From positions 129,206 to 193,205 of the forward strand of contig JAQUVS010000001.1 in the NCBI GenBank assembly GCA_028693275.1: a DNA stretch of 64,000 nt, written 5' to 3'. Every line of letters starts with the position of its first letter. Positions within the stretch are counted from its first letter, which is position 1. A model generated the notes under the pieces. The model had not been told where the DNA came from. It worked only from the letters and a program-made list of their open reading frames with translations, and did no database searches. The stretch is from Bacilli bacterium. Lineage in GTDB: Bacteria; Bacillota_I; Bacilli_A; RF39; UBA660. Positions 1-64,000 of this stretch are shown here, one piece after another. The position numbers were made by a program, and so were the translations under genes.

Positions 1-381
1 TGGGTAGGTGGAGGAACTTACGGTGGACCAGTACCTAGAGATTATAGTAAAAAACAAAACCGTAAAGAAAGACGTTTAGCATTAAAGAGTGCTTTTGTTA
101 ATGTTGTTAACGAAGGAAACTTAGTAGTATTAGATGAATTAAAATTATCTACTCCTAAGACTAAAGATATGTTAAACATTCTTAAAAATCTTAAATTAGA
201 ATCTGCTAAAGTATTAGTTATAGTTAATGAATTAGATGAAAATGTAATTTTAGCTACTAGAAACTTAGAAAACGTAGTTTTAATTGAAGTTAATGAAATG
301 AATGTATTAGATTTATCAGTTGCTCATAAAGTATTAATTACTGAAGATGCACTTAAATCGATTGAGGAGGTGCTAATATAG
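1..381 (+). CDS. rplD: 50S ribosomal protein L4, C-terminal part (5' end outside window)
   Basis: Frame 1 is open from base 1 to TAA at 379-381. Sits immediately upstream of rplW in the canonical S10 operon order and the sequence is L4-like. Confidence 0.85.
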
Positions 382-382
382 T

Positions 383-664
383 ATGGATACTAAATATTTA
401 GAAATTATTAAAGCGCCAGTTATTACTGAAAAAAGTGGAATTCTTGCACAAGAAGGTAAATATGTATTTAAAGTTGATTCAAGATCAAACAAGACTGAAA
501 TTAAATTAGCTATTGAAAAAATATTTAACGTAAAAGTAAAAGAAATTCGTACTTTAAACGTAAAACCTAAGAAGAAAAGAGTTGGACGTTACAGCGGATT
601 AACAAATCGTTCTAAGAAAGCGTTTGTTACACTTGCTGAAGGTCAAACTATTGATCTTGGTTAG
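383..664 (+). CDS. rplW: 50S ribosomal protein L23
   Basis: 93 aa with conserved L23 sequence, in the S10 operon position. Confidence 0.95.
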
Positions 665-679
665 AAGGAGGGTTACAAC

Positions 680-1510
680 ATGGCAGTAAAAAATTATAAA
701 CCAAATACTAACGCTCAAAGAAAAATGAGTACTTTAGTTAATGTTGACATTACTAAAAAGACTCCAGAAAAGAGTTTAGTTGTTAGTTTAAGTAAAAACG
801 GTGGTCGTAACAATCAAGGTAGAATTACTGTAAGACACCAAGGTGGTGGAGCTAAGAGAAAATACAGAATTATTGATTTTAAGAGAAATAAATTTGATAT
901 TCCTGGTAAAGTAGCAAGTATTGAATACGATCCAAACAGAACTGCTAACATAGCTTTAATTAACTATGTTGATGGTGAAAAAAGATATATTATAGCTCCT
1001 AAGAAATTAGAAGTTGGAACTATGATAGCAAGTGGTGAAAATGTTGATATTAAAATTGGTAATGCATTACCTTTAATGAATATTCCAGTTGGGACAACAG
1101 TTCACAATATAGAACTTAGACCTGGTAAAGGTGGAGAATTAGCAAGATCTGCTGGTGCTTCTGCTCAAATACTTGGTCGTGAAGGTACTTACGTAATGGT
1201 AAGACTAGCAAGTGGAGAACAAAGAAAAATTCTTGGAACTTGTTATGCAACAATTGGTGAAGTTGGAAATGAAGATCACGAATTAGTTAAGATCGGTAAA
1301 GCTGGTCGTAAAAGACATATGGGTATTAGACCTACAGTTCGTGGTTCAGTTATGAACCCTAACGATCACCCACACGGTGGTGGTGAAGGACGTGCGCCAA
1401 TTGGTCGTAAAGGTCCAGTTACTCCTTGGGGTAAACCTGCACTTGGTCTTAAAACTCGTAAGAAAAAAACGTCTGACAAATTTATAGTACGTCGTCGTAA
1501 TAGTAAGTAA
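680..1510 (+). CDS. rplB: 50S ribosomal protein L2
   Basis: 276 aa with hallmark L2 motifs ([17 protein letters not shown]); GGAGG RBS upstream. Confidence 0.97.
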
Positions 1511-1526
1511 GAAAGGATGAAGTAAA

Positions 1527-1799
1527 ATGGCAAGAAGTCTAAAAAAAGGACCTTATGTATTCGAAAGATTATTAACTAAGGTTGAAAAATTAAATGAATC
1601 TGGAAAAAAAGAAGTCATTAAAACTTGGTCACGCCGTTCAACAATTTATCCTGCATTTATTGGACACACATTTGCAGTTCATAATGGTAAAGAATTTATA
1701 CCTGTTTATGTTACTGAAGATATGGTTGGTCATAAATTAGGTGAGTTCTCTCAAACACGTAAGTTTGGTGGACACGGCGATGATAAAAAGAAAAAATAG
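1527..1799 (+). CDS. rpsS: 30S ribosomal protein S19
   Basis: 90 aa, MARSLKKGP start typical of S19. Confidence 0.95.
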
Positions 1800-1820
1800 T
1801 GACTAGGAGGGAATGAAAAT

Positions 1821-2153
1821 ATGGAAACAAGAGCAATAGCTAAAACTCTTAGAGTATCACCTATTAAAGCTAGATTAGTAATCGATTTAATTCGTGGTAA
1901 AAGTGTTAACGAAGCATTAGTAATTTTAAATAATACTAATAAAAAATCTTCTCTTCTTATCAAAAAAGTATTGAATTCTGCAATAGCTAACGCAGTTAAT
2001 AATAATGGAGCAGACGCTAATACTTTATTCGTTAAGGAAGCAAGAGTAGATGCAGGTCCAGTTATGAAAAGACATATGTTTGATTCACGTAGTCATATTG
2101 GACACAAAGATAAAAGAACAAGTCACATTGTAGTAGTTGTGGCAACAAGATAA
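1821..2153 (+). CDS. rplV: 50S ribosomal protein L22
   Basis: 110 aa L22-like sequence in operon order. Confidence 0.93.
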   Translation: METRAIAKTLRVSPIKARLVIDLIRGKSVNEALVILNNTNKKSSLLIKKVLNSAIANAVNNNGADANTLFVKEARVDAGPVMKRHMFDSRSHIGHKDKRTSHIVVVVATR

Positions 2154-2174
2154 TCTAATAAGGAGGGTTATATT

Positions 2175-2828
2175 ATGGGACAAAAGGTTAATCCTAATGG
2201 ACTAAGACTTGGAATCAATAAAGATTGGGATTCTAAATGGTATGCATCTAAAAAAGATTATTCAAAATTTTTAATTAACGATGTTAAGATTCGTGAATTT
2301 TTTGAAAAAAATAGTAAAGATGCAGGTATCGCTAAGATCCAAATCGAAAGAAATTCTAAGAGAACAGAAGTAATTATTCATACATCTAAACCTGGAGTTA
2401 TTATAGGTCACGGTGGAGAAGAAATAGAAAAAATGAAAAAAGCAATCGCTAAAGAAGTAAATGAAGAAATCAATATTTCTATAGTAGATATCAAAAAACC
2501 TGATATGAATGCTCAAATCGTTGCAAATTCAATAGCAAGTCAAATTGAAAATCGTGTATCATTTAGAATGGCACAAAAGAGAGCAATTAGAAATGCTATG
2601 AAATCTGGAGCAAAGGGTATTAAGACAATGGTATCAGGACGCCTTGGTGGAGCAGATATGGCTCGTAGCGAAGGTTATTCAGAAGGTACTACTCCTTTAC
2701 ATACATTAAGAGCAGATATCGATTATGCAACAGCAGAAGCTGATACAACATTCGGTAAAATTGGTGTTAAAGTATGGATATATAAAGGGGAAATACTTCC
2801 AACAAAAAAGGCTAAAGGAGGTAATTAA
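2175..2828 (+). CDS. rpsC: 30S ribosomal protein S3
   Basis: 217 aa, [13 protein letters not shown] start with a KH domain. Confidence 0.96.
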
Positions 2829-2830
2829 TT

Positions 2831-3262
2831 ATGTTAATACCATCAAGAACTAAATTCCGTCGTGTTCATAGATTACCTTACGAAGGTCGTGCTAAAGGTA
2901 ATAGAGAACTGGATAAAGGGGACTATGGACTAATGGCAAAAGAAGGTGCATGGATTACTGCTAATCAAATAGAAGCAGCCCGTGTAGCTATGACACGTTA
3001 TATGAAACGTGGTGGAAAAGTATGGGTAAACATATTTCCACATATGCCTTTAACAAAAAAACCTATCGGTACTCGTCAAGGTAAAGGTAAGGGTAATGTT
3101 GAGGCTTGGGTAGCAGTAGTTAAGGAAGGTAAGATTATGTTTGAAATAGCTGGTGTTGATGAAACAGTTGCTAGAGAAGCATTAAGACTTGCAGCTCATA
3201 AACTACCTATCAAAACAAAATTTGTAATAAGAGAAGATGGTGGTGAAAAAAATGAAGGTTAA
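2831..3262 (+). CDS. rplP: 50S ribosomal protein L16
   Basis: 143 aa, [14 protein letters not shown].. L16 signature. Confidence 0.96.
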
Positions 3263-3446
3263 AGAAATAAGAGAACTAACCACTGAAGAAATAGTAGCTA
3301 AAATTAAGGAAAGTAAGCAAGAGTTATTCAATTTACGTTTCCAACAAGCAACTGGTAATTTAGAAAAGCCTTCAAGAATAAGGGATTTAAGACACACTGT
3401 AGCACGTTTAAAAACTGTTCTACGTGAACGTGAATTAAATAAATAA
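3252..3446 (+). CDS. rpmC: 50S ribosomal protein L29
   Basis: [14 protein letters not shown].. L29 N-terminus. Start placed at the internal ATG at 3252 rather than the track start 3237; overlaps the rplP end as usual. Confidence 0.9.
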
Positions 3447-3460
3447 GGAGGATTATTTAT

Positions 3461-3721
3461 ATGAATGAATCAGTAAAAAAAGAACTAGTTGGAACTGTTG
3501 TTAGTTCATGCAACAACAAGACAATTACTGTTAGAGTTGAAACTTATAAAAAACATCCATTATATGGAAAGAGAGTTAGATATTCTAAGAAATATGCAGC
3601 GCATGATGAATCAAACAAAGCTAAAGTAGGAGATACAGTTAGAATAGTTGAGTGTAAACCAATTTCAAAAACTAAAAAATTCTATTTAGCAGAAATAGTA
3701 AAAGAAGCAGTTATTCTATAA
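3461..3721 (+). CDS. rpsQ: 30S ribosomal protein S17
   Basis: 86 aa S17-like sequence; GGAGG RBS. Confidence 0.94.
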
Positions 3722-3747
3722 CTCTTAGGTGAAGGAGGAAATGATTT

Positions 3748-4116
3748 ATGTTACAACAAGAAAGCCGTTTAAAGGTTGCTGACAATTCAGGTGCTAGAGA
3801 ACTACTAGTTATTCGTGTACTTGGTGGAAGTAAAGTAAAAACAGGAAATATCGGTGACATAGTTGTTGGTACAGTAAAAAATGCCACACCTAATGGAACT
3901 GTTGGAAAAAGCAAAGTAGTTAAAGCAGTTATCGTTAGAACTAGACAAGGCGTTCGTCGTGAAGATGGAAGTTATATCAAATTCGATGATAATGCGTGCG
4001 TAATTATTAAGGATGATAAGAGTCCTGTTGGAACTCGTATCTTTGGACCAGTAGCACGTGAACTTCGTGATAAAGATTTTATGAAGATAGTTTCTTTAGC
4101 TAAAGAAGTGCTATAG
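3748..4116 (+). CDS. rplN: 50S ribosomal protein L14
   Basis: 122 aa, [16 protein letters not shown].. L14 signature. Confidence 0.96.
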
Positions 4117-4127
4117 AGGAGGATATT

Positions 4128-4436
4128 ATGAAGTTAAAATTAAATGATAAAGTTGTAGTAATATCAGGTTCTAGTAAAGGTAAAGAAGGAAAAGTTATTA
4201 AGACTTTAAGAGATGAAAATAAAGTAATCGTTGAAGGTGTTAATATAATTAAAAAACATAAAAAAGGTAATGGACAAGAAACAGGAGGAATTCTAGAAGT
4301 AGAAGCTCCAATCCATGCTTCAAATGTTATGATAATTGATCCAAAAACTAAAAAAGGTACTAGAATTGGATATACAGTAGACAAAAATAATAAGAAAATA
4401 AGAATTTCAAAAAAATCAAATGAGAAAATTGATTAG
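4128..4436 (+). CDS. rplX: 50S ribosomal protein L24
   Basis: 102 aa with a KOW motif, in operon position. Confidence 0.93.
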
Positions 4437-4454
4437 TTGAAAGGAGGGTATAAT

Positions 4455-4994
4455 ATGAACCGCCTAAAAGAAAAATACTTAAATGAAGTAGTTCCAAACT
4501 TAATGAAAAAAAATGGTTATAATTCAAAAATGGAAGTTCCAAAGATTGAAAAGATAGTTATAAACATGGGTGTAGGTGATGCAACTAGTAATTCTAAATT
4601 AATAGATGCAGCAGTTAAAGATCTTGAAATAATCACAGGTCAAAAACCAGTTGTTACAAAAGCTAAGAAATCTATAGCAGGTTTCAAAGTTAGAGAAGGT
4701 CAATCAATCGGATGTAAAGTTACTTTAAGAGGAGAAAATATGTATAATTTTATGGATAAATTAGTATCTATAGCATTACCTCGTGTACGTGACTTTAGAG
4801 GAGTTTCTTCAAAAGCTTTCGATGGAAGAGGAAATTATACTTTAGGAATTAAAGAACAATTAATATTCTCTGAAATTGAATATGATAATATTGTTAAAGT
4901 TCGTGGTATGGATATAGTATTCGTAACAACAGCATTAACAAATGAAGAATCATTAGATTTATTAAGTGGACTTGGAATTCCTTTTAGAAAGTAA
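4455..4994 (+). CDS. rplE: 50S ribosomal protein L5
   Basis: L5 sequence. Start taken at ATG 4455 (MNRLKEKY) after a GGAGGG RBS; the track start 4437 is probably too far upstream. Confidence 0.93.
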
Positions 4995-5007
4995 TTGGAG
5001 GAAAATA

Positions 5008-5193
5008 ATGGCAAAGAAAAGTATGATTATAAAAGCTAATAAAGAGCAAAAATTCAAGGTACGTGAATATACACGTTGTGAAAAGTGCGGAAGACCACAT
5101 GCTGTTATGAGCAAGTTTGGGGTTTGCCGTATATGTTTTAGAGAATTAGCACATAAAGGACAAATACCAGGGGTTAGAAAATCTAGCTGGTAA
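5008..5193 (+). CDS. rpsN: 30S ribosomal protein S14 type Z (zinc-binding, 61 aa)
   Basis: [37 protein letters not shown]: CxxC..CxxC zinc-ribbon S14-Z. Start at ATG 5008 after GGAGG; the track ORF 4966 start lies inside the rplE 3' end. Confidence 0.92.
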
Positions 5194-5213
5194 TTTGGGA
5201 AGGAGGAGTTATT

Positions 5214-5615
5214 ATGGCTGTAGTAACAGATACAATCGCAGATATGCTTACAAGAATTCGTAATGCGAATCAAATGCGATACACTGAAGTTAAAGTCCCT
5301 GCTTCTAAATTGAAAATTGAACTTGCAAGAATTTTAAAAGAAGAAGGATTTATTAAGGACTATAAAGTGTTAACAGATACTGTTCAAGGAACAATAGTAT
5401 TAACATTAAAATATGGACACAATAAAGAAAGAGTAATTACAGGATTAAAACGTATTTCAAAACCTGGACTACGTGTTTATGCTAAAAATGATGAAGTACC
5501 TAAAGTATTAAATGGTTTAGGGATAGCAATCGTATCAACATCTAAAGGAGTTATGACTGATAAAGAAGCTCGTAAAGAAAATTTAGGTGGAGAAGTTTTA
5601 GCATTTATTTGGTAA
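5214..5615 (+). CDS. rpsH: 30S ribosomal protein S8
   Basis: 133 aa; the [15 protein letters not shown]8 signature. Confidence 0.96.
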
Positions 5616-5642
5616 TACAACATTAAATAAGGAGGTGTCAAT

Positions 5643-6179
5643 ATGAGCCGTATAGGTTTAAGAAAAATAGTGATACCTGCAGGTGTTACTGTAACAAACG
5701 AAAATAGTGTTGTTACTGTTAAAGGACCTAAGGGAGAATTATCATTACAATTAGTAAAAAACATAAACATTGAAATTAATGAAAATGAAATTTCAGTTAC
5801 ACGTGCTAATGAAGAATTAAAGACTAAGGCAATGCATGGTACAACTAATGCAAACTTATCTAATTTAATCGTTGGAGTTACTGAAGGTTACAGCAAAGGA
5901 TTAGAAATAATCGGTGTTGGGTACCGTTTCACATTAAAAGGTGATGTTTTAGTTATAGCTGCTGGATATTCACATCCAGTAGAATTAGAAATACCAACTG
6001 GTTTAACAGTAGAATCAATTTCAAATACTGAAATAATCGTTAAAGGTATTGATAAAGTTTTAGTTGGTGAATTTGCAGCAAACATCAGAAAAGTAAGAAA
6101 ACCAGAACCATATAAAGGTAAGGGAATTCGTTACAAAAATGAAGTTGTTCGCCGTAAAGAAGGAAAAAAAGCTGCTTAA
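5643..6179 (+). CDS. rplF: 50S ribosomal protein L6
   Basis: 178 aa, MSRIGLRKIVIPAGV.. L6. Confidence 0.95.
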   Translation: MSRIGLRKIVIPAGVTVTNENSVVTVKGPKGELSLQLVKNINIEINENEISVTRANEELKTKAMHGTTNANLSNLIVGVTEGYSKGLEIIGVGYRFTLKGDVLVIAAGYSHPVELEIPTGLTVESISNTEIIVKGIDKVLVGEFAANIRKVRKPEPYKGKGIRYKNEVVRRKEGKKAA

Positions 6180-6205
6180 TATAAGTAGAAGGGAGAAGTT
6201 TACTT

Positions 6206-6556
6206 ATGATAAATAAAGTATCTCGTAATAAAATGCGTGTTGTTAGACATGAAAGAATTAGAAGTAAAGTTCATGGAACTACAGCAGTACCAAGACTTTC
6301 AATATTCAGATCAAACACTAACATTAGTGCGCAAATTATTGATGATGAAAATGCAGTAACATTAGTTAGCGCATCATCATTAAAAATGAAGAGTGGAAAC
6401 AATATCGAAACTGCTACTAAGGTAGGAGAAGCAATAGCTGAAGCTGCTTTAAAAGCTGGTATTAAGCAAGTTGTATTCGATAGAGGTGGATATCTTTATC
6501 ATGGACGTGTAAAAGCTTTAGCTGAAGCTGCACGTGAAAAAGGATTAGAATTCTAA
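6206..6556 (+). CDS. rplR: 50S ribosomal protein L18
   Basis: 116 aa; [18 protein letters not shown] matches the L18 family. Confidence 0.94.
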
Positions 6557-6569
6557 TAGGAGGGTATTT

Positions 6570-7079
6570 ATGCAAAATAGAAATATGGATCCTAAACAAA
6601 AACAATTTGAAGAATTAGTAATTGAAGTTAAGTCAGTTGTTAAAGTTAACAAAGGTGGACGTCAAAGAAGATTCTCTGCTACAGTTGTTGTTGGGGATAG
6701 AAAAGGTCAAGTTGGATTAGGTATTGGTAAAGCAAATGAAGTACCTGATGCAATAAAGAAAGCATTACAAGCTGCTCAAAAGAATATAGTTAGAATTCCT
6801 CTAATTGATGAAAGAACTATTCAACATGATGCTGTAGGTATAGCAGGAGCTGCTAAGGTTATTATTAAACCTGCATCTGCTGGTACTGGTGTTATCGCTG
6901 GTGGTGCTGTTCGTGCTGTGTTAGAACTTGCAGGAGTTCGTGACATTTTATCTAAATCACTTGGTTCAAGAACTAAATTAAATATGGCTAACGCTACTAT
7001 CAATGCTCTTAAAAGCGTTAAATCTGTTGAGTCAGTTGCAAAATTAAGAGGAAAAACAGTAGAGGAGATAATAGGATAA
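6570..7079 (+). CDS. rpsE: 30S ribosomal protein S5
   Basis: 169 aa; [16 protein letters not shown]5 signature. Confidence 0.95.
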
Positions 7080-7522
7080 TGAAGTTACATGAATTAGTAA
7101 AAAATGAAGGTGCTAAACAAGCTCGTAGAAGAGTTGGTCGTGGACCTGGAAGTGGTTTAGGAAAAACAAGTGGTAAAGGACATAAAGGACAAAACGCTCG
7201 TAGTGGTGGTGGAGTAAATCCAGTTTTTGAAGGTGGACAAATTCCATTGTACAGACGTTTACCTAAAAGAGGTTTTAGCAATGCAATGTTTAAAATCGAA
7301 TACGCAGTAGTCAATTTAAGTGATTTAAATATATTTGAAGAAGGAACAGTTGTTACTCCTGCTTTATTAAAAGAAACAGGATTAGTAAAAAAACAATTAT
7401 CAGGAATAAAAGTATTAGGGGAAGGAAGTCTTGAAAAGAAATTAACTATTCAAGCTAACAAGTTCTCTACTAGCGCCTTAGAAAAAATCGAAAAGTCAGG
7501 AAGTAAAGCTGAGGTGATCTAA
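7079..7522 (+). CDS. rplO: 50S ribosomal protein L15
   Basis: 147 aa Gly/Arg-rich N-terminus typical of L15. Its start overlaps the rpsE stop (TAATG), leaving no room for rpmD. Confidence 0.94.
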
Positions 7523-7523
7523 T

Positions 7524-8816
7524 ATGTTTCAAACTATGAAACAAATATTTGCTCCAACAAATAAGGATCTTAGAAAAAGAATCTTATTTACATTGGCCGC
7601 ATTATTGATCTTTGTAGTTGGAACATCAATTAGGGTTCCAGGTACTCCGGATATTACAGGAAGCCTAGGTTTCTTGGAATTGATGAATGCTATGGGAGGA
7701 GGAGCCTTAAAGCAATTTTCTATATTTGCTTTAGGGGTTATGCCTTACATTACAGCATCTATCATAATGCAGTTATTGCAAATGGATATTATTCCTTATT
7801 TTAGTGAATTAAATAAACAAGGACCTGTCGGTAGACAAAAAATAAATCAAATAACTAGATATGCAGGTATAATTTTTGCCTTTATAGAAGGTTATGCATT
7901 CTCTTATGCATTTTTAGGAAATGGTGCTAGTGTAACATCGTTTGATCACATTTATGTGGCAACAATATTAACAGCTGGTACAGCATTCTTATTATGGTTA
8001 GGAGATCAAGTTACAAAAAAAGGTATAGGAAATGGTGTTTCACTATTAATCATGGCTGGTATTATTTCTACATTACCTACAATGTTTGTACAAGCATTTA
8101 ATGGACTTGTATTTAATTCAGCAATAAACCAAGTACTTGGAATAGTATTATTTGTACTATTTGTAATTGTATATTTTACAATTATCATAGGTGTAATTTG
8201 GGTTCAAGAAGCGGATAGAAAAATTCCAATTCAATATGCAAATAAAACAACATCTGCATATGGAGCTCAACAATCATTTATGCCAATAAAAATAAATTCA
8301 GCAAATGTAGTTCCAGTTATTTTTGCATCAAGCTTATTAGCTATACCTGCAACAATAGCTCAATTCATTAAAAATGATGGATTCACTACTTTTGTTAATA
8401 CTTATTTAACATATACAACACCAGTAGGATTTTTAATATATGTAGGATTGATATTCTTATTTGGATATTTTTATACATTTATTCAAATTAAACCTGAAGA
8501 ATTATCAAAGAACTTACAACAAAATGGAGGTTATGTTCCAGGAATAAGACCAGGTAAAGATACAGAAAACTATGTTAGTAAAGTTTTATCTAGATTAACA
8601 ATAGTTGGATCATCTTTCTTAGTTATTATTGCGGTTCTTCCAATATTATTTAGTGCTTTAGTTAATATGATTGATAAAGTTGAATTATCATCAAATGTAA
8701 CTATAGGTGGTACTGGATTATTAATAGTTGTTGGGGTAGCTCTTGAAACTTATAAACAACTTGAAGGTAGTTTACTAACAAGAAGTTATAAGAAAGGTTA
8801 CAGTAGAAGAAGATGA
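7524..8816 (+). CDS. secY: preprotein translocase subunit SecY
   Basis: 430 aa with 10 TM segments, in conserved spc operon position. Confidence 0.95.
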   Translation: MFQTMKQIFAPTNKDLRKRILFTLAALLIFVVGTSIRVPGTPDITGSLGFLELMNAMGGGALKQFSIFALGVMPYITASIIMQLLQMDIIPYFSELNKQGPVGRQKINQITRYAGIIFAFIEGYAFSYAFLGNGASVTSFDHIYVATILTAGTAFLLWLGDQVTKKGIGNGVSLLIMAGIISTLPTMFVQAFNGLVFNSAINQVLGIVLFVLFVIVYFTIIIGVIWVQEADRKIPIQYANKTTSAYGAQQSFMPIKINSANVVPVIFASSLLAIPATIAQFIKNDGFTTFVNTYLTYTTPVGFLIYVGLIFLFGYFYTFIQIKPEELSKNLQQNGGYVPGIRPGKDTENYVSKVLSRLTIVGSSFLVIIAVLPILFSALVNMIDKVELSSNVTIGGTGLLIVVGVALETYKQLEGSLLTRSYKKGYSRRR

Positions 8817-9466
8817 ATCTAATCTTGATTGCACCTCCTGCTGCTGGTAAAGGAACTCAATCTAAAATATTAGAAAAAGTATATGGTCTTGCTCACATAT
8901 CTACAGGGGATTTGCTTAGAGAAGCATCCTCTTTAGATGATGATCTAAGTATAAAACTTAGAGAAATACTTGCAAGTGGGCAATTAGTAAATGATGAAAT
9001 AGTATTAGAATTATTAAAAAGAAGAATATTACAAGAAGATTGTAATAATGGATACATTTTGGATGGTTTTCCAAGAAATGTAGAACAAGCAATGAAATAT
9101 GAAGAAATTCTTGCTGAAGTAAATAGAAAAAATGATTTTATAATTGTTTTAGATGTTGAAAAAGAGATTTTATTGCAAAGAATTACAGGCAGAAGAATTT
9201 GTAAAAATTGCGGTTCAATCTACAATGTTAATATTGAATCTTCAAAGCCTAAATCAGATATGATTTGTGATAATTGCGGTGGAACATTATATCAAAGAGA
9301 AGATGACAATGAACAATCTTTTATAAAAAGATATGATGAATATTTAGTTAAAACTAAACCACTAGTAGATTATTATTCTAAAGAAGGTAATTTGTATCAT
9401 ATTGATGCAAATCAATCTAGGGATGATATCACTTCACAAATTAAGTTAATTTTAGAAACGAGATGA
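8813..9466 (+). CDS. adk: adenylate kinase
   Basis: 217 aa; P-loop PPAAGKGTQ and a zinc lid CKNCGS..CDNCGG. Confidence 0.93.
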   Translation: MNLILIAPPAAGKGTQSKILEKVYGLAHISTGDLLREASSLDDDLSIKLREILASGQLVNDEIVLELLKRRILQEDCNNGYILDGFPRNVEQAMKYEEILAEVNRKNDFIIVLDVEKEILLQRITGRRICKNCGSIYNVNIESSKPKSDMICDNCGGTLYQREDDNEQSFIKRYDEYLVKTKPLVDYYSKEGNLYHIDANQSRDDITSQIKLILETR

Positions 9467-9470
9467 TTTA

Positions 9471-10217
9471 ATGGTAACAATAAAAAGTGATAGCGAAATT
9501 CAATTATTGAAAATAGCTGGGAATATTGTATATCGTACACATCAATATCTTAAACCATTTTTAAAAGAAGGAATTACAACAAAAGAGTTAGACAAACTAG
9601 CTGAGGACTTCATATTGGAGAATGATGCAACTCCTTCTTTTAAAGGATATGGTGGATTTCCTGGATCTATTTGTGCTAGTATCAATAATGAAGTAGTACA
9701 CGGGATTCCTGGAGATAGAAAATTAAAAACCGGTGATATTGTTTCAATAGATATTGGGGCTTGTTACAAAGGTTATCATGGAGATTCAGCTTGGACTTAT
9801 GCTGTTGGTGAGGTTAGTGAAGAAAAGAAATATCTTATGAAACATACTGAGGCAGCATTATTTGAAGGGTTAAATGAAGTGAAGGCTGGTAATAGAATTG
9901 GGGATATAGGTTTTGCAATTGAAAGTTATGCTAAGAAGCATAATCTTGCAGTAGTTAAAGAACTTGTTGGTCATGGAGTTGGAAGCAATTTACATGAATC
10001 TCCAGATGTTCCAAATTATGGAAATAAAGGAAAAGGTTTAGTCCTAAAAGAAGGAATGGTAATAGCAGTTGAACCAATGTTAAATCTTGGTACAGCAAAT
10101 ATTTTTATTCTTGATGATGATTGGACAATTATAACAGCAGATGAAAAACCATCAGCTCATTATGAGCATACAGTTGCTGTTACAAAAGATGGATACCAAA
10201 TTTTGACGGGAGAGTGA
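9471..10217 (+). CDS. map: type I methionine aminopeptidase
   Basis: 248 aa M24A sequence in the conserved adk-map-infA order. Confidence 0.93.
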
Positions 10218-10221
10218 AAAG

Positions 10222-10437
10222 ATGGCAAAAGATGATACAATTGAGATAGACGGTAAAGTACTTGAAATAATCCCTGGTGGAAAATTTAAAGTACAACTTG
10301 AAAATGGACACATTGTAGAGGCTCACGTTTCTGGTAAAATACGAATGAATTACATTCGTATCTTACCGGGGGATACCGTAACAATAGAATTATCGCCTTA
10401 TGATTTAACACGTGGGCGTATAACCTATAGAAAATAA
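10222..10437 (+). CDS. infA: translation initiation factor IF-1
   Basis: 71 aa S1-like OB fold, MAKDD.. start. Confidence 0.95.
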
Positions 10438-10450
10438 TAGGAGGGATATT

Positions 10451-10564
10451 ATGAAACGTAAACCATCAGTAAAGAAAATTTGTTCTAAATGTAGAATAAT
10501 TAGAAGAAAAGGAAACGTAATGGTTATTTGTGAAAATCCAAAACACAAACAAAAACAAGGTTAA
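10451..10564 (+). CDS. rpmJ: 50S ribosomal protein L36
   Basis: 37 aa [37 protein letters not shown]. Not in the ORF track because it is under 60 aa; GGAGGG RBS upstream. Confidence 0.93.
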
Positions 10565-10582
10565 TTGATAGGAGGGTATTAA

Positions 10583-10948
10583 ATGGCACGTATTAAAGGT
10601 GTAGACTTACCAAATGATAAGCAAGTTGAAATCGCTTTAACTTCAATCTATGGTATTGGTAGACAATTATCAAAACAAATTTTAAAAGCAGCAGATGTTG
10701 AAGCAAACAAAAAAGCTAGGGATTTAGATAATGATGAACAAGCTAGAATTCGTGATGAAATTTCTAAACATTTAGTTGAAGGAGATCTTCGTCGTGAAAT
10801 CAGTATGAATATTAAGACTAAAATGGAAATAAATTCATATGAAGGTTCTCGTCATAAAAAAGGATTACCAGTTAGAGGACAAAGAACAAGCAGAAATGCT
10901 CGTACTCGTAAAGGTAAAGGAAAAACTGTTGCTAATAAAAAGAAATAG
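10583..10948 (+). CDS. rpsM: 30S ribosomal protein S13
   Basis: 121 aa, [13 protein letters not shown].. S13. Confidence 0.95.
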
Positions 10949-10985
10949 TTTAAGTTAAAATAAATTAAATTAAGGAGGTTAGACT

Positions 10986-11369
10986 ATGGCTTATAAAACT
11001 AGAAAAAGAAAAGTTAAGAAAAATGTTCCAGAAGGAGTAGCACATATTCATTCAACATTTAATAATACAATTACAACAATTACTGATAAAGAAGGAAATG
11101 CAATAAGCTGGGCAAGTTCTGGTGCAATCGGATTTAAAGGTAGTAAAAAATCAACACCATTTGCAGCTGGTATGGCTGCTGAAGCAGCTGGTAAAGCAGC
11201 TTATGATATTGGTATGAGAAAAGTAGATGTATTCGTTAAGGGTATGGGACCTGGACGTGAAACAGCAATTCGTTCATTACAAACTGCTGGTCTTGAAGTA
11301 GCTTCAATTACAGATGTTACTCCAATTCCACACAACGGATGTCGTCCACCAAAACGCCCTCGTGGGTAA
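10986..11369 (+). CDS. rpsK: 30S ribosomal protein S11
   Basis: 127 aa S11 sequence. Confidence 0.95.
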
Positions 11370-11391
11370 TTAATAAAAGGAGGAAAGTTTC

Positions 11392-12342
11392 ATGTTACAA
11401 TTTGAAAAACCAATTTATAAAATAACTGATTATATAGAAAATAATTTCTATGGAAAATTTGAATTAGAACCATTAGAAAGAGGATTTGGTACAACTATTG
11501 GTAATGCTCTTAGAAGAGTAATGTTATCATCTTTACCTGGTTCTGCTATAAGTAGTATTAAGATTGATGGAGTTTCTCATGAATTCCAAACAATTGAAGG
11601 TGTAGTAGAAGATGTTTCTTTAATTATCTTAAATTTAAAAGGTGTAGTTGTTAAAAATCACACTAATGAAAAAAAGGTAATTAGATTAAATGTATCTAAA
11701 GAAGGTCCAGTTACTGCTGGAGATATTGAAAGAGATGCAGATATTGAAATATTAAATCCAGACAAGGTTATAGCTAATATTGCCAAGGGTGGAAAATTAG
11801 TAATGGAAATGACAGTTTCAAATGGTAGAGGATATGTTAGAAGTGAAGAAAATAAAAAATTGTTAGGTGACAAAAAAGTTGGAACTATAGCAATAGATTC
11901 ACTTTACTCTCCAATTGAAAGAGTTTCTTGTGATGTAGAACCTGCACGTGTAGGACAAGATGAAAGTTATGATAGATTAATTCTAAATGTATGGACAAAT
12001 GGAGCTATTAAGCCTGAAGAAGCAGTTGCTTTAGCATCAAGAATATTAATAGAACATTTTAACGTAGTTACAGACTTAAATAGTATTGCTGATATGACTG
12101 GATTAATGATTGAAAAAACAGAAGATCCAAAAGTAAAAGCACTAGAAACAACTATTGAAGATTTAGATTTCTCAGTTAGAGCTTATAATTGTTTAAAGAG
12201 AGCTGGAGTACATACATTACAAGATTTAGTTAATAAATCTGAAGATGATATGATGAAGATTCGTAATTTAGGTAAAAAGTCTTTAAAAGAAGTTTTAGAT
12301 AAAGTTAGGGACTTAGGATTATTATTAAGAGATGAAGATTAA
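11392..12342 (+). CDS. rpoA: DNA-directed RNA polymerase subunit alpha
   Basis: 316 aa with alpha NTD and CTD. Confidence 0.95.
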   Translation: MLQFEKPIYKITDYIENNFYGKFELEPLERGFGTTIGNALRRVMLSSLPGSAISSIKIDGVSHEFQTIEGVVEDVSLIILNLKGVVVKNHTNEKKVIRLNVSKEGPVTAGDIERDADIEILNPDKVIANIAKGGKLVMEMTVSNGRGYVRSEENKKLLGDKKVGTIAIDSLYSPIERVSCDVEPARVGQDESYDRLILNVWTNGAIKPEEAVALASRILIEHFNVVTDLNSIADMTGLMIEKTEDPKVKALETTIEDLDFSVRAYNCLKRAGVHTLQDLVNKSEDDMMKIRNLGKKSLKEVLDKVRDLGLLLRDED

Positions 12343-12360
12343 AAGTAAGGAGGACTAAAT

Positions 12361-12705
12361 ATGGCATATAGAAAATTAGGTCGTGATTGTAAACATAGAA
12401 GAAGCATGCTTGCTAATTTAACTAAAGATGTTATCATGCACGAAAGAATTGAAACAACAGAAACAAGAGCTAAGGAAGTTCGTAAATTTGTTGATAAAAT
12501 GATTACTTATGGTAAAAATGGTAGCTTAGTGTCAAGAAGACAAGCACTAGCTTTCCTTCAAAATGATAATGAAGCTGTACAAAAAGTTTTCAATGATCTT
12601 GCTAAACGTTATGAAAATAGAAACGGTGGATATACAAGAATAATGAAGACTGCTGAAAGAAGAGGAGATAATTCCCTAATGGCAATTATCGAATTAGTAA
12701 AATAA
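12361..12705 (+). CDS. rplQ: 50S ribosomal protein L17
   Basis: 114 aa L17 sequence. Confidence 0.94.
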
Positions 12706-12731
12706 AGATACAATGTATCTTTTTTTTTTTG
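12706..12731 (+). terminator. rho-independent terminator after rplQ
   Basis: Hairpin AGATAcaatgTATCT followed by a T10-13 run. Confidence 0.7.
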
Positions 12732-12769
12732 ATTTACTTTGATATAATAAAGAAGAAATGGGTGGTTAT

Positions 12770-13522
12770 ATGAAGGCATTAGTTACAGGTGCTTCTTCTG
12801 GAATAGGGTTGGAGATATCAAAATATTTAGATTCATTGGGATATGAAATGATTCTAGTTTCTAGAAGTAAGAATGATTTAGAAATGTTACAATTAAAATT
12901 AAAGAATAAGTCTAAGATAGTAGTCATGGATTTAAGTGACGAAGCTAATATTAAATCTTTATATGTTTTATGTAAAAATGAAGATATAGATGTTTTAGTA
13001 AATAATGCTGGTTTTGGAACTTGCGGATATTTTTCTGATACAGATCTAAATAAAGACATGGAAATGATTAATTTAAATGTAAAAGCAGTTCATTTGCTTA
13101 CTAAATTATTTTTAAAAGATATGATAAAAAGAGATAAAGGTTATATTTTGAATGTGGCTTCAACTGCTGCTTTTCAATCAGGACCTTTAATGGCAGTTTA
13201 TTATAGTACTAAAGCCTATGTATATAGATTAACAGAGTCTATATCTTATGAACTAAAGAAACAAAAATCTAATGTTAAAGTGTCTGCTTTATGTCCTGGA
13301 CCAGTCGACACAAACTTTAATAAAGTAGCAGGTGTTAATTTTAGTATTAAACCTTTAACAAGCAAGTATGTAGCAAAATACGCTATAGATAAAATGTTAA
13401 AAAATAAGATGCTTATTATACCAGGATTTAAGATAAAATGTGCCAAGTTCTTTGGAAGATTTTTATCAGATAAGATGTTAATGAGAATAACCTATAGAGT
13501 GCAAAAAAAGAAATTGAAATAA
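12770..13522 (+). CDS. short-chain dehydrogenase/reductase (SDR) family oxidoreductase
   Basis: TGASSGIG Rossmann motif plus NNAG and YxxxK catalytic elements. Start placed at ATG 12770 (MKALVTG); the track start is 12758. Confidence 0.8.
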   Translation: MKALVTGASSGIGLEISKYLDSLGYEMILVSRSKNDLEMLQLKLKNKSKIVVMDLSDEANIKSLYVLCKNEDIDVLVNNAGFGTCGYFSDTDLNKDMEMINLNVKAVHLLTKLFLKDMIKRDKGYILNVASTAAFQSGPLMAVYYSTKAYVYRLTESISYELKKQKSNVKVSALCPGPVDTNFNKVAGVNFSIKPLTSKYVAKYAIDKMLKNKMLIIPGFKIKCAKFFGRFLSDKMLMRITYRVQKKKLK

Positions 13523-13600
13523 GCAGCTTAAAAGTTGCTTTTTTATTTGAATAATTTTATATAATTTAGTATAATAATAACCTATGACGAGGTGGTATTA

Positions 13601-14410
13601 GTGGATAGTATTATACAAGTTAGAGATTTAACATTTAAGTATGGTAAGAAGGTTTTATTTAATAAACTTTCTTTAGATATAAACGAAGGAATGTTTGTTT
13701 CTATTATTGGTAGCAATAATTGTGGTAAAACTACACTAATAAAGTTGTTAGGTGGTATTTTACCTAATAATAAGACAATTGTAGCAGGTTATTCTTATGT
13801 AAACAGTAATAGAATACAGGCTTCTGCCTCTTTTTATGGTATAGTAATTCATGATTTTAGTAATAAATTCTTATTTGAAAAGGTATATGACGAATTGGTG
13901 TTTCCACTTGAAAATTTATGTTATGAAAAAAAGATGATTGAAGATAGAGTTATTGAAGTAGCAAAGATCTTTAAAATAACAAAGTTATTAGATAGAAATA
14001 TTAAAGACATCACTAGTTCAGAAAAACAAAAACTTTTACTTGCTTTATCTTATGTTCATAAACCAAAAGTTTTATTGCTTGATAATCCTTTTATTATGAT
14101 GACTAAATCTGATAAAAAAGATATGCTTAATTCTCTTAGAGAAATTAATAAACAAAATAAAGTAACTATAGTTCTTGCTTCTAATGACTTAGAAGAAATA
14201 ATTGATTTAGATTATACTTATGTTTTTGATGAAGGTAAGTTAATTATGGAAGGAAAACCTTTATCTGTTTTAAGAGAAGAAATGATATTAAACAAAATTG
14301 GTCTAAAATTACCGTTTATGGCAGATCTTTCATTTAAACTGGAATTCTATGAACTTATAAAGAGTCCAGTATTAGAATTAGAAAGGATGGTTGATACTTT
14401 ATGGAAATAA
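13601..14410 (+). CDS. ecfA1: energy-coupling factor transporter ATPase EcfA1-like, catalytic motifs degenerate
   Basis: ABC ATPase fold with the EcfA1 C-terminal region, in the conserved post-rplQ position. Signature motif, Walker B Glu and H-loop His are all substituted. Start GTG 13601 after a GAGGTGG RBS; the track start is 13592. Confidence 0.6.
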   Translation: MDSIIQVRDLTFKYGKKVLFNKLSLDINEGMFVSIIGSNNCGKTTLIKLLGGILPNNKTIVAGYSYVNSNRIQASASFYGIVIHDFSNKFLFEKVYDELVFPLENLCYEKKMIEDRVIEVAKIFKITKLLDRNIKDITSSEKQKLLLALSYVHKPKVLLLDNPFIMMTKSDKKDMLNSLREINKQNKVTIVLASNDLEEIIDLDYTYVFDEGKLIMEGKPLSVLREEMILNKIGLKLPFMADLSFKLEFYELIKSPVLELERMVDTLWK

Positions 14411-15210
14411 TTTTACATGGTGTTAGTTACAGAAATAAAAGTAAGACTATTCTTGATAAGATAAGTTTATGTATAAAAGATAATAAAATAACAGGTGTTA
14501 TAGGTGATAATAAAACTTTGTTTTTAGAATTATTAGATGCTATAGCAATACCTTCATCTGGAGATATTTATATTGATAGGAGAAAAGTAGAAAGAGATAA
14601 TTTAGATTATATAAGACAAATTATTTCTCTAGTAAGACAAAATTCTCTTGATAATTTTTTTACAACTACTGTTAAAGAAGAAATGAATTTTGTTACAAAA
14701 ATGTTACACTATAATACAGAAAAAATAAATAAGAAAATGATTGATTCACTTAAACTAGTTGGTTTAGATGAAAGTTATATAAAAAGAAGTTTATTTACTT
14801 TATCAGCAAGTGAAAGAAAATTAGTACAAATAGCAATATCTTTAATTACTAATCCTAAAATAATTATGTTTGATGAACCTTTTGAGGAATTAGATAATAG
14901 AAATAGAAAAATAATATTAAAACTTATAAGAAAATTAAAAGTTAAATATAATAAAACTATAATAATAGCTACAAATGATACAAATATATTATATGAAAAC
15001 TGTGATGATTTAATAATTATTAAAGGTATGAAAGTAATAGCAGCAGATAATAGTGATTTGATATTTAAAGATATAGAGTTTTTAAAGAAAAATAATATTG
15101 ATGTACCAAATTTAGTATTATTTACTCATTTAGCTAAAAATAAAAAAGTTAGATTAATGTATCACAAGGATATTAAAGATTTAATAAAGGATGTGTATAA
15201 ACATGTTTAG
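14401..15210 (+). CDS. ecfA2: energy-coupling factor transporter ATPase EcfA2-like, degenerate P-loop
   Basis: ABC ATPase fold with Walker B FDEP intact, but P-loop GVIGDNKT and signature LSASE are degenerate. Confidence 0.6.
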   Translation: MEIILHGVSYRNKSKTILDKISLCIKDNKITGVIGDNKTLFLELLDAIAIPSSGDIYIDRRKVERDNLDYIRQIISLVRQNSLDNFFTTTVKEEMNFVTKMLHYNTEKINKKMIDSLKLVGLDESYIKRSLFTLSASERKLVQIAISLITNPKIIMFDEPFEELDNRNRKIILKLIRKLKVKYNKTIIIATNDTNILYENCDDLIIIKGMKVIAADNSDLIFKDIEFLKKNNIDVPNLVLFTHLAKNKKVRLMYHKDIKDLIKDVYKHV

Positions 15211-15850
15211 TAAAGATTCAATATTACATGAAGTAAATGTGATAATTAAAATAATTTCTTATATAATATTTTTGGTTACTATTTTATTTTTTAATAATAG
15301 TATTTATTTTTTAACACTAAGTGTCTTTATATATTTATATACTAAAGATTTTAAAATTATAGGTAAGATAAGTTTTATTAATTTTATAATTGGAATATAT
15401 ATCTTTTTATATCCACAATATCTGTTGATTAATAAATTATTGTTATTAATATTATACACAGTACTTGTGAAAAAAATTACTAAAGTAAAAGAATTTAGAT
15501 ATATATTAGAAATCACTTTATATAGATTTAAGAGTACAAAGGTCACTTATATCTTTTTATATAATTTGTATTTTTTAAAGTACTTAAAAAATAATTTTGT
15601 AAATGTAATTAAATTAAAAAAAGAATATGGATTTAAGGGAAGTATACATTCATATAGATATATGATAAGTATGTCTTATAGAAAAACAAAGCAAGAAATA
15701 AAAGAATTAATAATAGTTAATAATTTAAGGTTTTATAATATTTCAGATAGAAGAACTTACTTAGAAGATAATAAGTTAGAAATTTGGGATATGTGTTATT
15801 TATTTATTCATTTTGTTGTGTTTATTATCCTTATTTTTGTAGGGAGGTAA
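15204..15850 (+). CDS. ecfT: ECF transporter transmembrane (T) component, divergent
   Basis: Polytopic, very hydrophobic protein in the conserved ecfA-ecfA'-ecfT-truA position. Start taken at ATG 15204 (MFSKD). Confidence 0.5.
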
Positions 15851-15851
15851 T

Positions 15852-16583
15852 ATGAGATATTTTATTAAGTTTTCTTATGATGGGAGTTGTTTTCATGGAT
15901 ATCAAATTCAACCTAATCTTAGAACTGTGCAAGGTGAATTAGAAAAGGCTTTATCTTATATAAATGGTAAAAACAGAGTAATTGTTCATGCTTCTGGTAG
16001 AACTGATTTAGGGGTTCATGCACGTATGCAAACTGCTACTTTTGATTTGGATAGGAATATACCTTTATATAAGCTTAAAATGGCTATAAACTCTAATATA
16101 GGTGATGATATTCATGTTTATAGTGTTGAAATTGTTAGTAGTGAATTTCATGCGAGATTTAGTTCTGTTTCTAAGGAATATAATTACTATATAAATATTG
16201 GAGAATATGATCCAATAAATAGAAATTATGTTTATCAGTATAATAGACCTTTAGATATAGAACAATTAAAAAGAAATATAAAATATTATATAGGTAAACA
16301 TGATTTTAGATCTTTTGTATCTGCTGAAGATATTAGAGAAAATGCTATTAGAGAAATGTTTGATGCTCATATAGAAGTAGATAAAAATATAATTAAATTT
16401 GTATTTGTAGCAGATGGTTTTTTAAAGTATCAAGTAAGAAATATGGTAGGAACTTTATTATCTATTTGTGAAGGTAAAATAGAAGATTTATCTATTCCTA
16501 AAATATTAGAATTAAAGGATAGAACAACTGCAGGAAGAACTGCTCCTGGAGAAGGTTTATATTTAGAAAGAGTAAATTATTAA
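15852..16583 (+). CDS. truA: tRNA pseudouridine(38-40) synthase
   Basis: 243 aa TruA sequence including the RTD catalytic Asp motif (SGRTDLGVHA). Confidence 0.9.
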   Translation: MRYFIKFSYDGSCFHGYQIQPNLRTVQGELEKALSYINGKNRVIVHASGRTDLGVHARMQTATFDLDRNIPLYKLKMAINSNIGDDIHVYSVEIVSSEFHARFSSVSKEYNYYINIGEYDPINRNYVYQYNRPLDIEQLKRNIKYYIGKHDFRSFVSAEDIRENAIREMFDAHIEVDKNIIKFVFVADGFLKYQVRNMVGTLLSICEGKIEDLSIPKILELKDRTTAGRTAPGEGLYLERVNY

Positions 16584-16609
16584 TTATCTTATGTTATATA
16601 AGAAAAATG

Positions 16610-16638
16610 TTGACAACAAGGTTATATTTTAGTATAAT
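16610..16638 (+). promoter_or_regulatory. sigma-A promoter for rplM-rpsI
   Basis: TTGACA at 16610-16615, a 17-bp spacer, then TATAAT at 16633-16638. A ~70-nt leader follows and could be an L13-leader-type autoregulatory RNA; I could not verify this. Confidence 0.6.
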
Positions 16639-16712
16639 TTTAATCGGTACATTTATAGATCCAATGCAACTTTTTTCCGGGAGTTGTGGGGGAATAATAA
16701 AGGAGAAAAAAT

Positions 16713-17147
16713 ATGAAAAGTTTTGTACAAACAAAAGAAACTGTAGACCGTAAATGGTATGTTATAGATGCTGAAGGTAAATCTTTAGGTAGAGTTGCTT
16801 CTAAAGCTGCACATATCTTACGTGGTAAACACAAAGTAACTTATACTCCAAATATTGATTGTGGAGATTTCGTTATTATAATTAATTCAAAAGAAGTTAA
16901 TTTAACTGGTAATAAGTTAAATGACAAGATGTATTATAACCATTCAATGTATGCTGGTGGTTTAAGAGAAAGAAATGCAAAAGTTATGATAGAAAAATAT
17001 CCTAACGAGATGATGGAAAGAGCTGTTAAGGGGATGCTTCCTCATAATAGACTAGGACGTCAAATGTATAGAAAATTATTTGTTTATGAAGGACAAGAAC
17101 ATCCACATATGGCTCAAAAGCCAGTTGTGCTTGAACTTGATAAGTAG
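16713..17147 (+). CDS. rplM: 50S ribosomal protein L13
   Basis: 144 aa L13 sequence. Confidence 0.94.
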
Positions 17148-17156
17148 GAGGGTATA

Positions 17157-17582
17157 ATGGCAAAGGAAAAGAAAACTGTATATACTGGAACAGGTAAAAG
17201 AAAATCTAGTATAGCTAAAGTAAGATTAGTTTCTGGAACAGGTAAAGTTACTATTAACGGTAAAGATGCTAGTGAATATTTACCATTCCCAACCCTAGTT
17301 ATGGATTTAAGACAACCACTTGAATTAACTAACACAGCAGAAATGTTTGATGTTGAAGCTAAAGTATATGGTGGAGGATTCTCTGGACAAACTGGAGCAG
17401 TTCGTTTAGGTATAACTAGAGCATTATTGGAATATGATAAAACTACAGAAGCATCAAGTGAAAATAGTTTTAGAAGACCATTAAAGGCAGCTGGATTTAT
17501 TACAAGAGATTCAAGAATTAAAGAACGTAAAAAACCAGGGCTTAAAAAAGCTCGTAGAGCACCACAATTCTCAAAGAGATAA
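17157..17582 (+). CDS. rpsI: 30S ribosomal protein S9
   Basis: 141 aa ending in a basic tail ..RRAPQFSKR. Confidence 0.94.
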
Positions 17583-17590
17583 TAATATTA

Positions 17591-17616
17591 AAGAACATAT
17601 ATTTATGTTCTTTTTT
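17591..17616. terminator. bidirectional rho-independent terminator
   Basis: Hairpin AGAACATatatttATGTTCT flanked by an A-run on one side and T6 on the other, between convergent rpsI (+) and the 17639-18619 gene (-). Confidence 0.7.
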
Positions 17617-17638
17617 TGTATATAAAAAAGTATTTTGA

Positions 17639-18619
17639 TTAAAATTCAAAATACTTTACTTTTTCATCTAAGTCAATATTTCTTCCTGTAAAATAAGAAA
17701 GATTGTTAAATAACTTATCTAATTTAATTTTTTTATTATCATAAATATATTCATTTATTGAATTTATTATTACTAAAGTTTTTTCTAAACTTAAACAATA
17801 TAGATCAATTATAGATTCATTATGTTTTAATTTATCATTACAAGGATATAACCATCTGTTATTATCTAGATTAAGCCAATTCTCTTTGTTTTTGGGATTA
17901 ATATGATAAGAAATAGGTTCAAGTCTAAGAATATTGTTTGGTGTTACTATATCTATTAATTTATAAAGATTCTTTTTAATACCATAAGGATCATATCTAA
18001 AAATTCTATAGAATTTTTTCATTTGTTTGATTGAACTTATATAAACAGAATCAATTTTATTAATATTAAAAACTTCTTTATAGGTAAAATTAATTACTTC
18101 TTTTAAACTATCAGATAATTCATAAGTATTTAAACCAAAGTTATAGCATTTAAATTTCCAAGGAATAATATTTTCCCTATAAGCAACCATATAATTATCA
18201 AAAAATGATTCTAATTCACCATGTAATTGATTATATTTATAAGTTTTTTTATTTGTTTTATCAAAGTCACCTGTTTTATAAACGACATAAGGATGAATAG
18301 TACTATCTAAGACAAAATGACAGATTAATCCATATAGATAAGCCATTATTTCTCCATTATTTGAGTAGTTATTATATTTAATATAATTAATTAAAGTAAT
18401 AAAAAATTCATTAGTTTTATGAGTATGAAAATAATTACCAAACTTTCTAACTTTTTTACCATTTTTAATGTTTGCTATATTATAAAAAAATAAAGGATCC
18501 AAACTTTGAGAAGCAGTTTTAAGTAATTCTTTATGATCTAATAATAGTTCTTTTAATGGAATACTTAATGAATCATAAACGTCCATAGCAAAGTAAGTAT
18601 GAGTCATTGTACTAGGCAT
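17639..18619 (-). CDS. zinc-dependent phospholipase C family protein (putative)
   Basis: N-terminus MPSTMTHTYFAMDVYD typical of this family, with several conserved His. Start placed at the internal ATG 18619 behind a GGTGGTG RBS; the track ORF extends to 18685. Confidence 0.45.
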   Translation of the reverse strand: MPSTMTHTYFAMDVYDSLSIPLKELLLDHKELLKTASQSLDPLFFYNIANIKNGKKVRKFGNYFHTHKTNEFFITLINYIKYNNYSNNGEIMAYLYGLICHFVLDSTIHPYVVYKTGDFDKTNKKTYKYNQLHGELESFFDNYMVAYRENIIPWKFKCYNFGLNTYELSDSLKEVINFTYKEVFNINKIDSVYISSIKQMKKFYRIFRYDPYGIKKNLYKLIDIVTPNNILRLEPISYHINPKNKENWLNLDNNRWLYPCNDKLKHNESIIDLYCLSLEKTLVIINSINEYIYDNKKIKLDKLFNNLSYFTGRNIDLDEKVKYFEF

Positions 18620-18718
18620 AGTAATCACCACCATATGATAAATTATAACATATTTTTTCATTAAATTTTCATATATTTTACACAATACTTGTGCTATAAT
18701 TTATACTAGGTGAGATGA

Positions 18719-19672
18719 ATGTATAATAGAAGTGGAAAAGAATTTAAAAATTTAGAAGAGCAAATAGAAATTCTAGAGTTCAAGGGATTAATTATATCAA
18801 ATTATGAATTTGCTAAAGAAGTTCTTTTAAGAGAAAATTATTTCTTTTTAAATGGATATAGACATTTATTCATGAAATCAGAAAATAATAAGAGATTTAT
18901 TGATGGTACTACATTTGAAGAATTATATAGTTTATTTTTATTTGATAGACAATTTAGAAATGTAATATTTAAGAATTTATTAATAATTGAAAATAATGTA
19001 AAATCAGTTATATCTTATCAATTATCATTAAAGTATGGGTATAAAGAAAATGATTATCTTAAAGAAAAGAATTTTACTAGAGATCCAGAAAAAAGTAGAC
19101 AAGTAAATGATTTACTTAAGAAAATGAAAAGACAAGTTAGATCTAATGCTAATCAGCATGCAGCTACAATGCATTATGTAAGTAATTATGGTTATATACC
19201 ATTATGGGTATTAGTAAAGGTTTTATCTTTTGGTATTGTAGGAGAATTATTCTCTATTTTAAAAAGAGAAGATCAAGAAATAATAGCTAATATGTATAAT
19301 ATGGATCCAGATGAATTAATTAATAATTTACCTATATTATCTAATTATAGAAATCTTTGTGCACATGAAGATATAGTTTTTGAAAATAAGACACAAAGAG
19401 TTATAGAAGATACTATATATCATCAATTATTAAAGATAAATAAGATGGATGGAGAATATATATATGGTAAGAATGATCTATTTGCTTTAATAATTTTAAT
19501 TAAACAGATGCTTAAAGATGTTGAATTTAAAGATATGGTTATAGAAATAGATAGATTATTGGATAATTTAGCTTATAATTTAAAAACAATACCTTTAAGT
19601 AAGGTATTAGATAGAATGGGATTTCCAGAAAATTGGGAGGATATTCAAAATATTAAAAAGAGGGTGGAATAA
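18719..19672 (+). CDS. Abi_2 (AbiD/AbiF-like) abortive-infection family protein, HEPN-type
   Basis: N-terminal ..EEQIEILEFKGLIISNYEFAKEVLLRENYFFLNGYRHLF.. matches the Abi_2 consensus; RNLCAHED is an HEPN Rx4-6H motif. Confidence 0.75.
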   Translation: MYNRSGKEFKNLEEQIEILEFKGLIISNYEFAKEVLLRENYFFLNGYRHLFMKSENNKRFIDGTTFEELYSLFLFDRQFRNVIFKNLLIIENNVKSVISYQLSLKYGYKENDYLKEKNFTRDPEKSRQVNDLLKKMKRQVRSNANQHAATMHYVSNYGYIPLWVLVKVLSFGIVGELFSILKREDQEIIANMYNMDPDELINNLPILSNYRNLCAHEDIVFENKTQRVIEDTIYHQLLKINKMDGEYIYGKNDLFALIILIKQMLKDVEFKDMVIEIDRLLDNLAYNLKTIPLSKVLDRMGFPENWEDIQNIKKRVE

Positions 19673-20790
19673 TGAGAGGAAAAATATTAAATGCTTTAAC
19701 TATTGTAGGATCATTTATTGTTGGAGCATCATTTACTTATTTTGTAATTGTAAATCCTTTTTGGGATAATAAAAGTAGTAATAATACATCAAGTGGTAAT
19801 ACTGATAATGCTGGTGTAGTAAAGTATGATAAAGATATTACTATTGATGAAACAGGTATTTCTTCATCTGTTGGGAAGATTTATGATGCAGCAGTAACTG
19901 TTGAAAATATACAAAGAGGACAAGTTTCTAGTACAGGTAGTGGATTTGTTTATAAAACAGATGATAATTATGGGTATATACTAACAAACCAACACGTAGT
20001 AGAAGATTCATCAAGTATTACTATTGTTATGTCTGATAAAACTGAAGTAGAAGGTAAACTTTTAGGAAGTGATGAGTATTTAGACTTAGCAGTTGTAAGA
20101 ATAGAAAAAAAATATGTTAAATTAGTTGCTACTTTAGGTAATAGTAGTGATAGTGAACTTGGAGATACAGTTTTTACTATTGGTAGTCCAGTTGGAGTTG
20201 AATATAGTGGAACAGTTACTAGAGGAACATTATCAGGTAAAAATAGAATGGTTTCAGTATCTATTTCTAATTCAGAAAATTGGATTATGAAAGTATTACA
20301 AATAGATGCAGCAATTAATCCAGGTAATAGTGGTGGTGCATTATTAAATGTAAATGGAGAAGTAATAGGAATTAATTCTCTTAAGTTAGCAGAAACTTCT
20401 ATTGAAGGAATGGGATTTGCTATTCCAATTGAATATGCAATGAATTATGTATCTATTCTTGAAGATGGTAAAGAAATAGAAAGACCATTTATAGGAATAT
20501 CAATGGTTGATGTAGATAATACTAATATGTTATATCAAGCAGGATTAATGATTGATAAAGATATAACTTATGGAGCAGTTATCCTAAGTATTTCTCTTAA
20601 TAGTGGTGCTTCTAAAGCAGGTTTAGAAAAAGGTGATATCATTATTAAATTAGGAGATAAAAAGATAGAAGATACTTCTTATTTAAAATATGAATTATAT
20701 CAATATAAAGTAGGAGATACTGTTAAAGTTACTTATATAAGAAATGGCGAAGAAAAAACAACAAATATAACTTTAGGTAAAGCAGAATAA
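19672..20790 (+). CDS. HtrA/DegP-family (S1C) serine protease with N-terminal TM anchor and C-terminal PDZ domain
   Basis: Catalytic triad contexts TNQHVV, DLAV and GNSGGAL. The ATG overlaps the stop of the upstream Abi gene. Confidence 0.85.
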   Translation: MRGKILNALTIVGSFIVGASFTYFVIVNPFWDNKSSNNTSSGNTDNAGVVKYDKDITIDETGISSSVGKIYDAAVTVENIQRGQVSSTGSGFVYKTDDNYGYILTNQHVVEDSSSITIVMSDKTEVEGKLLGSDEYLDLAVVRIEKKYVKLVATLGNSSDSELGDTVFTIGSPVGVEYSGTVTRGTLSGKNRMVSVSISNSENWIMKVLQIDAAINPGNSGGALLNVNGEVIGINSLKLAETSIEGMGFAIPIEYAMNYVSILEDGKEIERPFIGISMVDVDNTNMLYQAGLMIDKDITYGAVILSISLNSGASKAGLEKGDIIIKLGDKKIEDTSYLKYELYQYKVGDTVKVTYIRNGEEKTTNITLGKAE

Positions 20791-20854
20791 AATATTAGTA
20801 ATAGTAGAAATACTATTACTTTTTTTGTGCTATAATTATTATAGGAGTGATAGT

Positions 20855-21724
20855 ATGTTAAAAATAAATAACTTAACTAAATATTATGGAAAAAATAAAG
20901 GTGTAGAAGATATTAATTTAGATATATCTAAGGGAGAAATATTTGGTTTTATAGGACCTAATGGTAGTGGTAAATCTACAACAATAAAATGTATTATGAA
21001 TTTAATAAATAAAAATAATGGAGAAATATTTATTAATAAAGAAGAAATTAAGAAGAAGAATTTTAATATAAAAGAAAAAATAGGATATTTACCTAGTGAA
21101 GTAAATTTATATGATGATTTAACAGTTAAGCAAATGATAGAATATTCAAACTCTTTTTATAAAAAAGACTGTATGAAAAAAGCAAATGAACTTGTTAAAA
21201 GATTAGAATTAGATCTTAATAAAAAAATAGAACAGTTATCGTTAGGAAACTTAAAAAAAGTAGGAATAGTTTTAACTTTTATGCATAGTCCTAAGATTGC
21301 TATTTTAGATGAAGCAACTAGTGGATTAGACCCTTTAATGCAAGAAGAATTTTATAAGATTCTTTTAGAAGAAAAAGAAAAAGGTATGACAATATTCTTT
21401 TCTTCACATATATTAAGTGAAATAAAAAAAGTTTGTGATAGAGTAGCTATAATTAAAAATGGACAAATAATAAAAATAGAAAATATAAATACTATTCGTA
21501 ATAATGAATTTATAACTATAACAATAGAAGCAAATAATATTAAAGAATTTAAGAAAATATTAAATGATAGTATCATAGAAGAAAATCATAAAATGATTAA
21601 ATTTATTTATACAGGAGATATAAATAAATTAATAAAAGAATTAAATAAATATGATGTAGATAAATTATTAATAGAAGAACCTTCTATAGAAGAAATATTT
21701 ATGCATTATTATAAGGAGGATTAA
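20855..21724 (+). CDS. ABC transporter ATP-binding protein
   Basis: Walker A GPNGSGKST, signature LSLGNLKK and Walker B ILDEAT. Start at ATG 20855 after a GGAGTGA RBS; the track start 20825 lies inside the promoter -10 (TGCTATAAT). Confidence 0.85.
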   Translation: MLKINNLTKYYGKNKGVEDINLDISKGEIFGFIGPNGSGKSTTIKCIMNLINKNNGEIFINKEEIKKKNFNIKEKIGYLPSEVNLYDDLTVKQMIEYSNSFYKKDCMKKANELVKRLELDLNKKIEQLSLGNLKKVGIVLTFMHSPKIAILDEATSGLDPLMQEEFYKILLEEKEKGMTIFFSSHILSEIKKVCDRVAIIKNGQIIKIENINTIRNNEFITITIEANNIKEFKKILNDSIIEENHKMIKFIYTGDINKLIKELNKYDVDKLLIEEPSIEEIFMHYYKED

Positions 21725-21725
21725 A

Positions 21726-22520
21726 ATGTTAAAAAGAGAATTTAAAGTTAATTTAAAAAGTCTAATTCTTTGGACTGTTATTTTAATAAGTATGTTTTTA
21801 TTGGTTTTTTTAGTTTATCCTAGTATTACAAATAGTGATAGTATAAAAGAAATAGATAAACTTATGGAAATGTTTCCTAAAGAAATGCTTAAAGCTTTTA
21901 ATATGGATATTGCTAGTATAAGTAGCGTATTTGGTTGGTTCCAAACAGAAGGACAAGTATTCTTAGTCTTATTCGGGGGAATATATGCTTCTATATTAGG
22001 TAGTACAATACTAGTTAAAGAAGAAAGTGATAAGACAATAGAGTTTTTATATTCTAAACCCATTAGTAGATATAATATTATTAATTCAAAAGCAATTTGT
22101 GGGGTTATTAATATAACATTATTAATGTTTATAGTTACATTATTTAATTTAATAGGAATGGCTATTAGTAATGATTTAGTTTTAGATAAATTTTTATATT
22201 TAAGTTTATCTCCACTAATAATATTCTATTGTTTATTCTTTGTCTCATTAGCTATTTCTACTTTCTTTTCAAAATCAAAACAAACAATGGGAATAGGGAT
22301 AGGAATAGCTTTTATAAGTTACTTATTACAAACTATATCTAATATGAGTAGCAGTGTTAATTTCTTAAGATATTTTTCATTATTTGAATTAGCACCATCT
22401 AGATATATTATCGAAAACAATGGATTAAATATAATATCTGTTTTTGTAGGTATGGGAATAATGGTAGTTAGTTTATTATTTACTTATTATAATTATAATA
22501 AAAAAGAGTTCTTTTTATAA
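21726..22520 (+). CDS. ABC-2 family transporter permease
   Basis: 264 aa with 6 predicted TM helices, translationally coupled to the ATPase. Confidence 0.7.
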   Translation: MLKREFKVNLKSLILWTVILISMFLLVFLVYPSITNSDSIKEIDKLMEMFPKEMLKAFNMDIASISSVFGWFQTEGQVFLVLFGGIYASILGSTILVKEESDKTIEFLYSKPISRYNIINSKAICGVINITLLMFIVTLFNLIGMAISNDLVLDKFLYLSLSPLIIFYCLFFVSLAISTFFSKSKQTMGIGIGIAFISYLLQTISNMSSSVNFLRYFSLFELAPSRYIIENNGLNIISVFVGMGIMVVSLLFTYYNYNKKEFFL

Positions 22521-22615
22521 GATGCAACCAATATTTTACTAATTAGTTGCAAAAGAAACTTTAAGTTGGTAGAGGCAACTAGTGTTATATGTTAATATTT
22601 ATGTGAGGTGAGGAA

Positions 22616-23497
22616 ATGAAGTTTTCAAATAATTTACAAATATTAAGAAAGGAAGCAAATCTATCTCAAGAGCAATTAGCTGATAAATTAAATGTTAGTA
22701 GACAAGCTGTTTCTAAATGGGAATCTAATAGTAGTTATCCTGAGGTAGATAAGTTAATTGCTATTTGTGAGATATTTAAATGTACTTTAGATGATTTAGT
22801 TAATGGTAATGTAGAAAAGAAAGAAATAAATATAAAAGATAAGTATGATAAGTTTAATAATAAGATGAGCTTAATAATGGCTTTTGCAGTAGGGTTTATA
22901 ATACTAGGTTTATCTTTTATGTTATTTATAGAAGCTTTTGTATCTAATGATACTATTTCAAATATAAGTTCTTTTTCAGCAGTTATCTTCTTTAGTTTTG
23001 TAACTGTATCAGTATTTTGTTTTATTTATTTTGGTATGCAAATGGAAGACTTTAATAGAAAGTATAAGAATATACCAAAGATATATAGTGATCAGGAAAT
23101 GGAAGATTTTAATAAGAAATTTTCTTTAGCTATAGCAAGTGGAGTTACACTTATATTATTTGGAATAATTTTTATTTTAATATCAGAAGCAGGACAATGG
23201 TATAGTGAAGATTTTGCAGCAGCAGTATTTATGTTTTTAATATCTATATCAGTTAGTATATTTGTTTACTTTGGTATGCAAAGAGAAAAATTTCAAATAG
23301 ATAAATATAATGATAAGATTATTTATAATGAAAAATATGAATCTAAAAGTGATAAGTTATCTGGTATTATAATGATGATAGCTACTATAGTATTTTTAAT
23401 ATTAGGTTTTGTTTTTAATATGTGGCATCCAGGTTGGATAGTATTTCCAATAGGTGGAATGATATGTGGTATTATTTCAATAATTTATGAAAAATAA
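22616..23497 (+). CDS. XRE-family HTH transcriptional regulator fused to a polytopic membrane domain
   Basis: N-terminal LSQEQLADKLNVSRQAVSKWE HTH_3 motif followed by two TM-rich repeats. Confidence 0.75.
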   Translation: MKFSNNLQILRKEANLSQEQLADKLNVSRQAVSKWESNSSYPEVDKLIAICEIFKCTLDDLVNGNVEKKEINIKDKYDKFNNKMSLIMAFAVGFIILGLSFMLFIEAFVSNDTISNISSFSAVIFFSFVTVSVFCFIYFGMQMEDFNRKYKNIPKIYSDQEMEDFNKKFSLAIASGVTLILFGIIFILISEAGQWYSEDFAAAVFMFLISISVSIFVYFGMQREKFQIDKYNDKIIYNEKYESKSDKLSGIIMMIATIVFLILGFVFNMWHPGWIVFPIGGMICGIISIIYEK

Positions 23498-23553
23498 TAA
23501 AGAAAAAAATTCTTTATTTTTTTTTTATATTATGCTATAATTTATTTACACGT

Positions 23554-23627
23554 AGGGGCGTGGTATAATGGTAGCATAGGAGTCTCCAAAACTTTTGATG
23601 GGAGTTCGATTCTCTCCGCCCCTGCCA
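23554..23627 (+). tRNA. trnW: tRNA-Trp (anticodon CCA)
   Basis: AGGGGCG acceptor arm, D-loop TGGTATAATGGTAGCA, anticodon loop CTCCAAA, T-arm GGGAGTTCGATTCTCTC and 3' GCCA. Closely resembles Bacillus tRNA-Trp. Confidence 0.9.
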
Positions 23628-23692
23628 TATGAGAATAAAGCGAACTTTTACTATTTTATAGGAGGGTTCGCAGTTATATATAATCTTGAAGA

Positions 23693-23718
23693 AACACTTA
23701 AAAATTGAGTGTTTTTTT
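23693..23718 (+). terminator. rho-independent terminator after tRNA-Trp
   Basis: Hairpin AACACTtaaaaattgAGTGTT followed by T7. Confidence 0.6.
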
Positions 23719-23955
23719 ATGTGTTGTTATCTCATTATTGCTTGTTAAGGGGGGGGACTAAATAATAATTGAATTTGCATATGTAAAATATTGGTGTTAG
23801 CTCCTCGATAAAATCCCTTGCAGGTATAGATTGACTGATAAAGTATATAATTTTGTATTAAAATATTGATGTCTCTTGCTACGAAGCTCGTTTATATATA
23901 TTATATGTGATATAATTGAAGTAGCAGTAAAATTAACTAATTAAGGAGATTATAT

Positions 23956-24732
23956 ATGGAAAAAGAAAAAGAGAAAAAAAGGTTGTTAAAAATAATATAT
24001 TTTGATGAAGATAGTGCAATTGATTACATCAACATTGCTGATGGCGGATTGGTTTTAAAATCAGACGAAATAAAAGATGGAGATAAAGCACAAATGGGTA
24101 TTGATGCAGAAGTTGGGATTGAGAGTAAATTTTCATTATTTAATTTTTTCAAAGCTAATGCAAAAGTAGAAGCTAATGCAGAATTATTACGGTATGGAGA
24201 AAACATAGTAAAATCGACATTAACTAATACAATTCTTACTGATTATATTGTAAAAGCGAATATGGACAAGTATACAATGAAATTTGAAGATTATAAAATA
24301 TCTCCAATTACAAACTCATTAGCATTTTGGAAAATGTACACACCATATACTGTGATATTTAAAGATGAATATTCTGATAAAATTAGTCCTGAAGTTGACA
24401 TAACGAAATTAGATTATGTTATTGATAGTGTAAAAGGATATTATGAATTAGTAGCAGAAAAAGAGAAATCAAAAATGATTTTAAGATTTAATAGCAAGGG
24501 CTTTAGAAACAATTACAAATTATCAAATTTAATGAATATGAATTTAGTATATTATGGAGTTCTTGTTGGGTATAGTAGTCTTGAACAATATTCTGTTGAA
24601 AAAGAGTTTGATGTAAATGAAAAGGAAATAAATATAGATGAGATAAAAGGAACTGACAATTCTTCAGAAAAAGAAAAATTGCCTATATATGATATTGTTT
24701 TAGCAGGTGTAACAAATGAGACAAACAGATAA
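23956..24732 (+). CDS. hypothetical protein, upstream partner of the AAA+ ATPase (candidate two-gene system)
   Basis: 258 aa ORF with RBS AAGGAGA; I recognise no family. Overlaps the downstream gene by 17 nt. Confidence 0.55.
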   Translation: MEKEKEKKRLLKIIYFDEDSAIDYINIADGGLVLKSDEIKDGDKAQMGIDAEVGIESKFSLFNFFKANAKVEANAELLRYGENIVKSTLTNTILTDYIVKANMDKYTMKFEDYKISPITNSLAFWKMYTPYTVIFKDEYSDKISPEVDITKLDYVIDSVKGYYELVAEKEKSKMILRFNSKGFRNNYKLSNLMNMNLVYYGVLVGYSSLEQYSVEKEFDVNEKEINIDEIKGTDNSSEKEKLPIYDIVLAGVTNETNR

Positions 24733-25888
24733 ACCAAAAGTATTTATTTACTATGGACCTAGAAAAGAATTTGATAAATTAATTAAGAGCAAAAACGATA
24801 AAGAAGATTTTATGCCTGTTGTACAGGAATATGACAGGGAAAATAAACGAATACCAATTTATGTAGAAGGACAAACACCAAAAGTTGTTGATGTTAAAGA
24901 AAAAAGAAATATAAAAACATTAGTTGTTAATTCCGATGAATATTCAACCATTACAGAAGGTGCTGTTCAAAATCTTATTGCTATTCTTGATGGATTTGAT
25001 ATAGAAGAAATTTATCTACAAAATCCTCCAAAAGTAGTTGTGGAAAGTTTAAAGAAAGTATATCAAAATATATCAGAAGATTATTATGATTATGGGAAAA
25101 TAGATTTAGAGACAATTAAAGTTATAAATAGAAATTATCAAAAAAAAGTAATTGGTCAGGATAAAGCAATAAAACATTTATTGAGAACATTATTATCTTT
25201 TGTAAAATTTCCTAAAACTTCAAAACCATTAGTTATTATGTTTTATGGTCCTAGTGGAGTTGGAAAAACAGAGACTGCAAAGTATTTGAGTAAAAAAATG
25301 GGTGGAGAAATGTTTTATAAACAATTTTCTATGTTTCAAAATAATGATTTCTCCACTTACTTATTTGGTGGATTGAACTCACAAAATAGTTTTGCTAAAG
25401 AATTGATGGATAGAAATTCAAATGTAATTCTATTAGATGAATTCGATAAGGCACATAATCATTTTTATTCAGCATTTTATCAGTTATTTGATGAAGGAAT
25501 TTACACAGATAAAAATTACAATGTAAAACTTGACAACGCAATAATTATTTGTACATCAAACTACAAAACTACGGAGGAGATAAGAGAAAAGTTAGGAGAC
25601 CCTATTTATTATAGATTTAACGCATTCATTGAATTTAATGAATTGGATTATAAAGCTATTGAACAAATTGTTGATATTAAATATGATGAATATTATTCAC
25701 AACTATCAAATGAAGATAAGCTTTTAATTGATACACATAAATATCAAAACCTATCAATAAAAGAAAATATCAAAAATTATAACAAGAGGCTTAAAAATGC
25801 AAGAAAAATAGATATAATAGTAAAAGAGTTTATACTAGACATTTTATTAGAAAAAGCATTACAAGAAGAAGAAAATAAAGATATATAA
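24716..25888 (+). CDS. ClpA/ClpB D2-type (AAA_2) AAA+ ATPase with unknown ~150-aa N-terminal domain
   Basis: VIGQDKAIKHLL..PLVIMFYGPSGVGKTETAKYLS..VILLDEFDKAHNHFYSAFYQLFDEG..IIICTSN matches the AAA_2 (Clp D2) consensus. Confidence 0.75.
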   Translation: MRQTDKPKVFIYYGPRKEFDKLIKSKNDKEDFMPVVQEYDRENKRIPIYVEGQTPKVVDVKEKRNIKTLVVNSDEYSTITEGAVQNLIAILDGFDIEEIYLQNPPKVVVESLKKVYQNISEDYYDYGKIDLETIKVINRNYQKKVIGQDKAIKHLLRTLLSFVKFPKTSKPLVIMFYGPSGVGKTETAKYLSKKMGGEMFYKQFSMFQNNDFSTYLFGGLNSQNSFAKELMDRNSNVILLDEFDKAHNHFYSAFYQLFDEGIYTDKNYNVKLDNAIIICTSNYKTTEEIREKLGDPIYYRFNAFIEFNELDYKAIEQIVDIKYDEYYSQLSNEDKLLIDTHKYQNLSIKENIKNYNKRLKNARKIDIIVKEFILDILLEKALQEEENKDI

Positions 25889-26006
25889 AAATATAATAAA
25901 TTAATTTATGAATGTATGAAAATAATTAAAAATTTTTATATAGAGGTCAATGTCAAGACTTGTATTAAATGTTTTGCAGTTCAAAACGATTTAAAAAAGC
26001 TAATAA

Positions 26007-26035
26007 AAAAGCACTATCAAAAGTGCTTTTTCTTT
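26007..26035 (+). terminator. rho-independent terminator of the two-gene cassette
   Basis: AAAAGCACTatcaaAAGTGCTTTTT hairpin followed by T-run. Confidence 0.7.
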
Positions 26036-26113
26036 GTAATATATAGCTTTGCCCGTTGCGAACTCCGTCTGCAATTTTTACATATAAATTGTAGTTTGTT
26101 AGTAAGAAATTAT

Positions 26114-26764
26114 TCACTCAACTAATATGCATTTATCAAAATGTTTTCTCTCATAAGTTCCAACACATACAATATCTCTTTGGTTATTATTAATATCTAT
26201 TTCGTCAATAAATTTTAGTTCAAAGCCATCAACATTAAAATTTTTATTATCTATATCTGTGTAGTATTTTTCACTGACAAAATTTTCAATTTTTATATAC
26301 TCGTTAATAATATACATTCTATTCTGACTGATGATTTCTTCCAAGTTATCAGCATCATATTTTAATAACGGATTTTCAATAGTAGATTCGACATAAGATA
26401 TGAGCATTGCACTTTCATCATCGTTTGCCACTTTATTATAAACATTTCCATTATGAATAAGTGTGTTTTCATCAACATATTCATATTCCCAATTTTGATT
26501 TCCAAAGTACATATTAGATAGTGAATATATTTTTACTTCCTTATATTGATAGTCAGTATAGCCAGTATATAAAACTGAATTATCTTTAAATATTAAATAA
26601 GTATTTAATTCTTCATTGATAGTACTATCATATGTAATTTTATCCCTACTAATCCAATTCCCCTGTAACATTTCCATTATATTATTTTTCGTTATCTTTC
26701 CACAACCTAATAGAGTAAAACACATAACTGTTGTCAACAAACCAAATAATAATTTCTTTTTCAT
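26114..26764 (-). CDS. lipoprotein (signal peptide plus lipobox LLGC)
   Basis: MKKKLLFGLLTTVMCFTLLGCGK.. N-terminus; no recognisable domain. Confidence 0.6.
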   Translation of the reverse strand: MKKKLLFGLLTTVMCFTLLGCGKITKNNIMEMLQGNWISRDKITYDSTINEELNTYLIFKDNSVLYTGYTDYQYKEVKIYSLSNMYFGNQNWEYEYVDENTLIHNGNVYNKVANDDESAMLISYVESTIENPLLKYDADNLEEIISQNRMYIINEYIKIENFVSEKYYTDIDNKNFNVDGFELKFIDEIDINNNQRDIVCVGTYERKHFDKCILVE

Positions 26765-26864
26765 AAATACCTCCCGCTTTTGTACAAATTACTGTTTATT
26801 TAATTATAACATACAAAAAATAAATTAATTATTTGTCTTATAAATTTCTTTTCCATAACGTAAT

Positions 26865-27176
26865 TTATTTCTCATATTTTTTATTTGCTAGTTGGTTGTT
26901 AGTTAGTTTTAATTGTCTAATAATTTCCCCGAAACCATACATAAATAGACCGCTTATAAGTGAAGTTGAAAAGCCTATTATTAGAATGCCAAAATTAAGT
27001 GTTTGTTCACATATTGAGTAATCTCCGCAAGTTTCTTCAATTGAGATAATAAAACTACCTACAATTCCAAAGATAGTTAATACAATTGCCACTATTTGAT
27101 ATATATTTTTTTTGTCCGAATTATCTTTTCCCGTAGATTTGTTATCTAGCTTATTAAAAAAATCATCATTATTCAT
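26865..27176 (-). CDS. small membrane protein (2 TM)
   Basis: 103 aa with two hydrophobic helices; overlaps the upstream gene in the same minus-strand operon. Confidence 0.45.
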   Translation of the reverse strand: MNNDDFFNKLDNKSTGKDNSDKKNIYQIVAIVLTIFGIVGSFIISIEETCGDYSICEQTLNFGILIIGFSTSLISGLFMYGFGEIIRQLKLTNNQLANKKYEK

Positions 27177-27819
27177 TCTCTATTCTCCTTTTAATTATAT
27201 TTTTCATATATAAATTTAAATAAATATTAAAAATTATCATATATAAAAATCTTGATATATTTATTAATAAATTTAATATTTCATATTTTAAATTTATTGA
27301 CTTAAAGTTCTGTAATATAAAAATACCTATATGTGAAGTTGCAAATACAAACGCTATTATAAATAATGTGTTAGTCAATTTAAATGGTAATAAAATTTTT
27401 TTACTCCTTTTATTTATACTATACATTAAATTAATACACATAATCGTATTTAATAATGAATATGTGATATTAATTATATCAAAGCTATTTACAGATATTT
27501 TATTTGAAATAGCAATAATCCAACTTATAGAAAGAATAATCATTTGAATTATTAGACAAATATTTAATAGTTTCATATGTTTTATGTGCTTTTTAAATAA
27601 TATAATTAAAAAATATATTATGGGAATTAACATTCCAGTATAATTAAACATATCTCTAATTGTAACTCTAACAAAGTATAATTTATCATAAGTATTAAAA
27701 GCCCAACTATAATTATAAATTAATAATAGTACAAAGGTTATAAAACATATATATAAGCAAGCCATACATAATTTTTTGGGATTATTTAATTTTTCTATTT
27801 TCATTTTTCCTCCGTTCAT
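27169..27819 (-). CDS. polytopic membrane protein
   Basis: 216 aa, 6 predicted TM; first gene of a minus-strand operon divergent from the HTH gene at 27998. Confidence 0.5.
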   Translation of the reverse strand: MNGGKMKIEKLNNPKKLCMACLYICFITFVLLLIYNYSWAFNTYDKLYFVRVTIRDMFNYTGMLIPIIYFLIILFKKHIKHMKLLNICLIIQMIILSISWIIAISNKISVNSFDIINITYSLLNTIMCINLMYSINKRSKKILLPFKLTNTLFIIAFVFATSHIGIFILQNFKSINLKYEILNLLINISRFLYMIIFNIYLNLYMKNIIKRRIENE

Positions 27820-27997
27820 TTCTCATATTATCTAAATTTTCCTAATTATAGATAATTATATTTGTTTCCAACCATTAAAATTAACTTCCGTAATAAGTTT
27901 ATCACATTTCAGATGAAACAGCAACTACTCACAGCTGTCGTTAATGCTATTTATTATGAAATAATTATTATATAGCAATTAACGGTGGTGGTTAGTA

Positions 27998-28240
27998 ATG
28001 AAAATAAAAAAAGATGATTTGAATTATATATATTTTTGGGTAGGGAAAAACATCAAGAAGTATAGAAAAGAATTGAATATTACTCAACGAGAGTTAGCAG
28101 AGCGATGTAATTTTAGCGAAACATTTATTCGTAATTTAGAAAATGATAGTTGGCAAACTTGTTCATTAAATTCACTTTACTTAATTTCTAAAGTTTTGGG
28201 AGTTCATATTAGACAGTTATTTGATGATATAAAAGAATAA
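27998..28240 (+). CDS. XRE-family HTH transcriptional regulator (phage-repressor-like)
   Basis: 80 aa; ITQRELAERCNFSETFIRNLEND HTH_3 motif; RBS GGTGGTGG. Confidence 0.7.
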   Translation: MKIKKDDLNYIYFWVGKNIKKYRKELNITQRELAERCNFSETFIRNLENDSWQTCSLNSLYLISKVLGVHIRQLFDDIKE

Positions 28241-28350
28241 AAAAGTACACTTAGAAGTGTATTTTTTTGTTTCCTGTTTTTCAGATAATGAATTATACTA
28301 CCTTAACTTAATATATTACAATAAGCCACTCTATATGCGTAGTTTTTAAG

Positions 28351-28647
28351 TTAAAAATATAGATTTGCTACTCTTTTATTTACTTTGTAATATTTACAAC
28401 CGTATCCCCTTTTTGTTTTAATGAAACCAATCTCTTCAAGTTTATCTATATACTTTTTAAGCGTTTTTTCTTCAACATATATAGTATCTGCAAGTTCATT
28501 ATTTCGAATTAAAGTATAACCATCTAACTTTTCTCCTACATTACATCTATAGTAAATTTTAGAAGCTAGAACAGCAATGCTTACATCCTTAACTTTATCC
28601 AGCAGTTTTATAGAACATTTGTAAAAGTCTTTTTCATTTGAATTCAT
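28351..28647 (-). CDS. small HTH DNA-binding protein (mobile-element regulatory or replication-associated type)
   Basis: 98 aa from the internal ATG with an AAAGAGGTG RBS. The C-terminal ..DTIYVEEKTLKKYIDKLEEIGFIKTKRG.. resembles a winged HTH. Confidence 0.45.
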   Translation of the reverse strand: MNSNEKDFYKCSIKLLDKVKDVSIAVLASKIYYRCNVGEKLDGYTLIRNNELADTIYVEEKTLKKYIDKLEEIGFIKTKRGYGCKYYKVNKRVANLYF

Positions 28648-28887
28648 TTTTTTACACCTCTTTAATTCGGAAATTTTTTCGTAATTAAAAAAGACTATCT
28701 TTTTATAGAAAAATATTGTTTTTACCTTATAACTAAATAGATTAAACAAATTTAGTTAATTTTCATTCGGGAAAATTTACCATATATATATAATATACAA
28801 GTATATTATATATTAATAGATAGAAGGTAAATTATATATAGAACTCTATCTATTTATTTCATAAATAGATAGATACAAATTAACTAT

Positions 28888-29160
28888 TTAATCTTCTTTT
28901 GTTTTTCTTCTATTATGCATTCCTATAAGCGTAGATATTGATATAATCTTTTTTAAGTTATCATCATTAAAACCTAACTTATATTCAAACGAACAAATAC
29001 AACCATTATAATAATCTATGCTAGTAGGTCGTCCTAGGTATTTCGATAAAGTTTTATAAATATGTTCTTTTGTGGAATATAATTTAATTACTTTATCAAA
29101 GTAATCTATATTAATAATAGTTTCTTGCTCATCTTTTGGAATTGAATGAAATGTACTCAT
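28888..29160 (-). CDS. hypothetical protein
   Basis: 90 aa ORF divergent from the 29399 regulator; I recognise no family. Confidence 0.4.
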   Translation of the reverse strand: MSTFHSIPKDEQETIINIDYFDKVIKLYSTKEHIYKTLSKYLGRPTSIDYYNGCICSFEYKLGFNDDNLKKIISISTLIGMHNRRKTKED

Positions 29161-29338
29161 TATTATTTCTTCCTTTCTATTTTAAAAGTTTGTTTCGAAA
29201 CAATAAAAGATTATCAAATAAAAAAAAGGAATTCAATAACTTTAAAGCAATTAGAATATATAAGTTTCTTATTCTTTTTAAAATATTTTACGCACACAAA
29301 TGTTATGAATAATATTTTTATAAAACACACTAAAATCG

Positions 29339-29367
29339 TTGACAATTGTTTTTGTGTGTGGTACAAT
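29339..29367 (+). promoter_or_regulatory. sigma-A promoter
   Basis: TTGACA at 29339-29344, a 17-bp spacer, then an extended -10 TGtggTACAAT ending at 29367, ~30 nt upstream of the RBS AAAGGAGG. Confidence 0.6.
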
Positions 29368-29398
29368 TTTATCATAAACACAGAAAGGAGGCGTAATA

Positions 29399-30147
29399 TG
29401 AAACAGGAAGAAAGAGAAAATCAAAAACAAAAATTAACTGAAGATACAAAAAAAGTATTTGCAAGTAGGCTTAGATTACTTCGTGAAGAGAGAGGCTACA
29501 CGCAAGCTCAATTAGCAAAAAAAATCTGTCTAACAACATCTTCTATTCAAAAATTTGAATTGCAAGAGAGATTTCCAAGTGGGATTGATTTGATTATGAT
29601 ATCAAAAGAGTTTGATGTTTCGATAGATTTTCTAATTGGGAAAACAGAAAATAGAAAAGTTGAATATTCCTCTTTTGATGAATTGGGATTGCAAACAGAA
29701 GCGATTGATACTTTAAAGCAACTTAATGATTTAGTTTATAGAGAAAAAAGGCTTAATGAAAAAGCACTTTTAACTCTTGATACATTAAATTTATTGCTAA
29801 CAAAGAAAAACAGCAATATTTTATATAGTATAGGAAATATTTTACTGATAAAAAAAGTATTTGATAACTATTTTGCAAAAAGTTTAAAAGTGAAGAATAA
29901 CTTTACAAAATATCCAGCATATGAATTATATAGTTTTAAACTATTAAAAAATATAGATACATTTTGTGAAGAAAACTCAAGCAAATGCTTAACTAATGCA
30001 TTAATCAAAAATGTTGATAATGTTAAGGATTTGGAAAATCTTACTTCTCAACTTGATATGATAGAACAACAAATAGTTAATAGTCCAAAAGATTATTTTT
30101 ATACACCAACAGAACAAAAAATATTATTTCAAGAAGAGAATAAATAA
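29399..30147 (+). CDS. XRE-family HTH regulator with ~170-aa C-terminal domain
   Basis: RLRLLREERGYTQAQLAKKI.. HTH_3 motif. Start at ATG 29399 after a GGAGG RBS; the track start 29146 is upstream of the promoter. Confidence 0.7.
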
Positions 30148-30275
30148 AAAAAGACCTATTACTGTTCGAGCAGTAATAAGTCGAGACACATAAAAATACT
30201 TTCAGCGAGATTTCTTTTTATGTGTCTATATTATATAACAAAAATTAAAATAAAGAAATATAGAGGAGAAAAAAT

Positions 30276-30488
30276 ATGACAAAAACAATTATTGATTTAA
30301 TTACTAGTGAATTAAATTTTAAAGAAATTAGGGATTATGTAAGTGATAATATGGTTGATTATATTAATTACATAAAAGAAGAAATGTTTATAAAAGTTTA
30401 TAAGAAGATTGGGAATAAAATTATAATTTCCGATTTACAAAGAGAGTTTGAAAATAGACAAGATTTAATAAAGGAGGCTTTGAATTAA
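30276..30488 (+). CDS. small hypothetical protein, possible recombination directionality or accessory factor
   Basis: 70 aa ORF with RBS GAGGAGA, translationally coupled to the recombinase (stop at 30488, ATG at 30490). Confidence 0.45.
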   Translation: MTKTIIDLITSELNFKEIRDYVSDNMVDYINYIKEEMFIKVYKKIGNKIIISDLQREFENRQDLIKEALN

Positions 30489-30489
30489 T

Positions 30490-32013
30490 ATGAAAGTAGT
30501 AATATATGCTAGATATAGTTCTCATAATCAAAGCGAATGTTCAATTGAGGGGCAATTGGAAATATGTAGAGCTTATGCACAACAAAATAATTTTGATATC
30601 ATTGGAGAGTATATCGATAGAGCAACAACAGGCACTACAGATAATAGACCCCAATTCAGAAAAATGATAGAAGACAGTGAAAAACAATTATTTAATGGTG
30701 TTCTTGTTTATGCTCTGGACAGATTTGCTAGAAATAGATATGATAGTGCCGTTTATAAAGCAAAACTTAAAAAGAGTAATATAAAAGTTTATTCTGCACG
30801 AGAAAACATTAGTGATGACCCAGCTGGAGTTTTAATGGAAAGTGTATTAGAGGGAATGGCAGAATATTTTTCTTTGGAACTAGGACAAAAAGTCAAAAGA
30901 GGAATGAATTTAAATGCCGAGTGTTGCTTTTATAATGGTGGCAGTGTTCCATTAGGATATAAATTAGAAAATGTATATGATGAAAGATTTAATAACAATC
31001 TTAAAAAAGCAGTTAAAAAGCAATATGTTATTGATGAGGAAAAAGCATATATTGTTAAAAAGATATTTGAGATGTATGCTAATGATACAAGAATGGTAGA
31101 TATAATTAATTATTTAAATGGATTAAAATTAACAACATCAAAGAATAATCCATTCAATAAAAGCAGTATAGGAAGAATATTAACTAATAAAAAATACATT
31201 GGGATTTATAGTTATAATGGTATTGAAAAAGAAGATGGAATACCTAGAATAATTGAAGATGATTTATTTGAAAAAGTTCAAAGAGAACTTGTTAGAAACG
31301 GTTTGGCACCAGCTCGTAGTAAGGCAAAAACAGCCTATTTATTAACAGGAAAATTATATTGTGGAAAATGTAAAGATAAAATGACTGGAACATCAGGAAC
31401 TTCAAAAACGGGCAAATTACATACATATTATATGTGTAAGACAGCTAAACATAGTAAAGACCTATGTAATATGGGTAAAGTTAAAAGAAAAAACATAGAA
31501 GATATTGTTGTTGAATTGGCACAAAGTCTGTTAACATCAGAAAACATTAATCAGGTAGCTAATAAAGTTGTGGAAATTGCTCATAATTCCCAAGATGATA
31601 CACAATTAAAAAGATTACAAAAATCGTTAAGAGATGAAGAAAAAAGAAAAGAAAACACATTAAAAGCTGTAACAGTCTGTGAAGATGATAGTACAAGAAA
31701 GTCTTTATTTGATGAAATTAGTAATATAAATGAAAATATCAAGAATATTGAAAAGCTATTAATACAAGAAGAAAGCAATCATATATTAATAAGTACAAGT
31801 GAAATAAAGTTTTTTCTAAAACAACTTATGAAAGGCAATATACAAGACTTTAAGTATCGTAAAATGCTTATTAATACACTTATAAATAGAGTTTATCTAT
31901 ATAAAAGTAAGATTGTTATAGTATATAATATTAACAACAGAGAACAAGAGATAGAAATATCTCTTATCAAAAACATTGAATGTTCAACTGTTGATAGTAC
32001 TGCTCTGCCATAA
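30490..32013 (+). CDS. large serine recombinase (resolvase N-terminal domain, recombinase domain and zinc-ribbon domain)
   Basis: MKVVIYARYSSHNQSECSIEGQLEICRAYA.. carries the catalytic Ser context YARYSS. 507 aa with cysteine pairs (CGKC..C..C) in the zinc-ribbon region and a coiled-coil C-terminus. Confidence 0.85.
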   Translation: MKVVIYARYSSHNQSECSIEGQLEICRAYAQQNNFDIIGEYIDRATTGTTDNRPQFRKMIEDSEKQLFNGVLVYALDRFARNRYDSAVYKAKLKKSNIKVYSARENISDDPAGVLMESVLEGMAEYFSLELGQKVKRGMNLNAECCFYNGGSVPLGYKLENVYDERFNNNLKKAVKKQYVIDEEKAYIVKKIFEMYANDTRMVDIINYLNGLKLTTSKNNPFNKSSIGRILTNKKYIGIYSYNGIEKEDGIPRIIEDDLFEKVQRELVRNGLAPARSKAKTAYLLTGKLYCGKCKDKMTGTSGTSKTGKLHTYYMCKTAKHSKDLCNMGKVKRKNIEDIVVELAQSLLTSENINQVANKVVEIAHNSQDDTQLKRLQKSLRDEEKRKENTLKAVTVCEDDSTRKSLFDEISNINENIKNIEKLLIQEESNHILISTSEIKFFLKQLMKGNIQDFKYRKMLINTLINRVYLYKSKIVIVYNINNREQEIEISLIKNIECSTVDSTALP

Positions 32014-32023
32014 TTGGAATATT

Positions 32024-32073
32024 AAACTTGGTATTAATTATCAAGTTTTTTTGATATAATTTAAATAGAGGTG
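32024..32073 (+). repeat. hairpin-T-run-TATAAT-AGAGGTG cassette, copy 1
   Basis: AAACTTGGTAttaatTATCAAGTTT followed by T-run, TATAAT at 32055-32060 and AGAGGTG at 32067-32073, directly after the recombinase stop. Confidence 0.7.
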
Positions 32074-32077
32074 ACTT

Positions 32078-33658
32078 ATGTATTTAAAAGATTTTGGAAA
32101 TAAAGTTAATAAGATGGTTGTATATGATTACTATTACACACTAATTGAGAACTTTGAAGATTATGACGATGTTACAAAAGCAAGAATGATAAATGAATTA
32201 CATAATTTTTTTAGTGAAGATATATATAGATTGATTAATTTATTAGACTTAGAATTAGTCGAAATAATAAGAGAAAATTTAAATGTAAATGATTTATCAT
32301 TTAGCAGTAAAGGTAATTTTTATTACTTACCTATTTTATTTGAAATGAAAGAAAATAAATATTATATTTTTGAAGAGTGTAGAGGCCTGGTAGAAAAAAT
32401 TAAGAATATTGAAATTGATTTAGGTAAACAAGAGGAAATTAATAAGTGTGTTTTAATAATAGAAGCATTATTAAAAGGTTATTTTTATATAGAAGAATCA
32501 AATTTAGTTGATATAACTAAAAAATATTGCAAGTTTAGCAAGCATGAGATATTGGAAATATTACAAAATAACTCTTCATTTAAAGTGAAAAATGGAAGTC
32601 AAATTTTAAACCATAATAATACTTCTAAAAGATATTATTATAATATAGAGGATATGAATAGAGCTATTGATAATAATGAAGAAGATATGATAATTCAAAA
32701 TATTTTATCATTTCAAGGAAAATATAAAATATTTAGTAAAGAAGAACTTGAAAAAACTATTAGTAGAGGAAAAAAGAATAATATAATTTTTGACATATCT
32801 TCATCTATTAGTAGAGAAATATTATATGCGGTTAAAAAGGGGTTGCATCCTGACACAATATTAAAGTATATTGCTGATGGAGTAATGAGAGTATATACAT
32901 GTAATAGACCATCATATACTGAAATATATAATTATATATGTACTTTACCAATATGGACTTGTAAAGGGAATAGCTTTTTTGATATTACCAAAACTAGAGA
33001 AGTTAAAGAAATATATCCTTTTAAAAAATGTGATATAGTAATGGATTATTTTAAGGATATTGGAGTAGTATGTAATGCTAAAGATGATATCTATATTGTA
33101 AAATTTTATGATGAAATTAAAAAGATATCAGTTTATAACGATAAATTGACAGATATTAGGCTAACAGAAAAAGAGATATTTAAAAATAATATTGGCAAGT
33201 TACCAGATAAAGATGCTAAATGTTTTTACAATGTATATTATGATTTGTTTATGTATATTAATAAAAAGAAAAAACTAGTGAATGATAACGAATTTAAAAC
33301 TAAATTTTATGATGCTACTGATCCAAACATTATATATCCTTTTTTTGAGTACATGGAGAAAAATCCTAACATTATAAATGAATATCTTTTAGATAAAGAA
33401 AATTACTTTACAAAAGAAGAATTACTTATTTTAAATGCTATACAAAGAAGGAAAAATGGAATTTTTGAATATAAGGGTTTTGTTGGAGAAAAAATATTAT
33501 TAGAGCATTTGGAATCTGGTGACTTAATTGAATTTTGTGGTATAAACAATACTTCAAAATATATATGTAGAAATATTAAAGAAGGAACAAAAGTTTTTTT
33601 GAATTATGTTCCTTATAAAAATGTATATGTAATAGAATTTTTAATAGCTTCTTTTTAA
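32078..33658 (+). CDS. hypothetical protein (526 aa)
   Basis: Long ORF driven by the hairpin-TATAAT-AGAGGTG cassette; I recognise no family. Confidence 0.5.
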   Translation: MYLKDFGNKVNKMVVYDYYYTLIENFEDYDDVTKARMINELHNFFSEDIYRLINLLDLELVEIIRENLNVNDLSFSSKGNFYYLPILFEMKENKYYIFEECRGLVEKIKNIEIDLGKQEEINKCVLIIEALLKGYFYIEESNLVDITKKYCKFSKHEILEILQNNSSFKVKNGSQILNHNNTSKRYYYNIEDMNRAIDNNEEDMIIQNILSFQGKYKIFSKEELEKTISRGKKNNIIFDISSSISREILYAVKKGLHPDTILKYIADGVMRVYTCNRPSYTEIYNYICTLPIWTCKGNSFFDITKTREVKEIYPFKKCDIVMDYFKDIGVVCNAKDDIYIVKFYDEIKKISVYNDKLTDIRLTEKEIFKNNIGKLPDKDAKCFYNVYYDLFMYINKKKKLVNDNEFKTKFYDATDPNIIYPFFEYMEKNPNIINEYLLDKENYFTKEELLILNAIQRRKNGIFEYKGFVGEKILLEHLESGDLIEFCGINNTSKYICRNIKEGTKVFLNYVPYKNVYVIEFLIASF

Positions 33659-33677
33659 AAAGTTCGGTTATTAAATT

Positions 33678-33710
33678 AAAAAAGTCCAGGTTAAGCCGGA
33701 CTTTTTTTTA
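33678..33710. terminator. bidirectional terminator between convergent genes
   Basis: AAAAAGTCCaGGttaaGCCGGACTTTTTTTT hairpin. Confidence 0.7.
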
Positions 33711-34709
33711 TACTTTAAAATATTTTTGATTTTTACTTGTTGGTTTATCTGGGATAGTAGGTTTAACTAAACCTGCTTCTATAGCTGGATTTAAATAATT
33801 ATCTCTAAATGTATCTTTAGATTTTAATTCTAATTTTTCCATAAGTTCAGAAGAACTCATAGGCAAATCATATTCCATTACATTTAATAATTTTGTTATA
33901 TAACTATTTATATGATTTATTTGACTGCTAGTGTCACTTATTAATTCTTCTAAAACTTTATTAATCATTTTTAACATAAATTCTATAAAATCATTTGAAT
34001 TACCATTTTTATGGCAATTAGATATAGCTGTATAATACTCATTTTGATATTCTTTTATTCTAGTTTCAATAGGCAAGTATTTAAATATACCTTTCCATTT
34101 AGATAAAATAATATTTTGCCATAATCTGGCTATTCTTCCATTACCATCACTAAAGGGATGTATAAATACAAATTCATAGTGAAAGATAGAAGATAATAAT
34201 AGAGGGTGTATTTCTTCATTAGATTCTTTCATCCAATCAAATAAATTATTCATTAGATCGTTAACTAATTTAGGAGGAGGTGCCATAAATATACATTTAT
34301 CCCCATCAAATACGCCTTCATTCCCTTTTCTAAAGTCTCCTGATTCATCTAATATTAAATAAGTCATAATACCATGTATTTCTTTTAAATCAGTTATTGA
34401 ATAAGGATTAGTATCTTTTATTTTTTCATAAGCATTAAATGCATTTTTAACTTCTTGAATTTCTTTTTGTGGACCAATTACTGTTTTACCATTAATAACA
34501 TCCCTCATTTGATTTAGTGATAATGAATTAGCTTCTATAGCAAGTGAAGAATGTATAGAATTGATTCTGTTATTTTTTCTTAATATAGGCATTTTATTTA
34601 AATTGTTATAATTATCTAATTTACCGATTTTTTCCATTATACTTGATATATAATCAAGCATAGTATTTGTAATAGTAAATGGTGGGATATATTTTTCCAT
34701 AGTTATCAC
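33708..34709 (-). CDS. Fic/DOC family protein (AMPylase-type)
   Basis: Canonical Fic motif HPFSDGNGRIAR; an inhibitory-helix-like SLAIEAN occurs upstream. Confidence 0.85.
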   Translation of the reverse strand: MITMEKYIPPFTITNTMLDYISSIMEKIGKLDNYNNLNKMPILRKNNRINSIHSSLAIEANSLSLNQMRDVINGKTVIGPQKEIQEVKNAFNAYEKIKDTNPYSITDLKEIHGIMTYLILDESGDFRKGNEGVFDGDKCIFMAPPPKLVNDLMNNLFDWMKESNEEIHPLLLSSIFHYEFVFIHPFSDGNGRIARLWQNIILSKWKGIFKYLPIETRIKEYQNEYYTAISNCHKNGNSNDFIEFMLKMINKVLEELISDTSSQINHINSYITKLLNVMEYDLPMSSSELMEKLELKSKDTFRDNYLNPAIEAGLVKPTIPDKPTSKNQKYFKV

Positions 34710-34905
34710 CTCATAGTTATATTATACCACATTAGTAAAAAATATACTACACATCTTACATGTTATCTTACATGTTATCTTGCATAGCGAAAATCTATAA
34801 TTTGACAACCAAGTATTTAATATGTTAAATTAATTTTAGTAATTACTGGTATTTTTTACGTGATTATTTGAAATAATAATAACGTATGTGCCATATTGAA
34901 ATACA

Positions 34906-34934
34906 AAACTTGATATTTATTATCAAGTTTTTTT
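34906..34934 (+). repeat. hairpin cassette copy 2 (perfect palindrome, no -10/RBS part)
   Basis: AAACTTGATAtttatTATCAAGTTT followed by T7, in the divergent Fic/ThyA-like intergenic region. Confidence 0.7.
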
Positions 34935-35115
34935 GTTAGGAACTCAAAATATTAATTTAGCAACATAGTTGTTTGGAATATTAGTAATATCTTAAATTAT
35001 TATATTTATATAATTGAAACAAAAAAATCAAATAAATAGATTTAAAATAAAAAGTATCTAAAATAGTTATATTGTTTTTTTAATATTTAGTATATAATAA
35101 TTTTAGGGGGCAATT

Positions 35116-36453
35116 ATGAAAATTAATGGAAAAGATATAAGAATAAATAGGGAAACAGCAAGAATTTCAGAAATGGATAGAGTATATTGTAGTTTAGTAG
35201 AAGAAATACTGACTGAAGGTGTTGAAACTAAAAATAGAACAGGAATTAATACTATAAGTATTGCCGGCTGGAACTATAAATTTAATGTCGGAAAAGAATT
35301 CCCTGTAGCAGAAACTAAAGATGTTAAAGTTATGAATTGTACATCAGAAATTCAGTGGATTCATCAAGTTCAAAGTAATGAAGTTAAATGGTTACAAGAC
35401 CGTGGAAATAATACTTGGGATTTATGGGTCGTTGACGAAGATGGTATTTATCGTACTTATGAACAAGGAGCTAACTCATTAGATGAGCCTGACAAAATAG
35501 TACAAGTTAGAGATGTTAAAGGGAATTTAATGACCGATAAATATAATAAACCATTAATGGCTAAATCATCTATGATAATTAAAGATGAAAATAATAATGA
35601 AAAATATGCTACTATAAAAACGGCAACTTTCTTTGGTAAGGAATATGCTGGCACAATAGGTGAAGCATATGGTTATATTACAAAACTTTACCAAAGACCA
35701 CAATATGTGGAAAATACTATAAAAAACAATTCAACAGATCGCCGCATGAATATAGTTCTATGGCAAGATGCTCATTTAGAAAAAGCTGTATTGCCATCAT
35801 GTGTTTGGTCTAGTGAATATAAAGTTACACCAGATGGAAAATTACATTCATATATTCATCAAAGGAGTGCAGATGTTCCATTAGGATTACCATTTAATAT
35901 TACACAGTACGCTATTGAATTGTCAAAATATGCTAAAGCATCAGGACTAGAAGTTGGCACAATGAGTTGGAGTATTATGGATGCTCACATTTATGTTAAT
36001 CAACTAGATGGTATTAAAAAACAATTAAAAAGATATAAATACATGTCTGAGTATGTAGATATAATTCAAAATAGTAGTGATGAAGAAGTAGAAATACTTT
36101 ATAATAAACAAGTTGATTTTTTTGATAAATTACATAAGAGAGCAACTGTTTTGCTACTAGAAGATATAAATCAATTACCAATGTCTAAACGTGTAAAAAT
36201 ATTACAAAATATTGATTATGAACTTGCTAAATCTTATGAAGAAGCATTTGAAATGAAAGTTTCATTTGAACATATTTTAACAAGAGAAGAACCGGTTCTT
36301 GAACTTGCAAGTCATAATTCAGTTTTTGAATATTCAACAGATTATGTATCAAAGACTGATCCATATACTAAAGAAAATCCAATAGGTAATAGGGAAATAG
36401 TTTTGAAGAAATATACTCCTACACCATTTATAAGAATGCCGATTGCGCAATAA
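35116..36453 (+). CDS. thymidylate synthase (ThyA) family protein with large insertions (445 aa)
   Basis: TS-family blocks ..KNRTGINT.., LPSCVWSSEY (catalytic Cys), HQRSADVPLGLPFNITQYA, MDAHIYVNQ and a C-terminal ..MPIAQ. Roughly 180 extra residues compared with canonical 264-280 aa ThyA. Confidence 0.7.
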   Translation: MKINGKDIRINRETARISEMDRVYCSLVEEILTEGVETKNRTGINTISIAGWNYKFNVGKEFPVAETKDVKVMNCTSEIQWIHQVQSNEVKWLQDRGNNTWDLWVVDEDGIYRTYEQGANSLDEPDKIVQVRDVKGNLMTDKYNKPLMAKSSMIIKDENNNEKYATIKTATFFGKEYAGTIGEAYGYITKLYQRPQYVENTIKNNSTDRRMNIVLWQDAHLEKAVLPSCVWSSEYKVTPDGKLHSYIHQRSADVPLGLPFNITQYAIELSKYAKASGLEVGTMSWSIMDAHIYVNQLDGIKKQLKRYKYMSEYVDIIQNSSDEEVEILYNKQVDFFDKLHKRATVLLLEDINQLPMSKRVKILQNIDYELAKSYEEAFEMKVSFEHILTREEPVLELASHNSVFEYSTDYVSKTDPYTKENPIGNREIVLKKYTPTPFIRMPIAQ

Positions 36454-36564
36454 GAAAGTTTAATTAAAGGTTTAGTTTTTATAATTGTTGTAATAAAAAT
36501 TATTTAGATAAATATATAATATAAATTTGGGATTTTTCATATTTCCCTTTTATATTTAAATATA

Positions 36565-36613
36565 AAACTTTATATTTATTATCAAACTTTTTTGTTATAA
36601 TACAAATAGAGGT
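36565..36613 (+). repeat. hairpin cassette copy 3 (degenerate stem)
   Basis: AAACTTTATAtttatTATCAAACTT followed by T-run, TTATAAT and AGAGGTG; about 48 of 54 positions identical to copy 4. Confidence 0.65.
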
Positions 36614-36620
36614 GTTTGTA

Positions 36621-37211
36621 GTGGATAAAGAGGTAACTTTGAAAGATAAGAAATATGTTCGTGTAATGTTTGGAATAACATCAAGTGCTAATGGATTTGA
36701 ATTTAAAGAAAATGAAGTTAATGTTTCTGATAATTGGAATCCAAAGGAAACTGAACCTGATTTAATGGGTGGCTTTAATTTTTCTGTCGAGGACAAGATA
36801 TTAAGGTATTTAGTTAGAGGGGACACTATATGTGATGTATCTATTCCAGAAGATTCTGAAATAATAGATTGTCCTAGTGAAAGTTGTCCACAAGGGATAT
36901 TTAGAGCAAACAAAATTATTATTTCAAATATAAGACCTATGACAGATGAAATAGCAATGGATTTTTATATTAAGTCTCATTTACCAGAAAAATCATATTA
37001 CAAATCATTTGCAGGATGTGCAGTACGTGGATTCAAAAATACTACTATGGCAATAATAAAGGATAAAGTTAATAAAGCTAATATCGATATAGTAATAAGT
37101 GAATTTGAAGATTTTGTTAAGCCAGGATATTATTGGGATAAAAGAGGAAATAGTGATTTCGTTAACGAAGTTCGTGAGTATCTTTATAATATTAAAACTA
37201 GAAATATTTGA
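36621..37211 (+). CDS. hypothetical protein
   Basis: Start GTG 36621 six nt after AGAGGTG (the track start is 36612); driven by the repeated cassette. I recognise no family. Confidence 0.45.
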   Translation: MDKEVTLKDKKYVRVMFGITSSANGFEFKENEVNVSDNWNPKETEPDLMGGFNFSVEDKILRYLVRGDTICDVSIPEDSEIIDCPSESCPQGIFRANKIIISNIRPMTDEIAMDFYIKSHLPEKSYYKSFAGCAVRGFKNTTMAIIKDKVNKANIDIVISEFEDFVKPGYYWDKRGNSDFVNEVREYLYNIKTRNI

Positions 37212-37216
37212 ATATA

Positions 37217-37266
37217 AAACTTGATATTTATTATCAAGTTTTTTTGTTATAATAAGTATAGAGGTG
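37217..37266 (+). repeat. hairpin cassette copy 4
   Basis: AAACTTGATAtttatTATCAAGTTT followed by T-run, TATAAT at 37248-37253 and AGAGGTGG at 37259-37266. Confidence 0.7.
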
Positions 37267-37271
37267 GAATT

Positions 37272-37796
37272 ATGAAATTATATCATATTGATAGATCAGG
37301 TCATATAAAAGAAGGACAAGTAGTTGAACTTACAAAAAATTTTTATACTAGTACAACAAATAATGAATACTTTAAGGATGGATTATCAAGTCATGGACTT
37401 ACATTTTTTTTAGCAGATCAACTAAATAAAAATTTTGCGATTGATGCAATATTTGAATATGAAAGAATGCTAAATTATTCAAATAAATTATCAAGATATC
37501 AAGCACTTTTTGCTTTTGATGAAAAAGGTCTAGTAAATTTTATTAAGGAAAAACAATTGGAAGATAATTATTATAAAATATATGAAATAGATGTTGATGA
37601 TTATGAAGCACATGATTTTAACTTGGTTAAAGGTTGGTCTCATTGTACTATGTCTAATTTTGCTAAATTATATTGGGAAAGTAATAATTTATCAGATAAT
37701 AATAATGAAGTAATATATGAGTATTTAGTTAGATTACCAATTACTATCGGTAAGGAAGTAACTTTAGAAGAAATTAAAAAAGAAAATAATGAATAG
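37272..37796 (+). CDS. hypothetical protein
   Basis: ATG 37272 after AGAGGTGG (the track start is 37221); driven by the repeated cassette. Confidence 0.45.
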   Translation: MKLYHIDRSGHIKEGQVVELTKNFYTSTTNNEYFKDGLSSHGLTFFLADQLNKNFAIDAIFEYERMLNYSNKLSRYQALFAFDEKGLVNFIKEKQLEDNYYKIYEIDVDDYEAHDFNLVKGWSHCTMSNFAKLYWESNNLSDNNNEVIYEYLVRLPITIGKEVTLEEIKKENNE

Positions 37797-37816
37797 AATT
37801 ATAGAATCGAGGATAG

Positions 37817-39124
37817 ATGAATAAAATTTTTGTTAAGATAGATGGAATGACATGTGATAATTGTAGATTAAAAATAAAAGAAAGATTATATAAAATAAAA
37901 AATATTAAAGAACTTAATTTTGATGGATTAATATTAGAAATAGAATATACAGGTAAATTAAGTAAAGATAAGATAATTGATAATATTATTAATTTAGGAT
38001 ATTTTACTAACGAAGAAATGATTTCTAATAAGAAAAGTAAGTTAAAAAGAAATATAGATATTAAAGATTTAGTAATCATAAGTTTAGTTTTTATAATACT
38101 TATATTTATATTGAATAAGATTTTTAATTTTAATATCTTTAATGTTATTCCTGTAATAGATGAAAAAACTACATTGTTAATGCTCTTTGTAACTGGATTA
38201 CTAACTAGTATTCATTGTATTTCTATGTGTGGAGCAATTAATTTATTAGCAAGTACTTCTAGTAATAGAAGTTTAAAGAAACCTTTATTATATAATTTAG
38301 GTAGATTAACATCTTATACTATTTTAGGTGGTATTGTTGGATTAATAGGAAGTGCATTTAAAATAAATGTATATGTACAAGGAATTATTATAATTATAGC
38401 TTCTATATTTATGTTTTTGATGAGTCTTAGTATGATGGGAATAATAAATTTTAGTCTTAATATTAAATTACCTAAATTCATAAATAAAGTTAAAAGAAAT
38501 AATTCTTTTGTAATAGGATTATTCAATGGTTTTATGCCTTGTGGACCTTTACAAGCAATGCAATTATATGCTCTATCAACAGGTTCATTTATATATGGAG
38601 CTTTATCAATGTTTATTTTTTGTTTAGGAACAATTCCTCTTATGTTATTTATTGGTGTTATATCTAATTATTTAAATAATAATAATAGGAAACTAATGAG
38701 TAAGATATCTACTGTTCTAATATTGATATTATCTATAGTAATGTTTAATAGAGGATTAGTAGTTATAGGTGTAGATGTTACTAATATTTTTAAACCTAAT
38801 TATGATAATTATTTGAGAAGTGAAATTATTGATAATTATCAAGAAGTAGAGGTGGATATATCATATAAAGGATATGAAGATTTTATAGTACAAAAAGGAA
38901 TACCAGTAAAACTAATAGTTAATGTTTTTACTAATTCATTAACTGGTTGTAATAATGAGATTGTTATAAAAGGTTTTGATATTTCTAAAAAATTAGAAGT
39001 AGGTAAAAATATAATTAGATTTACTCCAAATAAAAAAGGAGTATATACTTATGGTTGTTGGATGGGAATGTTAAAAAATAAAATAATAGTTGTAGATGAT
39101 ATAAGTCTATTTGAAAGGGAATAA
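37817..39124 (+). CDS. heavy-metal-associated (HMA, GMTCxxC) domain fused to a polytopic Cys-containing membrane domain and a C-terminal soluble domain
   Basis: N-terminal KIDGMTCDNCRLKI HMA motif. The TM region carries CISMCG and GFMPCGPLQ motifs (DsbD_2/UreH-like transporter type). C-terminal ~110 aa are soluble. Confidence 0.5.
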   Translation: MNKIFVKIDGMTCDNCRLKIKERLYKIKNIKELNFDGLILEIEYTGKLSKDKIIDNIINLGYFTNEEMISNKKSKLKRNIDIKDLVIISLVFIILIFILNKIFNFNIFNVIPVIDEKTTLLMLFVTGLLTSIHCISMCGAINLLASTSSNRSLKKPLLYNLGRLTSYTILGGIVGLIGSAFKINVYVQGIIIIIASIFMFLMSLSMMGIINFSLNIKLPKFINKVKRNNSFVIGLFNGFMPCGPLQAMQLYALSTGSFIYGALSMFIFCLGTIPLMLFIGVISNYLNNNNRKLMSKISTVLILILSIVMFNRGLVVIGVDVTNIFKPNYDNYLRSEIIDNYQEVEVDISYKGYEDFIVQKGIPVKLIVNVFTNSLTGCNNEIVIKGFDISKKLEVGKNIIRFTPNKKGVYTYGCWMGMLKNKIIVVDDISLFERE

Positions 39125-39180
39125 GATATTATTCCTTTTTATGATGTTATAATATATAATTAAAGAAATAGAGGTGGATT

Positions 39181-39918
39181 ATGGACAAGTATTTAAATAT
39201 AACTTTAGATAATATAGATATGGAACATATATGTTGTGCTATATCAGATAAGAAACATCAAGATGGAGTAGATTTAAAGAAAGAATGGTTAAGAGATAGA
39301 ATAAAAGAAGGACATGTATTTAGAAAATTAAATGAAAGAGGTAAAGTGTTCATAGAGTATTCTTTATTAGAGAAAGCTTGGGTTCCTATTGTAGGGGATA
39401 ATTATATTTATATATATTGTTTATGGGTATCAGGAAGTTTTAAAGGTAATGGGCATGCTAAAAGTTTAATAGAATATTGTATAAATGATGCTAAAGAAAA
39501 AGGTAAATCTGGAATATGTGTATTAAGTTCTAAAAAAAAGAAACCATTTCTTAGTGAAAAAGAATTTTTCCTTAAATATGGTTTTAAAGTAGTAGAAAGT
39601 ATTGGAGAATATGAGTTACTTGCTTTATCTTTTGATACTAAATTACCTATGTTTAATGAAAGTGTAAAAAAAGAAGAAATAGATTCAAAGGATTTAACTA
39701 TATTTTATACTAATCAATGTCCTTATATACCTAACTGTATAGAACAAATTAGAAGTTATTGTATTAATGAAAAAATCCCTTTAAATTTAATTAAGATAGA
39801 TAGTTTAGAAAAAGCTAAAAATATTCCTTGTATATTTAATAATTGGGCGGTTTTTAATAAGGGTAAGTTTGAGACTGTTCATTTACTAAATGAGGGACTA
39901 TTAAAGAAAATTTTATAA
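39181..39918 (+). CDS. GNAT-family N-acetyltransferase (YoaP-like)
   Basis: Acetyl-CoA binding region ..WVSGSFKGNGHAKSLIEY.. with a YoaP-like C-terminal extension. Confidence 0.55.
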   Translation: MDKYLNITLDNIDMEHICCAISDKKHQDGVDLKKEWLRDRIKEGHVFRKLNERGKVFIEYSLLEKAWVPIVGDNYIYIYCLWVSGSFKGNGHAKSLIEYCINDAKEKGKSGICVLSSKKKKPFLSEKEFFLKYGFKVVESIGEYELLALSFDTKLPMFNESVKKEEIDSKDLTIFYTNQCPYIPNCIEQIRSYCINEKIPLNLIKIDSLEKAKNIPCIFNNWAVFNKGKFETVHLLNEGLLKKIL

Positions 39919-39932
39919 TAAGTGGAGGACAT

Positions 39933-40775
39933 ATGGGAAAAGAGATAATTAGTGTATGCTATGAAGTTAATAAAGAATGTAATTTAAAATGTGATTATTG
40001 TATTACAAGTGATAATGAAAATAATAAAATAGATTATAAAATGATAATAAAATATATTGTATCTTTAAATCCTAAGAGAATAGTTATATCAGGAGGAGAG
40101 CCTCTATTAGATCCTGATTTAATAAAGAAGTTAGCAGTATTAAGAGAATTATGCCCAGATAGTTATATTTCTCTTAGTACTAATGGAACGGTAAAATATG
40201 ATTATAATTTAATTAATAAATATGTAGATTGTATAGATGTTAGTTTACCTAGTTTATCGTCTGATGTTTATGAGTTGATGAGAGGTAGAAATTTATTATC
40301 TAATGTAAAAGAAAATCTTGAAGATTTAAAAGAATTAGATATTGATTTAAGATTAAGTTTTATGTTAACTAGAGTTAATAAAGATGAAATATTTGACTTC
40401 TTAGCGTATGCAGAAAGTTTAAATGTAAAAGAAGTTAGAATAGGTAGATATTTTCCTTTTAGAGGTGGAAATAAGTATTCTTTTAAATATGAACTAAGTC
40501 AAGATGAAATAGATTTAGTAGTTAGTAAAATAAATAAAGAAGACTATCCTTTTAAAATAGTTTTACCTATTGGTAATTTACAATTGATGAGTGATAGTTA
40601 TCTTACTATTAATCATATGGGACAGGTTTCTACTCCTACATATGATGGTAAAAATATTTTATTAGAAATAAATGAAGATACAAATAATGATGTTGATTTG
40701 AATATAGGAAATCAAAATGATATTTTTGAGAAAGTTCTTCTTAAAAATAATTGTAAAAGAACAAATAATAAATAA
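39933..40775 (+). CDS. radical SAM domain protein (activase-like)
   Basis: CNLKCDYC CxxxCxxC cluster motif near the N-terminus and a GGEPLL SAM-binding motif. Confidence 0.7.
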   Translation: MGKEIISVCYEVNKECNLKCDYCITSDNENNKIDYKMIIKYIVSLNPKRIVISGGEPLLDPDLIKKLAVLRELCPDSYISLSTNGTVKYDYNLINKYVDCIDVSLPSLSSDVYELMRGRNLLSNVKENLEDLKELDIDLRLSFMLTRVNKDEIFDFLAYAESLNVKEVRIGRYFPFRGGNKYSFKYELSQDEIDLVVSKINKEDYPFKIVLPIGNLQLMSDSYLTINHMGQVSTPTYDGKNILLEINEDTNNDVDLNIGNQNDIFEKVLLKNNCKRTNNK

Positions 40776-40784
40776 GGAGAACAA

Positions 40785-41462
40785 ATGAAAAAAGTATTTT
40801 TATATTTATATCCAATAGAAGAGTATCAAAGAGTTTTAACTTTCTCTGATAAATACTATATAGAACATAACTTAGAAAGACCTGAAATAGTTTTAAATGA
40901 ATGTATAAAGAAAAGATATATTGATAATGGATATGAAGTGGTAATTGCTAATTATCCAGATAAAGAAGTGTTTGGTATTAATTTAGAAAATATTAGTAGA
41001 ATTATTAATACTGATGTAACTTTTAAGGAAGCTTCCGGTTATAGGGAAGATGGAAGTGAAAAACCTATAGAAGAAGTAAAATATCCAAGTGAAGAATTTC
41101 TATTAGAACAAGTAGGTAATGTGGATGAAATTGTAGTTGGTGGTTTTCATGTATATGATTGTGTAAAAAGAGTGGCAGAACATTTTTATGAAAAGGGAAT
41201 AGATACTATGGTTGATTTAGAACTTACTGATCTTTTATATACTGTGTATAGACAGTCTTATTTTAATAAAGAAATATATAATCCAGCTAATTACAAACAA
41301 TATATGATAGCTTTAGGTTTAAGATGTGGTGAAAGATTAGAAGAAATTCATGATAATCTTAATAAAAGATTTGGTTCTCCAATCTATAGATTTAATGATT
41401 ATGAACCAACTATTTCAGTGGAAGAAGTATTTAAGGATGAAAAAAGAGGGTTAAGAAGGTAG
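40785..41462 (+). CDS. hypothetical protein, possible isochorismatase-like cysteine hydrolase
   Basis: ..EIVVGGFHVYDCVKRVAEHFYEKGIDTMVDLELTD.. resembles the catalytic-Cys strand of the isochorismatase family; weak. Confidence 0.3.
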   Translation: MKKVFLYLYPIEEYQRVLTFSDKYYIEHNLERPEIVLNECIKKRYIDNGYEVVIANYPDKEVFGINLENISRIINTDVTFKEASGYREDGSEKPIEEVKYPSEEFLLEQVGNVDEIVVGGFHVYDCVKRVAEHFYEKGIDTMVDLELTDLLYTVYRQSYFNKEIYNPANYKQYMIALGLRCGERLEEIHDNLNKRFGSPIYRFNDYEPTISVEEVFKDEKRGLRR

Positions 41463-41556
41463 AAAGTATTTATTAAATCCTGTTTTCCCGACCATTTGAA
41501 ATTTAGGCCTTATTTTTCTTGAATTTTAAATTAAATGGGTAAAAAAGAATTGTATT

Positions 41557-41583
41557 ATACCGTTTGCGGTATGATATTTTTTC
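41557..41583 (+). terminator. rho-independent terminator
   Basis: ATACCGtttgCGGTAT hairpin followed by a T-run. Confidence 0.55.
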
Positions 41584-41665
41584 TAATAGATATTTCTGAA
41601 TCTGTTAATTATTAAAATGATTTTTTTATATGTATAAATGAAAATAACTGCTATAATTATAATAG

Positions 41666-43795
41666 GTGATTAGTGTGAACGATTTAAATGAATACTTTGA
41701 TGATATGTTTAAAGAAGTTGATCCAAATATACTTTTAGATGAACAGCAAAGAGAAGCTATTACTATTGATTCTGATAATCTTTTAGTTGTGGCGGGAGCA
41801 GGTAGTGGAAAGTCTACTACTATGGTAGCTAAAGTAAAATATTTAATTGATAAGTGTGGATATAAAGAATCGGAAATTGTAGTTGTCTCTTTTACAAAAA
41901 AGGTAAAAGAAGAATTATCAGAAATCATACATGATAAATTTGGACTAAAAAATGTAGCTGTAACAACTTTTCATAGCTTAGGTTTAGAAATAATTAATAA
42001 GAGCGGTGAAGATGTCGCTGATGTAGTTGATGAAAAAGGTCAATACAAAATATTTTCCAATTATATTAAAAATGTTTTATTTAAGGATAAAGAAAAATTT
42101 AGTTTATTGAATGATGCTTTTTCTAAATATTTAAATTTTGGTGATCAATGGATGTCTTTTGATGATTTTGATACATATCATACTAAAAGTTTTGTTGATA
42201 AATTTAATAAATCAGAAGAAAGTATTAAAGTGTATATTGAAAATCAGATTCTAAGAAGAAGACAATATAAAAAGACAATTAATGGAGAATATACAGCATC
42301 CAAAGAAGAAGTAGATATAGCAAATCTTCTTTATATAAATGGAATAGATTATAATTATGAGCTGAAGTTAAATAATGGATATAAAAAGGGAAGGGGATAT
42401 CATCCTGATTTTTATATTCATCAATTAGAAAAAGAAAATTATATAGAACATTTTGGGGTTGACCAAGATGGAAGTAATTCTATGTATAGTGAAAGCGAAT
42501 TAAAAAATTATTTGTCTATTTTAAAAATTAAGGATAAGTATATTAATAGTTATGAAAACAGAAATAAATTTATTGTTACCTATTCTAGGTATGATAATGG
42601 AAAAACATATTTAACAGATTTAATTGATCAACTTAAGCATAATGGTTATGTTCCACACAAAAGATCAGATGAAGAAATATTTGCTAAATTAATGGATACA
42701 GGTACAGATTATTATTTTTCAGTTTTCGTTGATAAAATTTTGGTACCTGTAATATCAATGTATAAGCAAAGTGGATATTCATATAGAGATTATGATTCAT
42801 TAATAGAGTCAAATGATGGTAATTTGAAAAATCAATTAATAGTTTTAAAAATGTTTCACGAATATTATGAGAAAGAACTTAGTAATAAACATTTAATAGA
42901 TTTTGAAGACATGATTTTAAAGGCATATACTTTAATGCCGATTATTAAAGAAAAGGATTTGGGTGTAGATTATAAGTACTTGATAATAGATGAATATCAA
43001 GATATTTCGAATCAAAGATTAAACTTAGTTAAGAGGCTAGTTGATTTATTTGATGCTAAAGTAATGGCTGTTGGTGATGATTGGCAAACAATATTTGGAT
43101 ATGCAGGTTCTAGAATAGATTTATTTAAAAATTTTTCAAAAGAACTTCCGAATTCAGATCAAGTAGCTATAGAACATACTTATAGAAATAGCCAAGAATT
43201 AATAGATATAGCTGGAGAGTTTGTACTTAAGAATCCTTATCAAATTAAGAAACATTTGATATCTGATAAACATACTATCAATCCTGTTGAAATTATTTTT
43301 TATGATGATGAAGAAAAAGAAAAGGTAAATGGTAATAGAGCTAAATATGTAGACGCAATTCTTGGTAATTTAAGTAAAATAAATCCAAATTGTTCTGTAT
43401 TACTATTAGGTAGGTATCAAAAAGATATATACAAAATAGATGATAAAAAGTACTTTAATATAATGGGTTCAAAAATAAAATCTGTTAATTATGAAAATAT
43501 TGATTTGGAATTTTTAACTATTCATAAGGCAAAGGGATTGGGAAGAGACTATGCGATTTTATTAGATCTTAATGATGATAAATATGGTTTTCCAAGTAAG
43601 ATAGATGATTTACCTATAATAAAGTTAATAAGACCTAAAATAGAAGAAAGTATAGATTTTCCTGAAGAGAGAAGGCTTTTCTATGTTGCTTTAACTAGAA
43701 CAAAGAATAAAATTTATATCTTAGTTCCTAAATGTAAAGAATCAGAGTTTTCTATAGAAATAAAAAAATTCCATAATGTGCGTATATTAAAATAG
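41666..43795 (+). CDS. UvrD/PcrA/Rep-family SF1 DNA helicase
   Basis: Helicase motif I AGAGSGKST, DEYQD (II), GDDWQTIFGYAG (III), TIHKAKGL, and C-terminal LFYVALTR. The start may be GTG 41675. Confidence 0.85.
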   Translation: MISVNDLNEYFDDMFKEVDPNILLDEQQREAITIDSDNLLVVAGAGSGKSTTMVAKVKYLIDKCGYKESEIVVVSFTKKVKEELSEIIHDKFGLKNVAVTTFHSLGLEIINKSGEDVADVVDEKGQYKIFSNYIKNVLFKDKEKFSLLNDAFSKYLNFGDQWMSFDDFDTYHTKSFVDKFNKSEESIKVYIENQILRRRQYKKTINGEYTASKEEVDIANLLYINGIDYNYELKLNNGYKKGRGYHPDFYIHQLEKENYIEHFGVDQDGSNSMYSESELKNYLSILKIKDKYINSYENRNKFIVTYSRYDNGKTYLTDLIDQLKHNGYVPHKRSDEEIFAKLMDTGTDYYFSVFVDKILVPVISMYKQSGYSYRDYDSLIESNDGNLKNQLIVLKMFHEYYEKELSNKHLIDFEDMILKAYTLMPIIKEKDLGVDYKYLIIDEYQDISNQRLNLVKRLVDLFDAKVMAVGDDWQTIFGYAGSRIDLFKNFSKELPNSDQVAIEHTYRNSQELIDIAGEFVLKNPYQIKKHLISDKHTINPVEIIFYDDEEKEKVNGNRAKYVDAILGNLSKINPNCSVLLLGRYQKDIYKIDDKKYFNIMGSKIKSVNYENIDLEFLTIHKAKGLGRDYAILLDLNDDKYGFPSKIDDLPIIKLIRPKIEESIDFPEERRLFYVALTRTKNKIYILVPKCKESEFSIEIKKFHNVRILK

Positions 43796-43826
43796 TGGTA
43801 TAATTAATATAATTTGGAGGTTATTT

Positions 43827-44216
43827 ATGAAAAATGTTGAAGTTGTAGCAGCAGTAATACAGGACGGTAATAAAATTTTAGCTACTAGAAGAGGCTATGG
43901 TGATTTTATCGGTATGTGGGAATTTCCTGGTGGAAAAATTGAAGAAAATGAGACTCGCGAAGTAGCCTTAATAAGGGAAATTAAGGAAGAATTAGATGCG
44001 GATATTGAAGTAGGAAAATTTTTAACAACCGTAGAATATGATTATCCAAAATTTCATTTAATGATGCATTGTTATTTATGTCATTTAAAGGAAAGTAAGA
44101 TAACTCTCGTAGAACACAGTGATGCTAAGTGGCTAGAAAGTGATGAGTTATCATCGATTGATTGGTTGCCAGCGGATATAGAAGTAGTAGATAAAATCAA
44201 AAAATTAGTAAGGTAG
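43827..44216 (+). CDS. NUDIX hydrolase (MutT-like)
   Basis: Nudix box GGKIEENETREVALIREIKEELDA. Confidence 0.85.
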   Translation: MKNVEVVAAVIQDGNKILATRRGYGDFIGMWEFPGGKIEENETREVALIREIKEELDADIEVGKFLTTVEYDYPKFHLMMHCYLCHLKESKITLVEHSDAKWLESDELSSIDWLPADIEVVDKIKKLVR

Positions 44217-44223
44217 GTATATT

Positions 44224-47007
44224 ATGGAAATGAATACAGCAGTAACAAAATCGCTATTTGATAAAGAAGTTGATTCTTTAGTTTATAATCCTAATATAGT
44301 TATAAATGAAAATAGTAAAAATATTAAAGAAAAAATTCAAGAGCTATTACAATCATCAAGTAGAGTTGATATTGCTGTTAGTTATGTTGTATGGTCAGGG
44401 CTCTCTTTAATATATGATGATTTAAAGAAGTTTGATTCTAATAGTAGGTTATTATTAACTACAGAAGGTATGGTTACGGATCCTAGATCACTACAAAAAT
44501 TAAGTGAGTTAAATATGCAGGTAAAAGTTTACGTACCTTTTAATGGTGCAAAAGGATTCCATTTAAAGACATATCTATTTGAAAATGAATCCAAAAGAAC
44601 TTTATTAATTGGAAGTTCTAATATATCATCTAGGGCATTCGGTTTAGTTCATGAAATGGCTGTAGAAATTGATGCTGACAGTAAAGGTTATATAGTAGAA
44701 AAATACAATGAAGTATTTGAACAATTATGGGAAGATGAGTATTCTGAATTCTTGTCAGAACAATATATTGAAGGATATAAAATTCTTTATAAAGAATATA
44801 AAAAAATGAAAAAAGATATTGAAAACATAGTTGAAGATAGCGGTTTAATTAAACCTAATTATATGCAGGAAAAAGCATTGAAGTCACTGGAAGATTGTAG
44901 AGAGACAACTGATAGAGGATTAGTTATTGCAGCTACTGGAACAGGTAAAACGTATTTATCAGCATTTGATGTAAAAAATAGTAAATATAGAAAGGTTCTC
45001 TTCTTGGTTCACAATAGGCTCATTCTCACATCAGCAATTAAAACATTTAAAAAAGTATTTAATGATAAAAGTATGCTAGAATTAACATCTAATAATGTTG
45101 AAGAAGTTTATACTTCAGATTTTATATTTACTACTGACAAAACAGCATATAATTGTTTATTTAATAAAATTCCAAAAGATTATTTTGAATATATAATATA
45201 TGATGAAGCTCATAAAATTGGTTTAGAAACAAAATATAGTGAGTTGCTAGAATATTTTACTCCTAAGTTTACTTTAGGAATAACTGCAACTCCAGAAAGA
45301 ACAGATAATCCAGATTATTTATTTAAAACATTTAAGTACAGTATTCCTTATGAAATTAGATTACTTGAAGCAATGAAATATGAACTGGTTTGTCCGTTTA
45401 CTTATTATGGATTAACGCTTAAAGAAAATTTATTAAAAGCAAACGAAGAATATGATTATGCTGAATTAGCAAAATATTTGAAAAAAGTAATTGCTGAAAA
45501 AGGTCATTACGGAGAAAAATTAAAGTGTCTAATTTTTTGCTCATCAATTAATGAAGCAAAATCAACATCTGAAGAACTTAGTAAAATAGGATTTAAATCA
45601 GTTGCTTCGGTAAGCTCAGAATCAGGAAATGATAGAGATTCAACTGAGCAGTATATTAATGATTTAAAATCTGATATTGATGGTACTTTAGAAATTATTT
45701 GTACAGTAAATAAATTTAATGAAGGAATTGATATTCCTGATATAAATACAATTATTATGCTTAGAAATACAGTATCATCAATAATTTACTTGCAGCAATT
45801 AGGGCGCGGTCTAAGAAAAACAAATGATCAGCATAAGTATGTGACAATATTTGATATAATTGGCAATTCAAAAAATAATTATTCAATTGCTCAAGTATTA
45901 ACAGGTAATACTACAGTTGATAAAAGAAATCTATATAGATATGCAAACGAAGAGTTTCAAACTGTTTCTCCTTTTATAAATGTACAGATAGAAAAAGAAG
46001 CAATGGAAAATATAATTAAATCAATTTCCAATAATTTTACTGTTAAAACAAAAATTAAAGAAAAGTTTAGAGATGAATTATTTAGATTTAAAGAAATACC
46101 TACTTTACTTGAACTTTATATAAATCCTAATTTTAAAGAGTTAGATTTGTTACAATTGTTATTTAGAAATTTCTATGACCCATTTGAAGAATATTATTAT
46201 ACAAAATATTTTATAGAAAAGTCTAACAAGTTTATTAATGATTTTTTTACTCTTATTTCTCAATTTGTATTTAGGGGATATGATAATAAAACATTAAAAG
46301 ATTATGTGAAAATTTTGAAGGGTGAAAAAGTAAAAAATGAAATTTTAGAAAAAGTACTACTTTCAACTGAAATTACAAATGGAATATCAACTTTTATCTT
46401 TAGTGATTATTATAAAGCGACAAAAAATAATCCAAAAGTTTTTGTTATCAGTGATAATTATTTAACTCTTAATGATGAAATATATAAAGAATTAGAAAAA
46501 AATAATGCAATGAAGTTATTTGAAGAACATATCGAACTTTTCGAATATTTAAGTAATCAAATTGAATATCAGATGAAACCATTTGATTTAGTTGACAAAG
46601 GTGAATTTTTATTTAATTCTGGAAGTAAAGATTGCTATATGAATGTTGTTGGTGAAAGAATTGATAAAGATAGAAAAACAGTGTACTGTACTATTAACAT
46701 AACAAGAAAAGATTCATTCTATGATAATTACATTATTGATGATCATAAATTTGTTTATTATACGCAAGGTTCATCGACTGAAGTAAAAGCAAAAGAGAAA
46801 ATTGATATGTTTATAAAAGATAATTACAAATTTAATGTGTGTGCAAAATTTCCACATTTGGGTTATACGAATACCGTATATTTTAATTTAGGCGAAGTGG
46901 ATATATCAAAAATATCTGATGTTATCGAAACTGAAAAAGGCAAGTTTAATCATGAAATTGAATTTGAATTAAAAGATAAATTTCCAATCGAATTATTACA
47001 ATATTGA
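44224..47007 (+). CDS. PLD-family nuclease domain, SF2 (DEAH-like) helicase and DUF3427 C-terminal domain fusion
   Basis: N-terminal HKD motif GFHLKTYLF..LLIGSSNIS. SF2 motifs GLVIAATGTGKT and IYDEAHK, plus helicase C-terminal QQLGRGLR. The ~300-aa C-terminal domain is DUF3427-like. Confidence 0.75.
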   Translation: MEMNTAVTKSLFDKEVDSLVYNPNIVINENSKNIKEKIQELLQSSSRVDIAVSYVVWSGLSLIYDDLKKFDSNSRLLLTTEGMVTDPRSLQKLSELNMQVKVYVPFNGAKGFHLKTYLFENESKRTLLIGSSNISSRAFGLVHEMAVEIDADSKGYIVEKYNEVFEQLWEDEYSEFLSEQYIEGYKILYKEYKKMKKDIENIVEDSGLIKPNYMQEKALKSLEDCRETTDRGLVIAATGTGKTYLSAFDVKNSKYRKVLFLVHNRLILTSAIKTFKKVFNDKSMLELTSNNVEEVYTSDFIFTTDKTAYNCLFNKIPKDYFEYIIYDEAHKIGLETKYSELLEYFTPKFTLGITATPERTDNPDYLFKTFKYSIPYEIRLLEAMKYELVCPFTYYGLTLKENLLKANEEYDYAELAKYLKKVIAEKGHYGEKLKCLIFCSSINEAKSTSEELSKIGFKSVASVSSESGNDRDSTEQYINDLKSDIDGTLEIICTVNKFNEGIDIPDINTIIMLRNTVSSIIYLQQLGRGLRKTNDQHKYVTIFDIIGNSKNNYSIAQVLTGNTTVDKRNLYRYANEEFQTVSPFINVQIEKEAMENIIKSISNNFTVKTKIKEKFRDELFRFKEIPTLLELYINPNFKELDLLQLLFRNFYDPFEEYYYTKYFIEKSNKFINDFFTLISQFVFRGYDNKTLKDYVKILKGEKVKNEILEKVLLSTEITNGISTFIFSDYYKATKNNPKVFVISDNYLTLNDEIYKELEKNNAMKLFEEHIELFEYLSNQIEYQMKPFDLVDKGEFLFNSGSKDCYMNVVGERIDKDRKTVYCTINITRKDSFYDNYIIDDHKFVYYTQGSSTEVKAKEKIDMFIKDNYKFNVCAKFPHLGYTNTVYFNLGEVDISKISDVIETEKGKFNHEIEFELKDKFPIELLQY

Positions 47008-47032
47008 ATTTAAACATATTATAAATCTATTA

Positions 47033-47058
47033 ATCACTAGAAATAGTGATTTTTATTT
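47033..47058 (+). terminator. terminator fused to the downstream promoter
   Basis: ATCACTAgaaaTAGTGAT hairpin plus T-run, followed by TATAAT at 47066-47071 and RBS AGAGGTG at 47078-47084. Confidence 0.6.
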
Positions 47059-47090
47059 TATAATGATATAATTGATATAGAGGTGTTTAT

Positions 47091-47561
47091 ATGTCTAAGA
47101 TAAGTAATATTTTAAATATGATTCAGTTACTAAGTAGTGGAAGAAAATATAGTATTAAAGAGTTATCGGATAAGTTAGAAGTAACTCCTAGACAAATTAG
47201 AACTTATAAAGAAGAATTAGAACTTGCAGGTATATATATTGATTCAATTAAAGGACCATATGGAGGATATATTTTAAATCAAAATATAAATGTTCCTAAA
47301 AGGTTTATTACTCCTAGAGATATTAAAGGGTTAGATCAATATAATTATAAAGAAATTAATAGGGCTATAAAAGAAAAAAAGAAATGTTATATTGAGTATT
47401 ATGCTAGGGATAAATCTATTTCAAATAGGATAATAGAACCTTATGATTTAATTTTATTTGGAGATCTGTGGGGTGTTGCTGCTTATTGTGAATTGAAACA
47501 AGAAATAAGAAATTTTTATTTAAATAGAATTAAAAGTATTAAAATTTTAGATAATAAATAA
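47091..47561 (+). CDS. short HTH-WYL domain transcriptional regulator (BrxR/CapW-like, lacking WCX)
   Basis: N-terminal wHTH (LNMIQLLSSGRKYSIKELSDKLEVTPRQIRTYKEEL) followed by a WYL-type motif ..RIIEPYDLILFGDLWGVAAYCELKQEIRNFYLNRIKSI. Confidence 0.65.
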   Translation: MSKISNILNMIQLLSSGRKYSIKELSDKLEVTPRQIRTYKEELELAGIYIDSIKGPYGGYILNQNINVPKRFITPRDIKGLDQYNYKEINRAIKEKKKCYIEYYARDKSISNRIIEPYDLILFGDLWGVAAYCELKQEIRNFYLNRIKSIKILDNK

Positions 47562-47615
47562 AGTGACATCAATAGTTCCTATATAGAAGATATAATTATT
47601 TATAGGAGTGGTGTT

Positions 47616-48227
47616 ATGAATAAAGTTTTTTATGTTACAGGTAATTATGGAAAATATGTTTCTGTAAGGGATTCTTTTGATGGGGAAGATATTGAAATAG
47701 ATTTTTTAAATCTTGATTTTAATGAACCTGATGTTAATGATATAGAATATGTATCTAAATCTAAAGTAATGGAAGCTTATGAAAAATTAGGTGAGCCTTG
47801 CTTTGTTATTGATAGTGGTTTTTATATTAATAGTTATCCCAATAATCCAGGTTATCCTGGAGCTTTTGTTAAAAGAAGTGGTATAAGTTCAGATGTTAAT
47901 AATTTACTTTCTGTTATGAGGAATATTAACGATAGAAGTTGTTATTTTTTAGATTGTTTAACTTTTTATGATGGAGAAAATTTATATACTTTTTTTGGTA
48001 AGTGTAGTGGTAATCTTTCTTATGATGTTAGAGGTAGTTATTTAGAAAAAGCTTGGTCAAATTTATGGAGAGTATTTATTCCTAATAACTGTGATAAGTC
48101 TTTATCTGAAATGAATGATTTAGAAAGAAAAAATAGAGACGATGGTAGAACTTCTGCTATTGGTAATTTTATAGAGTGGTATAAAAATGATTATCATAAT
48201 ATAAATGTTCTTAAAAAGACTTTATAA
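47616..48227 (+). CDS. Ham1/RdgB-family non-canonical purine NTP pyrophosphatase-like protein
   Basis: VTGNYGK (like ATGNxGK), CFVIDSGFYINSYPNNPGYPGAF (like DDSGLxVxALxGxPGxYSAR) and C-terminal DDGRTSAIG (like SHRGxA). Confidence 0.6.
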   Translation: MNKVFYVTGNYGKYVSVRDSFDGEDIEIDFLNLDFNEPDVNDIEYVSKSKVMEAYEKLGEPCFVIDSGFYINSYPNNPGYPGAFVKRSGISSDVNNLLSVMRNINDRSCYFLDCLTFYDGENLYTFFGKCSGNLSYDVRGSYLEKAWSNLWRVFIPNNCDKSLSEMNDLERKNRDDGRTSAIGNFIEWYKNDYHNINVLKKTL

Positions 48228-48273
48228 AAATCATATATAGTGGTATAATACACATTAATTTAGGGGGATATAT

Positions 48274-48852
48274 ATGAAAATATTATTAGGAAGTAATAAT
48301 GAAAGTAAGAAAAAATCATTAGAAAGAGCTTTATACGAACTTGAAATAAAAGATTATGAAATAATTAATTTTGATGTAGACAGTGAAACTAATAGTAAGC
48401 CTATTGGATTTGAAATTCTTAGGGGAGCAGAAAATAGAAATAAGAATTTAAAGGCTATAGCAATATTCAAAGAAATTGAATATGATTACTTATGTTCTAT
48501 CGAAGGGGGATTTGAAGTAGATCAAAATGGATTACCAAGTGTTGTTACTTATTGTATTATTGAAGATAAGGACGGTAATATGTTTACAGGTAAATCTTTT
48601 AATATAAGGATTACTAAAGCAATGTTTGAATTTACTAAAAAGGGTGGTTCTTTAAATAGTGTTATTAAAGATATTGTTAAGGATCATACTAAAACTAAAG
48701 GTGGAATAATCGGTTATCTATCTGATGGCTTATATAATAGGGATGATATGGATAGTGGTTCAGTTGTTTCTGCTTTTATACCAATTGTTTATAAAGAACA
48801 AAGAAGTTTATTAGATGAAAAAGTAAAGTCTTTATTAAATAAGAAAAACTAA
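48274..48852 (+). CDS. YjjX-family inosine/xanthosine triphosphatase-like protein
   Basis: LLGSNNESK, GAENRNKN and GGIIGYLSDGLYNRDDMDSGSVVSAF align to YjjX blocks (TTNPAK, GARNR, GAIGxFTxGxLTR). Confidence 0.55.
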   Translation: MKILLGSNNESKKKSLERALYELEIKDYEIINFDVDSETNSKPIGFEILRGAENRNKNLKAIAIFKEIEYDYLCSIEGGFEVDQNGLPSVVTYCIIEDKDGNMFTGKSFNIRITKAMFEFTKKGGSLNSVIKDIVKDHTKTKGGIIGYLSDGLYNRDDMDSGSVVSAFIPIVYKEQRSLLDEKVKSLLNKKN

Positions 48853-48866
48853 TATGAGGTGATTTT

Positions 48867-49583
48867 ATGATTTGGAATCCTTGGAGAGGTTGTCATAAAT
48901 ATAGTGATGGTTGTAAGTATTGCTATATTCATAAAGGAGATAAAAAAAGAGGAATAGATACTTCTTTAATTGTTTTGACTAAGGATTTTGATAAGCCAAT
49001 TGCTAAACTAAAAGATGGTACTTATAAAATCAAAAGTGGTTTAGTTTATACTTGTTTTTCATCTGATTTTTTAATAGAAGAAATGGATCAATATAGATTA
49101 GAATGCTATGATATGATGAGGCAAAGAAGCGATCTTAATTTTTTATTTTTAACTAAAAGAATAGAAAGATTTATGGAAGTTTTACCAAGTGATTGGGATA
49201 ATGGTTATGATAATGTAATTGTATGCTGTACTATTGAAAATCAAAAAACAGCTAACTATCGTTTAAATATTTTTAAAGATTTACCAATTAAGCATAAATG
49301 TATTACTATTCAACCAATGCTTGAAAAAATTAATATTATTGACTACTTAAATGATATAGAATTAGTTGTAGTTGGTGGTGAATCGGATATAAATGCAAGA
49401 TTTTTAGATTATGATTGGGTTTTAGATATTAGAGAACAATGTATAAAGACTAATACTAATTTTGAGTTTAGACAATGTGGAACTCATTTTATTAAGGATG
49501 ATAAATTATTTAATATACCAACTAAAAATTTATGTAAACAAGCGATACTAGCTAATATTAATTACTACAGGGAGAAAAAATAA
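48867..49583 (+). CDS. DUF5131 (phage Gp37/Gp68 family) three-Cys-motif protein
   Basis: N-terminus MIWNPWRGCHKYSDGCKYCY matches the family start tWNPxtGCxxxSxGCxxCY (Cx6Cx2C). Confidence 0.65.
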   Translation: MIWNPWRGCHKYSDGCKYCYIHKGDKKRGIDTSLIVLTKDFDKPIAKLKDGTYKIKSGLVYTCFSSDFLIEEMDQYRLECYDMMRQRSDLNFLFLTKRIERFMEVLPSDWDNGYDNVIVCCTIENQKTANYRLNIFKDLPIKHKCITIQPMLEKINIIDYLNDIELVVVGGESDINARFLDYDWVLDIREQCIKTNTNFEFRQCGTHFIKDDKLFNIPTKNLCKQAILANINYYREKK

Positions 49584-51121
49584 TGAAAGAATATTTAGAA
49601 TTATGTAAAGATAAATTATTATATGAGATATGTGAATTACTGGGAATTGAAAAATTGACAGAAGATAATGATAATGATTATATTTGGTCTATCGTAACTT
49701 CTACTTTATTACATAATGAAAAATTATGTGGAGAAGAAAAAATAGAACAGTATTTAGATTCTTTACCTATAGCTAAATCTATTGAAAGTCATATATTAAG
49801 ATATGCCTTAGATACTAGTTGTGTTTTAGATACTGATAGGTTTAAAAATTATTTTTTAGATAACGATAATAAATTTAGTGATTATAATTCTTTTGATAAA
49901 TATACTTTTTTAACAGAACAATATATATTGGAAGATAAAGATAATTATTTGTCTGATTTGGATATTAGTTATGGAAGTAATTCGGCTATTATTACTGATG
50001 AACTTTTAGATTATAAGAAATTGATAAAAAGAGTTAGAAATAGTTTAGCTCATTCTAATTATGAGATTGTTAATGATGATCAAATTAGACTTTATCATTA
50101 TGATGATAATAATGTTTTAGATTTTAATGTTTTATTATGTAAACCTTTAGTTATAACTATTATTGATGAGATAAATGAAAAATCTTATAATTTATATAGT
50201 AATCTACTTGATGAATTAGGAAATTATAATACTAATAATAAAGAATCTAGAGAAATAAATGATAAAGATATTCAAAGTTATTTAGATGAATATAAGTTTT
50301 TAACAGAAAAAGATAAGTTGAAAATAATTAGACATACTTATAATTGGATAAAAGAAAATCAAATTACTAATAAGTATCTAGTATATGATAGATTAGATAA
50401 AGCAGCTTTTGTAAAGATTAAAAATACTTATAATAGTGCTTTAGTATTAGATTCATTAATAGTTACTAATTATAATAGTGATCCGTTATACTCTGATTAT
50501 TTGTATCACCGATATGGAGTTTATGAATATTCTTCTTTTGATATTAGGACATTTGCTATTTATAAGGAAGAAAAATTAAGATTACTATTGATATCTTTAC
50601 TTAATGTTATTTTCTTATATGGCTCTAATACTAGTAGTAAAGTATTTGATTTATCGTTGGTAGAAACTGATTCTAAGTTTGTTTTGAAAAAAGAGAAAGC
50701 ATTTATTAAAGAAAAAGAAGAAAAACAAAGAGAAATAGATAATATTAAAACATCTATAAATACAAAAAAAGAGATATTAAAAGATAAATATATTGATAAT
50801 GAATATTTTAATAAAATCTTACCAGAAGTTATTTCTTCTTTAGAAATAAAAATAATTGAAAAGGAATCTAGTTTTCCTAATTTTAAAGAAATAAATGTAC
50901 TTGCTCATATTAGAAATAGTTTAGCTCATGGGAATACTATATATAATCATAATAAGCAAGAACTTATATTTAAAGATTATGATCCTTTTACTCATAAACT
51001 TACTTATCTTGGTAAAATAAGTATAGAAAATTTATTTATTTTACTTAAAGATAATGGTATCATTAGTGGTAGAAAAGCAGTTAAGAAACTAGCAGGAGGT
51101 TTTTTATGCATAAATATGTAG
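49583..51121 (+). CDS. tandem-HEPN domain protein (two RNSLAH Rx4H motifs), predicted RNase
   Basis: RNSLAHSNYEIV around residue 150 and IRNSLAHGNTIYNH around residue 440; the same RNxxAH motif type as the Abi_2 protein at 18719. Confidence 0.6.
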   Translation: MKEYLELCKDKLLYEICELLGIEKLTEDNDNDYIWSIVTSTLLHNEKLCGEEKIEQYLDSLPIAKSIESHILRYALDTSCVLDTDRFKNYFLDNDNKFSDYNSFDKYTFLTEQYILEDKDNYLSDLDISYGSNSAIITDELLDYKKLIKRVRNSLAHSNYEIVNDDQIRLYHYDDNNVLDFNVLLCKPLVITIIDEINEKSYNLYSNLLDELGNYNTNNKESREINDKDIQSYLDEYKFLTEKDKLKIIRHTYNWIKENQITNKYLVYDRLDKAAFVKIKNTYNSALVLDSLIVTNYNSDPLYSDYLYHRYGVYEYSSFDIRTFAIYKEEKLRLLLISLLNVIFLYGSNTSSKVFDLSLVETDSKFVLKKEKAFIKEKEEKQREIDNIKTSINTKKEILKDKYIDNEYFNKILPEVISSLEIKIIEKESSFPNFKEINVLAHIRNSLAHGNTIYNHNKQELIFKDYDPFTHKLTYLGKISIENLFILLKDNGIISGRKAVKKLAGGFLCINM

Positions 51122-51561
51122 TTTTAGAATTAATTCCTACTCATACTGATCCTAAACTTGGAGAAGTAATTCAATTATCAGCTTTAAAAATAGATAATTT
51201 AAAATTAGTAGATAGATTTGATTATAGATTAAATGAAGAAAAAATACTTATAAATGAGTTAATAAAATTAATTAGTTATGATAAGGATTCTTTTACATAT
51301 CTTGATAGTACTAATGATATTTTAGAAGAATTTCAAAACTTTGTTGATGATTATAAAATTGTATATATTGATAATACTTATACATATAATTATATAAGTT
51401 ATTTAAAAGGAGATAAGGTTTCTATTAATTCTCTTTTAAATATTAGTAAAAAAGATGATGTAGTTGAAGAAATTATGAAAAGATATAATATAGAACCTAG
51501 TAATTACATAGTGGATATATTATATGAAGGGCTTATTTATAAAAGTAATGAGGTGGCTTAA
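51106..51561 (+). CDS. small protein with weak DnaQ-like 3'-5' exonuclease resemblance (possibly inactive)
   Basis: VVLELIPTHTDPKLGEVIQLSALKID resembles Exo motif I (vvfDxETTG..eIIeigavk) but with the first Asp replaced by Leu. Overlaps both neighbours. Confidence 0.3.
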   Translation: MHKYVVLELIPTHTDPKLGEVIQLSALKIDNLKLVDRFDYRLNEEKILINELIKLISYDKDSFTYLDSTNDILEEFQNFVDDYKIVYIDNTYTYNYISYLKGDKVSINSLLNISKKDDVVEEIMKRYNIEPSNYIVDILYEGLIYKSNEVA

Positions 51562-52103
51562 TGAAATTATTATTTATATCTGATATTCATGGAATAGTTG
51601 ATAATTTAAATTATATTGAAAATCTTTTAACAGAAGAAAAATTTGATAAATTAATTGTTCTAGGTGATTTATATTATATGGGATTTAATTCTATTGATAA
51701 TCATTCTTTTAATAATACTTTAGTTAAAGATTTTTTATATAAAAATAGAAATAAATTAATTTGTATGAGGGGTAATTGTGATTCAGATGTTGATATAGTT
51801 ACTTCTGACTTTCCAATTGCAAGTGGATTATCTTTAATAAATGTAGATGGAATAGATATTTATATAACACATGGTCATGAGTATAATATTGAAAGCAAGA
51901 GACATAAGTTTAATAATTGTTTCTTGGTATATGGTCATAAGCATTTTCCTTTTATAGAAAAAGTAGAAGACGTTACATATATTAATACTGGTTCTATATC
52001 ATTACCTAGAAATAATAGTAATCCTACGTATTTAGTTTATGAGGATAGAAAGTTTACTATCTATGATATATATGGTAATAAAGTAGATGAAATATATTGT
52101 TAG
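51561..52103 (+). CDS. metallophosphoesterase (YfcE/MJ0936-type calcineurin-like phosphodiesterase)
   Basis: Motifs SDIHG, GDL, GNCD, THGH, GHKH. Confidence 0.8.
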   Translation: MKLLFISDIHGIVDNLNYIENLLTEEKFDKLIVLGDLYYMGFNSIDNHSFNNTLVKDFLYKNRNKLICMRGNCDSDVDIVTSDFPIASGLSLINVDGIDIYITHGHEYNIESKRHKFNNCFLVYGHKHFPFIEKVEDVTYINTGSISLPRNNSNPTYLVYEDRKFTIYDIYGNKVDEIYC

Positions 52104-52146
52104 ATAATATATATTGTGATATAATTTCAAATTAGAGGTGAAAGAA

Positions 52147-52260
52147 ATGAGAATAGTTAAAGCAAATTTACCTGATGGTGTAAGAAAAAAATTCGTTATA
52201 AGAATAGGTAAAAAAGTTAAATTAATTAACAAAAAATATTACGGAAAGAAAAGTAAATAA
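52147..52260 (+). CDS. small Lys-rich protein (37 aa)
   Basis: Not in the track because it is under 60 aa. Extended -10 TGTGATATAAT, RBS AGAGGTG 7 nt before ATG 52147, and a weak hairpin/T-run after the stop. Sequence MRIVKANLPDGVRKKFVIRIGKKVKLINKKYYGKKSK. Confidence 0.4.
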   Translation: MRIVKANLPDGVRKKFVIRIGKKVKLINKKYYGKKSK

Positions 52261-52294
52261 AGAGGAAACTCTTTTTTATTTTATGGGTTAATTT

Positions 52295-52999
52295 ATGGAA
52301 CTAGTTGTAGAAAAATTAAGTAAGAACTTTGAAGATAAAATTGTTCTTAAGGATATTAATTTTAAATTTGAAAAAGGTAAGATTTATGGTTTATTAGGTA
52401 GAAATGGTGCTGGTAAGACAACTTTCTTTAATTGCTTAAATGATGATATTGAATCTGATGGATATTACTATTTAATAGATGGTTCTGAAAAAAGAGAATT
52501 AGAGTCTAAAGATATTGGTTATGTTTTATCTACTCCAGTAGTTCCTGACTTTTTAACAGGAAGAGAATTTTTGAAATTCTTTATTGATATAAATAAAGAA
52601 AATATTAAGAGTGATAAAAAGATAGATGAATATTTTGATTTTATGAAAATAGATGTAGAAGATAGAGATAAACTTATGAAAGATTATTCTCATGGGATGA
52701 AAAATAAATTACAAATGTTAGTAAATATTATTGCTAATCCTACTATCCTTTTATTAGATGAACCATTAACTTCTTTTGACGTAGTGGTTTCAGAAGAAAT
52801 GAAAGATATGCTTAGAGAAATAAAGAATGATCATATAATTATCTTTTCTACACATATTATGGAATTAGCTTTAGATTTATGTGATGAAATAGTTATATTA
52901 AATAATGCAACTCTTCAAGAAATAACTAAAGATAATTTAAATAATAATGCTTTTAAAGATAAGATAATTTCTACTTTGAAGGGTGATAATAATGCTTAG
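52295..52999 (+). CDS. ABC transporter ATP-binding protein
   Basis: Walker A GRNGAGKTT, signature-like YSHGMKNKL, Walker B LLLDEP. Confidence 0.8.
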   Translation: MELVVEKLSKNFEDKIVLKDINFKFEKGKIYGLLGRNGAGKTTFFNCLNDDIESDGYYYLIDGSEKRELESKDIGYVLSTPVVPDFLTGREFLKFFIDINKENIKSDKKIDEYFDFMKIDVEDRDKLMKDYSHGMKNKLQMLVNIIANPTILLLDEPLTSFDVVVSEEMKDMLREIKNDHIIIFSTHIMELALDLCDEIVILNNATLQEITKDNLNNNAFKDKIISTLKGDNNA

Positions 53000-54560
53000 G
53001 GCTTTTTTAACTTCTTTTAAATTAGAAAATACATATAAGGTTAATTCTTTTATATATTCATTAAAGCAACTTCCATTAATAAGAAGAATAATACCAAATA
53101 GATTTTATGGTAATCTTGACTTTAAAATTATAGGAATTATTATAAGTTTTATTAGACAAATAATATCCACATTTTTGTGGAAAATACTTTATGTATATAT
53201 AATGATTTTTATTCCTGCTATGGAATTTGGTAATTCTAATAGTTTTATTCATATATTTATTTTCTTAACAATAATAGGAAGTTTTATAAATACTAATATG
53301 TTTAATCCAACTAAAGATAAATATTATGCTTTAGTTCTTATGAAAATGGATCCTACTAAGTATGCTGTTAGTAATTATATATTTTATTTATTGAAAGTAT
53401 TGATAGGATTTATTCCTATTGTTGTTATACTTGGATTAATGACGGGTGTTAAGATATATTTATTGATATTATTACCTGTTGTTATTACTTTTATTAAGGC
53501 TATTGGTTGTTCTATACAATTATTTATTTCTAAAAAGAAAAAGACTACTTTTAATGAGAATTTTCCTGCTCCTATAGTATGGATTATGGTAGTTTTATTA
53601 CTAGTTTTAGCTTATGTTTTACCATATATTGGAATAGTTATTAATGAATATATTTATATAGCTTTATTTATAATATCTATTATAGGTGGAATAGTTTCTA
53701 TTAGATATATAATTAAATATGATAATTATTTTAGAATATATAAAGAATTATTAAAGCCAAATGCAATTATTTTTGATCTTAAGAATGTTAATGTTAAAAC
53801 TAATTATGAAATGTATAGTAAGAAAATAGATAAAACAGTCACAGCTGATGATAATAAAATAGGATATGATTACTTTAATGATATTTTTGTTAAGAGACAT
53901 AGATCTATTTTGACTAAGTCATCAAAGAGAGTATTTTTAATATTACTAGGAATATTAATATTAATTATTGGTTCTGTTTTATTGATAAAAGGATTTGATA
54001 AAGAAGTAAATAAATTACCTTTATTATTCTTACCATATTTTTTATTTATTATGTATATATTAAATAGAGGAACTGTAGTTTCACAAGCAATGTTTATGAA
54101 TTGTGATCATAGCATGTTAGCTTATCGTTTTTATAGACAAAGTGAAACAGTATTAGAGTTATTTAAAAGAAGATTAAAAGTACTTATTAAAATCAATTTA
54201 TTTCCATCGTTAGTAATAGCAATTGGATTACCATTATTATTACTTATTACTGGTGGTACTAATAATATTTTAAATTATTTCTTATTATTTATATCTATAA
54301 TATCAATGTCTATTTTCTTTTCTGTTCATCATATGGTTTTATATTATTTATTACAACCATATAATGTAGATATGGAAATGAAAAATAGTACTTATACAGT
54401 TGCTAATTCAGTTACTTATTTCTTATGTTATATGATGATGCAAATGAGAATACCAACAATTATATTTGGAAGTATAATTACTTTATTTGCTATTGTCTAT
54501 GTTGTAATATCATTAATACTTGTATATAAATTAGCTCCAAAGACATTTAAGTTAAAGTAA
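52983..54560 (+). CDS. large polytopic ABC permease-like membrane protein (525 aa)
   Basis: Overlaps the ATPase and has at least 10 predicted TM helices. Confidence 0.55.
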   Translation: MIIMLRAFLTSFKLENTYKVNSFIYSLKQLPLIRRIIPNRFYGNLDFKIIGIIISFIRQIISTFLWKILYVYIMIFIPAMEFGNSNSFIHIFIFLTIIGSFINTNMFNPTKDKYYALVLMKMDPTKYAVSNYIFYLLKVLIGFIPIVVILGLMTGVKIYLLILLPVVITFIKAIGCSIQLFISKKKKTTFNENFPAPIVWIMVVLLLVLAYVLPYIGIVINEYIYIALFIISIIGGIVSIRYIIKYDNYFRIYKELLKPNAIIFDLKNVNVKTNYEMYSKKIDKTVTADDNKIGYDYFNDIFVKRHRSILTKSSKRVFLILLGILILIIGSVLLIKGFDKEVNKLPLLFLPYFLFIMYILNRGTVVSQAMFMNCDHSMLAYRFYRQSETVLELFKRRLKVLIKINLFPSLVIAIGLPLLLLITGGTNNILNYFLLFISIISMSIFFSVHHMVLYYLLQPYNVDMEMKNSTYTVANSVTYFLCYMMMQMRIPTIIFGSIITLFAIVYVVISLILVYKLAPKTFKLK

Positions 54561-54978
54561 GACTTAGATGTCTTATTTTTTGTATTATAAAAATGTATGA
54601 TAAATGCATTAATTATAACTTAATATAAAAAAGTAGACAAAAGATAATAATTTTATTGCCAAATTACTTTGATATGCTATTATTATTAATATAGGGTAGA
54701 GGAGGTTTGACATGGTGGATTGTAGTATTATAGAAGCCTATAAAAATTTTAAGATAACGAATGTTGTTAAATATGCAAATATTATTTAAAAATGTATATA
54801 TGGTAAGAATTACAATCCAAGTAAAGCAACGTCTAGGCAGTTAGAAGAATGTGTTTATAAACATCTAAAAGATTTCTTTTATGATGATAGATTCTTAGAA
54901 TTATCTAGGCCAGATATTAATCAATTTTTTAAAGATAATAATATTGATAATAAGAATTTACAAAAAGTATTATTTACT

Positions 54979-55935
54979 ATGTTTAATAAGATTATTAATA
55001 TTAATTCAGTTGTTAATAATGAGATTAATAAGAAGACATGTTTGATGCTTGCTAACTCTATATTAATATCAATTGAATTAGATAAATTAACTAATTCATT
55101 ATTCACTGATAATTTATCTTATAAATTAGCTATTAGTGATATTAAGAATAGATATGAAGGAGTATTTGTAGAAGACATATCAAAAAATATGAAATATATT
55201 AATAATCTATTAAATGATGAAGTAAATAAAAGTATTAAGATTAATAAACTTTTATTAAATCATTATAGTAATGATGATTTTACTTTAATGTATTCTTCAG
55301 TAAAAGATATTATTAATAATGAAGATATGTTCTATGTTTACTTGGATGTAACTATTCCTAAATTAATTGATAAAACTAAAACAAAAAAAGATAAAATAAT
55401 TAGTGATAACAAATTATCATCACCATTAATCAATGTTTCTTTAGATAAACTTAATTATAGTATATTAAAGTTATTTATAGAAAAGAGAAGGATTCCTACT
55501 TTTATAGTTGATATGACAGATGAATATTTTAAAACTAAGAAGAATACTAATAATATAATTGGTTACTTTGATAATAGTATTGTTAAAGATAATGTAATTA
55601 TTACAGTTGGTAGTAAAGATCTTTTAAAGAATTATGATAATTTAAGTACTTTAGTAGATAAAGGTATTAATCTTGCTATTAGAGAATTTGATTTTTGTAA
55701 TACTAGTAAGAAGGAATTATCTTATTTTAAATATATGATTGTTGATTACAATGAAAAAGATAGGGATAATAAAATATTATTAGCAAATAATTTAGAAATT
55801 AATGTAATTGTTAATAATGTTAATGATGATGAGTCTAGAAATTCATGTATTAGTAAGGGTGTTAAATTTATTAGAAATAATAAGGACAAGAAAATGAAAA
55901 CTTTTATGGAAATAATGGGTGAAGCAGATGAATAA
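54979..55935 (+). CDS. hypothetical protein, possible divergent EAL-like domain, first gene of the SipW/TasA-like operon
   Basis: LAIREFDFCNTSKKELSYFKYMIVDYNE loosely resembles the EAL DDFGTGYSSLSYLKxLPVDxLKID block. The same frame is open upstream to an RBS+ATG at 54712 with a single TAA at 54787-54789 in between. Confidence 0.4.
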   Translation: MFNKIININSVVNNEINKKTCLMLANSILISIELDKLTNSLFTDNLSYKLAISDIKNRYEGVFVEDISKNMKYINNLLNDEVNKSIKINKLLLNHYSNDDFTLMYSSVKDIINNEDMFYVYLDVTIPKLIDKTKTKKDKIISDNKLSSPLINVSLDKLNYSILKLFIEKRRIPTFIVDMTDEYFKTKKNTNNIIGYFDNSIVKDNVIITVGSKDLLKNYDNLSTLVDKGINLAIREFDFCNTSKKELSYFKYMIVDYNEKDRDNKILLANNLEINVIVNNVNDDESRNSCISKGVKFIRNNKDKKMKTFMEIMGEADE

Positions 55936-56620
55936 TCGCTTAACTGTTACTATTAATGCTAAGAAAATATATCGTAGAAAAGTTTTAATGAGGTTTTTTA
56001 CGGTAGGGCTTTTGGGATTATTACTTATATTGTCTGTAATATATGCTTTAGTATTTGTTACAAATCAAACAGGTAATTTTACTATTTCATTAGATCCAAA
56101 TTTAAAAGCAGAAAAAGGTATAGTTATTTCTCCTAGTAGTGATTTTAAAAAGACACCTTTAACATTAAAAGCAGAAGCACTAGATTACATGGATAATATT
56201 TCTGGTGAATGGATTCCTGATACTGTGACTGAAGTTGAAGGCTCTCATAGTACAAATAATTACTTAGCTTATACATTCTTTGTTAAAAACAATAGTAATG
56301 ATAAAACAGATTATCAAGCTGAAATAGTTGTGAAGTCTGTTATAAGTGGAGTAGATGAGGCAGTTCGGGTAGCTGTTTATTATAACGGCGAAAAAACTGT
56401 TTATGCCAAAAGAAACAAAGTTACTGGCTTACCAGAGGCCGACACCATTCCATTTGTATCTAACCGTTTGGTAATGACAACTAAAAGAGTTGGAATTAAA
56501 CCAGATGAGGTTGATAAATATACAGTAGTCATATGGCTTGAGGGAAATGACCCTGAGTGCATTGATGATATATTGGGAGGTGAAATGAAAATGTTAATGC
56601 AATTGGTAGAAGTAGATTAG
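55919..56620 (+). CDS. TasA/CalY-like SipW-substrate protein, paralog 1
   Basis: N-terminal hydrophobic segment ending in SVIYALVFVTNQT, and the shared C-terminal motif YTVVIWLEGNDPEC. Confidence 0.55.
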   Translation: MKQMNNRLTVTINAKKIYRRKVLMRFFTVGLLGLLLILSVIYALVFVTNQTGNFTISLDPNLKAEKGIVISPSSDFKKTPLTLKAEALDYMDNISGEWIPDTVTEVEGSHSTNNYLAYTFFVKNNSNDKTDYQAEIVVKSVISGVDEAVRVAVYYNGEKTVYAKRNKVTGLPEADTIPFVSNRLVMTTKRVGIKPDEVDKYTVVIWLEGNDPECIDDILGGEMKMLMQLVEVD

Positions 56621-56688
56621 CATTAACAAAGTTTTTTGAATTTAGGGCGCGCTAAATTTAATTCTTAAACGAGAGAAAGAGGGAAAAT

Positions 56689-57597
56689 ATGAAAAACAAG
56701 AGGATAATGTTAGCATTCTTAATGCTACTAGTAACAGCTGTTGCTTTAACTACTGCATCATATGCGTGGTTTACAGCTAATACTAGAGTTCAATTAGGAA
56801 ATATCGATGTTAACGTTCAAGCTAGCAACGGTATTCAAGTTTCTACAGATGCTACAAATTGGAAAGCATCATTAACTACTACTGAACTTAAAGGAGCTGC
56901 ATTTGTAGGTAATACAAATCAATTTCCAAATACATTAAGTCCAGTTTCTACAATTGGTTCTCAAACAACTGGAAAATTTGACATGTTTGTTGGGGAACTT
57001 AATGAAGATGCAACACTAGATGCAACAGCTGCTCCAGCAGAAGTTTCTGGAACAAATGGTCAATACATTGCATTTGACTTATTCTTTAAAGCTGCTACAG
57101 CACAAGATATTTATTTAAATGATGGTTCTGGAATTGATGCAGCACTTGTTGTAGGTACTGTATTAAAAGATACAGGATTAAAATATTCTGCTCGTGTAGG
57201 TTTCTTAGTACAAGGTACTGATGCAACTAATACACCAGCAACAGCACAAGCATTAGCTACTGGTACAAGTACAAACCAATATATTTGGGAACCAAATGCT
57301 GATGAACATACTGCTACAGCTACAGGGTTGGGAGCAAGTGGAATAGTTTCTTATAGTGGATTAAAAGCTATTGGAACTAATCTTAATTTAACTACATTGC
57401 CACCAACTAACTTTGCGACTGTTTTATCAAATACTTCAACTGTAGGTACAGTTCCAAGTACAAAATTATTTACAGTAGGTCCAGGTATTACTAAAGTAAG
57501 AACATATATTTGGATTGAAGGTCAAGATATCGACTGTGAAAACTCTGCTTCTTTAGGTAGTGGTATTCGTACAGTTCTTGACTTTATAGTTAAGTAA
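56689..57597 (+). CDS. TasA/CalY-like SipW-substrate protein, paralog 2
   Basis: SipW-cognate-class signal peptide ..ALTTASYAWFTANT and C-terminal VRTYIWIEGQDIDCEN. Confidence 0.65.
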   Translation: MKNKRIMLAFLMLLVTAVALTTASYAWFTANTRVQLGNIDVNVQASNGIQVSTDATNWKASLTTTELKGAAFVGNTNQFPNTLSPVSTIGSQTTGKFDMFVGELNEDATLDATAAPAEVSGTNGQYIAFDLFFKAATAQDIYLNDGSGIDAALVVGTVLKDTGLKYSARVGFLVQGTDATNTPATAQALATGTSTNQYIWEPNADEHTATATGLGASGIVSYSGLKAIGTNLNLTTLPPTNFATVLSNTSTVGTVPSTKLFTVGPGITKVRTYIWIEGQDIDCENSASLGSGIRTVLDFIVK

Positions 57598-57604
57598 TTA
57601 ATAA

Positions 57605-58219
57605 ATGGCTAAGAAAAATAAAAAAAGCAAAGTTTTAAATGTAGTTTTAGATATAATTTTAGTAATAGTTATATTTTTAGCTGCCTCTGTAACTATTGTT
57701 TCACTTAGCACTAGAGAAAATGGAGTAGCGAATATTATGGGATTCATTCCTTTTAGTATTCAATCTCCATCAATGTCTGGGACTGTTGAAACAGGGGATT
57801 TAATAATAACAAAAAAATATAATGATCAAGAATTAAAAGTTAATGATATAATTTCATTTTTTGCAATAGAAGAAGATCAAACAATTATTAAAACCCATAG
57901 AATAGTAGAAATAGTGAATAATAATGGAATTATTACTTATACTACTAAAGGGGATGCTAATAATGAAGTTGATAGTGTTGGTGTTTCAAAACTTGATATA
58001 GTATCTGTTTACGAAGCTGATGGTTATAAAGGTACTCATGTTTCAGGTTTAGGTAAAGTATTAGATTTCTTTAAATCTAAATATGGATTCTTATTATGTA
58101 TAATATTGCCATTATTTGTATTTTTTGTTTATCAATTATATAAATTTATTGCAATTATTATTGATGAAAAGAAAAAACAAGCTATCAGAGAAATTGAATC
58201 AGCAAAAAATAAAGCATAG
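57605..58219 (+). CDS. sipW: signal peptidase I, SipW type
   Basis: N-terminal TM followed by the catalytic Ser box SPSMSGTVETGDLII; C-terminal TM. Confidence 0.75.
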   Translation: MAKKNKKSKVLNVVLDIILVIVIFLAASVTIVSLSTRENGVANIMGFIPFSIQSPSMSGTVETGDLIITKKYNDQELKVNDIISFFAIEEDQTIIKTHRIVEIVNNNGIITYTTKGDANNEVDSVGVSKLDIVSVYEADGYKGTHVSGLGKVLDFFKSKYGFLLCIILPLFVFFVYQLYKFIAIIIDEKKKQAIREIESAKNKA

Positions 58220-58259
58220 CAATATGCTTTTTAAAAAGTAGTAATGTGGAGGTGAAGGC

Positions 58260-64000: not shown

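Follow-up and report, generated by a model that had tools for sequence, protein, structure and literature searches.

A 64,000-nt stretch of contig JAQUVS010000001.1 (hereafter the window) carries two overlapping genes downstream of a tRNA-Trp gene, the second of which encodes an AAA+ ATPase. Do these genes form a described anti-phage system, and how might their products act together? The first-pass annotation had read them as an ATPase-plus-partner defence pair in a variable hotspot that could be assigned to no described system. The defence reading was right; the pair does have a name, as it is found in PADLOC and is homologous to the verified Dodola system of Bacillus cereus FM1. Judged by homology, the identity of the cassette as Dodola, together with a role in defence, is almost certain. 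Dodola is already catalogued, and the cassette is not a new system.

Architecture of the dolAB cassette

The open reading frames are precisely as first described, at 23956–24732 (258 aa) and 24716–25888 (390 aa) of the + strand, with a 17-nt overlap. The features of the locus are as follows.

23554–23627, + strand: tRNA-Trp (CCA), from ARAGORN and Rfam RF00005 (54 bits); a flanking landmark outside the system
23876–23916, + strand: predicted dolAB promoter, from a consensus scan and sequence reading
23956–24732, + strand: dolA, encoding an acidic DUF6414 protein of 258 aa, partner or effector (PADLOC DolA, Pfam DUF6414)
24085–24189, + strand: part of dolA for residues ~44–78, two alternating hydrophobic/polar stretches with the aromatic tip SKFSLFNFF between them
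24716–25099, + strand: part of dolB for the N-terminal alpha/beta domain (residues 1 to ~128), specific to the DolB family
25100–25888, + strand: part of dolB for the AAA+ module of Hsp100/Clp D2 type with a D2-small-like helical lid (PADLOC, Pfam, PDB profile and Foldseek)
26005–26032, both strands: bidirectional intrinsic terminator at the end of both dolAB and the convergent gene at 26114–26764 (− strand)

The tRNA-Trp gene is the sole tRNA gene of the window (ARAGORN), and dolA begins 328 nt downstream of it, in agreement with the distance of about 330 bp given earlier. Rfam detected no structured RNA or riboswitch in this spacer, the tRNA being the only match. The predicted promoter consists of a TTGCTA −35-like hexamer and a perfect extended −10 element (TGaTATAAT, 23908–23916), and its TATGTGATATAAT block is identical in a relative (L081), with promoter-like sites in the region being no more frequent than expected by chance (26 versus 23.6 in shuffles). 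A G8 tract with a length polymorphism (G8 versus G5) was considered as a phase-variation switch and rejected, as it lies outside the predicted promoter, ~150 nt 5′ of it. Ribosome-binding sites precede both genes: AAGGAG ~8 nt 5′ of the dolA ATG, and AGGTG 6 nt 5′ of the dolB ATG, within the 3′ end of dolA. The terminator, proposed previously at 26007–26035 as the pair's own, is real and is shared with the convergent gene. Scanning found a hairpin and T-run on either strand, terminator-like sites in the region numbered 3 compared to 0.4 ± 0.6 in shuffles, and the RNA fold of −14.9 kcal/mol (z = −3.5) was equalled in stability by 0 of 200 shuffles.

Assignment to Dodola

The dolA product matched the PADLOC profile PDLC03837 (E = 3.5e-68; residues 7–252 on positions 2–257 of 258) and Pfam DUF6414 (PF19952; 71.6 bits, cut-off 25), and the dolB product matched PADLOC PDLC03838 (E = 9.9e-129, 428 bits; residues 8–384 on positions 3–374 of 375). 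Compared to the verified FM1 proteins, DolA aligned over its full length with 34% identity (E = 7e-44) and DolB over residues 11–380, including the N-domain, with 40% identity (E = 2e-83). Because of these full-length profile matches and the end-to-end homology to FM1, the cassette can be assigned to Dodola and very probably comprises dolA (DUF6414) and, downstream and translationally coupled to it, dolB. Both reading frames are real genes, since their homologues number in the hundreds to thousands.

Dodola was described by Millman et al. 2022, with activity against SPP1 according to PMC11514479, which cites that work. Table S21 of Millman et al. 2022 lists the FM1 system (SG130, plasmid CP009368) as 'Verified' and a second Bacillus homologue as not verified on testing. 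The window's copy resembles that of FM1 in gene order, with dolA first and its stop codon overlapping the start of dolB, and in the PADLOC and Pfam models that both proteins match. It differs in its divergent sequences (34–40% identity), in its host, an uncultured gut-type Bacilli represented by a metagenome-assembled genome, and in its chromosomal position beside tRNA-Trp, whereas the FM1 copy resides on a megaplasmid. Given this level of identity and the homologue that was 'not verified', homology is no guarantee of activity.

The co-occurrence of the two genes, which the first-pass annotation had proposed to check, was complete. In 78 of 78 related loci whose sequence extended far enough past dolA, dolB lay directly downstream on the same strand; these loci come from Clostridia, Bacilli, Actinomycetota, spirochaetes, Melainabacteria, Methanobrevibacter and others. 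dolA and dolB are thus an obligate pair. One natural DolA–DolB fusion of 661 aa was also found, which may instead have arisen from a frameshift or an error of gene calling in the overlapping genes.

Two other systems share parts of this design. Residues 117–379 of DolB matched the ATPase PDC-M37B of PDC-M37, an unvalidated PADLOC candidate system (E = 6.5e-23), although with 79 bits compared to 428 for the DolB model and with the N-domain outside the match; a survey of the B. cereus group reports PADLOC calls of Dodola and PDC-M37 at one locus (PMC11811056). IetAS (IetA ATPase and IetS protease) has the same two-gene logic of an AAA+-type ATPase beside a second protein. The cassette does not belong to IetAS; DolA is no protease, and the match to DolB is confined to the P-loop region (E ~5e-6, residues 170–244).

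DolB is a predicted single-ring Hsp100/Clp-type ATPase

From its sequence, DolB is predicted to be a single-ring AAA+ ATPase of the Hsp100/Clp D2 type with all catalytic residues intact. It matched Pfam AAA_2 (E = 1.4e-16), its profile retrieved the D2 rings of ClpC, ClpA, ClpB and CLPB from the PDB (E = 1e-25 to 1e-20) and Foldseek returned ClpC1, ClpA and Skd3 (E ~1e-13). The AlphaFold2 (AF2) model has a pLDDT of 89.5, and its N-domain is confident except for the loop at residues 44–64. Only one AAA+ module is present (residues ~135–390). The motifs noticed at first reading (GQD, GPSGVGKTE, LLDEFDKAH and CTSN) all occur in the translation and are invariant or nearly so across 30 homologues, in which the Walker A K184/T185, Walker B D241/E242, sensor-1 N282, Arg finger R300 and sensor-2 R363 residues do not vary. 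We take the catalytic residues to be the counterparts of K611, E678, N719, R756 and R815 of Escherichia coli ClpB.

The likeness to Hsp100/Clp D2 rings covers the C-terminal 260 residues, with their AAA_2 fold, catalytic motifs and D2-small-like lid, and the mitochondrial disaggregase Skd3/CLPB likewise joins one ring to a non-Clp N-domain. Unlike Hsp100/Clp proteins, DolB has no D1 ring, Clp_N domain, coiled-coil M-domain or IGF/IGL ClpP-docking loop, and it is tied to an obligate DUF6414 partner. The translation of the AAA+ module contains no [ILVM]G[FLM] docking tripeptide, and just 17 residues lie between sensor 1 and the Arg-finger region. The initial claim that DolB lacks both the ClpP loop and the N-domain of Clp proteins is correct. 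NCBIfam scores are 10–20 times under the family cut-offs (ClpA, 81 versus 993 bits; ClpV, 79 versus 885; ClpB, 56 versus 1232). The pore-loop region is also shorter: in HMM alignments, 'YLFGGxxSQNSF' of DolB stands opposite 'LxGAPPGYVGY' of Clp with a deletion of 3–6 residues, so that GYVG is absent, while the invariant F226 maps to this site or close to it. With the canonical GYVG tyrosine missing and the loop 3–6 residues shorter, processive unfolding by DolB is uncertain.

The N-domain had been called novel; it is instead typical of the family, being covered by the PADLOC DolB profile (residues 8–384) and aligned to the validated DolB from residue 11. Its invariant residues are G14, P15, F19, D40, S73, Y76, E81, N103, P104 and Y126. 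The N-terminal 128 residues matched no Pfam family, PDB sequence (E ≤ 10) or PHROG, and Pfam searches with 22 DolB N-domains gave only scattered single chance matches. A housekeeping chaperone or adaptor match, which would have spoken against a defence pair, was found for neither DolA nor this domain. An identical DolB is present in NCBI, labelled merely 'AAA family ATPase'; the exact sequence had no match in the contig index.

DolA is a conserved acidic protein with a flexible segment

DolA has a pI of 4.9 and belongs to a uniformly acidic family (median net charge −9.5). About 31 positions of DolA are invariant, many of them polar; the invariant polar residues include D17, D23, N91, D96, K126, D153, E164, N185/N186 and D246. 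A PD-(D/E)xK nuclease motif was considered and discarded, as the invariant residues, inspected by eye, include no consistent conserved E-x-K. The AF2 model (pLDDT 65) contains a flexible segment at residues 31–81, with pLDDT <50 over residues ~44–78. This latter stretch has a family-averaged beta hydrophobic moment in the top decile; tested sequence by sequence, strand 1 passed in 25 of 32 and strand 2 in 12 of 32. The validated FM1 DolA, inspected by eye, shows the hydrophobic/polar alternation too. One remote homologue carries an N-terminal hydrophobic extension.

No transmembrane helix was found in DolA (maximum 19-residue Kyte–Doolittle mean 0.67–0.78), nor any structural similarity to pore-forming toxins. 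Its sequence profile gave zero matches to PDB sequences even at E ≤ 10, and PHROGs gave none. Foldseek matches recurred on OB-fold proteins (AspRS/LysRS N-domains, Est3, Rim1, RPA, RMI, ExoVII and a phage tRNA_anti-like protein), all of them non-significant (best E = 0.27–0.34, TM ≤ 0.22).

The cassette lies in a defence island at tRNA-Trp

Accessory content had been placed from the tRNA onward, but the ribosomal/SecY/RpoA/L13/S9 genes of the core stop near 17.6 kb, and AbiD, a defence gene, is found as early as 18719–19672. The island that holds dolAB also contains, in addition to AbiD, SoFic, a type IV restriction enzyme and PDC genes, and is a multi-system defence island. Elsewhere, the closest relative has a DNA methylase and an SduA_C protein as neighbours, a Bacillus thuringiensis plasmid copy adjoins Thoeris and Dodola is carried on 25 plasmids.

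In L081 (89% identical), tRNA-Trp likewise lies ~345 nt upstream of dolA, and DNA homology to L081 and a second relative (L082) stops at 26080, just beyond the terminator. Downstream content at this hotspot differs between the 89%-identical relatives. The tRNA-Trp 3′ end does not recur in the window (≤3 mismatches), and no direct repeats flank the cassette; a discrete integrase-borne islet was rejected on these grounds. A large serine recombinase is encoded nearby at 30490–32013, past the end of homology with the relatives.

Possible modes of action

Dodola blocks siphophages, namely SPP1 in Bacillus subtilis and phages of Streptococcus thermophilus/Streptococcus and Lactococcus cremoris/Lactococcus. 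We presume all reported sensitive phages to be siphoviruses, which need a tail-assembly chaperone. For SPP1, a table in the supplement of 10.1101/2022.08.27.505566 lists escapers with the A108V substitution in gp17.5, the tail-assembly chaperone. In S. thermophilus, Dodola was broadly protective when carried at low copy on a vector or in the chromosome and inactive from the high-copy pNZ123, chromosomal integration delayed growth, and protection at high MOI was near complete, with survival reported (PMC12322248).

We tentatively favor a division of labor in which DolB would be the sensor and motor and DolA the effector, a reading that is possible rather than probable. DolA and DolB would act in one complex, with DolB forming a ring oligomer, since its Arg finger works in trans. 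Detection of the phage tail-assembly chaperone or the chaperone/tape-measure complex would fall to the DolB N-domain, alone or together with DolA; ATP-driven remodelling would then switch on DolA, a conserved and mildly toxic partner, which would stop phage production. The conservation of DolA and the reported toxicity suggest an effector rather than an adaptor. A late-acting abortive model fits poorly, because protection of S. thermophilus at high MOI was near complete.

The same components might sabotage tail assembly directly, with DolB as a disaggregase-like remodeller and DolA as an adaptor, as MecA is for ClpC; the tail-assembly chaperone or tape-measure complex would be stripped or unfolded and no tails formed, with no toxic effector directed at the host. 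The nearest relatives of the DolB motor are indeed protein-remodelling Hsp100 rings, the single-ring disaggregase Skd3/CLPB among them, the sole known escape route maps to a morphogenesis chaperone, and the sensitive phages presumably all depend on such a chaperone. We nevertheless consider this reading doubtful, as DolB lacks the substrate-gripping GYVG loop, the growth delay without phage and the sensitivity to copy number suggest intrinsic toxicity, and DolA is conserved like a catalytic protein, a degree of constraint not usual in adaptors, which evolve fast. In another reading, a membrane-active DolA would cause abortive infection: residues ~44–78 would form a pre-stem beta-hairpin, inserted into the membrane upon unfolding or release of DolA by DolB. 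This reading draws on the two alternating runs around an aromatic tip, their presence in FM1 DolA, the disorder of the segment in the AF2 model, an acidity that makes nucleic-acid binding unlikely, the hydrophobic extension of the remote homologue and the growth delay. It is nonetheless unlikely: the second strand passes in a minority of sequences, neither a transmembrane helix nor a resemblance to pore-forming toxins was found, survival at high MOI is reported, and a surface hairpin or the shallow alignment of 32 sequences would give an equal picture. The specific form in which DolA is a membrane-inserting beta-hairpin effector of a previously unrecognised kind, latent while complexed with the DolB ring and freed or unfolded by DolB when the DolB N-domain senses the tail-assembly chaperone, is quite improbable; if true, Dodola would be an 'unfoldase-armed pore' with no described counterpart in bacterial immunity.

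An OB-fold-like, nucleic-acid-binding DolA, with the system acting on phage DNA or RNA and DolB as loader or remodeller, would account for the recurrence of OB-fold proteins among the Foldseek matches. Those matches are non-significant, the family is acidic and the tabulated escape mutation falls in a structural-assembly protein rather than a replication gene, making this very improbable. A housekeeping proteostasis chaperone with its co-chaperone and no role in phage defence, for which the AAA_2/Clp D2 similarity would speak, is effectively refuted by scores far under every Clp equivalog cut-off, a single ring without Clp_N, M-domain or ClpP loop, a sporadic and patchy distribution that includes plasmids and defence islands, and the experimentally demonstrated anti-phage activity of homologues.

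Implications

The identification in itself carries little weight, as PADLOC or DefenseFinder would label the locus Dodola. It does add Dodola to the systems gathered in one defence island of an uncultured Bacilli genome, at a hotspot beside tRNA-Trp. The comparison also offers handles on the mechanism of the system: strict dolA–dolB coupling across phyla and in one archaeon, along with the natural fusion; a trans-acting ATPase that is intact yet has no canonical pore loop; and a uniformly acidic DolA in which ~31 residues are invariant and a flexible amphipathic segment is conserved. The fusion, the acidity of DolA and its amphipathic segment are minor new leads. Together with the gp17.5 escape mutation listed in the published supplement, the comparative handles point to specific experiments on binding and by mutagenesis.

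Identity of the gene pair

The two-gene cassette next to tRNA-Trp was searched against PADLOC, as the first-pass annotation had proposed. The first product was recovered as DolA over its full length (E = 3.5e-68) and the second as DolB across residues 8–384 of 390 (E = 9.9e-129). Pfam assigned DUF6414 and AAA_2, respectively, and Dodola is defined as DUF6414 plus a ClpB-like ATPase (10.1101/2024.10.26.620412; PMC11514479). NCBIfam has no model for either protein, and DolB scored 10–20 times under the cut-offs of the NCBIfam Clp equivalogs. The verified Dodola is that of Bacillus cereus FM1 (contig CP009368; protein sequences in the supplement of the discovery preprint, 10.1101/2022.05.11.491447), and a plasmid search for the gene pair independently recovered the same contig. 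DolA is 34% identical to its FM1 counterpart over the whole length (E = 7e-44), and DolB is 40% identical over residues 11–380 (E = 2e-83), an alignment that spans the N-terminal region previously thought novel. A database entry titled 'AAA family ATPase [Bacilli bacterium]', from a metagenome-assembled genome, is 100% identical to DolB. The earlier inference of anti-phage defence was therefore right, while the pair is assignable to a described system and its ATPase N-domain is shared with FM1 DolB; the cassette is a typical member of Dodola, and the claim of novelty was wrong.

Gene layout and signals

23554–23627, tRNA-Trp(CCA), from tRNA scan and Rfam, the sole tRNA of the window
23956–24732, + strand, dolA, ORF of 258 aa
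24716–25888, + strand, dolB, ORF of 390 aa
26005–26032, both strands, bidirectional terminator, from terminator scan and RNA fold

Both ORFs lie exactly where first called and overlap by 17 nt. A ribosome-binding site, AAGGAG, precedes dolA; that of dolB, AGGTG, sits 6 nt ahead of the ATG within the dolA 3′ end, making translational coupling plausible. The predicted promoter, a perfect extended −10 (TGaTATAAT, 23908–23916) ~40 nt 5′ of dolA, is kept in L081, the closest relative locus. Three terminator-like sites were found in the region against 0.4 expected from shuffles, and the site behind dolB folds with −14.9 kcal/mol (z = −3.5), confirming that the pair has its own terminator. The spacer between tRNA-Trp and dolA is 328 nt, in agreement with the ~330 bp reported. 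It contains a G8 homopolymer (23749–23756), the sole G run of at least seven in this 64-kb, ~25% GC window, which is shortened to G5 in L081 (89% identical); the predicted promoter begins only ~150 nt further downstream, so a phase-variation role is doubtful.

dolA and dolB as a unit

Searching with a profile built from 32 DolA sequences yielded 241 genomic relatives. The best 80 (33–66% identity) came from Clostridia, Bacilli, many Actinomycetota, Leptospira, Treponema, Muribaculaceae, Melainabacteria, an alphaproteobacterium and Methanobrevibacter. Co-occurrence of the pair elsewhere, suggested earlier as a check, was complete: among these 80, a same-strand DolB homologue followed in all 78 loci having at least 1.1 kb downstream of dolA. 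It started −19 to +128 nt from the dolA end in 77; in the 78th, the alignment was limited to the AAA+ part. The remaining two loci, truncated downstream, contain the beginning of dolB. The two genes thus form an obligate pair, which is carried by 25 Firmicute plasmids, directly beside Thoeris in one, and is nearly missing from phage genomes (one 5-kb fragment).

When 1.84 billion representative proteins were searched exhaustively with a DolA HMM, only 588 clusters were returned, almost all stand-alone proteins of 240–290 aa. One remote relative, P0241 (661 aa), is a head-to-tail DolA–DolB fusion whose DolB part is 32% identical over residues 8–377. Such a natural fusion argues for a physical complex, and could also be mimicked by a frameshift between overlapping genes or a gene-calling artefact. 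A second, P0330 (349 aa), is a DolA that begins with a hydrophobic extension of ~85 residues, maybe two transmembrane helices, which could likewise be a gene-calling artefact. If real, the two proteins are informative on complex formation and on association with the membrane.

Genomic neighbourhood

18719–19672, + strand, AbiD/Abi_2 abortive-infection gene (PADLOC AbiD, E = 9.5e-60)
23956–25888, + strand, Dodola
30490–32013, large serine recombinase
33708–34709, − strand, SoFic, Fic-domain protein (SoFic defence model, E = 6.8e-43)
39933–40775, + strand, pVip-like radical-SAM protein (weak pVip similarity, E = 4e-19)
41666–43795, + strand, UvrD/GajB-like helicase
43827–44216, + strand, PDC-S07 (E = 8e-52)
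44224–47007, + strand, type IV methyl-directed restriction enzyme, PLD plus ResIII helicase (E = 5.9e-88)
48867–49583, PDC-M30B-like gene
58260–59891, PDC-M26A-like gene

Judged from these gene predictions, dolAB sits in a defence island. Accessory content had been placed from tRNA-Trp onwards; the conserved core (SecY, RpoA, L13, S9) ends near 17.6 kb, and the AbiD gene lies upstream of the tRNA, so the accessory, defence-rich region begins before it. An HtrA-like Trypsin_2-PDZ protease gene follows AbiD, its start overlapping the AbiD end. No GajA partner for the GajB-like helicase is in sight.

L081 shares only 23529–26080 of the window (tRNA-Trp through terminator), with ~89% DNA identity in dolAB. 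Beyond this point it continues with a C5 methylase and an HATPase_c_3/SduA_C gene, which marks the tRNA-Trp flank as a hotspot whose cargo varies. A search for a duplicated tRNA-Trp end, as a mark of integration, found none. Here, 26114–32013 encodes a lipoprotein-like protein and two membrane proteins on the minus strand, three small XRE/wHTH regulators and the serine recombinase, and may be the remnant of an integrated element.

Just after SoFic and surrounded by defence genes, a 445-aa thymidylate-synthase-family protein (35116–36453, + strand) with an extra C-terminal ~130 aa had no PADLOC match; it could modify or deplete nucleotides rather than act as a housekeeping ThyA. A ~63-nt element, composed of the palindrome AACTTGATAtttaTTATCAAGTT, a T-run, TATAAT and the ribosome-binding site AGAGGTG, occurs in four copies (32011–32073, 34893–34955, 36552–36614 and 37204–37266). 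Three lie directly 5′ of ORF starts (32078, 36612 and 37221) and the fourth ~160 nt ahead of 35116, an arrangement that looks like a reused promoter/operator cassette co-regulating several island genes.

Architecture of DolB and DolA

The AF2 model of DolB is confident (pLDDT 89.5, pTM 0.84). Residues ~135–390 form an AAA+ module of the Hsp100/Clp D2 type that includes a helical lid, and the AAA+ motifs quoted in the first-pass annotation were found in the translation. The family profile matched the D2 domains of ClpC, ClpA, ClpB and CLPB/Skd3 (E = 1e-25 to 1e-20), and Foldseek with the model returned the same targets (E ~1e-13). Walker A K184/T185, Walker B D241/E242, sensor-1 N282, R300 and R363 are invariant across 30 sequences; their E. 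coli ClpB counterparts are K611, E678, N719, R756 (Arg finger) and R815 (sensor-2). That the trans-acting Arg finger is intact implies that DolB works as an oligomeric ring, and sequence and model place it in the protein-remodelling Hsp100 lineage as a competent ring ATPase. In contrast to Clp proteins, DolB has a single ring and no M-domain, and, as noted before, lacks Clp_N and an IGF-type ClpP loop; its pore-loop region is 3–6 residues shorter and lacks GYVG, with an invariant F226 at or near that position. Residues 1–128 fold separately as an alpha/beta domain, in which 11 positions are invariant; this domain matched no family in Pfam, PDB sequences or PHROG and is family-specific.

DolA is a conserved, acidic protein with ~31 invariant positions, many of them polar. 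Its model, of moderate confidence (pLDDT 65, pTM 0.65), has a structured alpha/beta core, with residues 31–81 disordered. A structure search of the PDB and viral models gave no significant neighbour.

Proposed mechanism

B. cereus FM1 Dodola protects B. subtilis against SPP1, and S. thermophilus Dodola had no effect from one vector (PMC11514479). In another study the latter protected broadly and strongly when carried on a low-copy vector or in the chromosome, but not at all from high-copy pNZ123; integration delayed growth, indicating mild toxicity (PMC12322248). The phage determinant is the tail-assembly chaperone gp17.5, in which all tabulated SPP1 escapers carry A108V (supplement of 10.1101/2022.08.27.505566). 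The mechanism is listed as unknown in PMC12322248 and a 2026 review. We tentatively propose that the N-domain of DolB, alone or together with DolA, would sense the tail-assembly chaperone or a chaperone–tape-measure complex, and that ATP-driven remodelling would then activate DolA as the effector.

It is also conceivable, if rather unlikely, that the tail-assembly complex is dismantled directly, with DolA as an adaptor. One particular form of the effector model, in which DolA is a membrane-inserting hairpin, appears improbable. The flexible stretch of DolA contains two runs in which hydrophobic and polar residues alternate, one on either side of an aromatic tip (SKFSLFNFF in this DolA, SWLPFL in actinobacteria), and for beta hydrophobic moment both rank in the top decile; run 1 is robust (25 of 32 sequences) and run 2 weaker (12 of 32), and no transmembrane helix is predicted in DolA. 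This amphipathic segment is a lead, not a finding. DolA is very unlikely to be a nucleic-acid binder: its weak structural matches, none significant, were repeatedly OB-fold nucleic-acid binders, paralleling a remark in PMC11514479 (whose structural paragraph swaps the DolA and DolB labels), but the whole family is acidic (median pI 4.9, net charge −9.5), which argues against such binding. A housekeeping role of DolAB is essentially excluded. The residual value of this locus, a predicted system, lies in comparative leads on the unsolved mechanism of Dodola.

What the first reader, a model, noticed from the sequence alone, without database searches (positions are those of the whole stretch)
41666..47007. 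UvrD-like helicase, NUDIX hydrolase and PLD-nuclease/SF2-helicase/DUF3427 fusion immediately upstream of the WYL regulator
Seen in sequence: three co-oriented genes. The first is a full SF1 UvrD/PcrA-type helicase whose 1B/2B region carries a segment resembling a small nuclease-like module (..GYHPDFYIHQLEKENYIEHFG..). The second is a MutT-type Nudix enzyme. The third is a 927-aa protein with an HKD phospholipase-D nuclease motif, DEAH-like SF2 helicase motifs and a DUF3427 C-terminus. Established knowledge: PLD-nuclease plus helicase architectures underlie several anti-phage systems, and UvrD-like helicases are components of Gabija-type systems. Inference: this trio is a candidate restriction-like or anti-phage module, possibly co-regulated with the downstream WYL operon. 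A terminator-promoter junction sits at 47033-47084.
Basis: partly seen in the sequence, partly recalled or inferred. Interest (0 to 1): 0.55.

Follow-up and report, generated by a model that had tools for sequence, protein, structure and literature searches.

The report
SauUSI-type restriction enzyme with Nudix partner
Two of the three genes form a known kind of bacterial defence cassette, a SauUSI-type enzyme that cuts foreign DNA carrying modified cytosine plus its usual small Nudix partner, while the neighbouring helicase is an unrelated gene, so the finding is mostly ordinary except for an unusually re-tooled base-reading pocket.

Summary
The three ORFs are real, but they are not one system. 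Genes 2 and 3 (43827-47007) are a SauUSI-family Type IV restriction cassette. The 927-aa protein aligns end to end with the SauUSI crystal structure (E 6e-131). It keeps the HxK(x)4E PLD motif, Walker A, DEAH and motif VI. Pfam's DUF3427 model misses its C-terminus, but that region models confidently as an SRA fold.

The Nudix gene is the partner already reported next to SauUSI in 2011. Here a Nudix homologue lies next to, or is fused with, 68 of 85 homologous loci. Its closest characterised relative (47% identity) hydrolyses 5-methyl- and 5-hydroxymethyl-dCTP.

The UvrD-like helicase (probable start 41675) carries a conserved PD-(D/E)xK-like insert. It accompanies SauUSI homologues in only 1 of 85 loci, its own homologues sit in unrelated contexts, and no GajA is nearby. 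It is not Gabija and not part of the cassette. Each unit, and the WYL gene, has its own TGnTATAAT promoter, so co-regulation with the WYL operon is unsupported.

One new point: this rare subfamily replaces SauUSI's base-reading residues (Y831, D858, W868) with invariant E, N, Y, which hints at altered specificity.

The parts
41552..41587 (+). Intrinsic-terminator-like hairpin plus T-run that closes the upstream transcription unit, before the helicase gene
   Evidence: 11-pair stem with 3 G-C pairs, followed by TTTTTTCTAAT. It is the only terminator-like site found in 41400-47700.
41649..41657 (+). Extended -10 promoter element TGCTATAAT upstream of the helicase gene
   Evidence: TGnTATAAT occurs 30 times in the window against 14 expected, mostly 20-35 nt upstream of + strand start codons.
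41675..43795 (+). SF1 UvrD/helicase IV-like helicase of 706 aa (the mechanical ORF starts at 41666). It is an independent neighbour, not part of the restriction cassette.
   Evidence: UvrD-helicase and UvrD_C domains; all SF1 motifs invariant in 16 relatives. The best NCBIfam hit is helicase IV at 270 bits, below the 543 cut-off. Contexts of homologues vary.
42188..42730 (+). PD-(D/E)xK-like nuclease module inserted in the helicase 1B region
   Evidence: invariant E40, E41, P73-D74-F75, E87-H88, D92, K115 (numbering of the 181-aa segment). AF2 pLDDT 88. Foldseek hits are weak but all PD-(D/E)xK: R2 restriction-like endonuclease, Bax1, cap-snatching endonucleases, MunI, Hjc. PADLOC PDC-S68 2.8e-12.
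43796..43804 (+). Extended -10 element TGGTATAAT directly after the helicase stop codon; probable own promoter of the Nudix/SauUSI-like pair
   Evidence: It lies 22 nt upstream of ATG 43827, with a GGAGG Shine-Dalgarno in between.
43827..44216 (+). Nudix hydrolase of 129 aa, the conserved partner of SauUSI-family enzymes; predicted 5-substituted (d)CTP pyrophosphohydrolase
   Evidence: (PDC-S07 8e-52). It is 47% identical to B. fragilis Q5LBB1/3GWY, which hydrolyses 5-Me-dCTP and 5-hm-dCTP (PMC5158307).
44224..44778 (+). PLD-family nuclease domain of the SauUSI-like enzyme (aa ~1-185), single HxK(x)4E ... GSxN motif
   Evidence: motif definition taken from PMC7913695.
44836..46032 (+). SF2 DEAH ATPase/translocase domain (aa ~205-603)
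   Evidence: Walker A AATGTGKT, DEAH and QQLGRGLR are invariant.
46033..46581 (+). Alpha-helical coupler region (aa ~604-786), by alignment to SauUSI residues 618-805
   Evidence: The whole tail aligns with hhalign probability 99.2%, but the middle part alone is weak (21%).
46582..47004 (+). C-terminal SRA-like target-recognition domain (aa ~787-927), a divergent DUF3427 with a re-tooled pocket (V809, E811, Y821, C822, N835, Y845)
47032..47060 (+). AT-rich hairpin (8-bp stem, GAAA loop) plus T-run; probable terminator of the pair
   Evidence: MFE -13.5 kcal/mol, z -3.67, none of 200 shuffles as stable. The consensus scan missed it because the stem has only 2 G-C pairs.
47064..47072 (+). Extended -10 element TGATATAAT of the WYL gene (a separate unit, listed as the boundary)
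   Evidence: 18 nt upstream of ATG 47091.

Best explanation
Region 43796-47060 is a two-gene Type IV (modification-dependent) restriction cassette of the SauUSI family. Shown by homology: the 927-aa protein has the SauUSI domain order (PLD nuclease, SF2 DEAH motor, helical coupler, SRA-like reader), with every catalytic motif intact. Inferred from published SauUSI work: it dimerises through the PLD domains, and the SRA-like domain flips out and reads a modified pyrimidine in incoming DNA. That switches on ATP-driven translocation, and the shared PLD site then cuts and shreds the DNA. The 129-aa Nudix is the family's habitual partner. Inferred from its closest characterised relative: it hydrolyses 5-substituted (d)CTP, such as 5-methyl- and 5-hydroxymethyl-dCTP, to the monophosphate. 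The most likely role (inference, untested) is to keep the very base the enzyme attacks out of the host's own DNA when modified nucleotides are salvaged or released by restriction. It may also starve phages that build DNA from hm-dCTP. The upstream UvrD/helicase IV-like gene, with its embedded PD-(D/E)xK-like module, is a separate helicase-nuclease of unknown role that merely neighbours the cassette in this lineage.
For: PADLOC mREase_IV 5.9e-88. PDB 7clg (SauUSI) 2.1e-87; the subfamily profile aligns 4-927 against 9-950 at 5.6e-131. H113, K115, G130, S131, N133, Walker A, DEAH and motif VI are invariant. The TRD model has pLDDT 91.8, and its best PDB matches are SRA domains: SUVH6 9e-5, KRYPTONITE, SauUSI 1.5e-3, SUVH5, UHRF1, AbaSI. 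Nudix linkage: it is directly upstream in Haploplasma axanthum, Acholeplasma sp., Psychrilyobacter and a 71%-identical relative, all in otherwise unrelated neighbourhoods. It is fused in P0027, P0043 and P0055. It is adjacent in 63 of 80 metagenome loci of canonical homologues, in upstream, downstream, opposite-strand or fused arrangements; only 6 Nudix-free loci have at least 1 kb on both sides. The linkage was already noted by Xu et al. 2011 (PMC3141236). A profile of 40 linked Nudix proteins scores 5x1x (158 bits), 3gwy (155) and NudG 2rrk (108) above E. coli MutT 1mut (92). 3GWY is 47-55% identical to family members and hydrolyses 5-Me-dCTP and 5-hm-dCTP at kcat/Km ~5e6 (PMC5158307). Helicase independence. 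Separate promoters.
Against: No biochemistry exists for this protein. Pfam DUF3427 does not hit it. The residues proposed to read 5mC in SauUSI are replaced, so the modification recognised is uncertain. Deleting the Nudix gene in S. aureus did not abolish restriction and the mutant was viable (PMC3312211), so the Nudix is not needed for cleavage and its protective role is unproven. The characterised B. fragilis enzyme is itself not next to a SauUSI homologue. One subfamily locus (L098) lacks the typical Nudix. Close relatives (85-92% identity) apparently keep the helicase next to the pair (P0005 and P0242 are both reported from a contig of 8576 nt), so a lineage-specific functional link cannot be fully excluded.
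Confidence: 0.85

Rival explanations
1. All three genes form one three-component anti-phage system. The helicase-nuclease, the Nudix and the PLD-helicase act together, Gabija-like, possibly under WYL control.
For: The genes are co-oriented and tightly spaced. There is no strong terminator between the helicase and the Nudix gene. The helicase hits GajB HMMs (4.8e-42). Its insert matches defence candidates PDC-S68/S69. Synteny is probably kept in 85-92% identical relatives.
Against: The helicase is present in 1 of 85 SauUSI-homologue loci, and there it is separated by other genes. It is absent from six independent contexts of the same subfamily. Helicase homologues at 50-71% identity sit in unrelated neighbourhoods. 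No GajA/OLD nuclease is nearby. Similarity to solved GajB covers only residues 24-85. An extended -10 element lies between helicase and Nudix. A hairpin and a separate promoter lie before the WYL gene.
Confidence: 0.05
2. The cassette is a SauUSI-type enzyme whose reader domain recognises a different modified base than 5mC/5hmC. Candidates are 5-hydroxymethyluracil or an amino- or glyco-hypermodified pyrimidine, or only polar 5-substituents.
For: At positions aligned to SauUSI Y831, D858 and W868, 37 canonical homologues have Y (34), D (36) and W/A. All 67 subfamily members have E (65), N (67) and Y (66), and I842 becomes C/S. The Pfam model fails. The subfamily is rare: 12 representatives among 1.84 billion.
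Against: The pocket assignment rests on a model of SauUSI built on SUVH6, not on a DNA complex (PMC7913695), and on alignment at ~15% identity. An Asn can still pair with the cytosine N3/N4 edge. The window's Nudix is 61-65% identical to Nudix genes linked to canonical enzymes, closer than to those of its own subfamily. That argues for the same nucleotide chemistry.
Confidence: 0.3
3. The Nudix is an ordinary housekeeping MutT (8-oxo-dGTPase), and its position beside the restriction gene has no functional meaning.
For: Generic MutT-family similarity: TIGR00586 scores 84.9 bits. The S. aureus deletion has no restriction phenotype.
Against: TIGR00586 is below its 97.9 cut-off. The linkage holds in 68 of 85 loci, across at least two phyla (Mycoplasmatota, Fusobacteriota) plus diverse metagenomes, and in four different arrangements including fusions. 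The family profile prefers the 5-Me-dCTPase and NudG over MutT.
Confidence: 0.03
4. The PLD-helicase is a DNA-repair enzyme (Hef/RadD/XPB-like) rather than a restriction enzyme.
For: Weak NCBIfam hits to RadD and Hef, and PDB hits to XPB/Rad25. One source names P0011 'Hef nuclease'.
Against: Those hits cover only the generic SF2 core and are far below cut-offs. The full-length, end-to-end match is to SauUSI. The gene occurs as a mobile cassette in varying contexts, including defence islands.
Confidence: 0.03

Closest known systems
SauUSI (Staphylococcus aureus SAUSA300_2431; PDB 7CLG) with its linked Nudix gene SAUSA300_2432
   Same: Same four-domain order (PLD nuclease, SF2 DEAH ATPase, helical coupler, SRA-like TRD), aligned end to end. 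Same HxK(x)4E nuclease motif. Same kind of adjacent ~130-aa Nudix gene.
   Different: Only ~30-35% identity. The TRD is not recognised by Pfam DUF3427. The proposed 5mC-pocket residues Y831, D858, W868, F841 and I842 are replaced by E, N, Y, Y and C. Some members of this subfamily have the Nudix fused to the N-terminus.
Bacteroides fragilis Q5LBB1 (PDB 3GWY) 5-substituted (d)CTP pyrophosphohydrolase, and E. coli NudG (Orf135)
   Same: 47% identity to the window Nudix over the whole length. Top-scoring solved relatives of the SauUSI-linked Nudix family. Intact Nudix box glutamates.
   Different: The B. fragilis gene is stand-alone, not next to a restriction gene. The substrate of the window protein is untested. 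NudG's NCBIfam model scores below its cut-off (89.8 vs 156).
DUF3427-containing modification-dependent restriction proteins (Lutz et al. 2019, PMC6765204) and SRA-type readers (SUVH5/6, UHRF1, AbaSI, TagI)
   Same: Same SRA/PUA-like fold of the reader domain. Found in defence contexts.
   Different: Different nuclease partner (PLD plus motor here, against PD-(D/E)xK or HNH). The base-contacting residues diverge.
Helicase IV (HelD), UvrD/Rep/PcrA, and Gabija GajB, for the first gene
   Same: SF1 UvrD-type core with all motifs.
   Different: It lacks the HelD N-terminal domain. It carries a ~180-aa PD-(D/E)xK-like insert between motifs Ia and II, related to the C-terminus of PADLOC candidates PDC-S68/S69. 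No GajA partner. Below every NCBIfam cut-off.
NgoAVII/CglI restriction systems (PLD nuclease plus SF2 ATPase)
   Same: A PLD nuclease combined with an SF2 motor (comparison from PMC7913695).
   Different: Those are two-subunit R2H2 enzymes with a B3-type reader and a cognate methyltransferase. Here there is a single chain with an SRA-like reader and no methyltransferase.

Membership tests
SauUSI-family Type IV restriction enzyme | N-terminal PLD nuclease with a single H-x-K-x4-E ... G-S-x-N motif | tested here: met
   PLDc_2 9e-13 at aa 38-169. H113, K115, G130, S131 and N133 are invariant in 21 relatives. Aligned to SauUSI 119-HxK(x)4E-126.
SauUSI-family Type IV restriction enzyme | SF2 DExH ATPase with Walker A, DEAH and motif VI | tested here: met
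   ResIII 1.3e-30 and Helicase_C 2e-10. A236-T243, D327-H330 and Q524-R531 are invariant.
SauUSI-family Type IV restriction enzyme | C-terminal SRA-fold target-recognition domain joined by a helical coupler | tested here: met
   hhalign: tail 99.2%, TRD alone 89% with E 2e-6. AF2 pLDDT 91.8. Foldseek finds SRA domains including SauUSI itself.
SauUSI-family Type IV restriction enzyme | Match to Pfam DUF3427 (PF11907) | tested here: not met
   No hit at E<=0.01 on the full protein, nor at E<=10 on the isolated tail. None of the ~75 close relatives carries PF11907, while relatives at 35-38% identity do.
SauUSI-family Type IV restriction enzyme | 5mC-pocket residues proposed for SauUSI (Y831, D858, W868, F841, I842) | tested here: not met
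   They are replaced by E811, N835, Y845, Y821 and C822. D to N holds in 67 of 67 subfamily members, against D in 36 of 37 canonical ones.
SauUSI-family Type IV restriction enzyme | ATP-dependent cleavage only of DNA that carries the modification | not testable with these tools
   Needs purified protein and modified substrates.
SauUSI-family Type IV restriction enzyme | No cognate methyltransferase in the unit; linked MutT/Nudix gene | tested here: met
   No methyltransferase domain was found among the ORFs between 35 and 56 kb that were scanned; several of them have no family hit. A Nudix gene lies 7 nt upstream, and linkage is seen in 68 of 85 loci.
Gabija (GajA + GajB) | Adjacent GajA (OLD-family ATPase-TOPRIM nuclease) | tested here: not met
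   No GajA/OLD/TOPRIM hit in any neighbouring ORF.
Gabija (GajA + GajB) | Full-length similarity of the helicase to GajB | tested here: not met
   PADLOC GajB HMM hits are fragmentary, in 2-3 stretches. Solved GajB structures match only aa 24-85 (E 1e-9), while Rep, PcrA and UvrD match better.
DNA helicase IV (HelD) equivalog | NCBIfam NF008276 score above its curated cut-off | tested here: not met
   269.8 bits against a cut-off of 543. The N-terminal ~200 residues of the model are unmatched.
MutT 8-oxo-dGTP diphosphatase / NudG pyrimidine dNTP diphosphatase | NCBIfam equivalog score above its cut-off | tested here: not met
   TIGR00586 scores 84.9 (cut-off 97.9) and NF007834 scores 89.8 (cut-off 156). 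Family-level ranking favours 3GWY and NudG over MutT.
PADLOC candidate PDC-S07 (Nudix) | Full-length HMM match | tested here: met
   8e-52, aa 1-126 against profile positions 3-130 of 135. The candidate itself has no tested function.

The most novel reading that the evidence does not exclude
The Nudix is a working part of Type IV restriction rather than a bystander. It would destroy the triphosphate of the same modified pyrimidine that the SRA-like domain reads. This protects the host chromosome from self-restriction when modified nucleotides are salvaged, which matters most for salvage-dependent Mollicutes-like hosts or just after methylated DNA has been shredded. It may also starve phages that replicate with hm-dCTP. 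In this rare subfamily the invariant E/N/Y pocket would mean a changed target base, such as a polar or hypermodified 5-substituted pyrimidine.
Probability: 0.3. Interest if true: 0.65.

Novelty: new variant of a known kind. Interest (0 to 1): 0.36.

Why it matters
SauUSI is the main barrier to DNA uptake in S. aureus. The purpose of its conserved Nudix neighbour has been open since 2011. Three observations make a 'modified-dCTP sanitiser' role directly testable. The pair travels as a cassette in at least two phyla plus diverse metagenomes. The two genes are sometimes fused. The closest characterised Nudix is a 5-methyl/5-hydroxymethyl-dCTPase. The re-tooled reader pocket marks a small subfamily that may extend the range of modified bases recognised by motor-driven Type IV enzymes, which is of interest for phage biology and for enzymes that detect DNA modifications. 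For this window, the practical outcome is that the 'three-gene system' should be split into a known two-gene cassette and an unrelated helicase-nuclease.

Tried and rejected
(1) An exact look-up of the 927-aa protein found no record, although P0001 is 100% identical.

(2) The single genome-contig scan was run with the single protein and returned only one locus.

(3) The metagenome scan with alignment A1 returned only canonical homologues at 30-37% identity. They were used as a comparison set instead of subfamily contexts.

(4) I tested whether the biochemically characterised B. fragilis Nudix sits next to a SauUSI homologue. It does not.

(5) Pfam on the isolated helicase insert and on the isolated tail gave only noise.

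(6) A canonical-TRD HMM searched against the subfamily tails gave no hit. Only profile-profile comparison and fold comparison link them.

(9) A literature search for PDB entry 5X1X found nothing, so its organism and substrate remain unknown to me.

(10) The 128-aa ORF downstream of the SauUSI homologue in L028 was suspected to be a Nudix, but it is not.

(11) Gabija, HelD, MutT and Hef/RadD assignments were considered and rejected; see the membership tests.

(12) The antisense ORF 41626-41928 was disregarded. It has no support and overlaps the helicase start.
Full report
**Setting.** The window has ~25% G+C and strong positive GC skew, with a ribosomal-protein gene block at its start. The 927-aa protein is 100% identical to a protein of a 'Bacilli bacterium' MAG on a 202-kb contig. 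Its nearest relatives come from Tenericutes/Mycoplasmatota MAGs, Haploplasma axanthum, Acholeplasma and Psychrilyobacter.

**Observation.** The three co-oriented ORFs exist as described.

ORF1 is an SF1 UvrD-type helicase.
- Pfam gives UvrD-helicase at 8.9e-43 plus UvrD_C.
- All helicase motifs are invariant among 16 relatives.
- The public annotation (706 aa) and the AGGTGA ribosome-binding site favour GTG 41675 over 41666 as the start.
- The quoted peptide lies in a ~180-aa insert between motifs Ia and II.

ORF2 is a 129-aa Nudix protein with an intact Nudix box.

ORF3 has PLDc_2, ResIII and Helicase_C domains. H113-x-K115-x4-E120, G130-S-x-N133, Walker A, DEAH and motif VI are invariant in relatives. 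Pfam does not detect DUF3427, even at E<=10 on the isolated tail.

**What gene 3 is.**
- It hits PADLOC's Type IV methyl-directed restriction model at 5.9e-88 and the SauUSI crystal structure 7CLG at 2.1e-87.
- A profile of 21 subfamily members aligns with SauUSI from residue 9 to 950 (E 5.6e-131). [quoted passage not shown] (PMC7913695).
- The last 142 residues alone align with the canonical DUF3427 region at hhalign probability 89% (E 2.3e-6).
- An AlphaFold model of residues 778-927 has pLDDT 91.8. Its best PDB matches are SRA domains: SUVH6, KRYPTONITE, SauUSI itself, SUVH5, UHRF1 and AbaSI.

**What gene 2 is, and why it is there.**
- A homologue of this Nudix (33-65% identity) lies next to the SauUSI homologue in 68 of 85 loci examined.
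- The arrangements are 29 downstream on the same strand, 24 upstream on the same strand, 8 downstream on the opposite strand, and 7 fused or overlapping.
- A more sensitive HMM adds one further locus. Of the 16 loci left without a Nudix, 10 are cut by a contig end and only 6 have at least 1 kb on both sides.
- Within the window's own subfamily, the Nudix gene is directly upstream in H. axanthum, Acholeplasma sp., Psychrilyobacter and a 71%-identical relative. The four neighbourhoods are otherwise unrelated: a defence island, the str operon, and metabolic genes.
- In P0027, P0043 and P0055 the Nudix is fused to the N-terminus.
- The linkage is not new. Xu et al. 2011 reported a conserved MutT/Nudix gene beside SauUSI in at least 60 genomes and left its function open (PMC3141236). 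Monk et al. 2012 found that deleting it does not abolish restriction (PMC3312211).
- Added here: a profile of 40 linked Nudix proteins scores highest against 5X1X (158 bits), 3GWY (155) and E. coli NudG (108), above E. coli MutT (92).
- 3GWY is 47% identical to the window protein and 50-55% identical to other family members.
- 3GWY (B. fragilis Q5LBB1) hydrolyses 5-Me-CTP, 5-Me-dCTP and 5-hydroxymethyl-dCTP at kcat/Km ~5e6 M-1 s-1 (PMC5158307). These are the triphosphates of the bases SauUSI attacks.
- The B. fragilis gene itself is stand-alone, so the activity is not confined to restriction-linked copies.

**Mechanism.**
- Shown by homology: an intact PLD site, a DEAH motor and an SRA-like reader.
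- Inferred from SauUSI studies: dimerisation through the PLD domains, reading of a flipped base, ATP-driven translocation, and shredding of modified DNA.
- Inferred for the Nudix: hydrolysis of 5-substituted (d)CTP. This would prevent incorporation of the targeted base into host DNA, and might deplete phage hm-dCTP.
- The viable, restriction-proficient S. aureus Nudix mutant is compatible with a conditional protective role, but it does not demonstrate one.

**The helicase.**
- Its insert keeps invariant E, E, P-D-F, Q, I-E-H-x-G, D and K residues and models at pLDDT 88.
- Foldseek gives only weak matches (E ~0.01). Nearly all of the listed matches are PD-(D/E)xK nucleases: the R2 restriction-like endonuclease, Bax1, cap-snatching endonucleases, MunI and Hjc.
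- The insert also matches the C-terminus of PADLOC candidates PDC-S68 and PDC-S69.
- The gene is therefore a plausible helicase-nuclease, but it is not a partner of the cassette. It occurs in 1 of 85 SauUSI loci, and there it is separated by other genes.
- Its homologues at 50-71% identity sit beside MscL/IreB/RuvX, ArgRS, or a Schlafen-like helicase, with no SauUSI homologue.
- No GajA is present. Solved GajB matches only residues 24-85. The helicase IV model scores 270 against a cut-off of 543.

**Transcription units.**
- A terminator-like hairpin at 41552-41587 precedes the helicase gene.
- TGnTATAAT extended -10 elements lie 18-27 nt upstream of the helicase (41649), Nudix (43796), WYL (47064) and DUF84 (48241) start codons.
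- The motif occurs 30 times in the window against 14 expected, mostly in this position.
- A hairpin plus T-run follows the SauUSI-like gene (z -3.7).
- Co-regulation with the WYL operon has no support, and no WYL gene follows the pair elsewhere.

**What is unusual.**
- The window protein belongs to a small subfamily: ~75 clusters at 90% identity, and only 12 representatives at 50% identity among 1.84 billion proteins for the TRD.
- In this subfamily the positions aligned to SauUSI's proposed pocket differ systematically. Y831 becomes E (65 of 67), D858 becomes N (67 of 67), W868 becomes Y (66 of 67) and I842 becomes C/S. Among 37 canonical homologues the same positions hold Y (34), D (36), W/A and V/I.
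- This could mean a changed target base.
- Against that, the window's Nudix is closest to Nudix genes linked to canonical enzymes (61-65%), not to those of its own subfamily (46-50%). Partners seem to be exchangeable, so the nucleotide chemistry is probably shared.

**Verdict.** This is a known kind of system (SauUSI plus Nudix) in a divergent, rare variant. The helicase is a separate gene.

Noticed in passing
window 39933-41462: A 280-aa radical SAM protein matches both PADLOC pVip (prokaryotic viperin) models end to end (4e-19), and NCBIfam viperin_w_prok at 60 bits, below its cut-off of 180. It is followed by a 225-aa ORF with no family hit. This may be a viperin-like defence pair just upstream of the helicase.
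   Followed up: partly
window 35116-36453: A 445-aa thymidylate-synthase homologue (Pfam 2.7e-54 over aa 23-316; TIGR03284 above its cut-off). It is ~130 aa longer than usual ThyA, with an unassigned C-terminal extension. Whether it methylates or hydroxymethylates a pyrimidine nucleotide was not examined.
   Followed up: no
window 47091-52103: The WYL-led operon encodes a second set of nucleotide 'house-cleaning' and nuclease-type proteins: Ham1/RdgB ITPase, DUF84 ITP/XTPase, DUF5131 (PADLOC PDC-M30B/M41B), a 512-aa protein with no family, a DEDD exonuclease and a YfcE phosphodiesterase. A DUF5131 gene also lies 2 kb upstream of the SauUSI-like gene in L098.
   Followed up: partly
whole window (e.g. 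12740, 18692, 32052, 36593, 39145, 41649, 43796, 47064, 48241): TGnTATAAT is twice as frequent as expected (30 against 14; none of 100 shuffles reaches 30). On the + strand it mostly lies 20-35 nt upstream of start codons. This organism appears to use extended -10 promoters with very short leaders.
   Followed up: partly
L001/L002 (Haploplasma axanthum), 1-18775: There the Nudix/SauUSI-like pair sits in a dense defence island: a DNA2-like helicase with DUF2726, DUF6119, a Metallophos-nSTAND NTPase, two ADP-ribosylglycohydrolases, a resolvase, a DpnII-type R-M system with two methyltransferases, and AIPR.
   Followed up: no
P0276, P0284, P0289, P0294 (helicase homologues): Longer relatives of the helicase (860-890 aa) carry an N-terminal extension and C-terminal Cys4 zinc-ribbon repeats that the window protein lacks.
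   Followed up: no
window 43827-44216 compared with L084, L054, L050, L053: The window's Nudix is 61-65% identical to Nudix genes linked to canonical DUF3427-type SauUSI homologues, but only 46-50% identical to those linked to its own TRD subfamily. This suggests that partners have been swapped between cassettes.
   Followed up: partly
P0368 (159 aa): A 159-aa protein matches the variant TRD over its whole length (33% identity, E 6e-13). It could be a stand-alone reader domain or a fragment.
   Followed up: no
L091/L092, 3947-9091: One helicase homologue (60% identity) lies directly after a UDG, a MazG-like NTP pyrophosphatase and a Schlafen-group-3-like helicase. That is another nucleotide-sanitation or defence-flavoured neighbourhood.
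   Followed up: no

Follow-up and report, generated by a model that had tools for sequence, protein, structure and literature searches.

A Ham1-like and a YjjX-like gene, probably independent neighbors, and a conserved WYL-Ham1 operon of low-GC gut Bacilli

In the window, i.e., the whole 64-kb stretch of DNA that was analyzed, a Ham1-like gene and a YjjX-like gene lie side by side. On balance, our results favor the view that the WYL-Ham1 pair and YjjX are two independent evolutionary and transcriptional units that became neighbors by accident. The pair itself, a WYL transcription factor followed by the Ham1-like gene and often accompanied by an SIS-like protein (c2), is a conserved, undescribed operon in many uncultured, low-GC gut Bacilli.

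The tandem and the boundary within it

The Ham1-like gene (47616..48227, + strand) encodes a 203-aa protein that resembles Ham1-fold NTP pyrophosphatases and belongs to a divergent subfamily, and the YjjX-like gene (48274..48852, + strand) encodes a 192-aa member of the DUF84/YjjX family (NTPase_I-T). Both ORFs were intact and co-oriented, with a spacing of 46 nt. The Ham1-like protein matched Pfam Ham1p_like (PF01725) over its full length at 64.9 bits (cut-off, 22.5), while the YjjX-like protein matched Pfam NTPase_I-T/DUF84 (PF01931) at 92.1 bits (cut-off, 25; 4.4e-26), spanning positions 1-161 of the 162 in that profile. These matches bear out an earlier note on this DNA, which had described two ITPase-type genes in tandem on the same strand. 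The same note had called the two enzymes unrelated, and this was wrong since an ITPase-like fold is common to both families; indeed, the YjjX-family structure VC0702 was a distant fold match of the Ham1-like model (probability, 0.98). Within the 64-kb window, no further rdgB or yjjX copy was found.

Synteny with two close relatives (loci L014 and L112) showed that a variable segment (41474..48220) lies between two conserved blocks. Homology to L014 stopped after P225 (window position 41473) and restarted at 48220, and homology to L112 began at 48221, placing the breakpoint of both relatives (48220/48221) inside the stop region of the Ham1-like gene. In the window, the WYL-Ham1 operon shares the variable segment with a UvrD/helicase IV-like gene and with a NUDIX gene and type IV restriction enzyme; in place of this segment, L014 carries a 158-aa gene, Ltp, Fic, a Ham1 pseudogene (frameshifted, with internal stops) and an N_methyl gene, and Ham1 is missing from L112. 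A search for repeats flanking the segment produced none that was convincing, and the sole match to a riboswitch or other RNA element was sub-threshold and inside the helicase gene. To the right of the breakpoint, the conserved core block headed by YjjX was 84% identical over 9.3 kb in one relative. The left end of this block carries a promoter-like site in the Ham1-YjjX gap (48221..48249, + strand; TTTATA-17-TATAAT with a TG extension, TGgTATAAT), and this extended -10 promoter 5' of YjjX was retained in relatives lacking Ham1. Therefore, the breakpoint and the promoter together indicate that YjjX opens the core block and that Ham1 closes the variable segment; the two genes touch because the WYL-Ham1 operon occupies the right edge of that segment.

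Adjacency of the two genes, taken as meaningful in the earlier note, was not above chance. None of the 88 other Ham1-clade loci had a YjjX-like gene within +-10 kb, and the 19 other YjjX-like loci were likewise without an intact Ham1 nearby, L014 alone having its pseudogene remnant. The proposed co-transcription of Ham1 with YjjX, DUF5131 and P512 likewise gains no support, given the promoter in the 46-nt gap, kept where Ham1 is absent; some read-through from Ham1 into YjjX is possible because there is no terminator between them. More generally, as this ITPase tandem illustrates, adjacency within a single window argues only weakly for linkage.

YjjX is followed by a tightly packed array (48867..52103, + strand), outside the pair, that encodes DUF5131 (radical-SAM subgroup), P512, a 151-aa degenerate DEDDh-like protein and a YfcE phosphodiesterase; only L014 and L112 shared this array together with YjjX. 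P512 (512 aa) has two invariant RNSLAH motifs, the sole basis for its earlier, still putative label of HEPN; Pfam and PDB fold searches yielded no match to P512, and PF18736 appeared in P512 relatives as a precomputed or weak match only. DUF5131 and P512 were also considered as a recurrent pair, a candidate that we rejected as it was unseen beyond the three close relatives.

The YjjX-like protein itself appears conventional. It matched the family model of E. coli YjjX and V. cholerae VC0702 end to end and aligned to VC0702 through the signature S-x-N-x-x-K, GAxNR, ExG, and KGG motifs; its lineage family has a mean column identity of 62%, with N9, K12, R50, G51, R55, N56, E77, G78, and G79 invariant. 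Similarity to solved members was low (E 1e-4 to VC0702), and the score against NCBIfam TIGR00258 (inosine/xanthosine triphosphatase) was 57.7 bits, below the equivalog cut-off of 117.1. Its orthologues stand alone, as most YjjX/DUF84 members do, and lie in core contexts; in this lineage only, the gene leads an array with DUF5131, P512, and YfcE. Judging from these motifs and contexts, the YjjX-like gene is probably the lineage's ordinary inosine/xanthosine triphosphatase-type gene. The second unit would thus run from its own promoter at 48221, with an ordinary DUF84/YjjX gene heading the core block.

The WYL-(c2)-Ham1 operon

The Ham1-like gene has a conserved partner upstream (47091..47561, + strand), encoding a 156-aa HTH-WYL transcription factor, which matched Pfam HTH_11 (6.8e-08; residues 8-61), Pfam WYL (5.8e-16; residues 86-152) and the PADLOC WYL model (4e-31). 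An N-terminal HTH with a WYL ligand-sensing domain is also found in BrxR, CapW, PafBC, and DriD, and the factor stands, as they do, at the head of an operon that it presumably controls. Regulators of this type are ~290-320 aa, whereas the factor in the window ends after its WYL domain and has no C-terminal extension like that of the larger proteins. It also differs from them in its conserved cargo, a Ham1-fold enzyme rather than a recognized defense or repair system.

To describe related loci, ORFs were called with a simple in-house script. Of the 88 other Ham1-clade loci, 79 had a WYL homologue either directly 5' of Ham1 or one gene further away (position -1 in 32, -2 in 47), and such a homologue accompanied Ham1 in 74/82 non-redundant loci, with the linkage holding as far as the clade's edge (L114, L115). 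Among these 82 loci, WYL-c2-Ham (44) and WYL-Ham (29) architectures were intermixed across subclades; c2, which sits between WYL and Ham1 in the former, is absent from the window. Fusions were found for Ham1::c2 (P0254) and Ham1-type2::c2 (L115), and the fusion partners of long members of the subfamily were uninformative except for the c2 fusion and one QueA fusion. The WYL and Ham1 proteins co-varied (Spearman, 0.41), and over the same genome pairs the pairwise identity was 67-73% for Ham1 and 74% for WYL vs. 54% for GltX. Locus L038 has two Ham1 copies, and L077, L078, and L115 each carry a further Ham1-like paralogue; one candidate, c159, considered as the canonical RdgB of L077/L078, was rejected since it is another divergent Ham1-like protein. 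The tentative assignment of c2 as SIS-like comes from matches that were all weak among PDB profiles, three of four being SIS proteins (E 0.016-0.23), from TIGR02128 PGI/PMI as the best NCBIfam match of three divergent members (E 8e-4 to 7e-3), and from a Pfam SIS match at E 0.21 only.

Upstream of the operon, a hairpin with a T-run (ATCACTA-gaaa-TAGTGAT; 47033..47059, + strand), read from the sequence, is terminator-like and may close the restriction-enzyme unit and insulate the WYL operon. Comparable hairpins with T-runs lie 5' of the WYL promoter elsewhere, e.g., in L004, L008, L017, and L022. The hairpin is followed by an extended -10 promoter element (TGATATAAT; 47064..47072, + strand) located 18 nt before the WYL start codon. 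In 41 promoters, TGnTAnAAT preceded the WYL start, at a distance of 15-34 nt in 32 of them. Across species, the extended -10 element and the ribosome-binding site alone were conserved, with no conserved WYL operator; a TACATT motif recurred upstream of WYL in a subset of loci that excludes the window. The first unit would thus be a WYL-Ham1 operon insulated by the upstream hairpin and transcribed from its own extended -10 promoter. Our literature search returned no paper linking WYL with bacterial Ham1 proteins.

A Ham1 fold with a remodeled pocket

The AlphaFold model of the Ham1-like protein (pLDDT, 85) superimposed on PH1917, Mj0226, ITPA, and RdgB with TM scores of 0.75-0.84, identifying it as a Ham1 fold, and the subfamily profile matched Mj0226 at 2e-49. 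Motif states were interpreted by using the residue roles given in PMC5075207 and PMC9016069. In common with Mj0226/PH1917 and RdgB/ITPA (PF01725), the protein has the T-x-N-x-x-K loop, the metal Glu, the Lys residues and the catalytic Asp, in the form of T8-G-N10-x-G-K13, E37, K50, D66, and K86 (the last four equivalent to Glu44, Lys56, Asp72, and Lys89 of ITPA). T8, N10, K13, E37, K50, D66, and K86 were invariant in 35 Ham1-clade members and largely so in the wider subfamily, of which 110 representatives were inspected. With its triphosphate loop, metal-binding Glu and catalytic Asp all in place, the Ham1-like protein is probably still an NTP pyrophosphohydrolase.

Unlike RdgB/ITPA, the protein has Ser at position 16 in place of Glu (equivalent to Glu22 of ITPA) and Ile or Ala at position 65 in place of the acid preceding the catalytic Asp; the IDSGF pointed out in the earlier note, in place of DDSGL or EDSGL, was confirmed by the alignments. 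It also has SNLW at the position of the FG(Y/W)D motif and D176-G177-R178 at that of SHR. In ITPA, SHR (residues 176-178) and FG(Y/W)DP, with Phe149, form the hypoxanthine-specific pocket (PMC5075207); across the wider Ham1 subfamily both positions were variable or absent, and R or H was kept at the Arg178-equivalent position within the clade. As far as its residues can tell, the protein is a member of a divergent subfamily with a remodeled base-binding pocket, and since residues specific for hypoxanthine or xanthine are lost, it probably acts on a different non-canonical (d)NTP. Absence of the pre-Asp acid and of the ITPA Glu22-equivalent Glu could also mean weaker catalysis.

At the family level, scores were 67.9 bits against NCBIfam TIGR00042 (RdgB/HAM1; equivalog cut-off, 145.35) and 92.3 bits against PRK14821 (cut-off, 203). 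The clade, with a mean column identity of 67%, occurs in at least 139 species representatives, and its parent subfamily is large, with about 1,000 representative clusters at E <= 1e-10. We found neither a solved structure nor a description for this divergent subfamily, and the database name of its members, 'non-canonical purine NTP pyrophosphatase', probably misstates their substrate.

These results divide the proposal, made in the earlier note, that both enzymes are specialized. For the Ham1-like protein, in which the catalytic core is kept within an altered pocket, the proposal is supported, as the gene is tied to WYL and is dispensable in close relatives; for the YjjX-like protein, which keeps its DUF84 motifs and a core context, it does not.

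Candidate roles of the Ham1-like gene

The earlier note had further read the Ham1-like, YjjX-like, DUF5131, and HEPN-like proteins as one defense or nucleotide-depletion module. Several observations favor such a module: the genes share one strand and are closely spaced, the region immediately 5' contains a type IV restriction enzyme together with a PDC-S07 NUDIX gene and a GajB-like helicase, the PADLOC candidates PDC-M30B/M41B are matched by DUF5131, and YjjX, DUF5131, and P512 occur together in three close relatives. Nevertheless, the module is very unlikely and was largely refuted by the comparative data. The absence of Ham1-YjjX adjacency from all other loci except L014, and the breakpoint and promoter that separate the two genes, speak against it, and Ham1 is decayed or absent where relatives keep YjjX-DUF5131-P512 intact. 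Distant P512 relatives have no YjjX- or DUF5131-type neighbors, distant YjjX relatives also occur without these partners, and any linkage of Ham1 or YjjX to DUF5131 and P512 was confined to the three close relatives; the pairing of Ham1 with YjjX is unique to the lineage, housekeeping genes predominate around the WYL-Ham1 module in the various species, and carriage of the Ham1 clade by phages or plasmids was not seen. A narrower form of defense would be an anti-phage WYL-(c2)-Ham1 system, in which WYL, on sensing infection, would switch on Ham1 to remove phage-modified dNTPs, drain a nucleotide pool or break down a nucleotide signal. WYL factors often control defense systems (e.g., BrxR and CapW). 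Such regulators are discussed in PMC9503650, Kongming shows that Ham1 folds take part in immunity, and the Ham1-like gene is dispensable; furthermore, mobile-element or restriction genes lie directly 5' of WYL in the window, L001, and L004, and the conservation above that of GltX could reflect horizontal spread. However, neither Ham1 nor c2 had a significant match to a PADLOC model, the WYL factor is not at the head of a recognized defense system (its conserved downstream genes being c2 and Ham1), and the +1/+2 neighbors of the WYL-Ham1 module across 80 species were mostly housekeeping genes. Neighbor variability at the module was no higher than 10 genes away, and WYL-Ham1 as a leader module for variable defense cargo was rejected because neighbor sharing was flat from -10 to +10 genes. 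The clade was also absent from IMG/VR viral contigs, phage records and plasmids, and a phage or plasmid origin was rejected since viral and phage relatives were not found and plasmid matches were at most 28% identical. A tRNA-linked island was another candidate that failed, as 17 tRNAs lay within 1.5 kb of the module at 15 of 82 loci vs. ~13.5 expected, which is no enrichment. We therefore consider the anti-phage system unlikely, and a defense role for the Ham1-like gene is not supported.

That the neighborhoods are housekeeping would suit a Ham1-like protein that is simply the housekeeping ITPase of reduced-genome Bacilli, equivalent to RdgB, with WYL as a merely local regulator. The clade spans at least 139 species representatives, and its mean column identity of 67% signals strong purifying selection; synteny that in part fits vertical descent and the R or H kept at the Arg178-equivalent position point the same way, and the protein might be the genome's only Ham1 homologue. 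Nevertheless, we consider this equivalence unlikely: the SHR and FG(Y/W)DP hypoxanthine-recognition motifs (PMC5075207) are replaced, the gene is a pseudogene (L014) or absent (L112) in close relatives, L038 has two copies, L077, L078, and L115 have a second paralogue, and scores are far under the NCBIfam equivalog cut-offs. A remodeled pocket could alternatively belong to a non-catalytic nucleotide sensor acting as a co-regulator with the WYL factor, for which KomB, the dITP sensor of Kongming, is a precedent; KomB also has a Ham1 fold outside the classical housekeeping role and matched the Ham1-like protein by sequence (8zsg, E 3e-07) and fold. WYL and Ham1 co-vary, and two pocket or metal-site residues are gone (E16 to S, D/E65 to A/I). 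In KomB-type proteins, however, the catalytic Asp has become His, and the SIR2 protein KomC invariably accompanies them, usually along with the adenosine deaminase KomA (Kongming preprint), whereas the Ham1-like protein keeps an invariant D66 together with E37, K13, N10, K50, and K86. No SIR2 or deaminase gene occurred in the window neighborhood or among the top 25 Pfam families of the +1/+2 neighbors at 80 genome loci, and no other effector was consistently adjacent. The protein is not a KomB-type sensor, and a sensor function of any such kind is very improbable.

Most likely, the Ham1-like protein is a WYL-controlled pyrophosphatase for another non-canonical nucleotide. The WYL factor would probably switch Ham1 expression upon binding a nucleotide or nucleic-acid ligand, as we infer because known WYL regulators behave so. 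More speculatively, and with considerable reserve, WYL-(SIS-like c2)-Ham1 may form an undescribed, ligand-inducible pathway for the destruction of one non-canonical nucleotide, i.e., a new nucleotide-surveillance or anti-phage system of gut Bacilli. Its target, e.g., a phage-modified dNTP or a base-modified signaling nucleotide, would be irreversibly destroyed, with Ham1 cleaving the triphosphate and c2 processing the resulting phosphosugar or monophosphate.

The ITPase tandem as it was flagged has no special meaning. What is gained is a conserved, unannotated operon of poorly studied gut bacteria, in which an HTH-WYL factor is joined to a Ham1-fold enzyme with a rewritten pocket. The identity of the enzyme's substrate would extend knowledge of nucleotide-pool surveillance and would supply a candidate small-molecule ligand for the WYL regulator.

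The two genes and their neighborhood

Two intact ORFs, a Ham1-like gene (47616-48227, + strand; 203 aa) and a YjjX-like gene (48274-48852, + strand; 192 aa), lie in the same orientation and are separated by 46 nt. Pfam searches matched the former to Ham1p_like (64.9 bits; cut-off 22.5) and the latter to NTPase_I-T/DUF84 (92.1 bits; cut-off 25), each over nearly the whole model, bearing out the earlier note's description of two family signatures back to back and co-oriented. No NCBIfam equivalog cut-off was reached, both scores falling far under. Modeled with AlphaFold (pLDDT 85), the Ham1-like protein superposed on PH1917, Mj0226, KomB, ITPA, and RdgB with TM 0.75-0.84, and its distant same-fold matches were Maf proteins and VC0702. 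Since VC0702 is a YjjX-family structure, the two families are related, contrary to what the note had supposed.

The GC content of the window is low (21-33%), and every gene in this neighborhood is on the + strand. Upstream of the pair are genes for a radical-SAM protein (39933), a 225-aa protein without assigned function (P225; 40785), a UvrD/helicase IV-like protein (41666), a NUDIX protein matching PADLOC candidate PDC-S07 (43827), a 927-aa PLD-helicase type IV restriction enzyme (44224), and a 156-aa HTH-WYL regulator (47091); downstream are DUF5131 (48867), a 512-aa protein (P512; 49583), a degenerate DEDDh-like protein (51106), and a YfcE phosphodiesterase (51561). The 709-aa helicase (41666-43795) resembles GajB, with no GajA-like partner, and its gene contains, at 43639-43732, a sub-threshold match to Rfam RF03531, which in C. 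difficile is an sRNA within a helicase gene. The NUDIX gene (PDC-S07, 8e-52; MutT/NudG-like) stops 7 nt ahead of the restriction enzyme gene (PLD plus ResIII helicase; type IV methyl-directed restriction, 6e-88), and the two look like one unit (43792-47007) served by an extended -10 promoter of its own, ATAGTGGTATAAT; an identical 13-mer is also found upstream of the YjjX-like gene, at 48237. Elsewhere, the region 383-13522, with many short co-oriented ORFs at 30-34% GC, looks like a ribosomal-protein operon region.

The boundary between the Ham1-like and YjjX-like genes

The two proteins each have many relatives (50-66% identity). The Ham1-clade sample comprised 88 other loci: 80 from genomes of different species (139 matched), almost all of them uncultured gut Bacilli, and 8 from metagenomes; ORFs were called at these loci and the proteins clustered. 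None of the 88 had a YjjX-like gene in the 10 kb on either side of the Ham1-like gene. In the reverse comparison, no intact Ham1, DUF5131, or P512 neighbor was found at 19 other YjjX-like loci except in the close relative L014, and distant YjjX orthologs were solitary, beside PBP, DAGK, or sortase genes.

L014 and a second closely related locus, L112, are 80-81% identical to the window in YjjX, 77% in DUF5131, and 63-70% in P512. In both, DNA homology to the window starts at 48220/48221, a few bases ahead of the Ham1 stop codon; in L112 it extends from 48221 for 9.3 kb at 84% identity, with an unrelated gene to the left of the breakpoint. L014 retains only the C-terminal 55% of Ham1, broken across two frames and interrupted by stop codons, with a 302-aa gene inserted after it. 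Further left it has P225 in common with the window, and between P225 and the Ham1 remnant are Ltp, Fic, and other genes, not the helicase, NUDIX, restriction enzyme, or WYL genes. This comparison divides the region into a variable segment (41474-48220) and a core block (from 48221 on) and marks the Ham1-like gene as dispensable. The equivalent slot in L014 (3939-7905) holds an Ltp-type lipoprotein (PF07553), Fic, the Ham1 pseudogene, and a 302-aa N_methyl-motif protein; thus, in both genomes this slot gathers accessory genes. An extended -10 promoter (TTTATA-17-TATAAT with TG; 48221-48249) lies within the first homologous stretch and, since that stretch is common to L014 and L112, YjjX has and keeps its own promoter. 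Co-transcription of the Ham1-like gene with YjjX onward, as proposed earlier, is not supported, with this promoter and the synteny breakpoint lying between the two genes, although read-through may occur. The tandem described in the note is a juxtaposition peculiar to this lineage, at the point where a variable segment meets a core block.

The compact array of YjjX, DUF5131, P512, DEDDh-like, and YfcE genes is limited to three close relatives; within 48867-52103, stop and start codons overlap or closely abut. The YjjX-like protein aligns with VC0702 over the S-x-N-x-x-K, GAxNR, ExG, and KGG motifs, its lineage family has 62% mean column identity, and no marks of specialization were seen in it. 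DUF5131 belongs to a radical-SAM subgroup (C-x6-C-x2-C), and the DEDDh-like protein (151 aa) has a degenerate first motif. P512 has two invariant RNSLAH motifs and matched neither a Pfam family nor a PDB fold; its family is rare, with 11 members among 5.8 billion proteins, and distant relatives of P512 lack DUF5131.

The active site of the Ham1-like protein

Invariant in 35 clade members are T8-G-N10-x-G-K13, E37, K50, D66, and K86-R87, which correspond in ITPA to the phosphate loop, Glu44, Lys56, catalytic Asp72, and Lys89. The acid preceding the catalytic Asp is A or I in the clade, in agreement with the IDSGF reported earlier. In ITPA, the hypoxanthine pocket is formed by SHR, whose Arg178 is essential and contacts the 6-keto group; Glu22 positions Arg178, and Phe149 keeps GTP out (PMC5075207). 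In the clade, D-G-(R/H) stands where SHR would be, S-N-L-W-x-V-F stands where FG(Y/W)DPIF would be, and the Glu22 equivalent is Ser. From these residues we infer that catalysis has probably been kept and base specificity changed. An exhaustive profile search (43 representatives at E ≤ 1e-30; 1,010 at E ≤ 1e-10) shows the clade to be, judging by sequence, the tip of a large subfamily that has the pattern x-D-SGF and W-S-x-L-W-x-I-F-I-P, lacks SHR, and is sister to archaeal Mj0226 (2e-49); one distant member is without WYL linkage. No second rdgB was found within the 64-kb window.

KomB of the Kongming system matched the Ham1-like protein by sequence and fold. Two features define defensive HAM1 proteins, a His for the catalytic Asp and obligate pairing with the SIR2 protein KomC, and the Ham1-like protein shows neither.

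The WYL-linked operon

A homolog of the HTH-WYL gene was directly upstream of Ham1 in 32/88 loci and two genes upstream in 47/88. Among non-redundant loci, the architectures were WYL-c2-Ham1 (44), WYL-Ham1 (29), contig-truncated c2-Ham1 (4), WYL-x-Ham1 (1), contig end (1), and other (3). The first two do not sort by Ham1 subclade, which makes WYL-Ham1 the core arrangement and c2 an optional addition to it. The c2 protein (~343 aa) belongs to no Pfam family; its best PDB and NCBIfam matches, all weak, were consistently SIS-fold phosphosugar isomerases. The linkage extends to the clade edge, where L114 has WYL, a split c2, and Ham1, and L115 has WYL, BtpA, a second Ham1-like domain fused to c2, and Ham1; the representative protein P0254 is a single-chain Ham1::c2 fusion (c2 part, E 5e-111). 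In the window, a terminator-like hairpin and T-run (47033-47059) follow the restriction enzyme gene, and an extended -10 element, TGATATAAT (47064-47072), lies 18 nt ahead of the WYL start. In 41 promoters TGnTAnAAT preceded WYL, at a distance of 15-34 nt from the start codon in 32/41, and in other loci a terminator-like hairpin often came before it.

Hypervariable flanks suggested a leader with variable cargo, and this arrangement was rejected: the shared-neighbor fraction stayed flat at ~0.35-0.4 out to 10 genes on either side, meaning that synteny is generally low in these genomes. The +1/+2 neighbors were heterogeneous and mostly housekeeping, tRNA genes were not enriched near the module, and no clade relatives were found in IMG/VR, phage records, or plasmids. 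Mobile-element or restriction genes lie directly upstream of WYL in three independent cases: L001 (3436-6300; integrase and Rep), L004 (44-7235; recombinase, Mob, and RM), and the window (41666-47007; helicase, NUDIX, and type IV REase). One Ham1 protein, P0041, is encoded both behind the upstream element and in its absence. The general synteny control showed no hotspot. L038 (181-4682) has two Ham1-clade genes within 4.7 kb, one after WYL and the other four genes downstream. Identity was 67-73% for Ham1 and 74% for WYL versus 54% for GltX in the same genome pairs, and Ham1 and WYL co-varied (Spearman 0.41), a pattern that points either to strong constraint acting on the two together or to horizontal spread inside the lineage.

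Nucleotide/DNA-base enzymes recur faintly near the module (NUDIX, 4/127; HD, 3/127; UDG-like, 5 loci; HMUDK_hel, 3 loci). A 314-aa protein cluster, c57 (PF18723, 5-hmdU DNA kinase helical domain, 1.9e-105), lies a few genes from WYL-c2-Ham1 in L019, L075, and L077, hinting at DNA base-modification chemistry nearby. A second divergent Ham1-like protein, c159-type (IDDGLF, no SHR), recurs close to the module in L077 (583-1945) and L078 (2793-4131), directly ahead of a family-4-like uracil-DNA glycosylase, and in L115 (3404-4999), fused to c2.

Our literature search turned up no paper that connects WYL regulators to bacterial Ham1 proteins. The suggestion that both enzymes are specialized survives for the Ham1-like protein, with its WYL linkage and changed pocket motifs, but not for the YjjX-like protein, which has conserved family motifs. 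The Ham1-like gene is best viewed as encoding the enzyme of a conserved, previously undescribed operon, probably under WYL control, with a probable non-canonical nucleotide as substrate.
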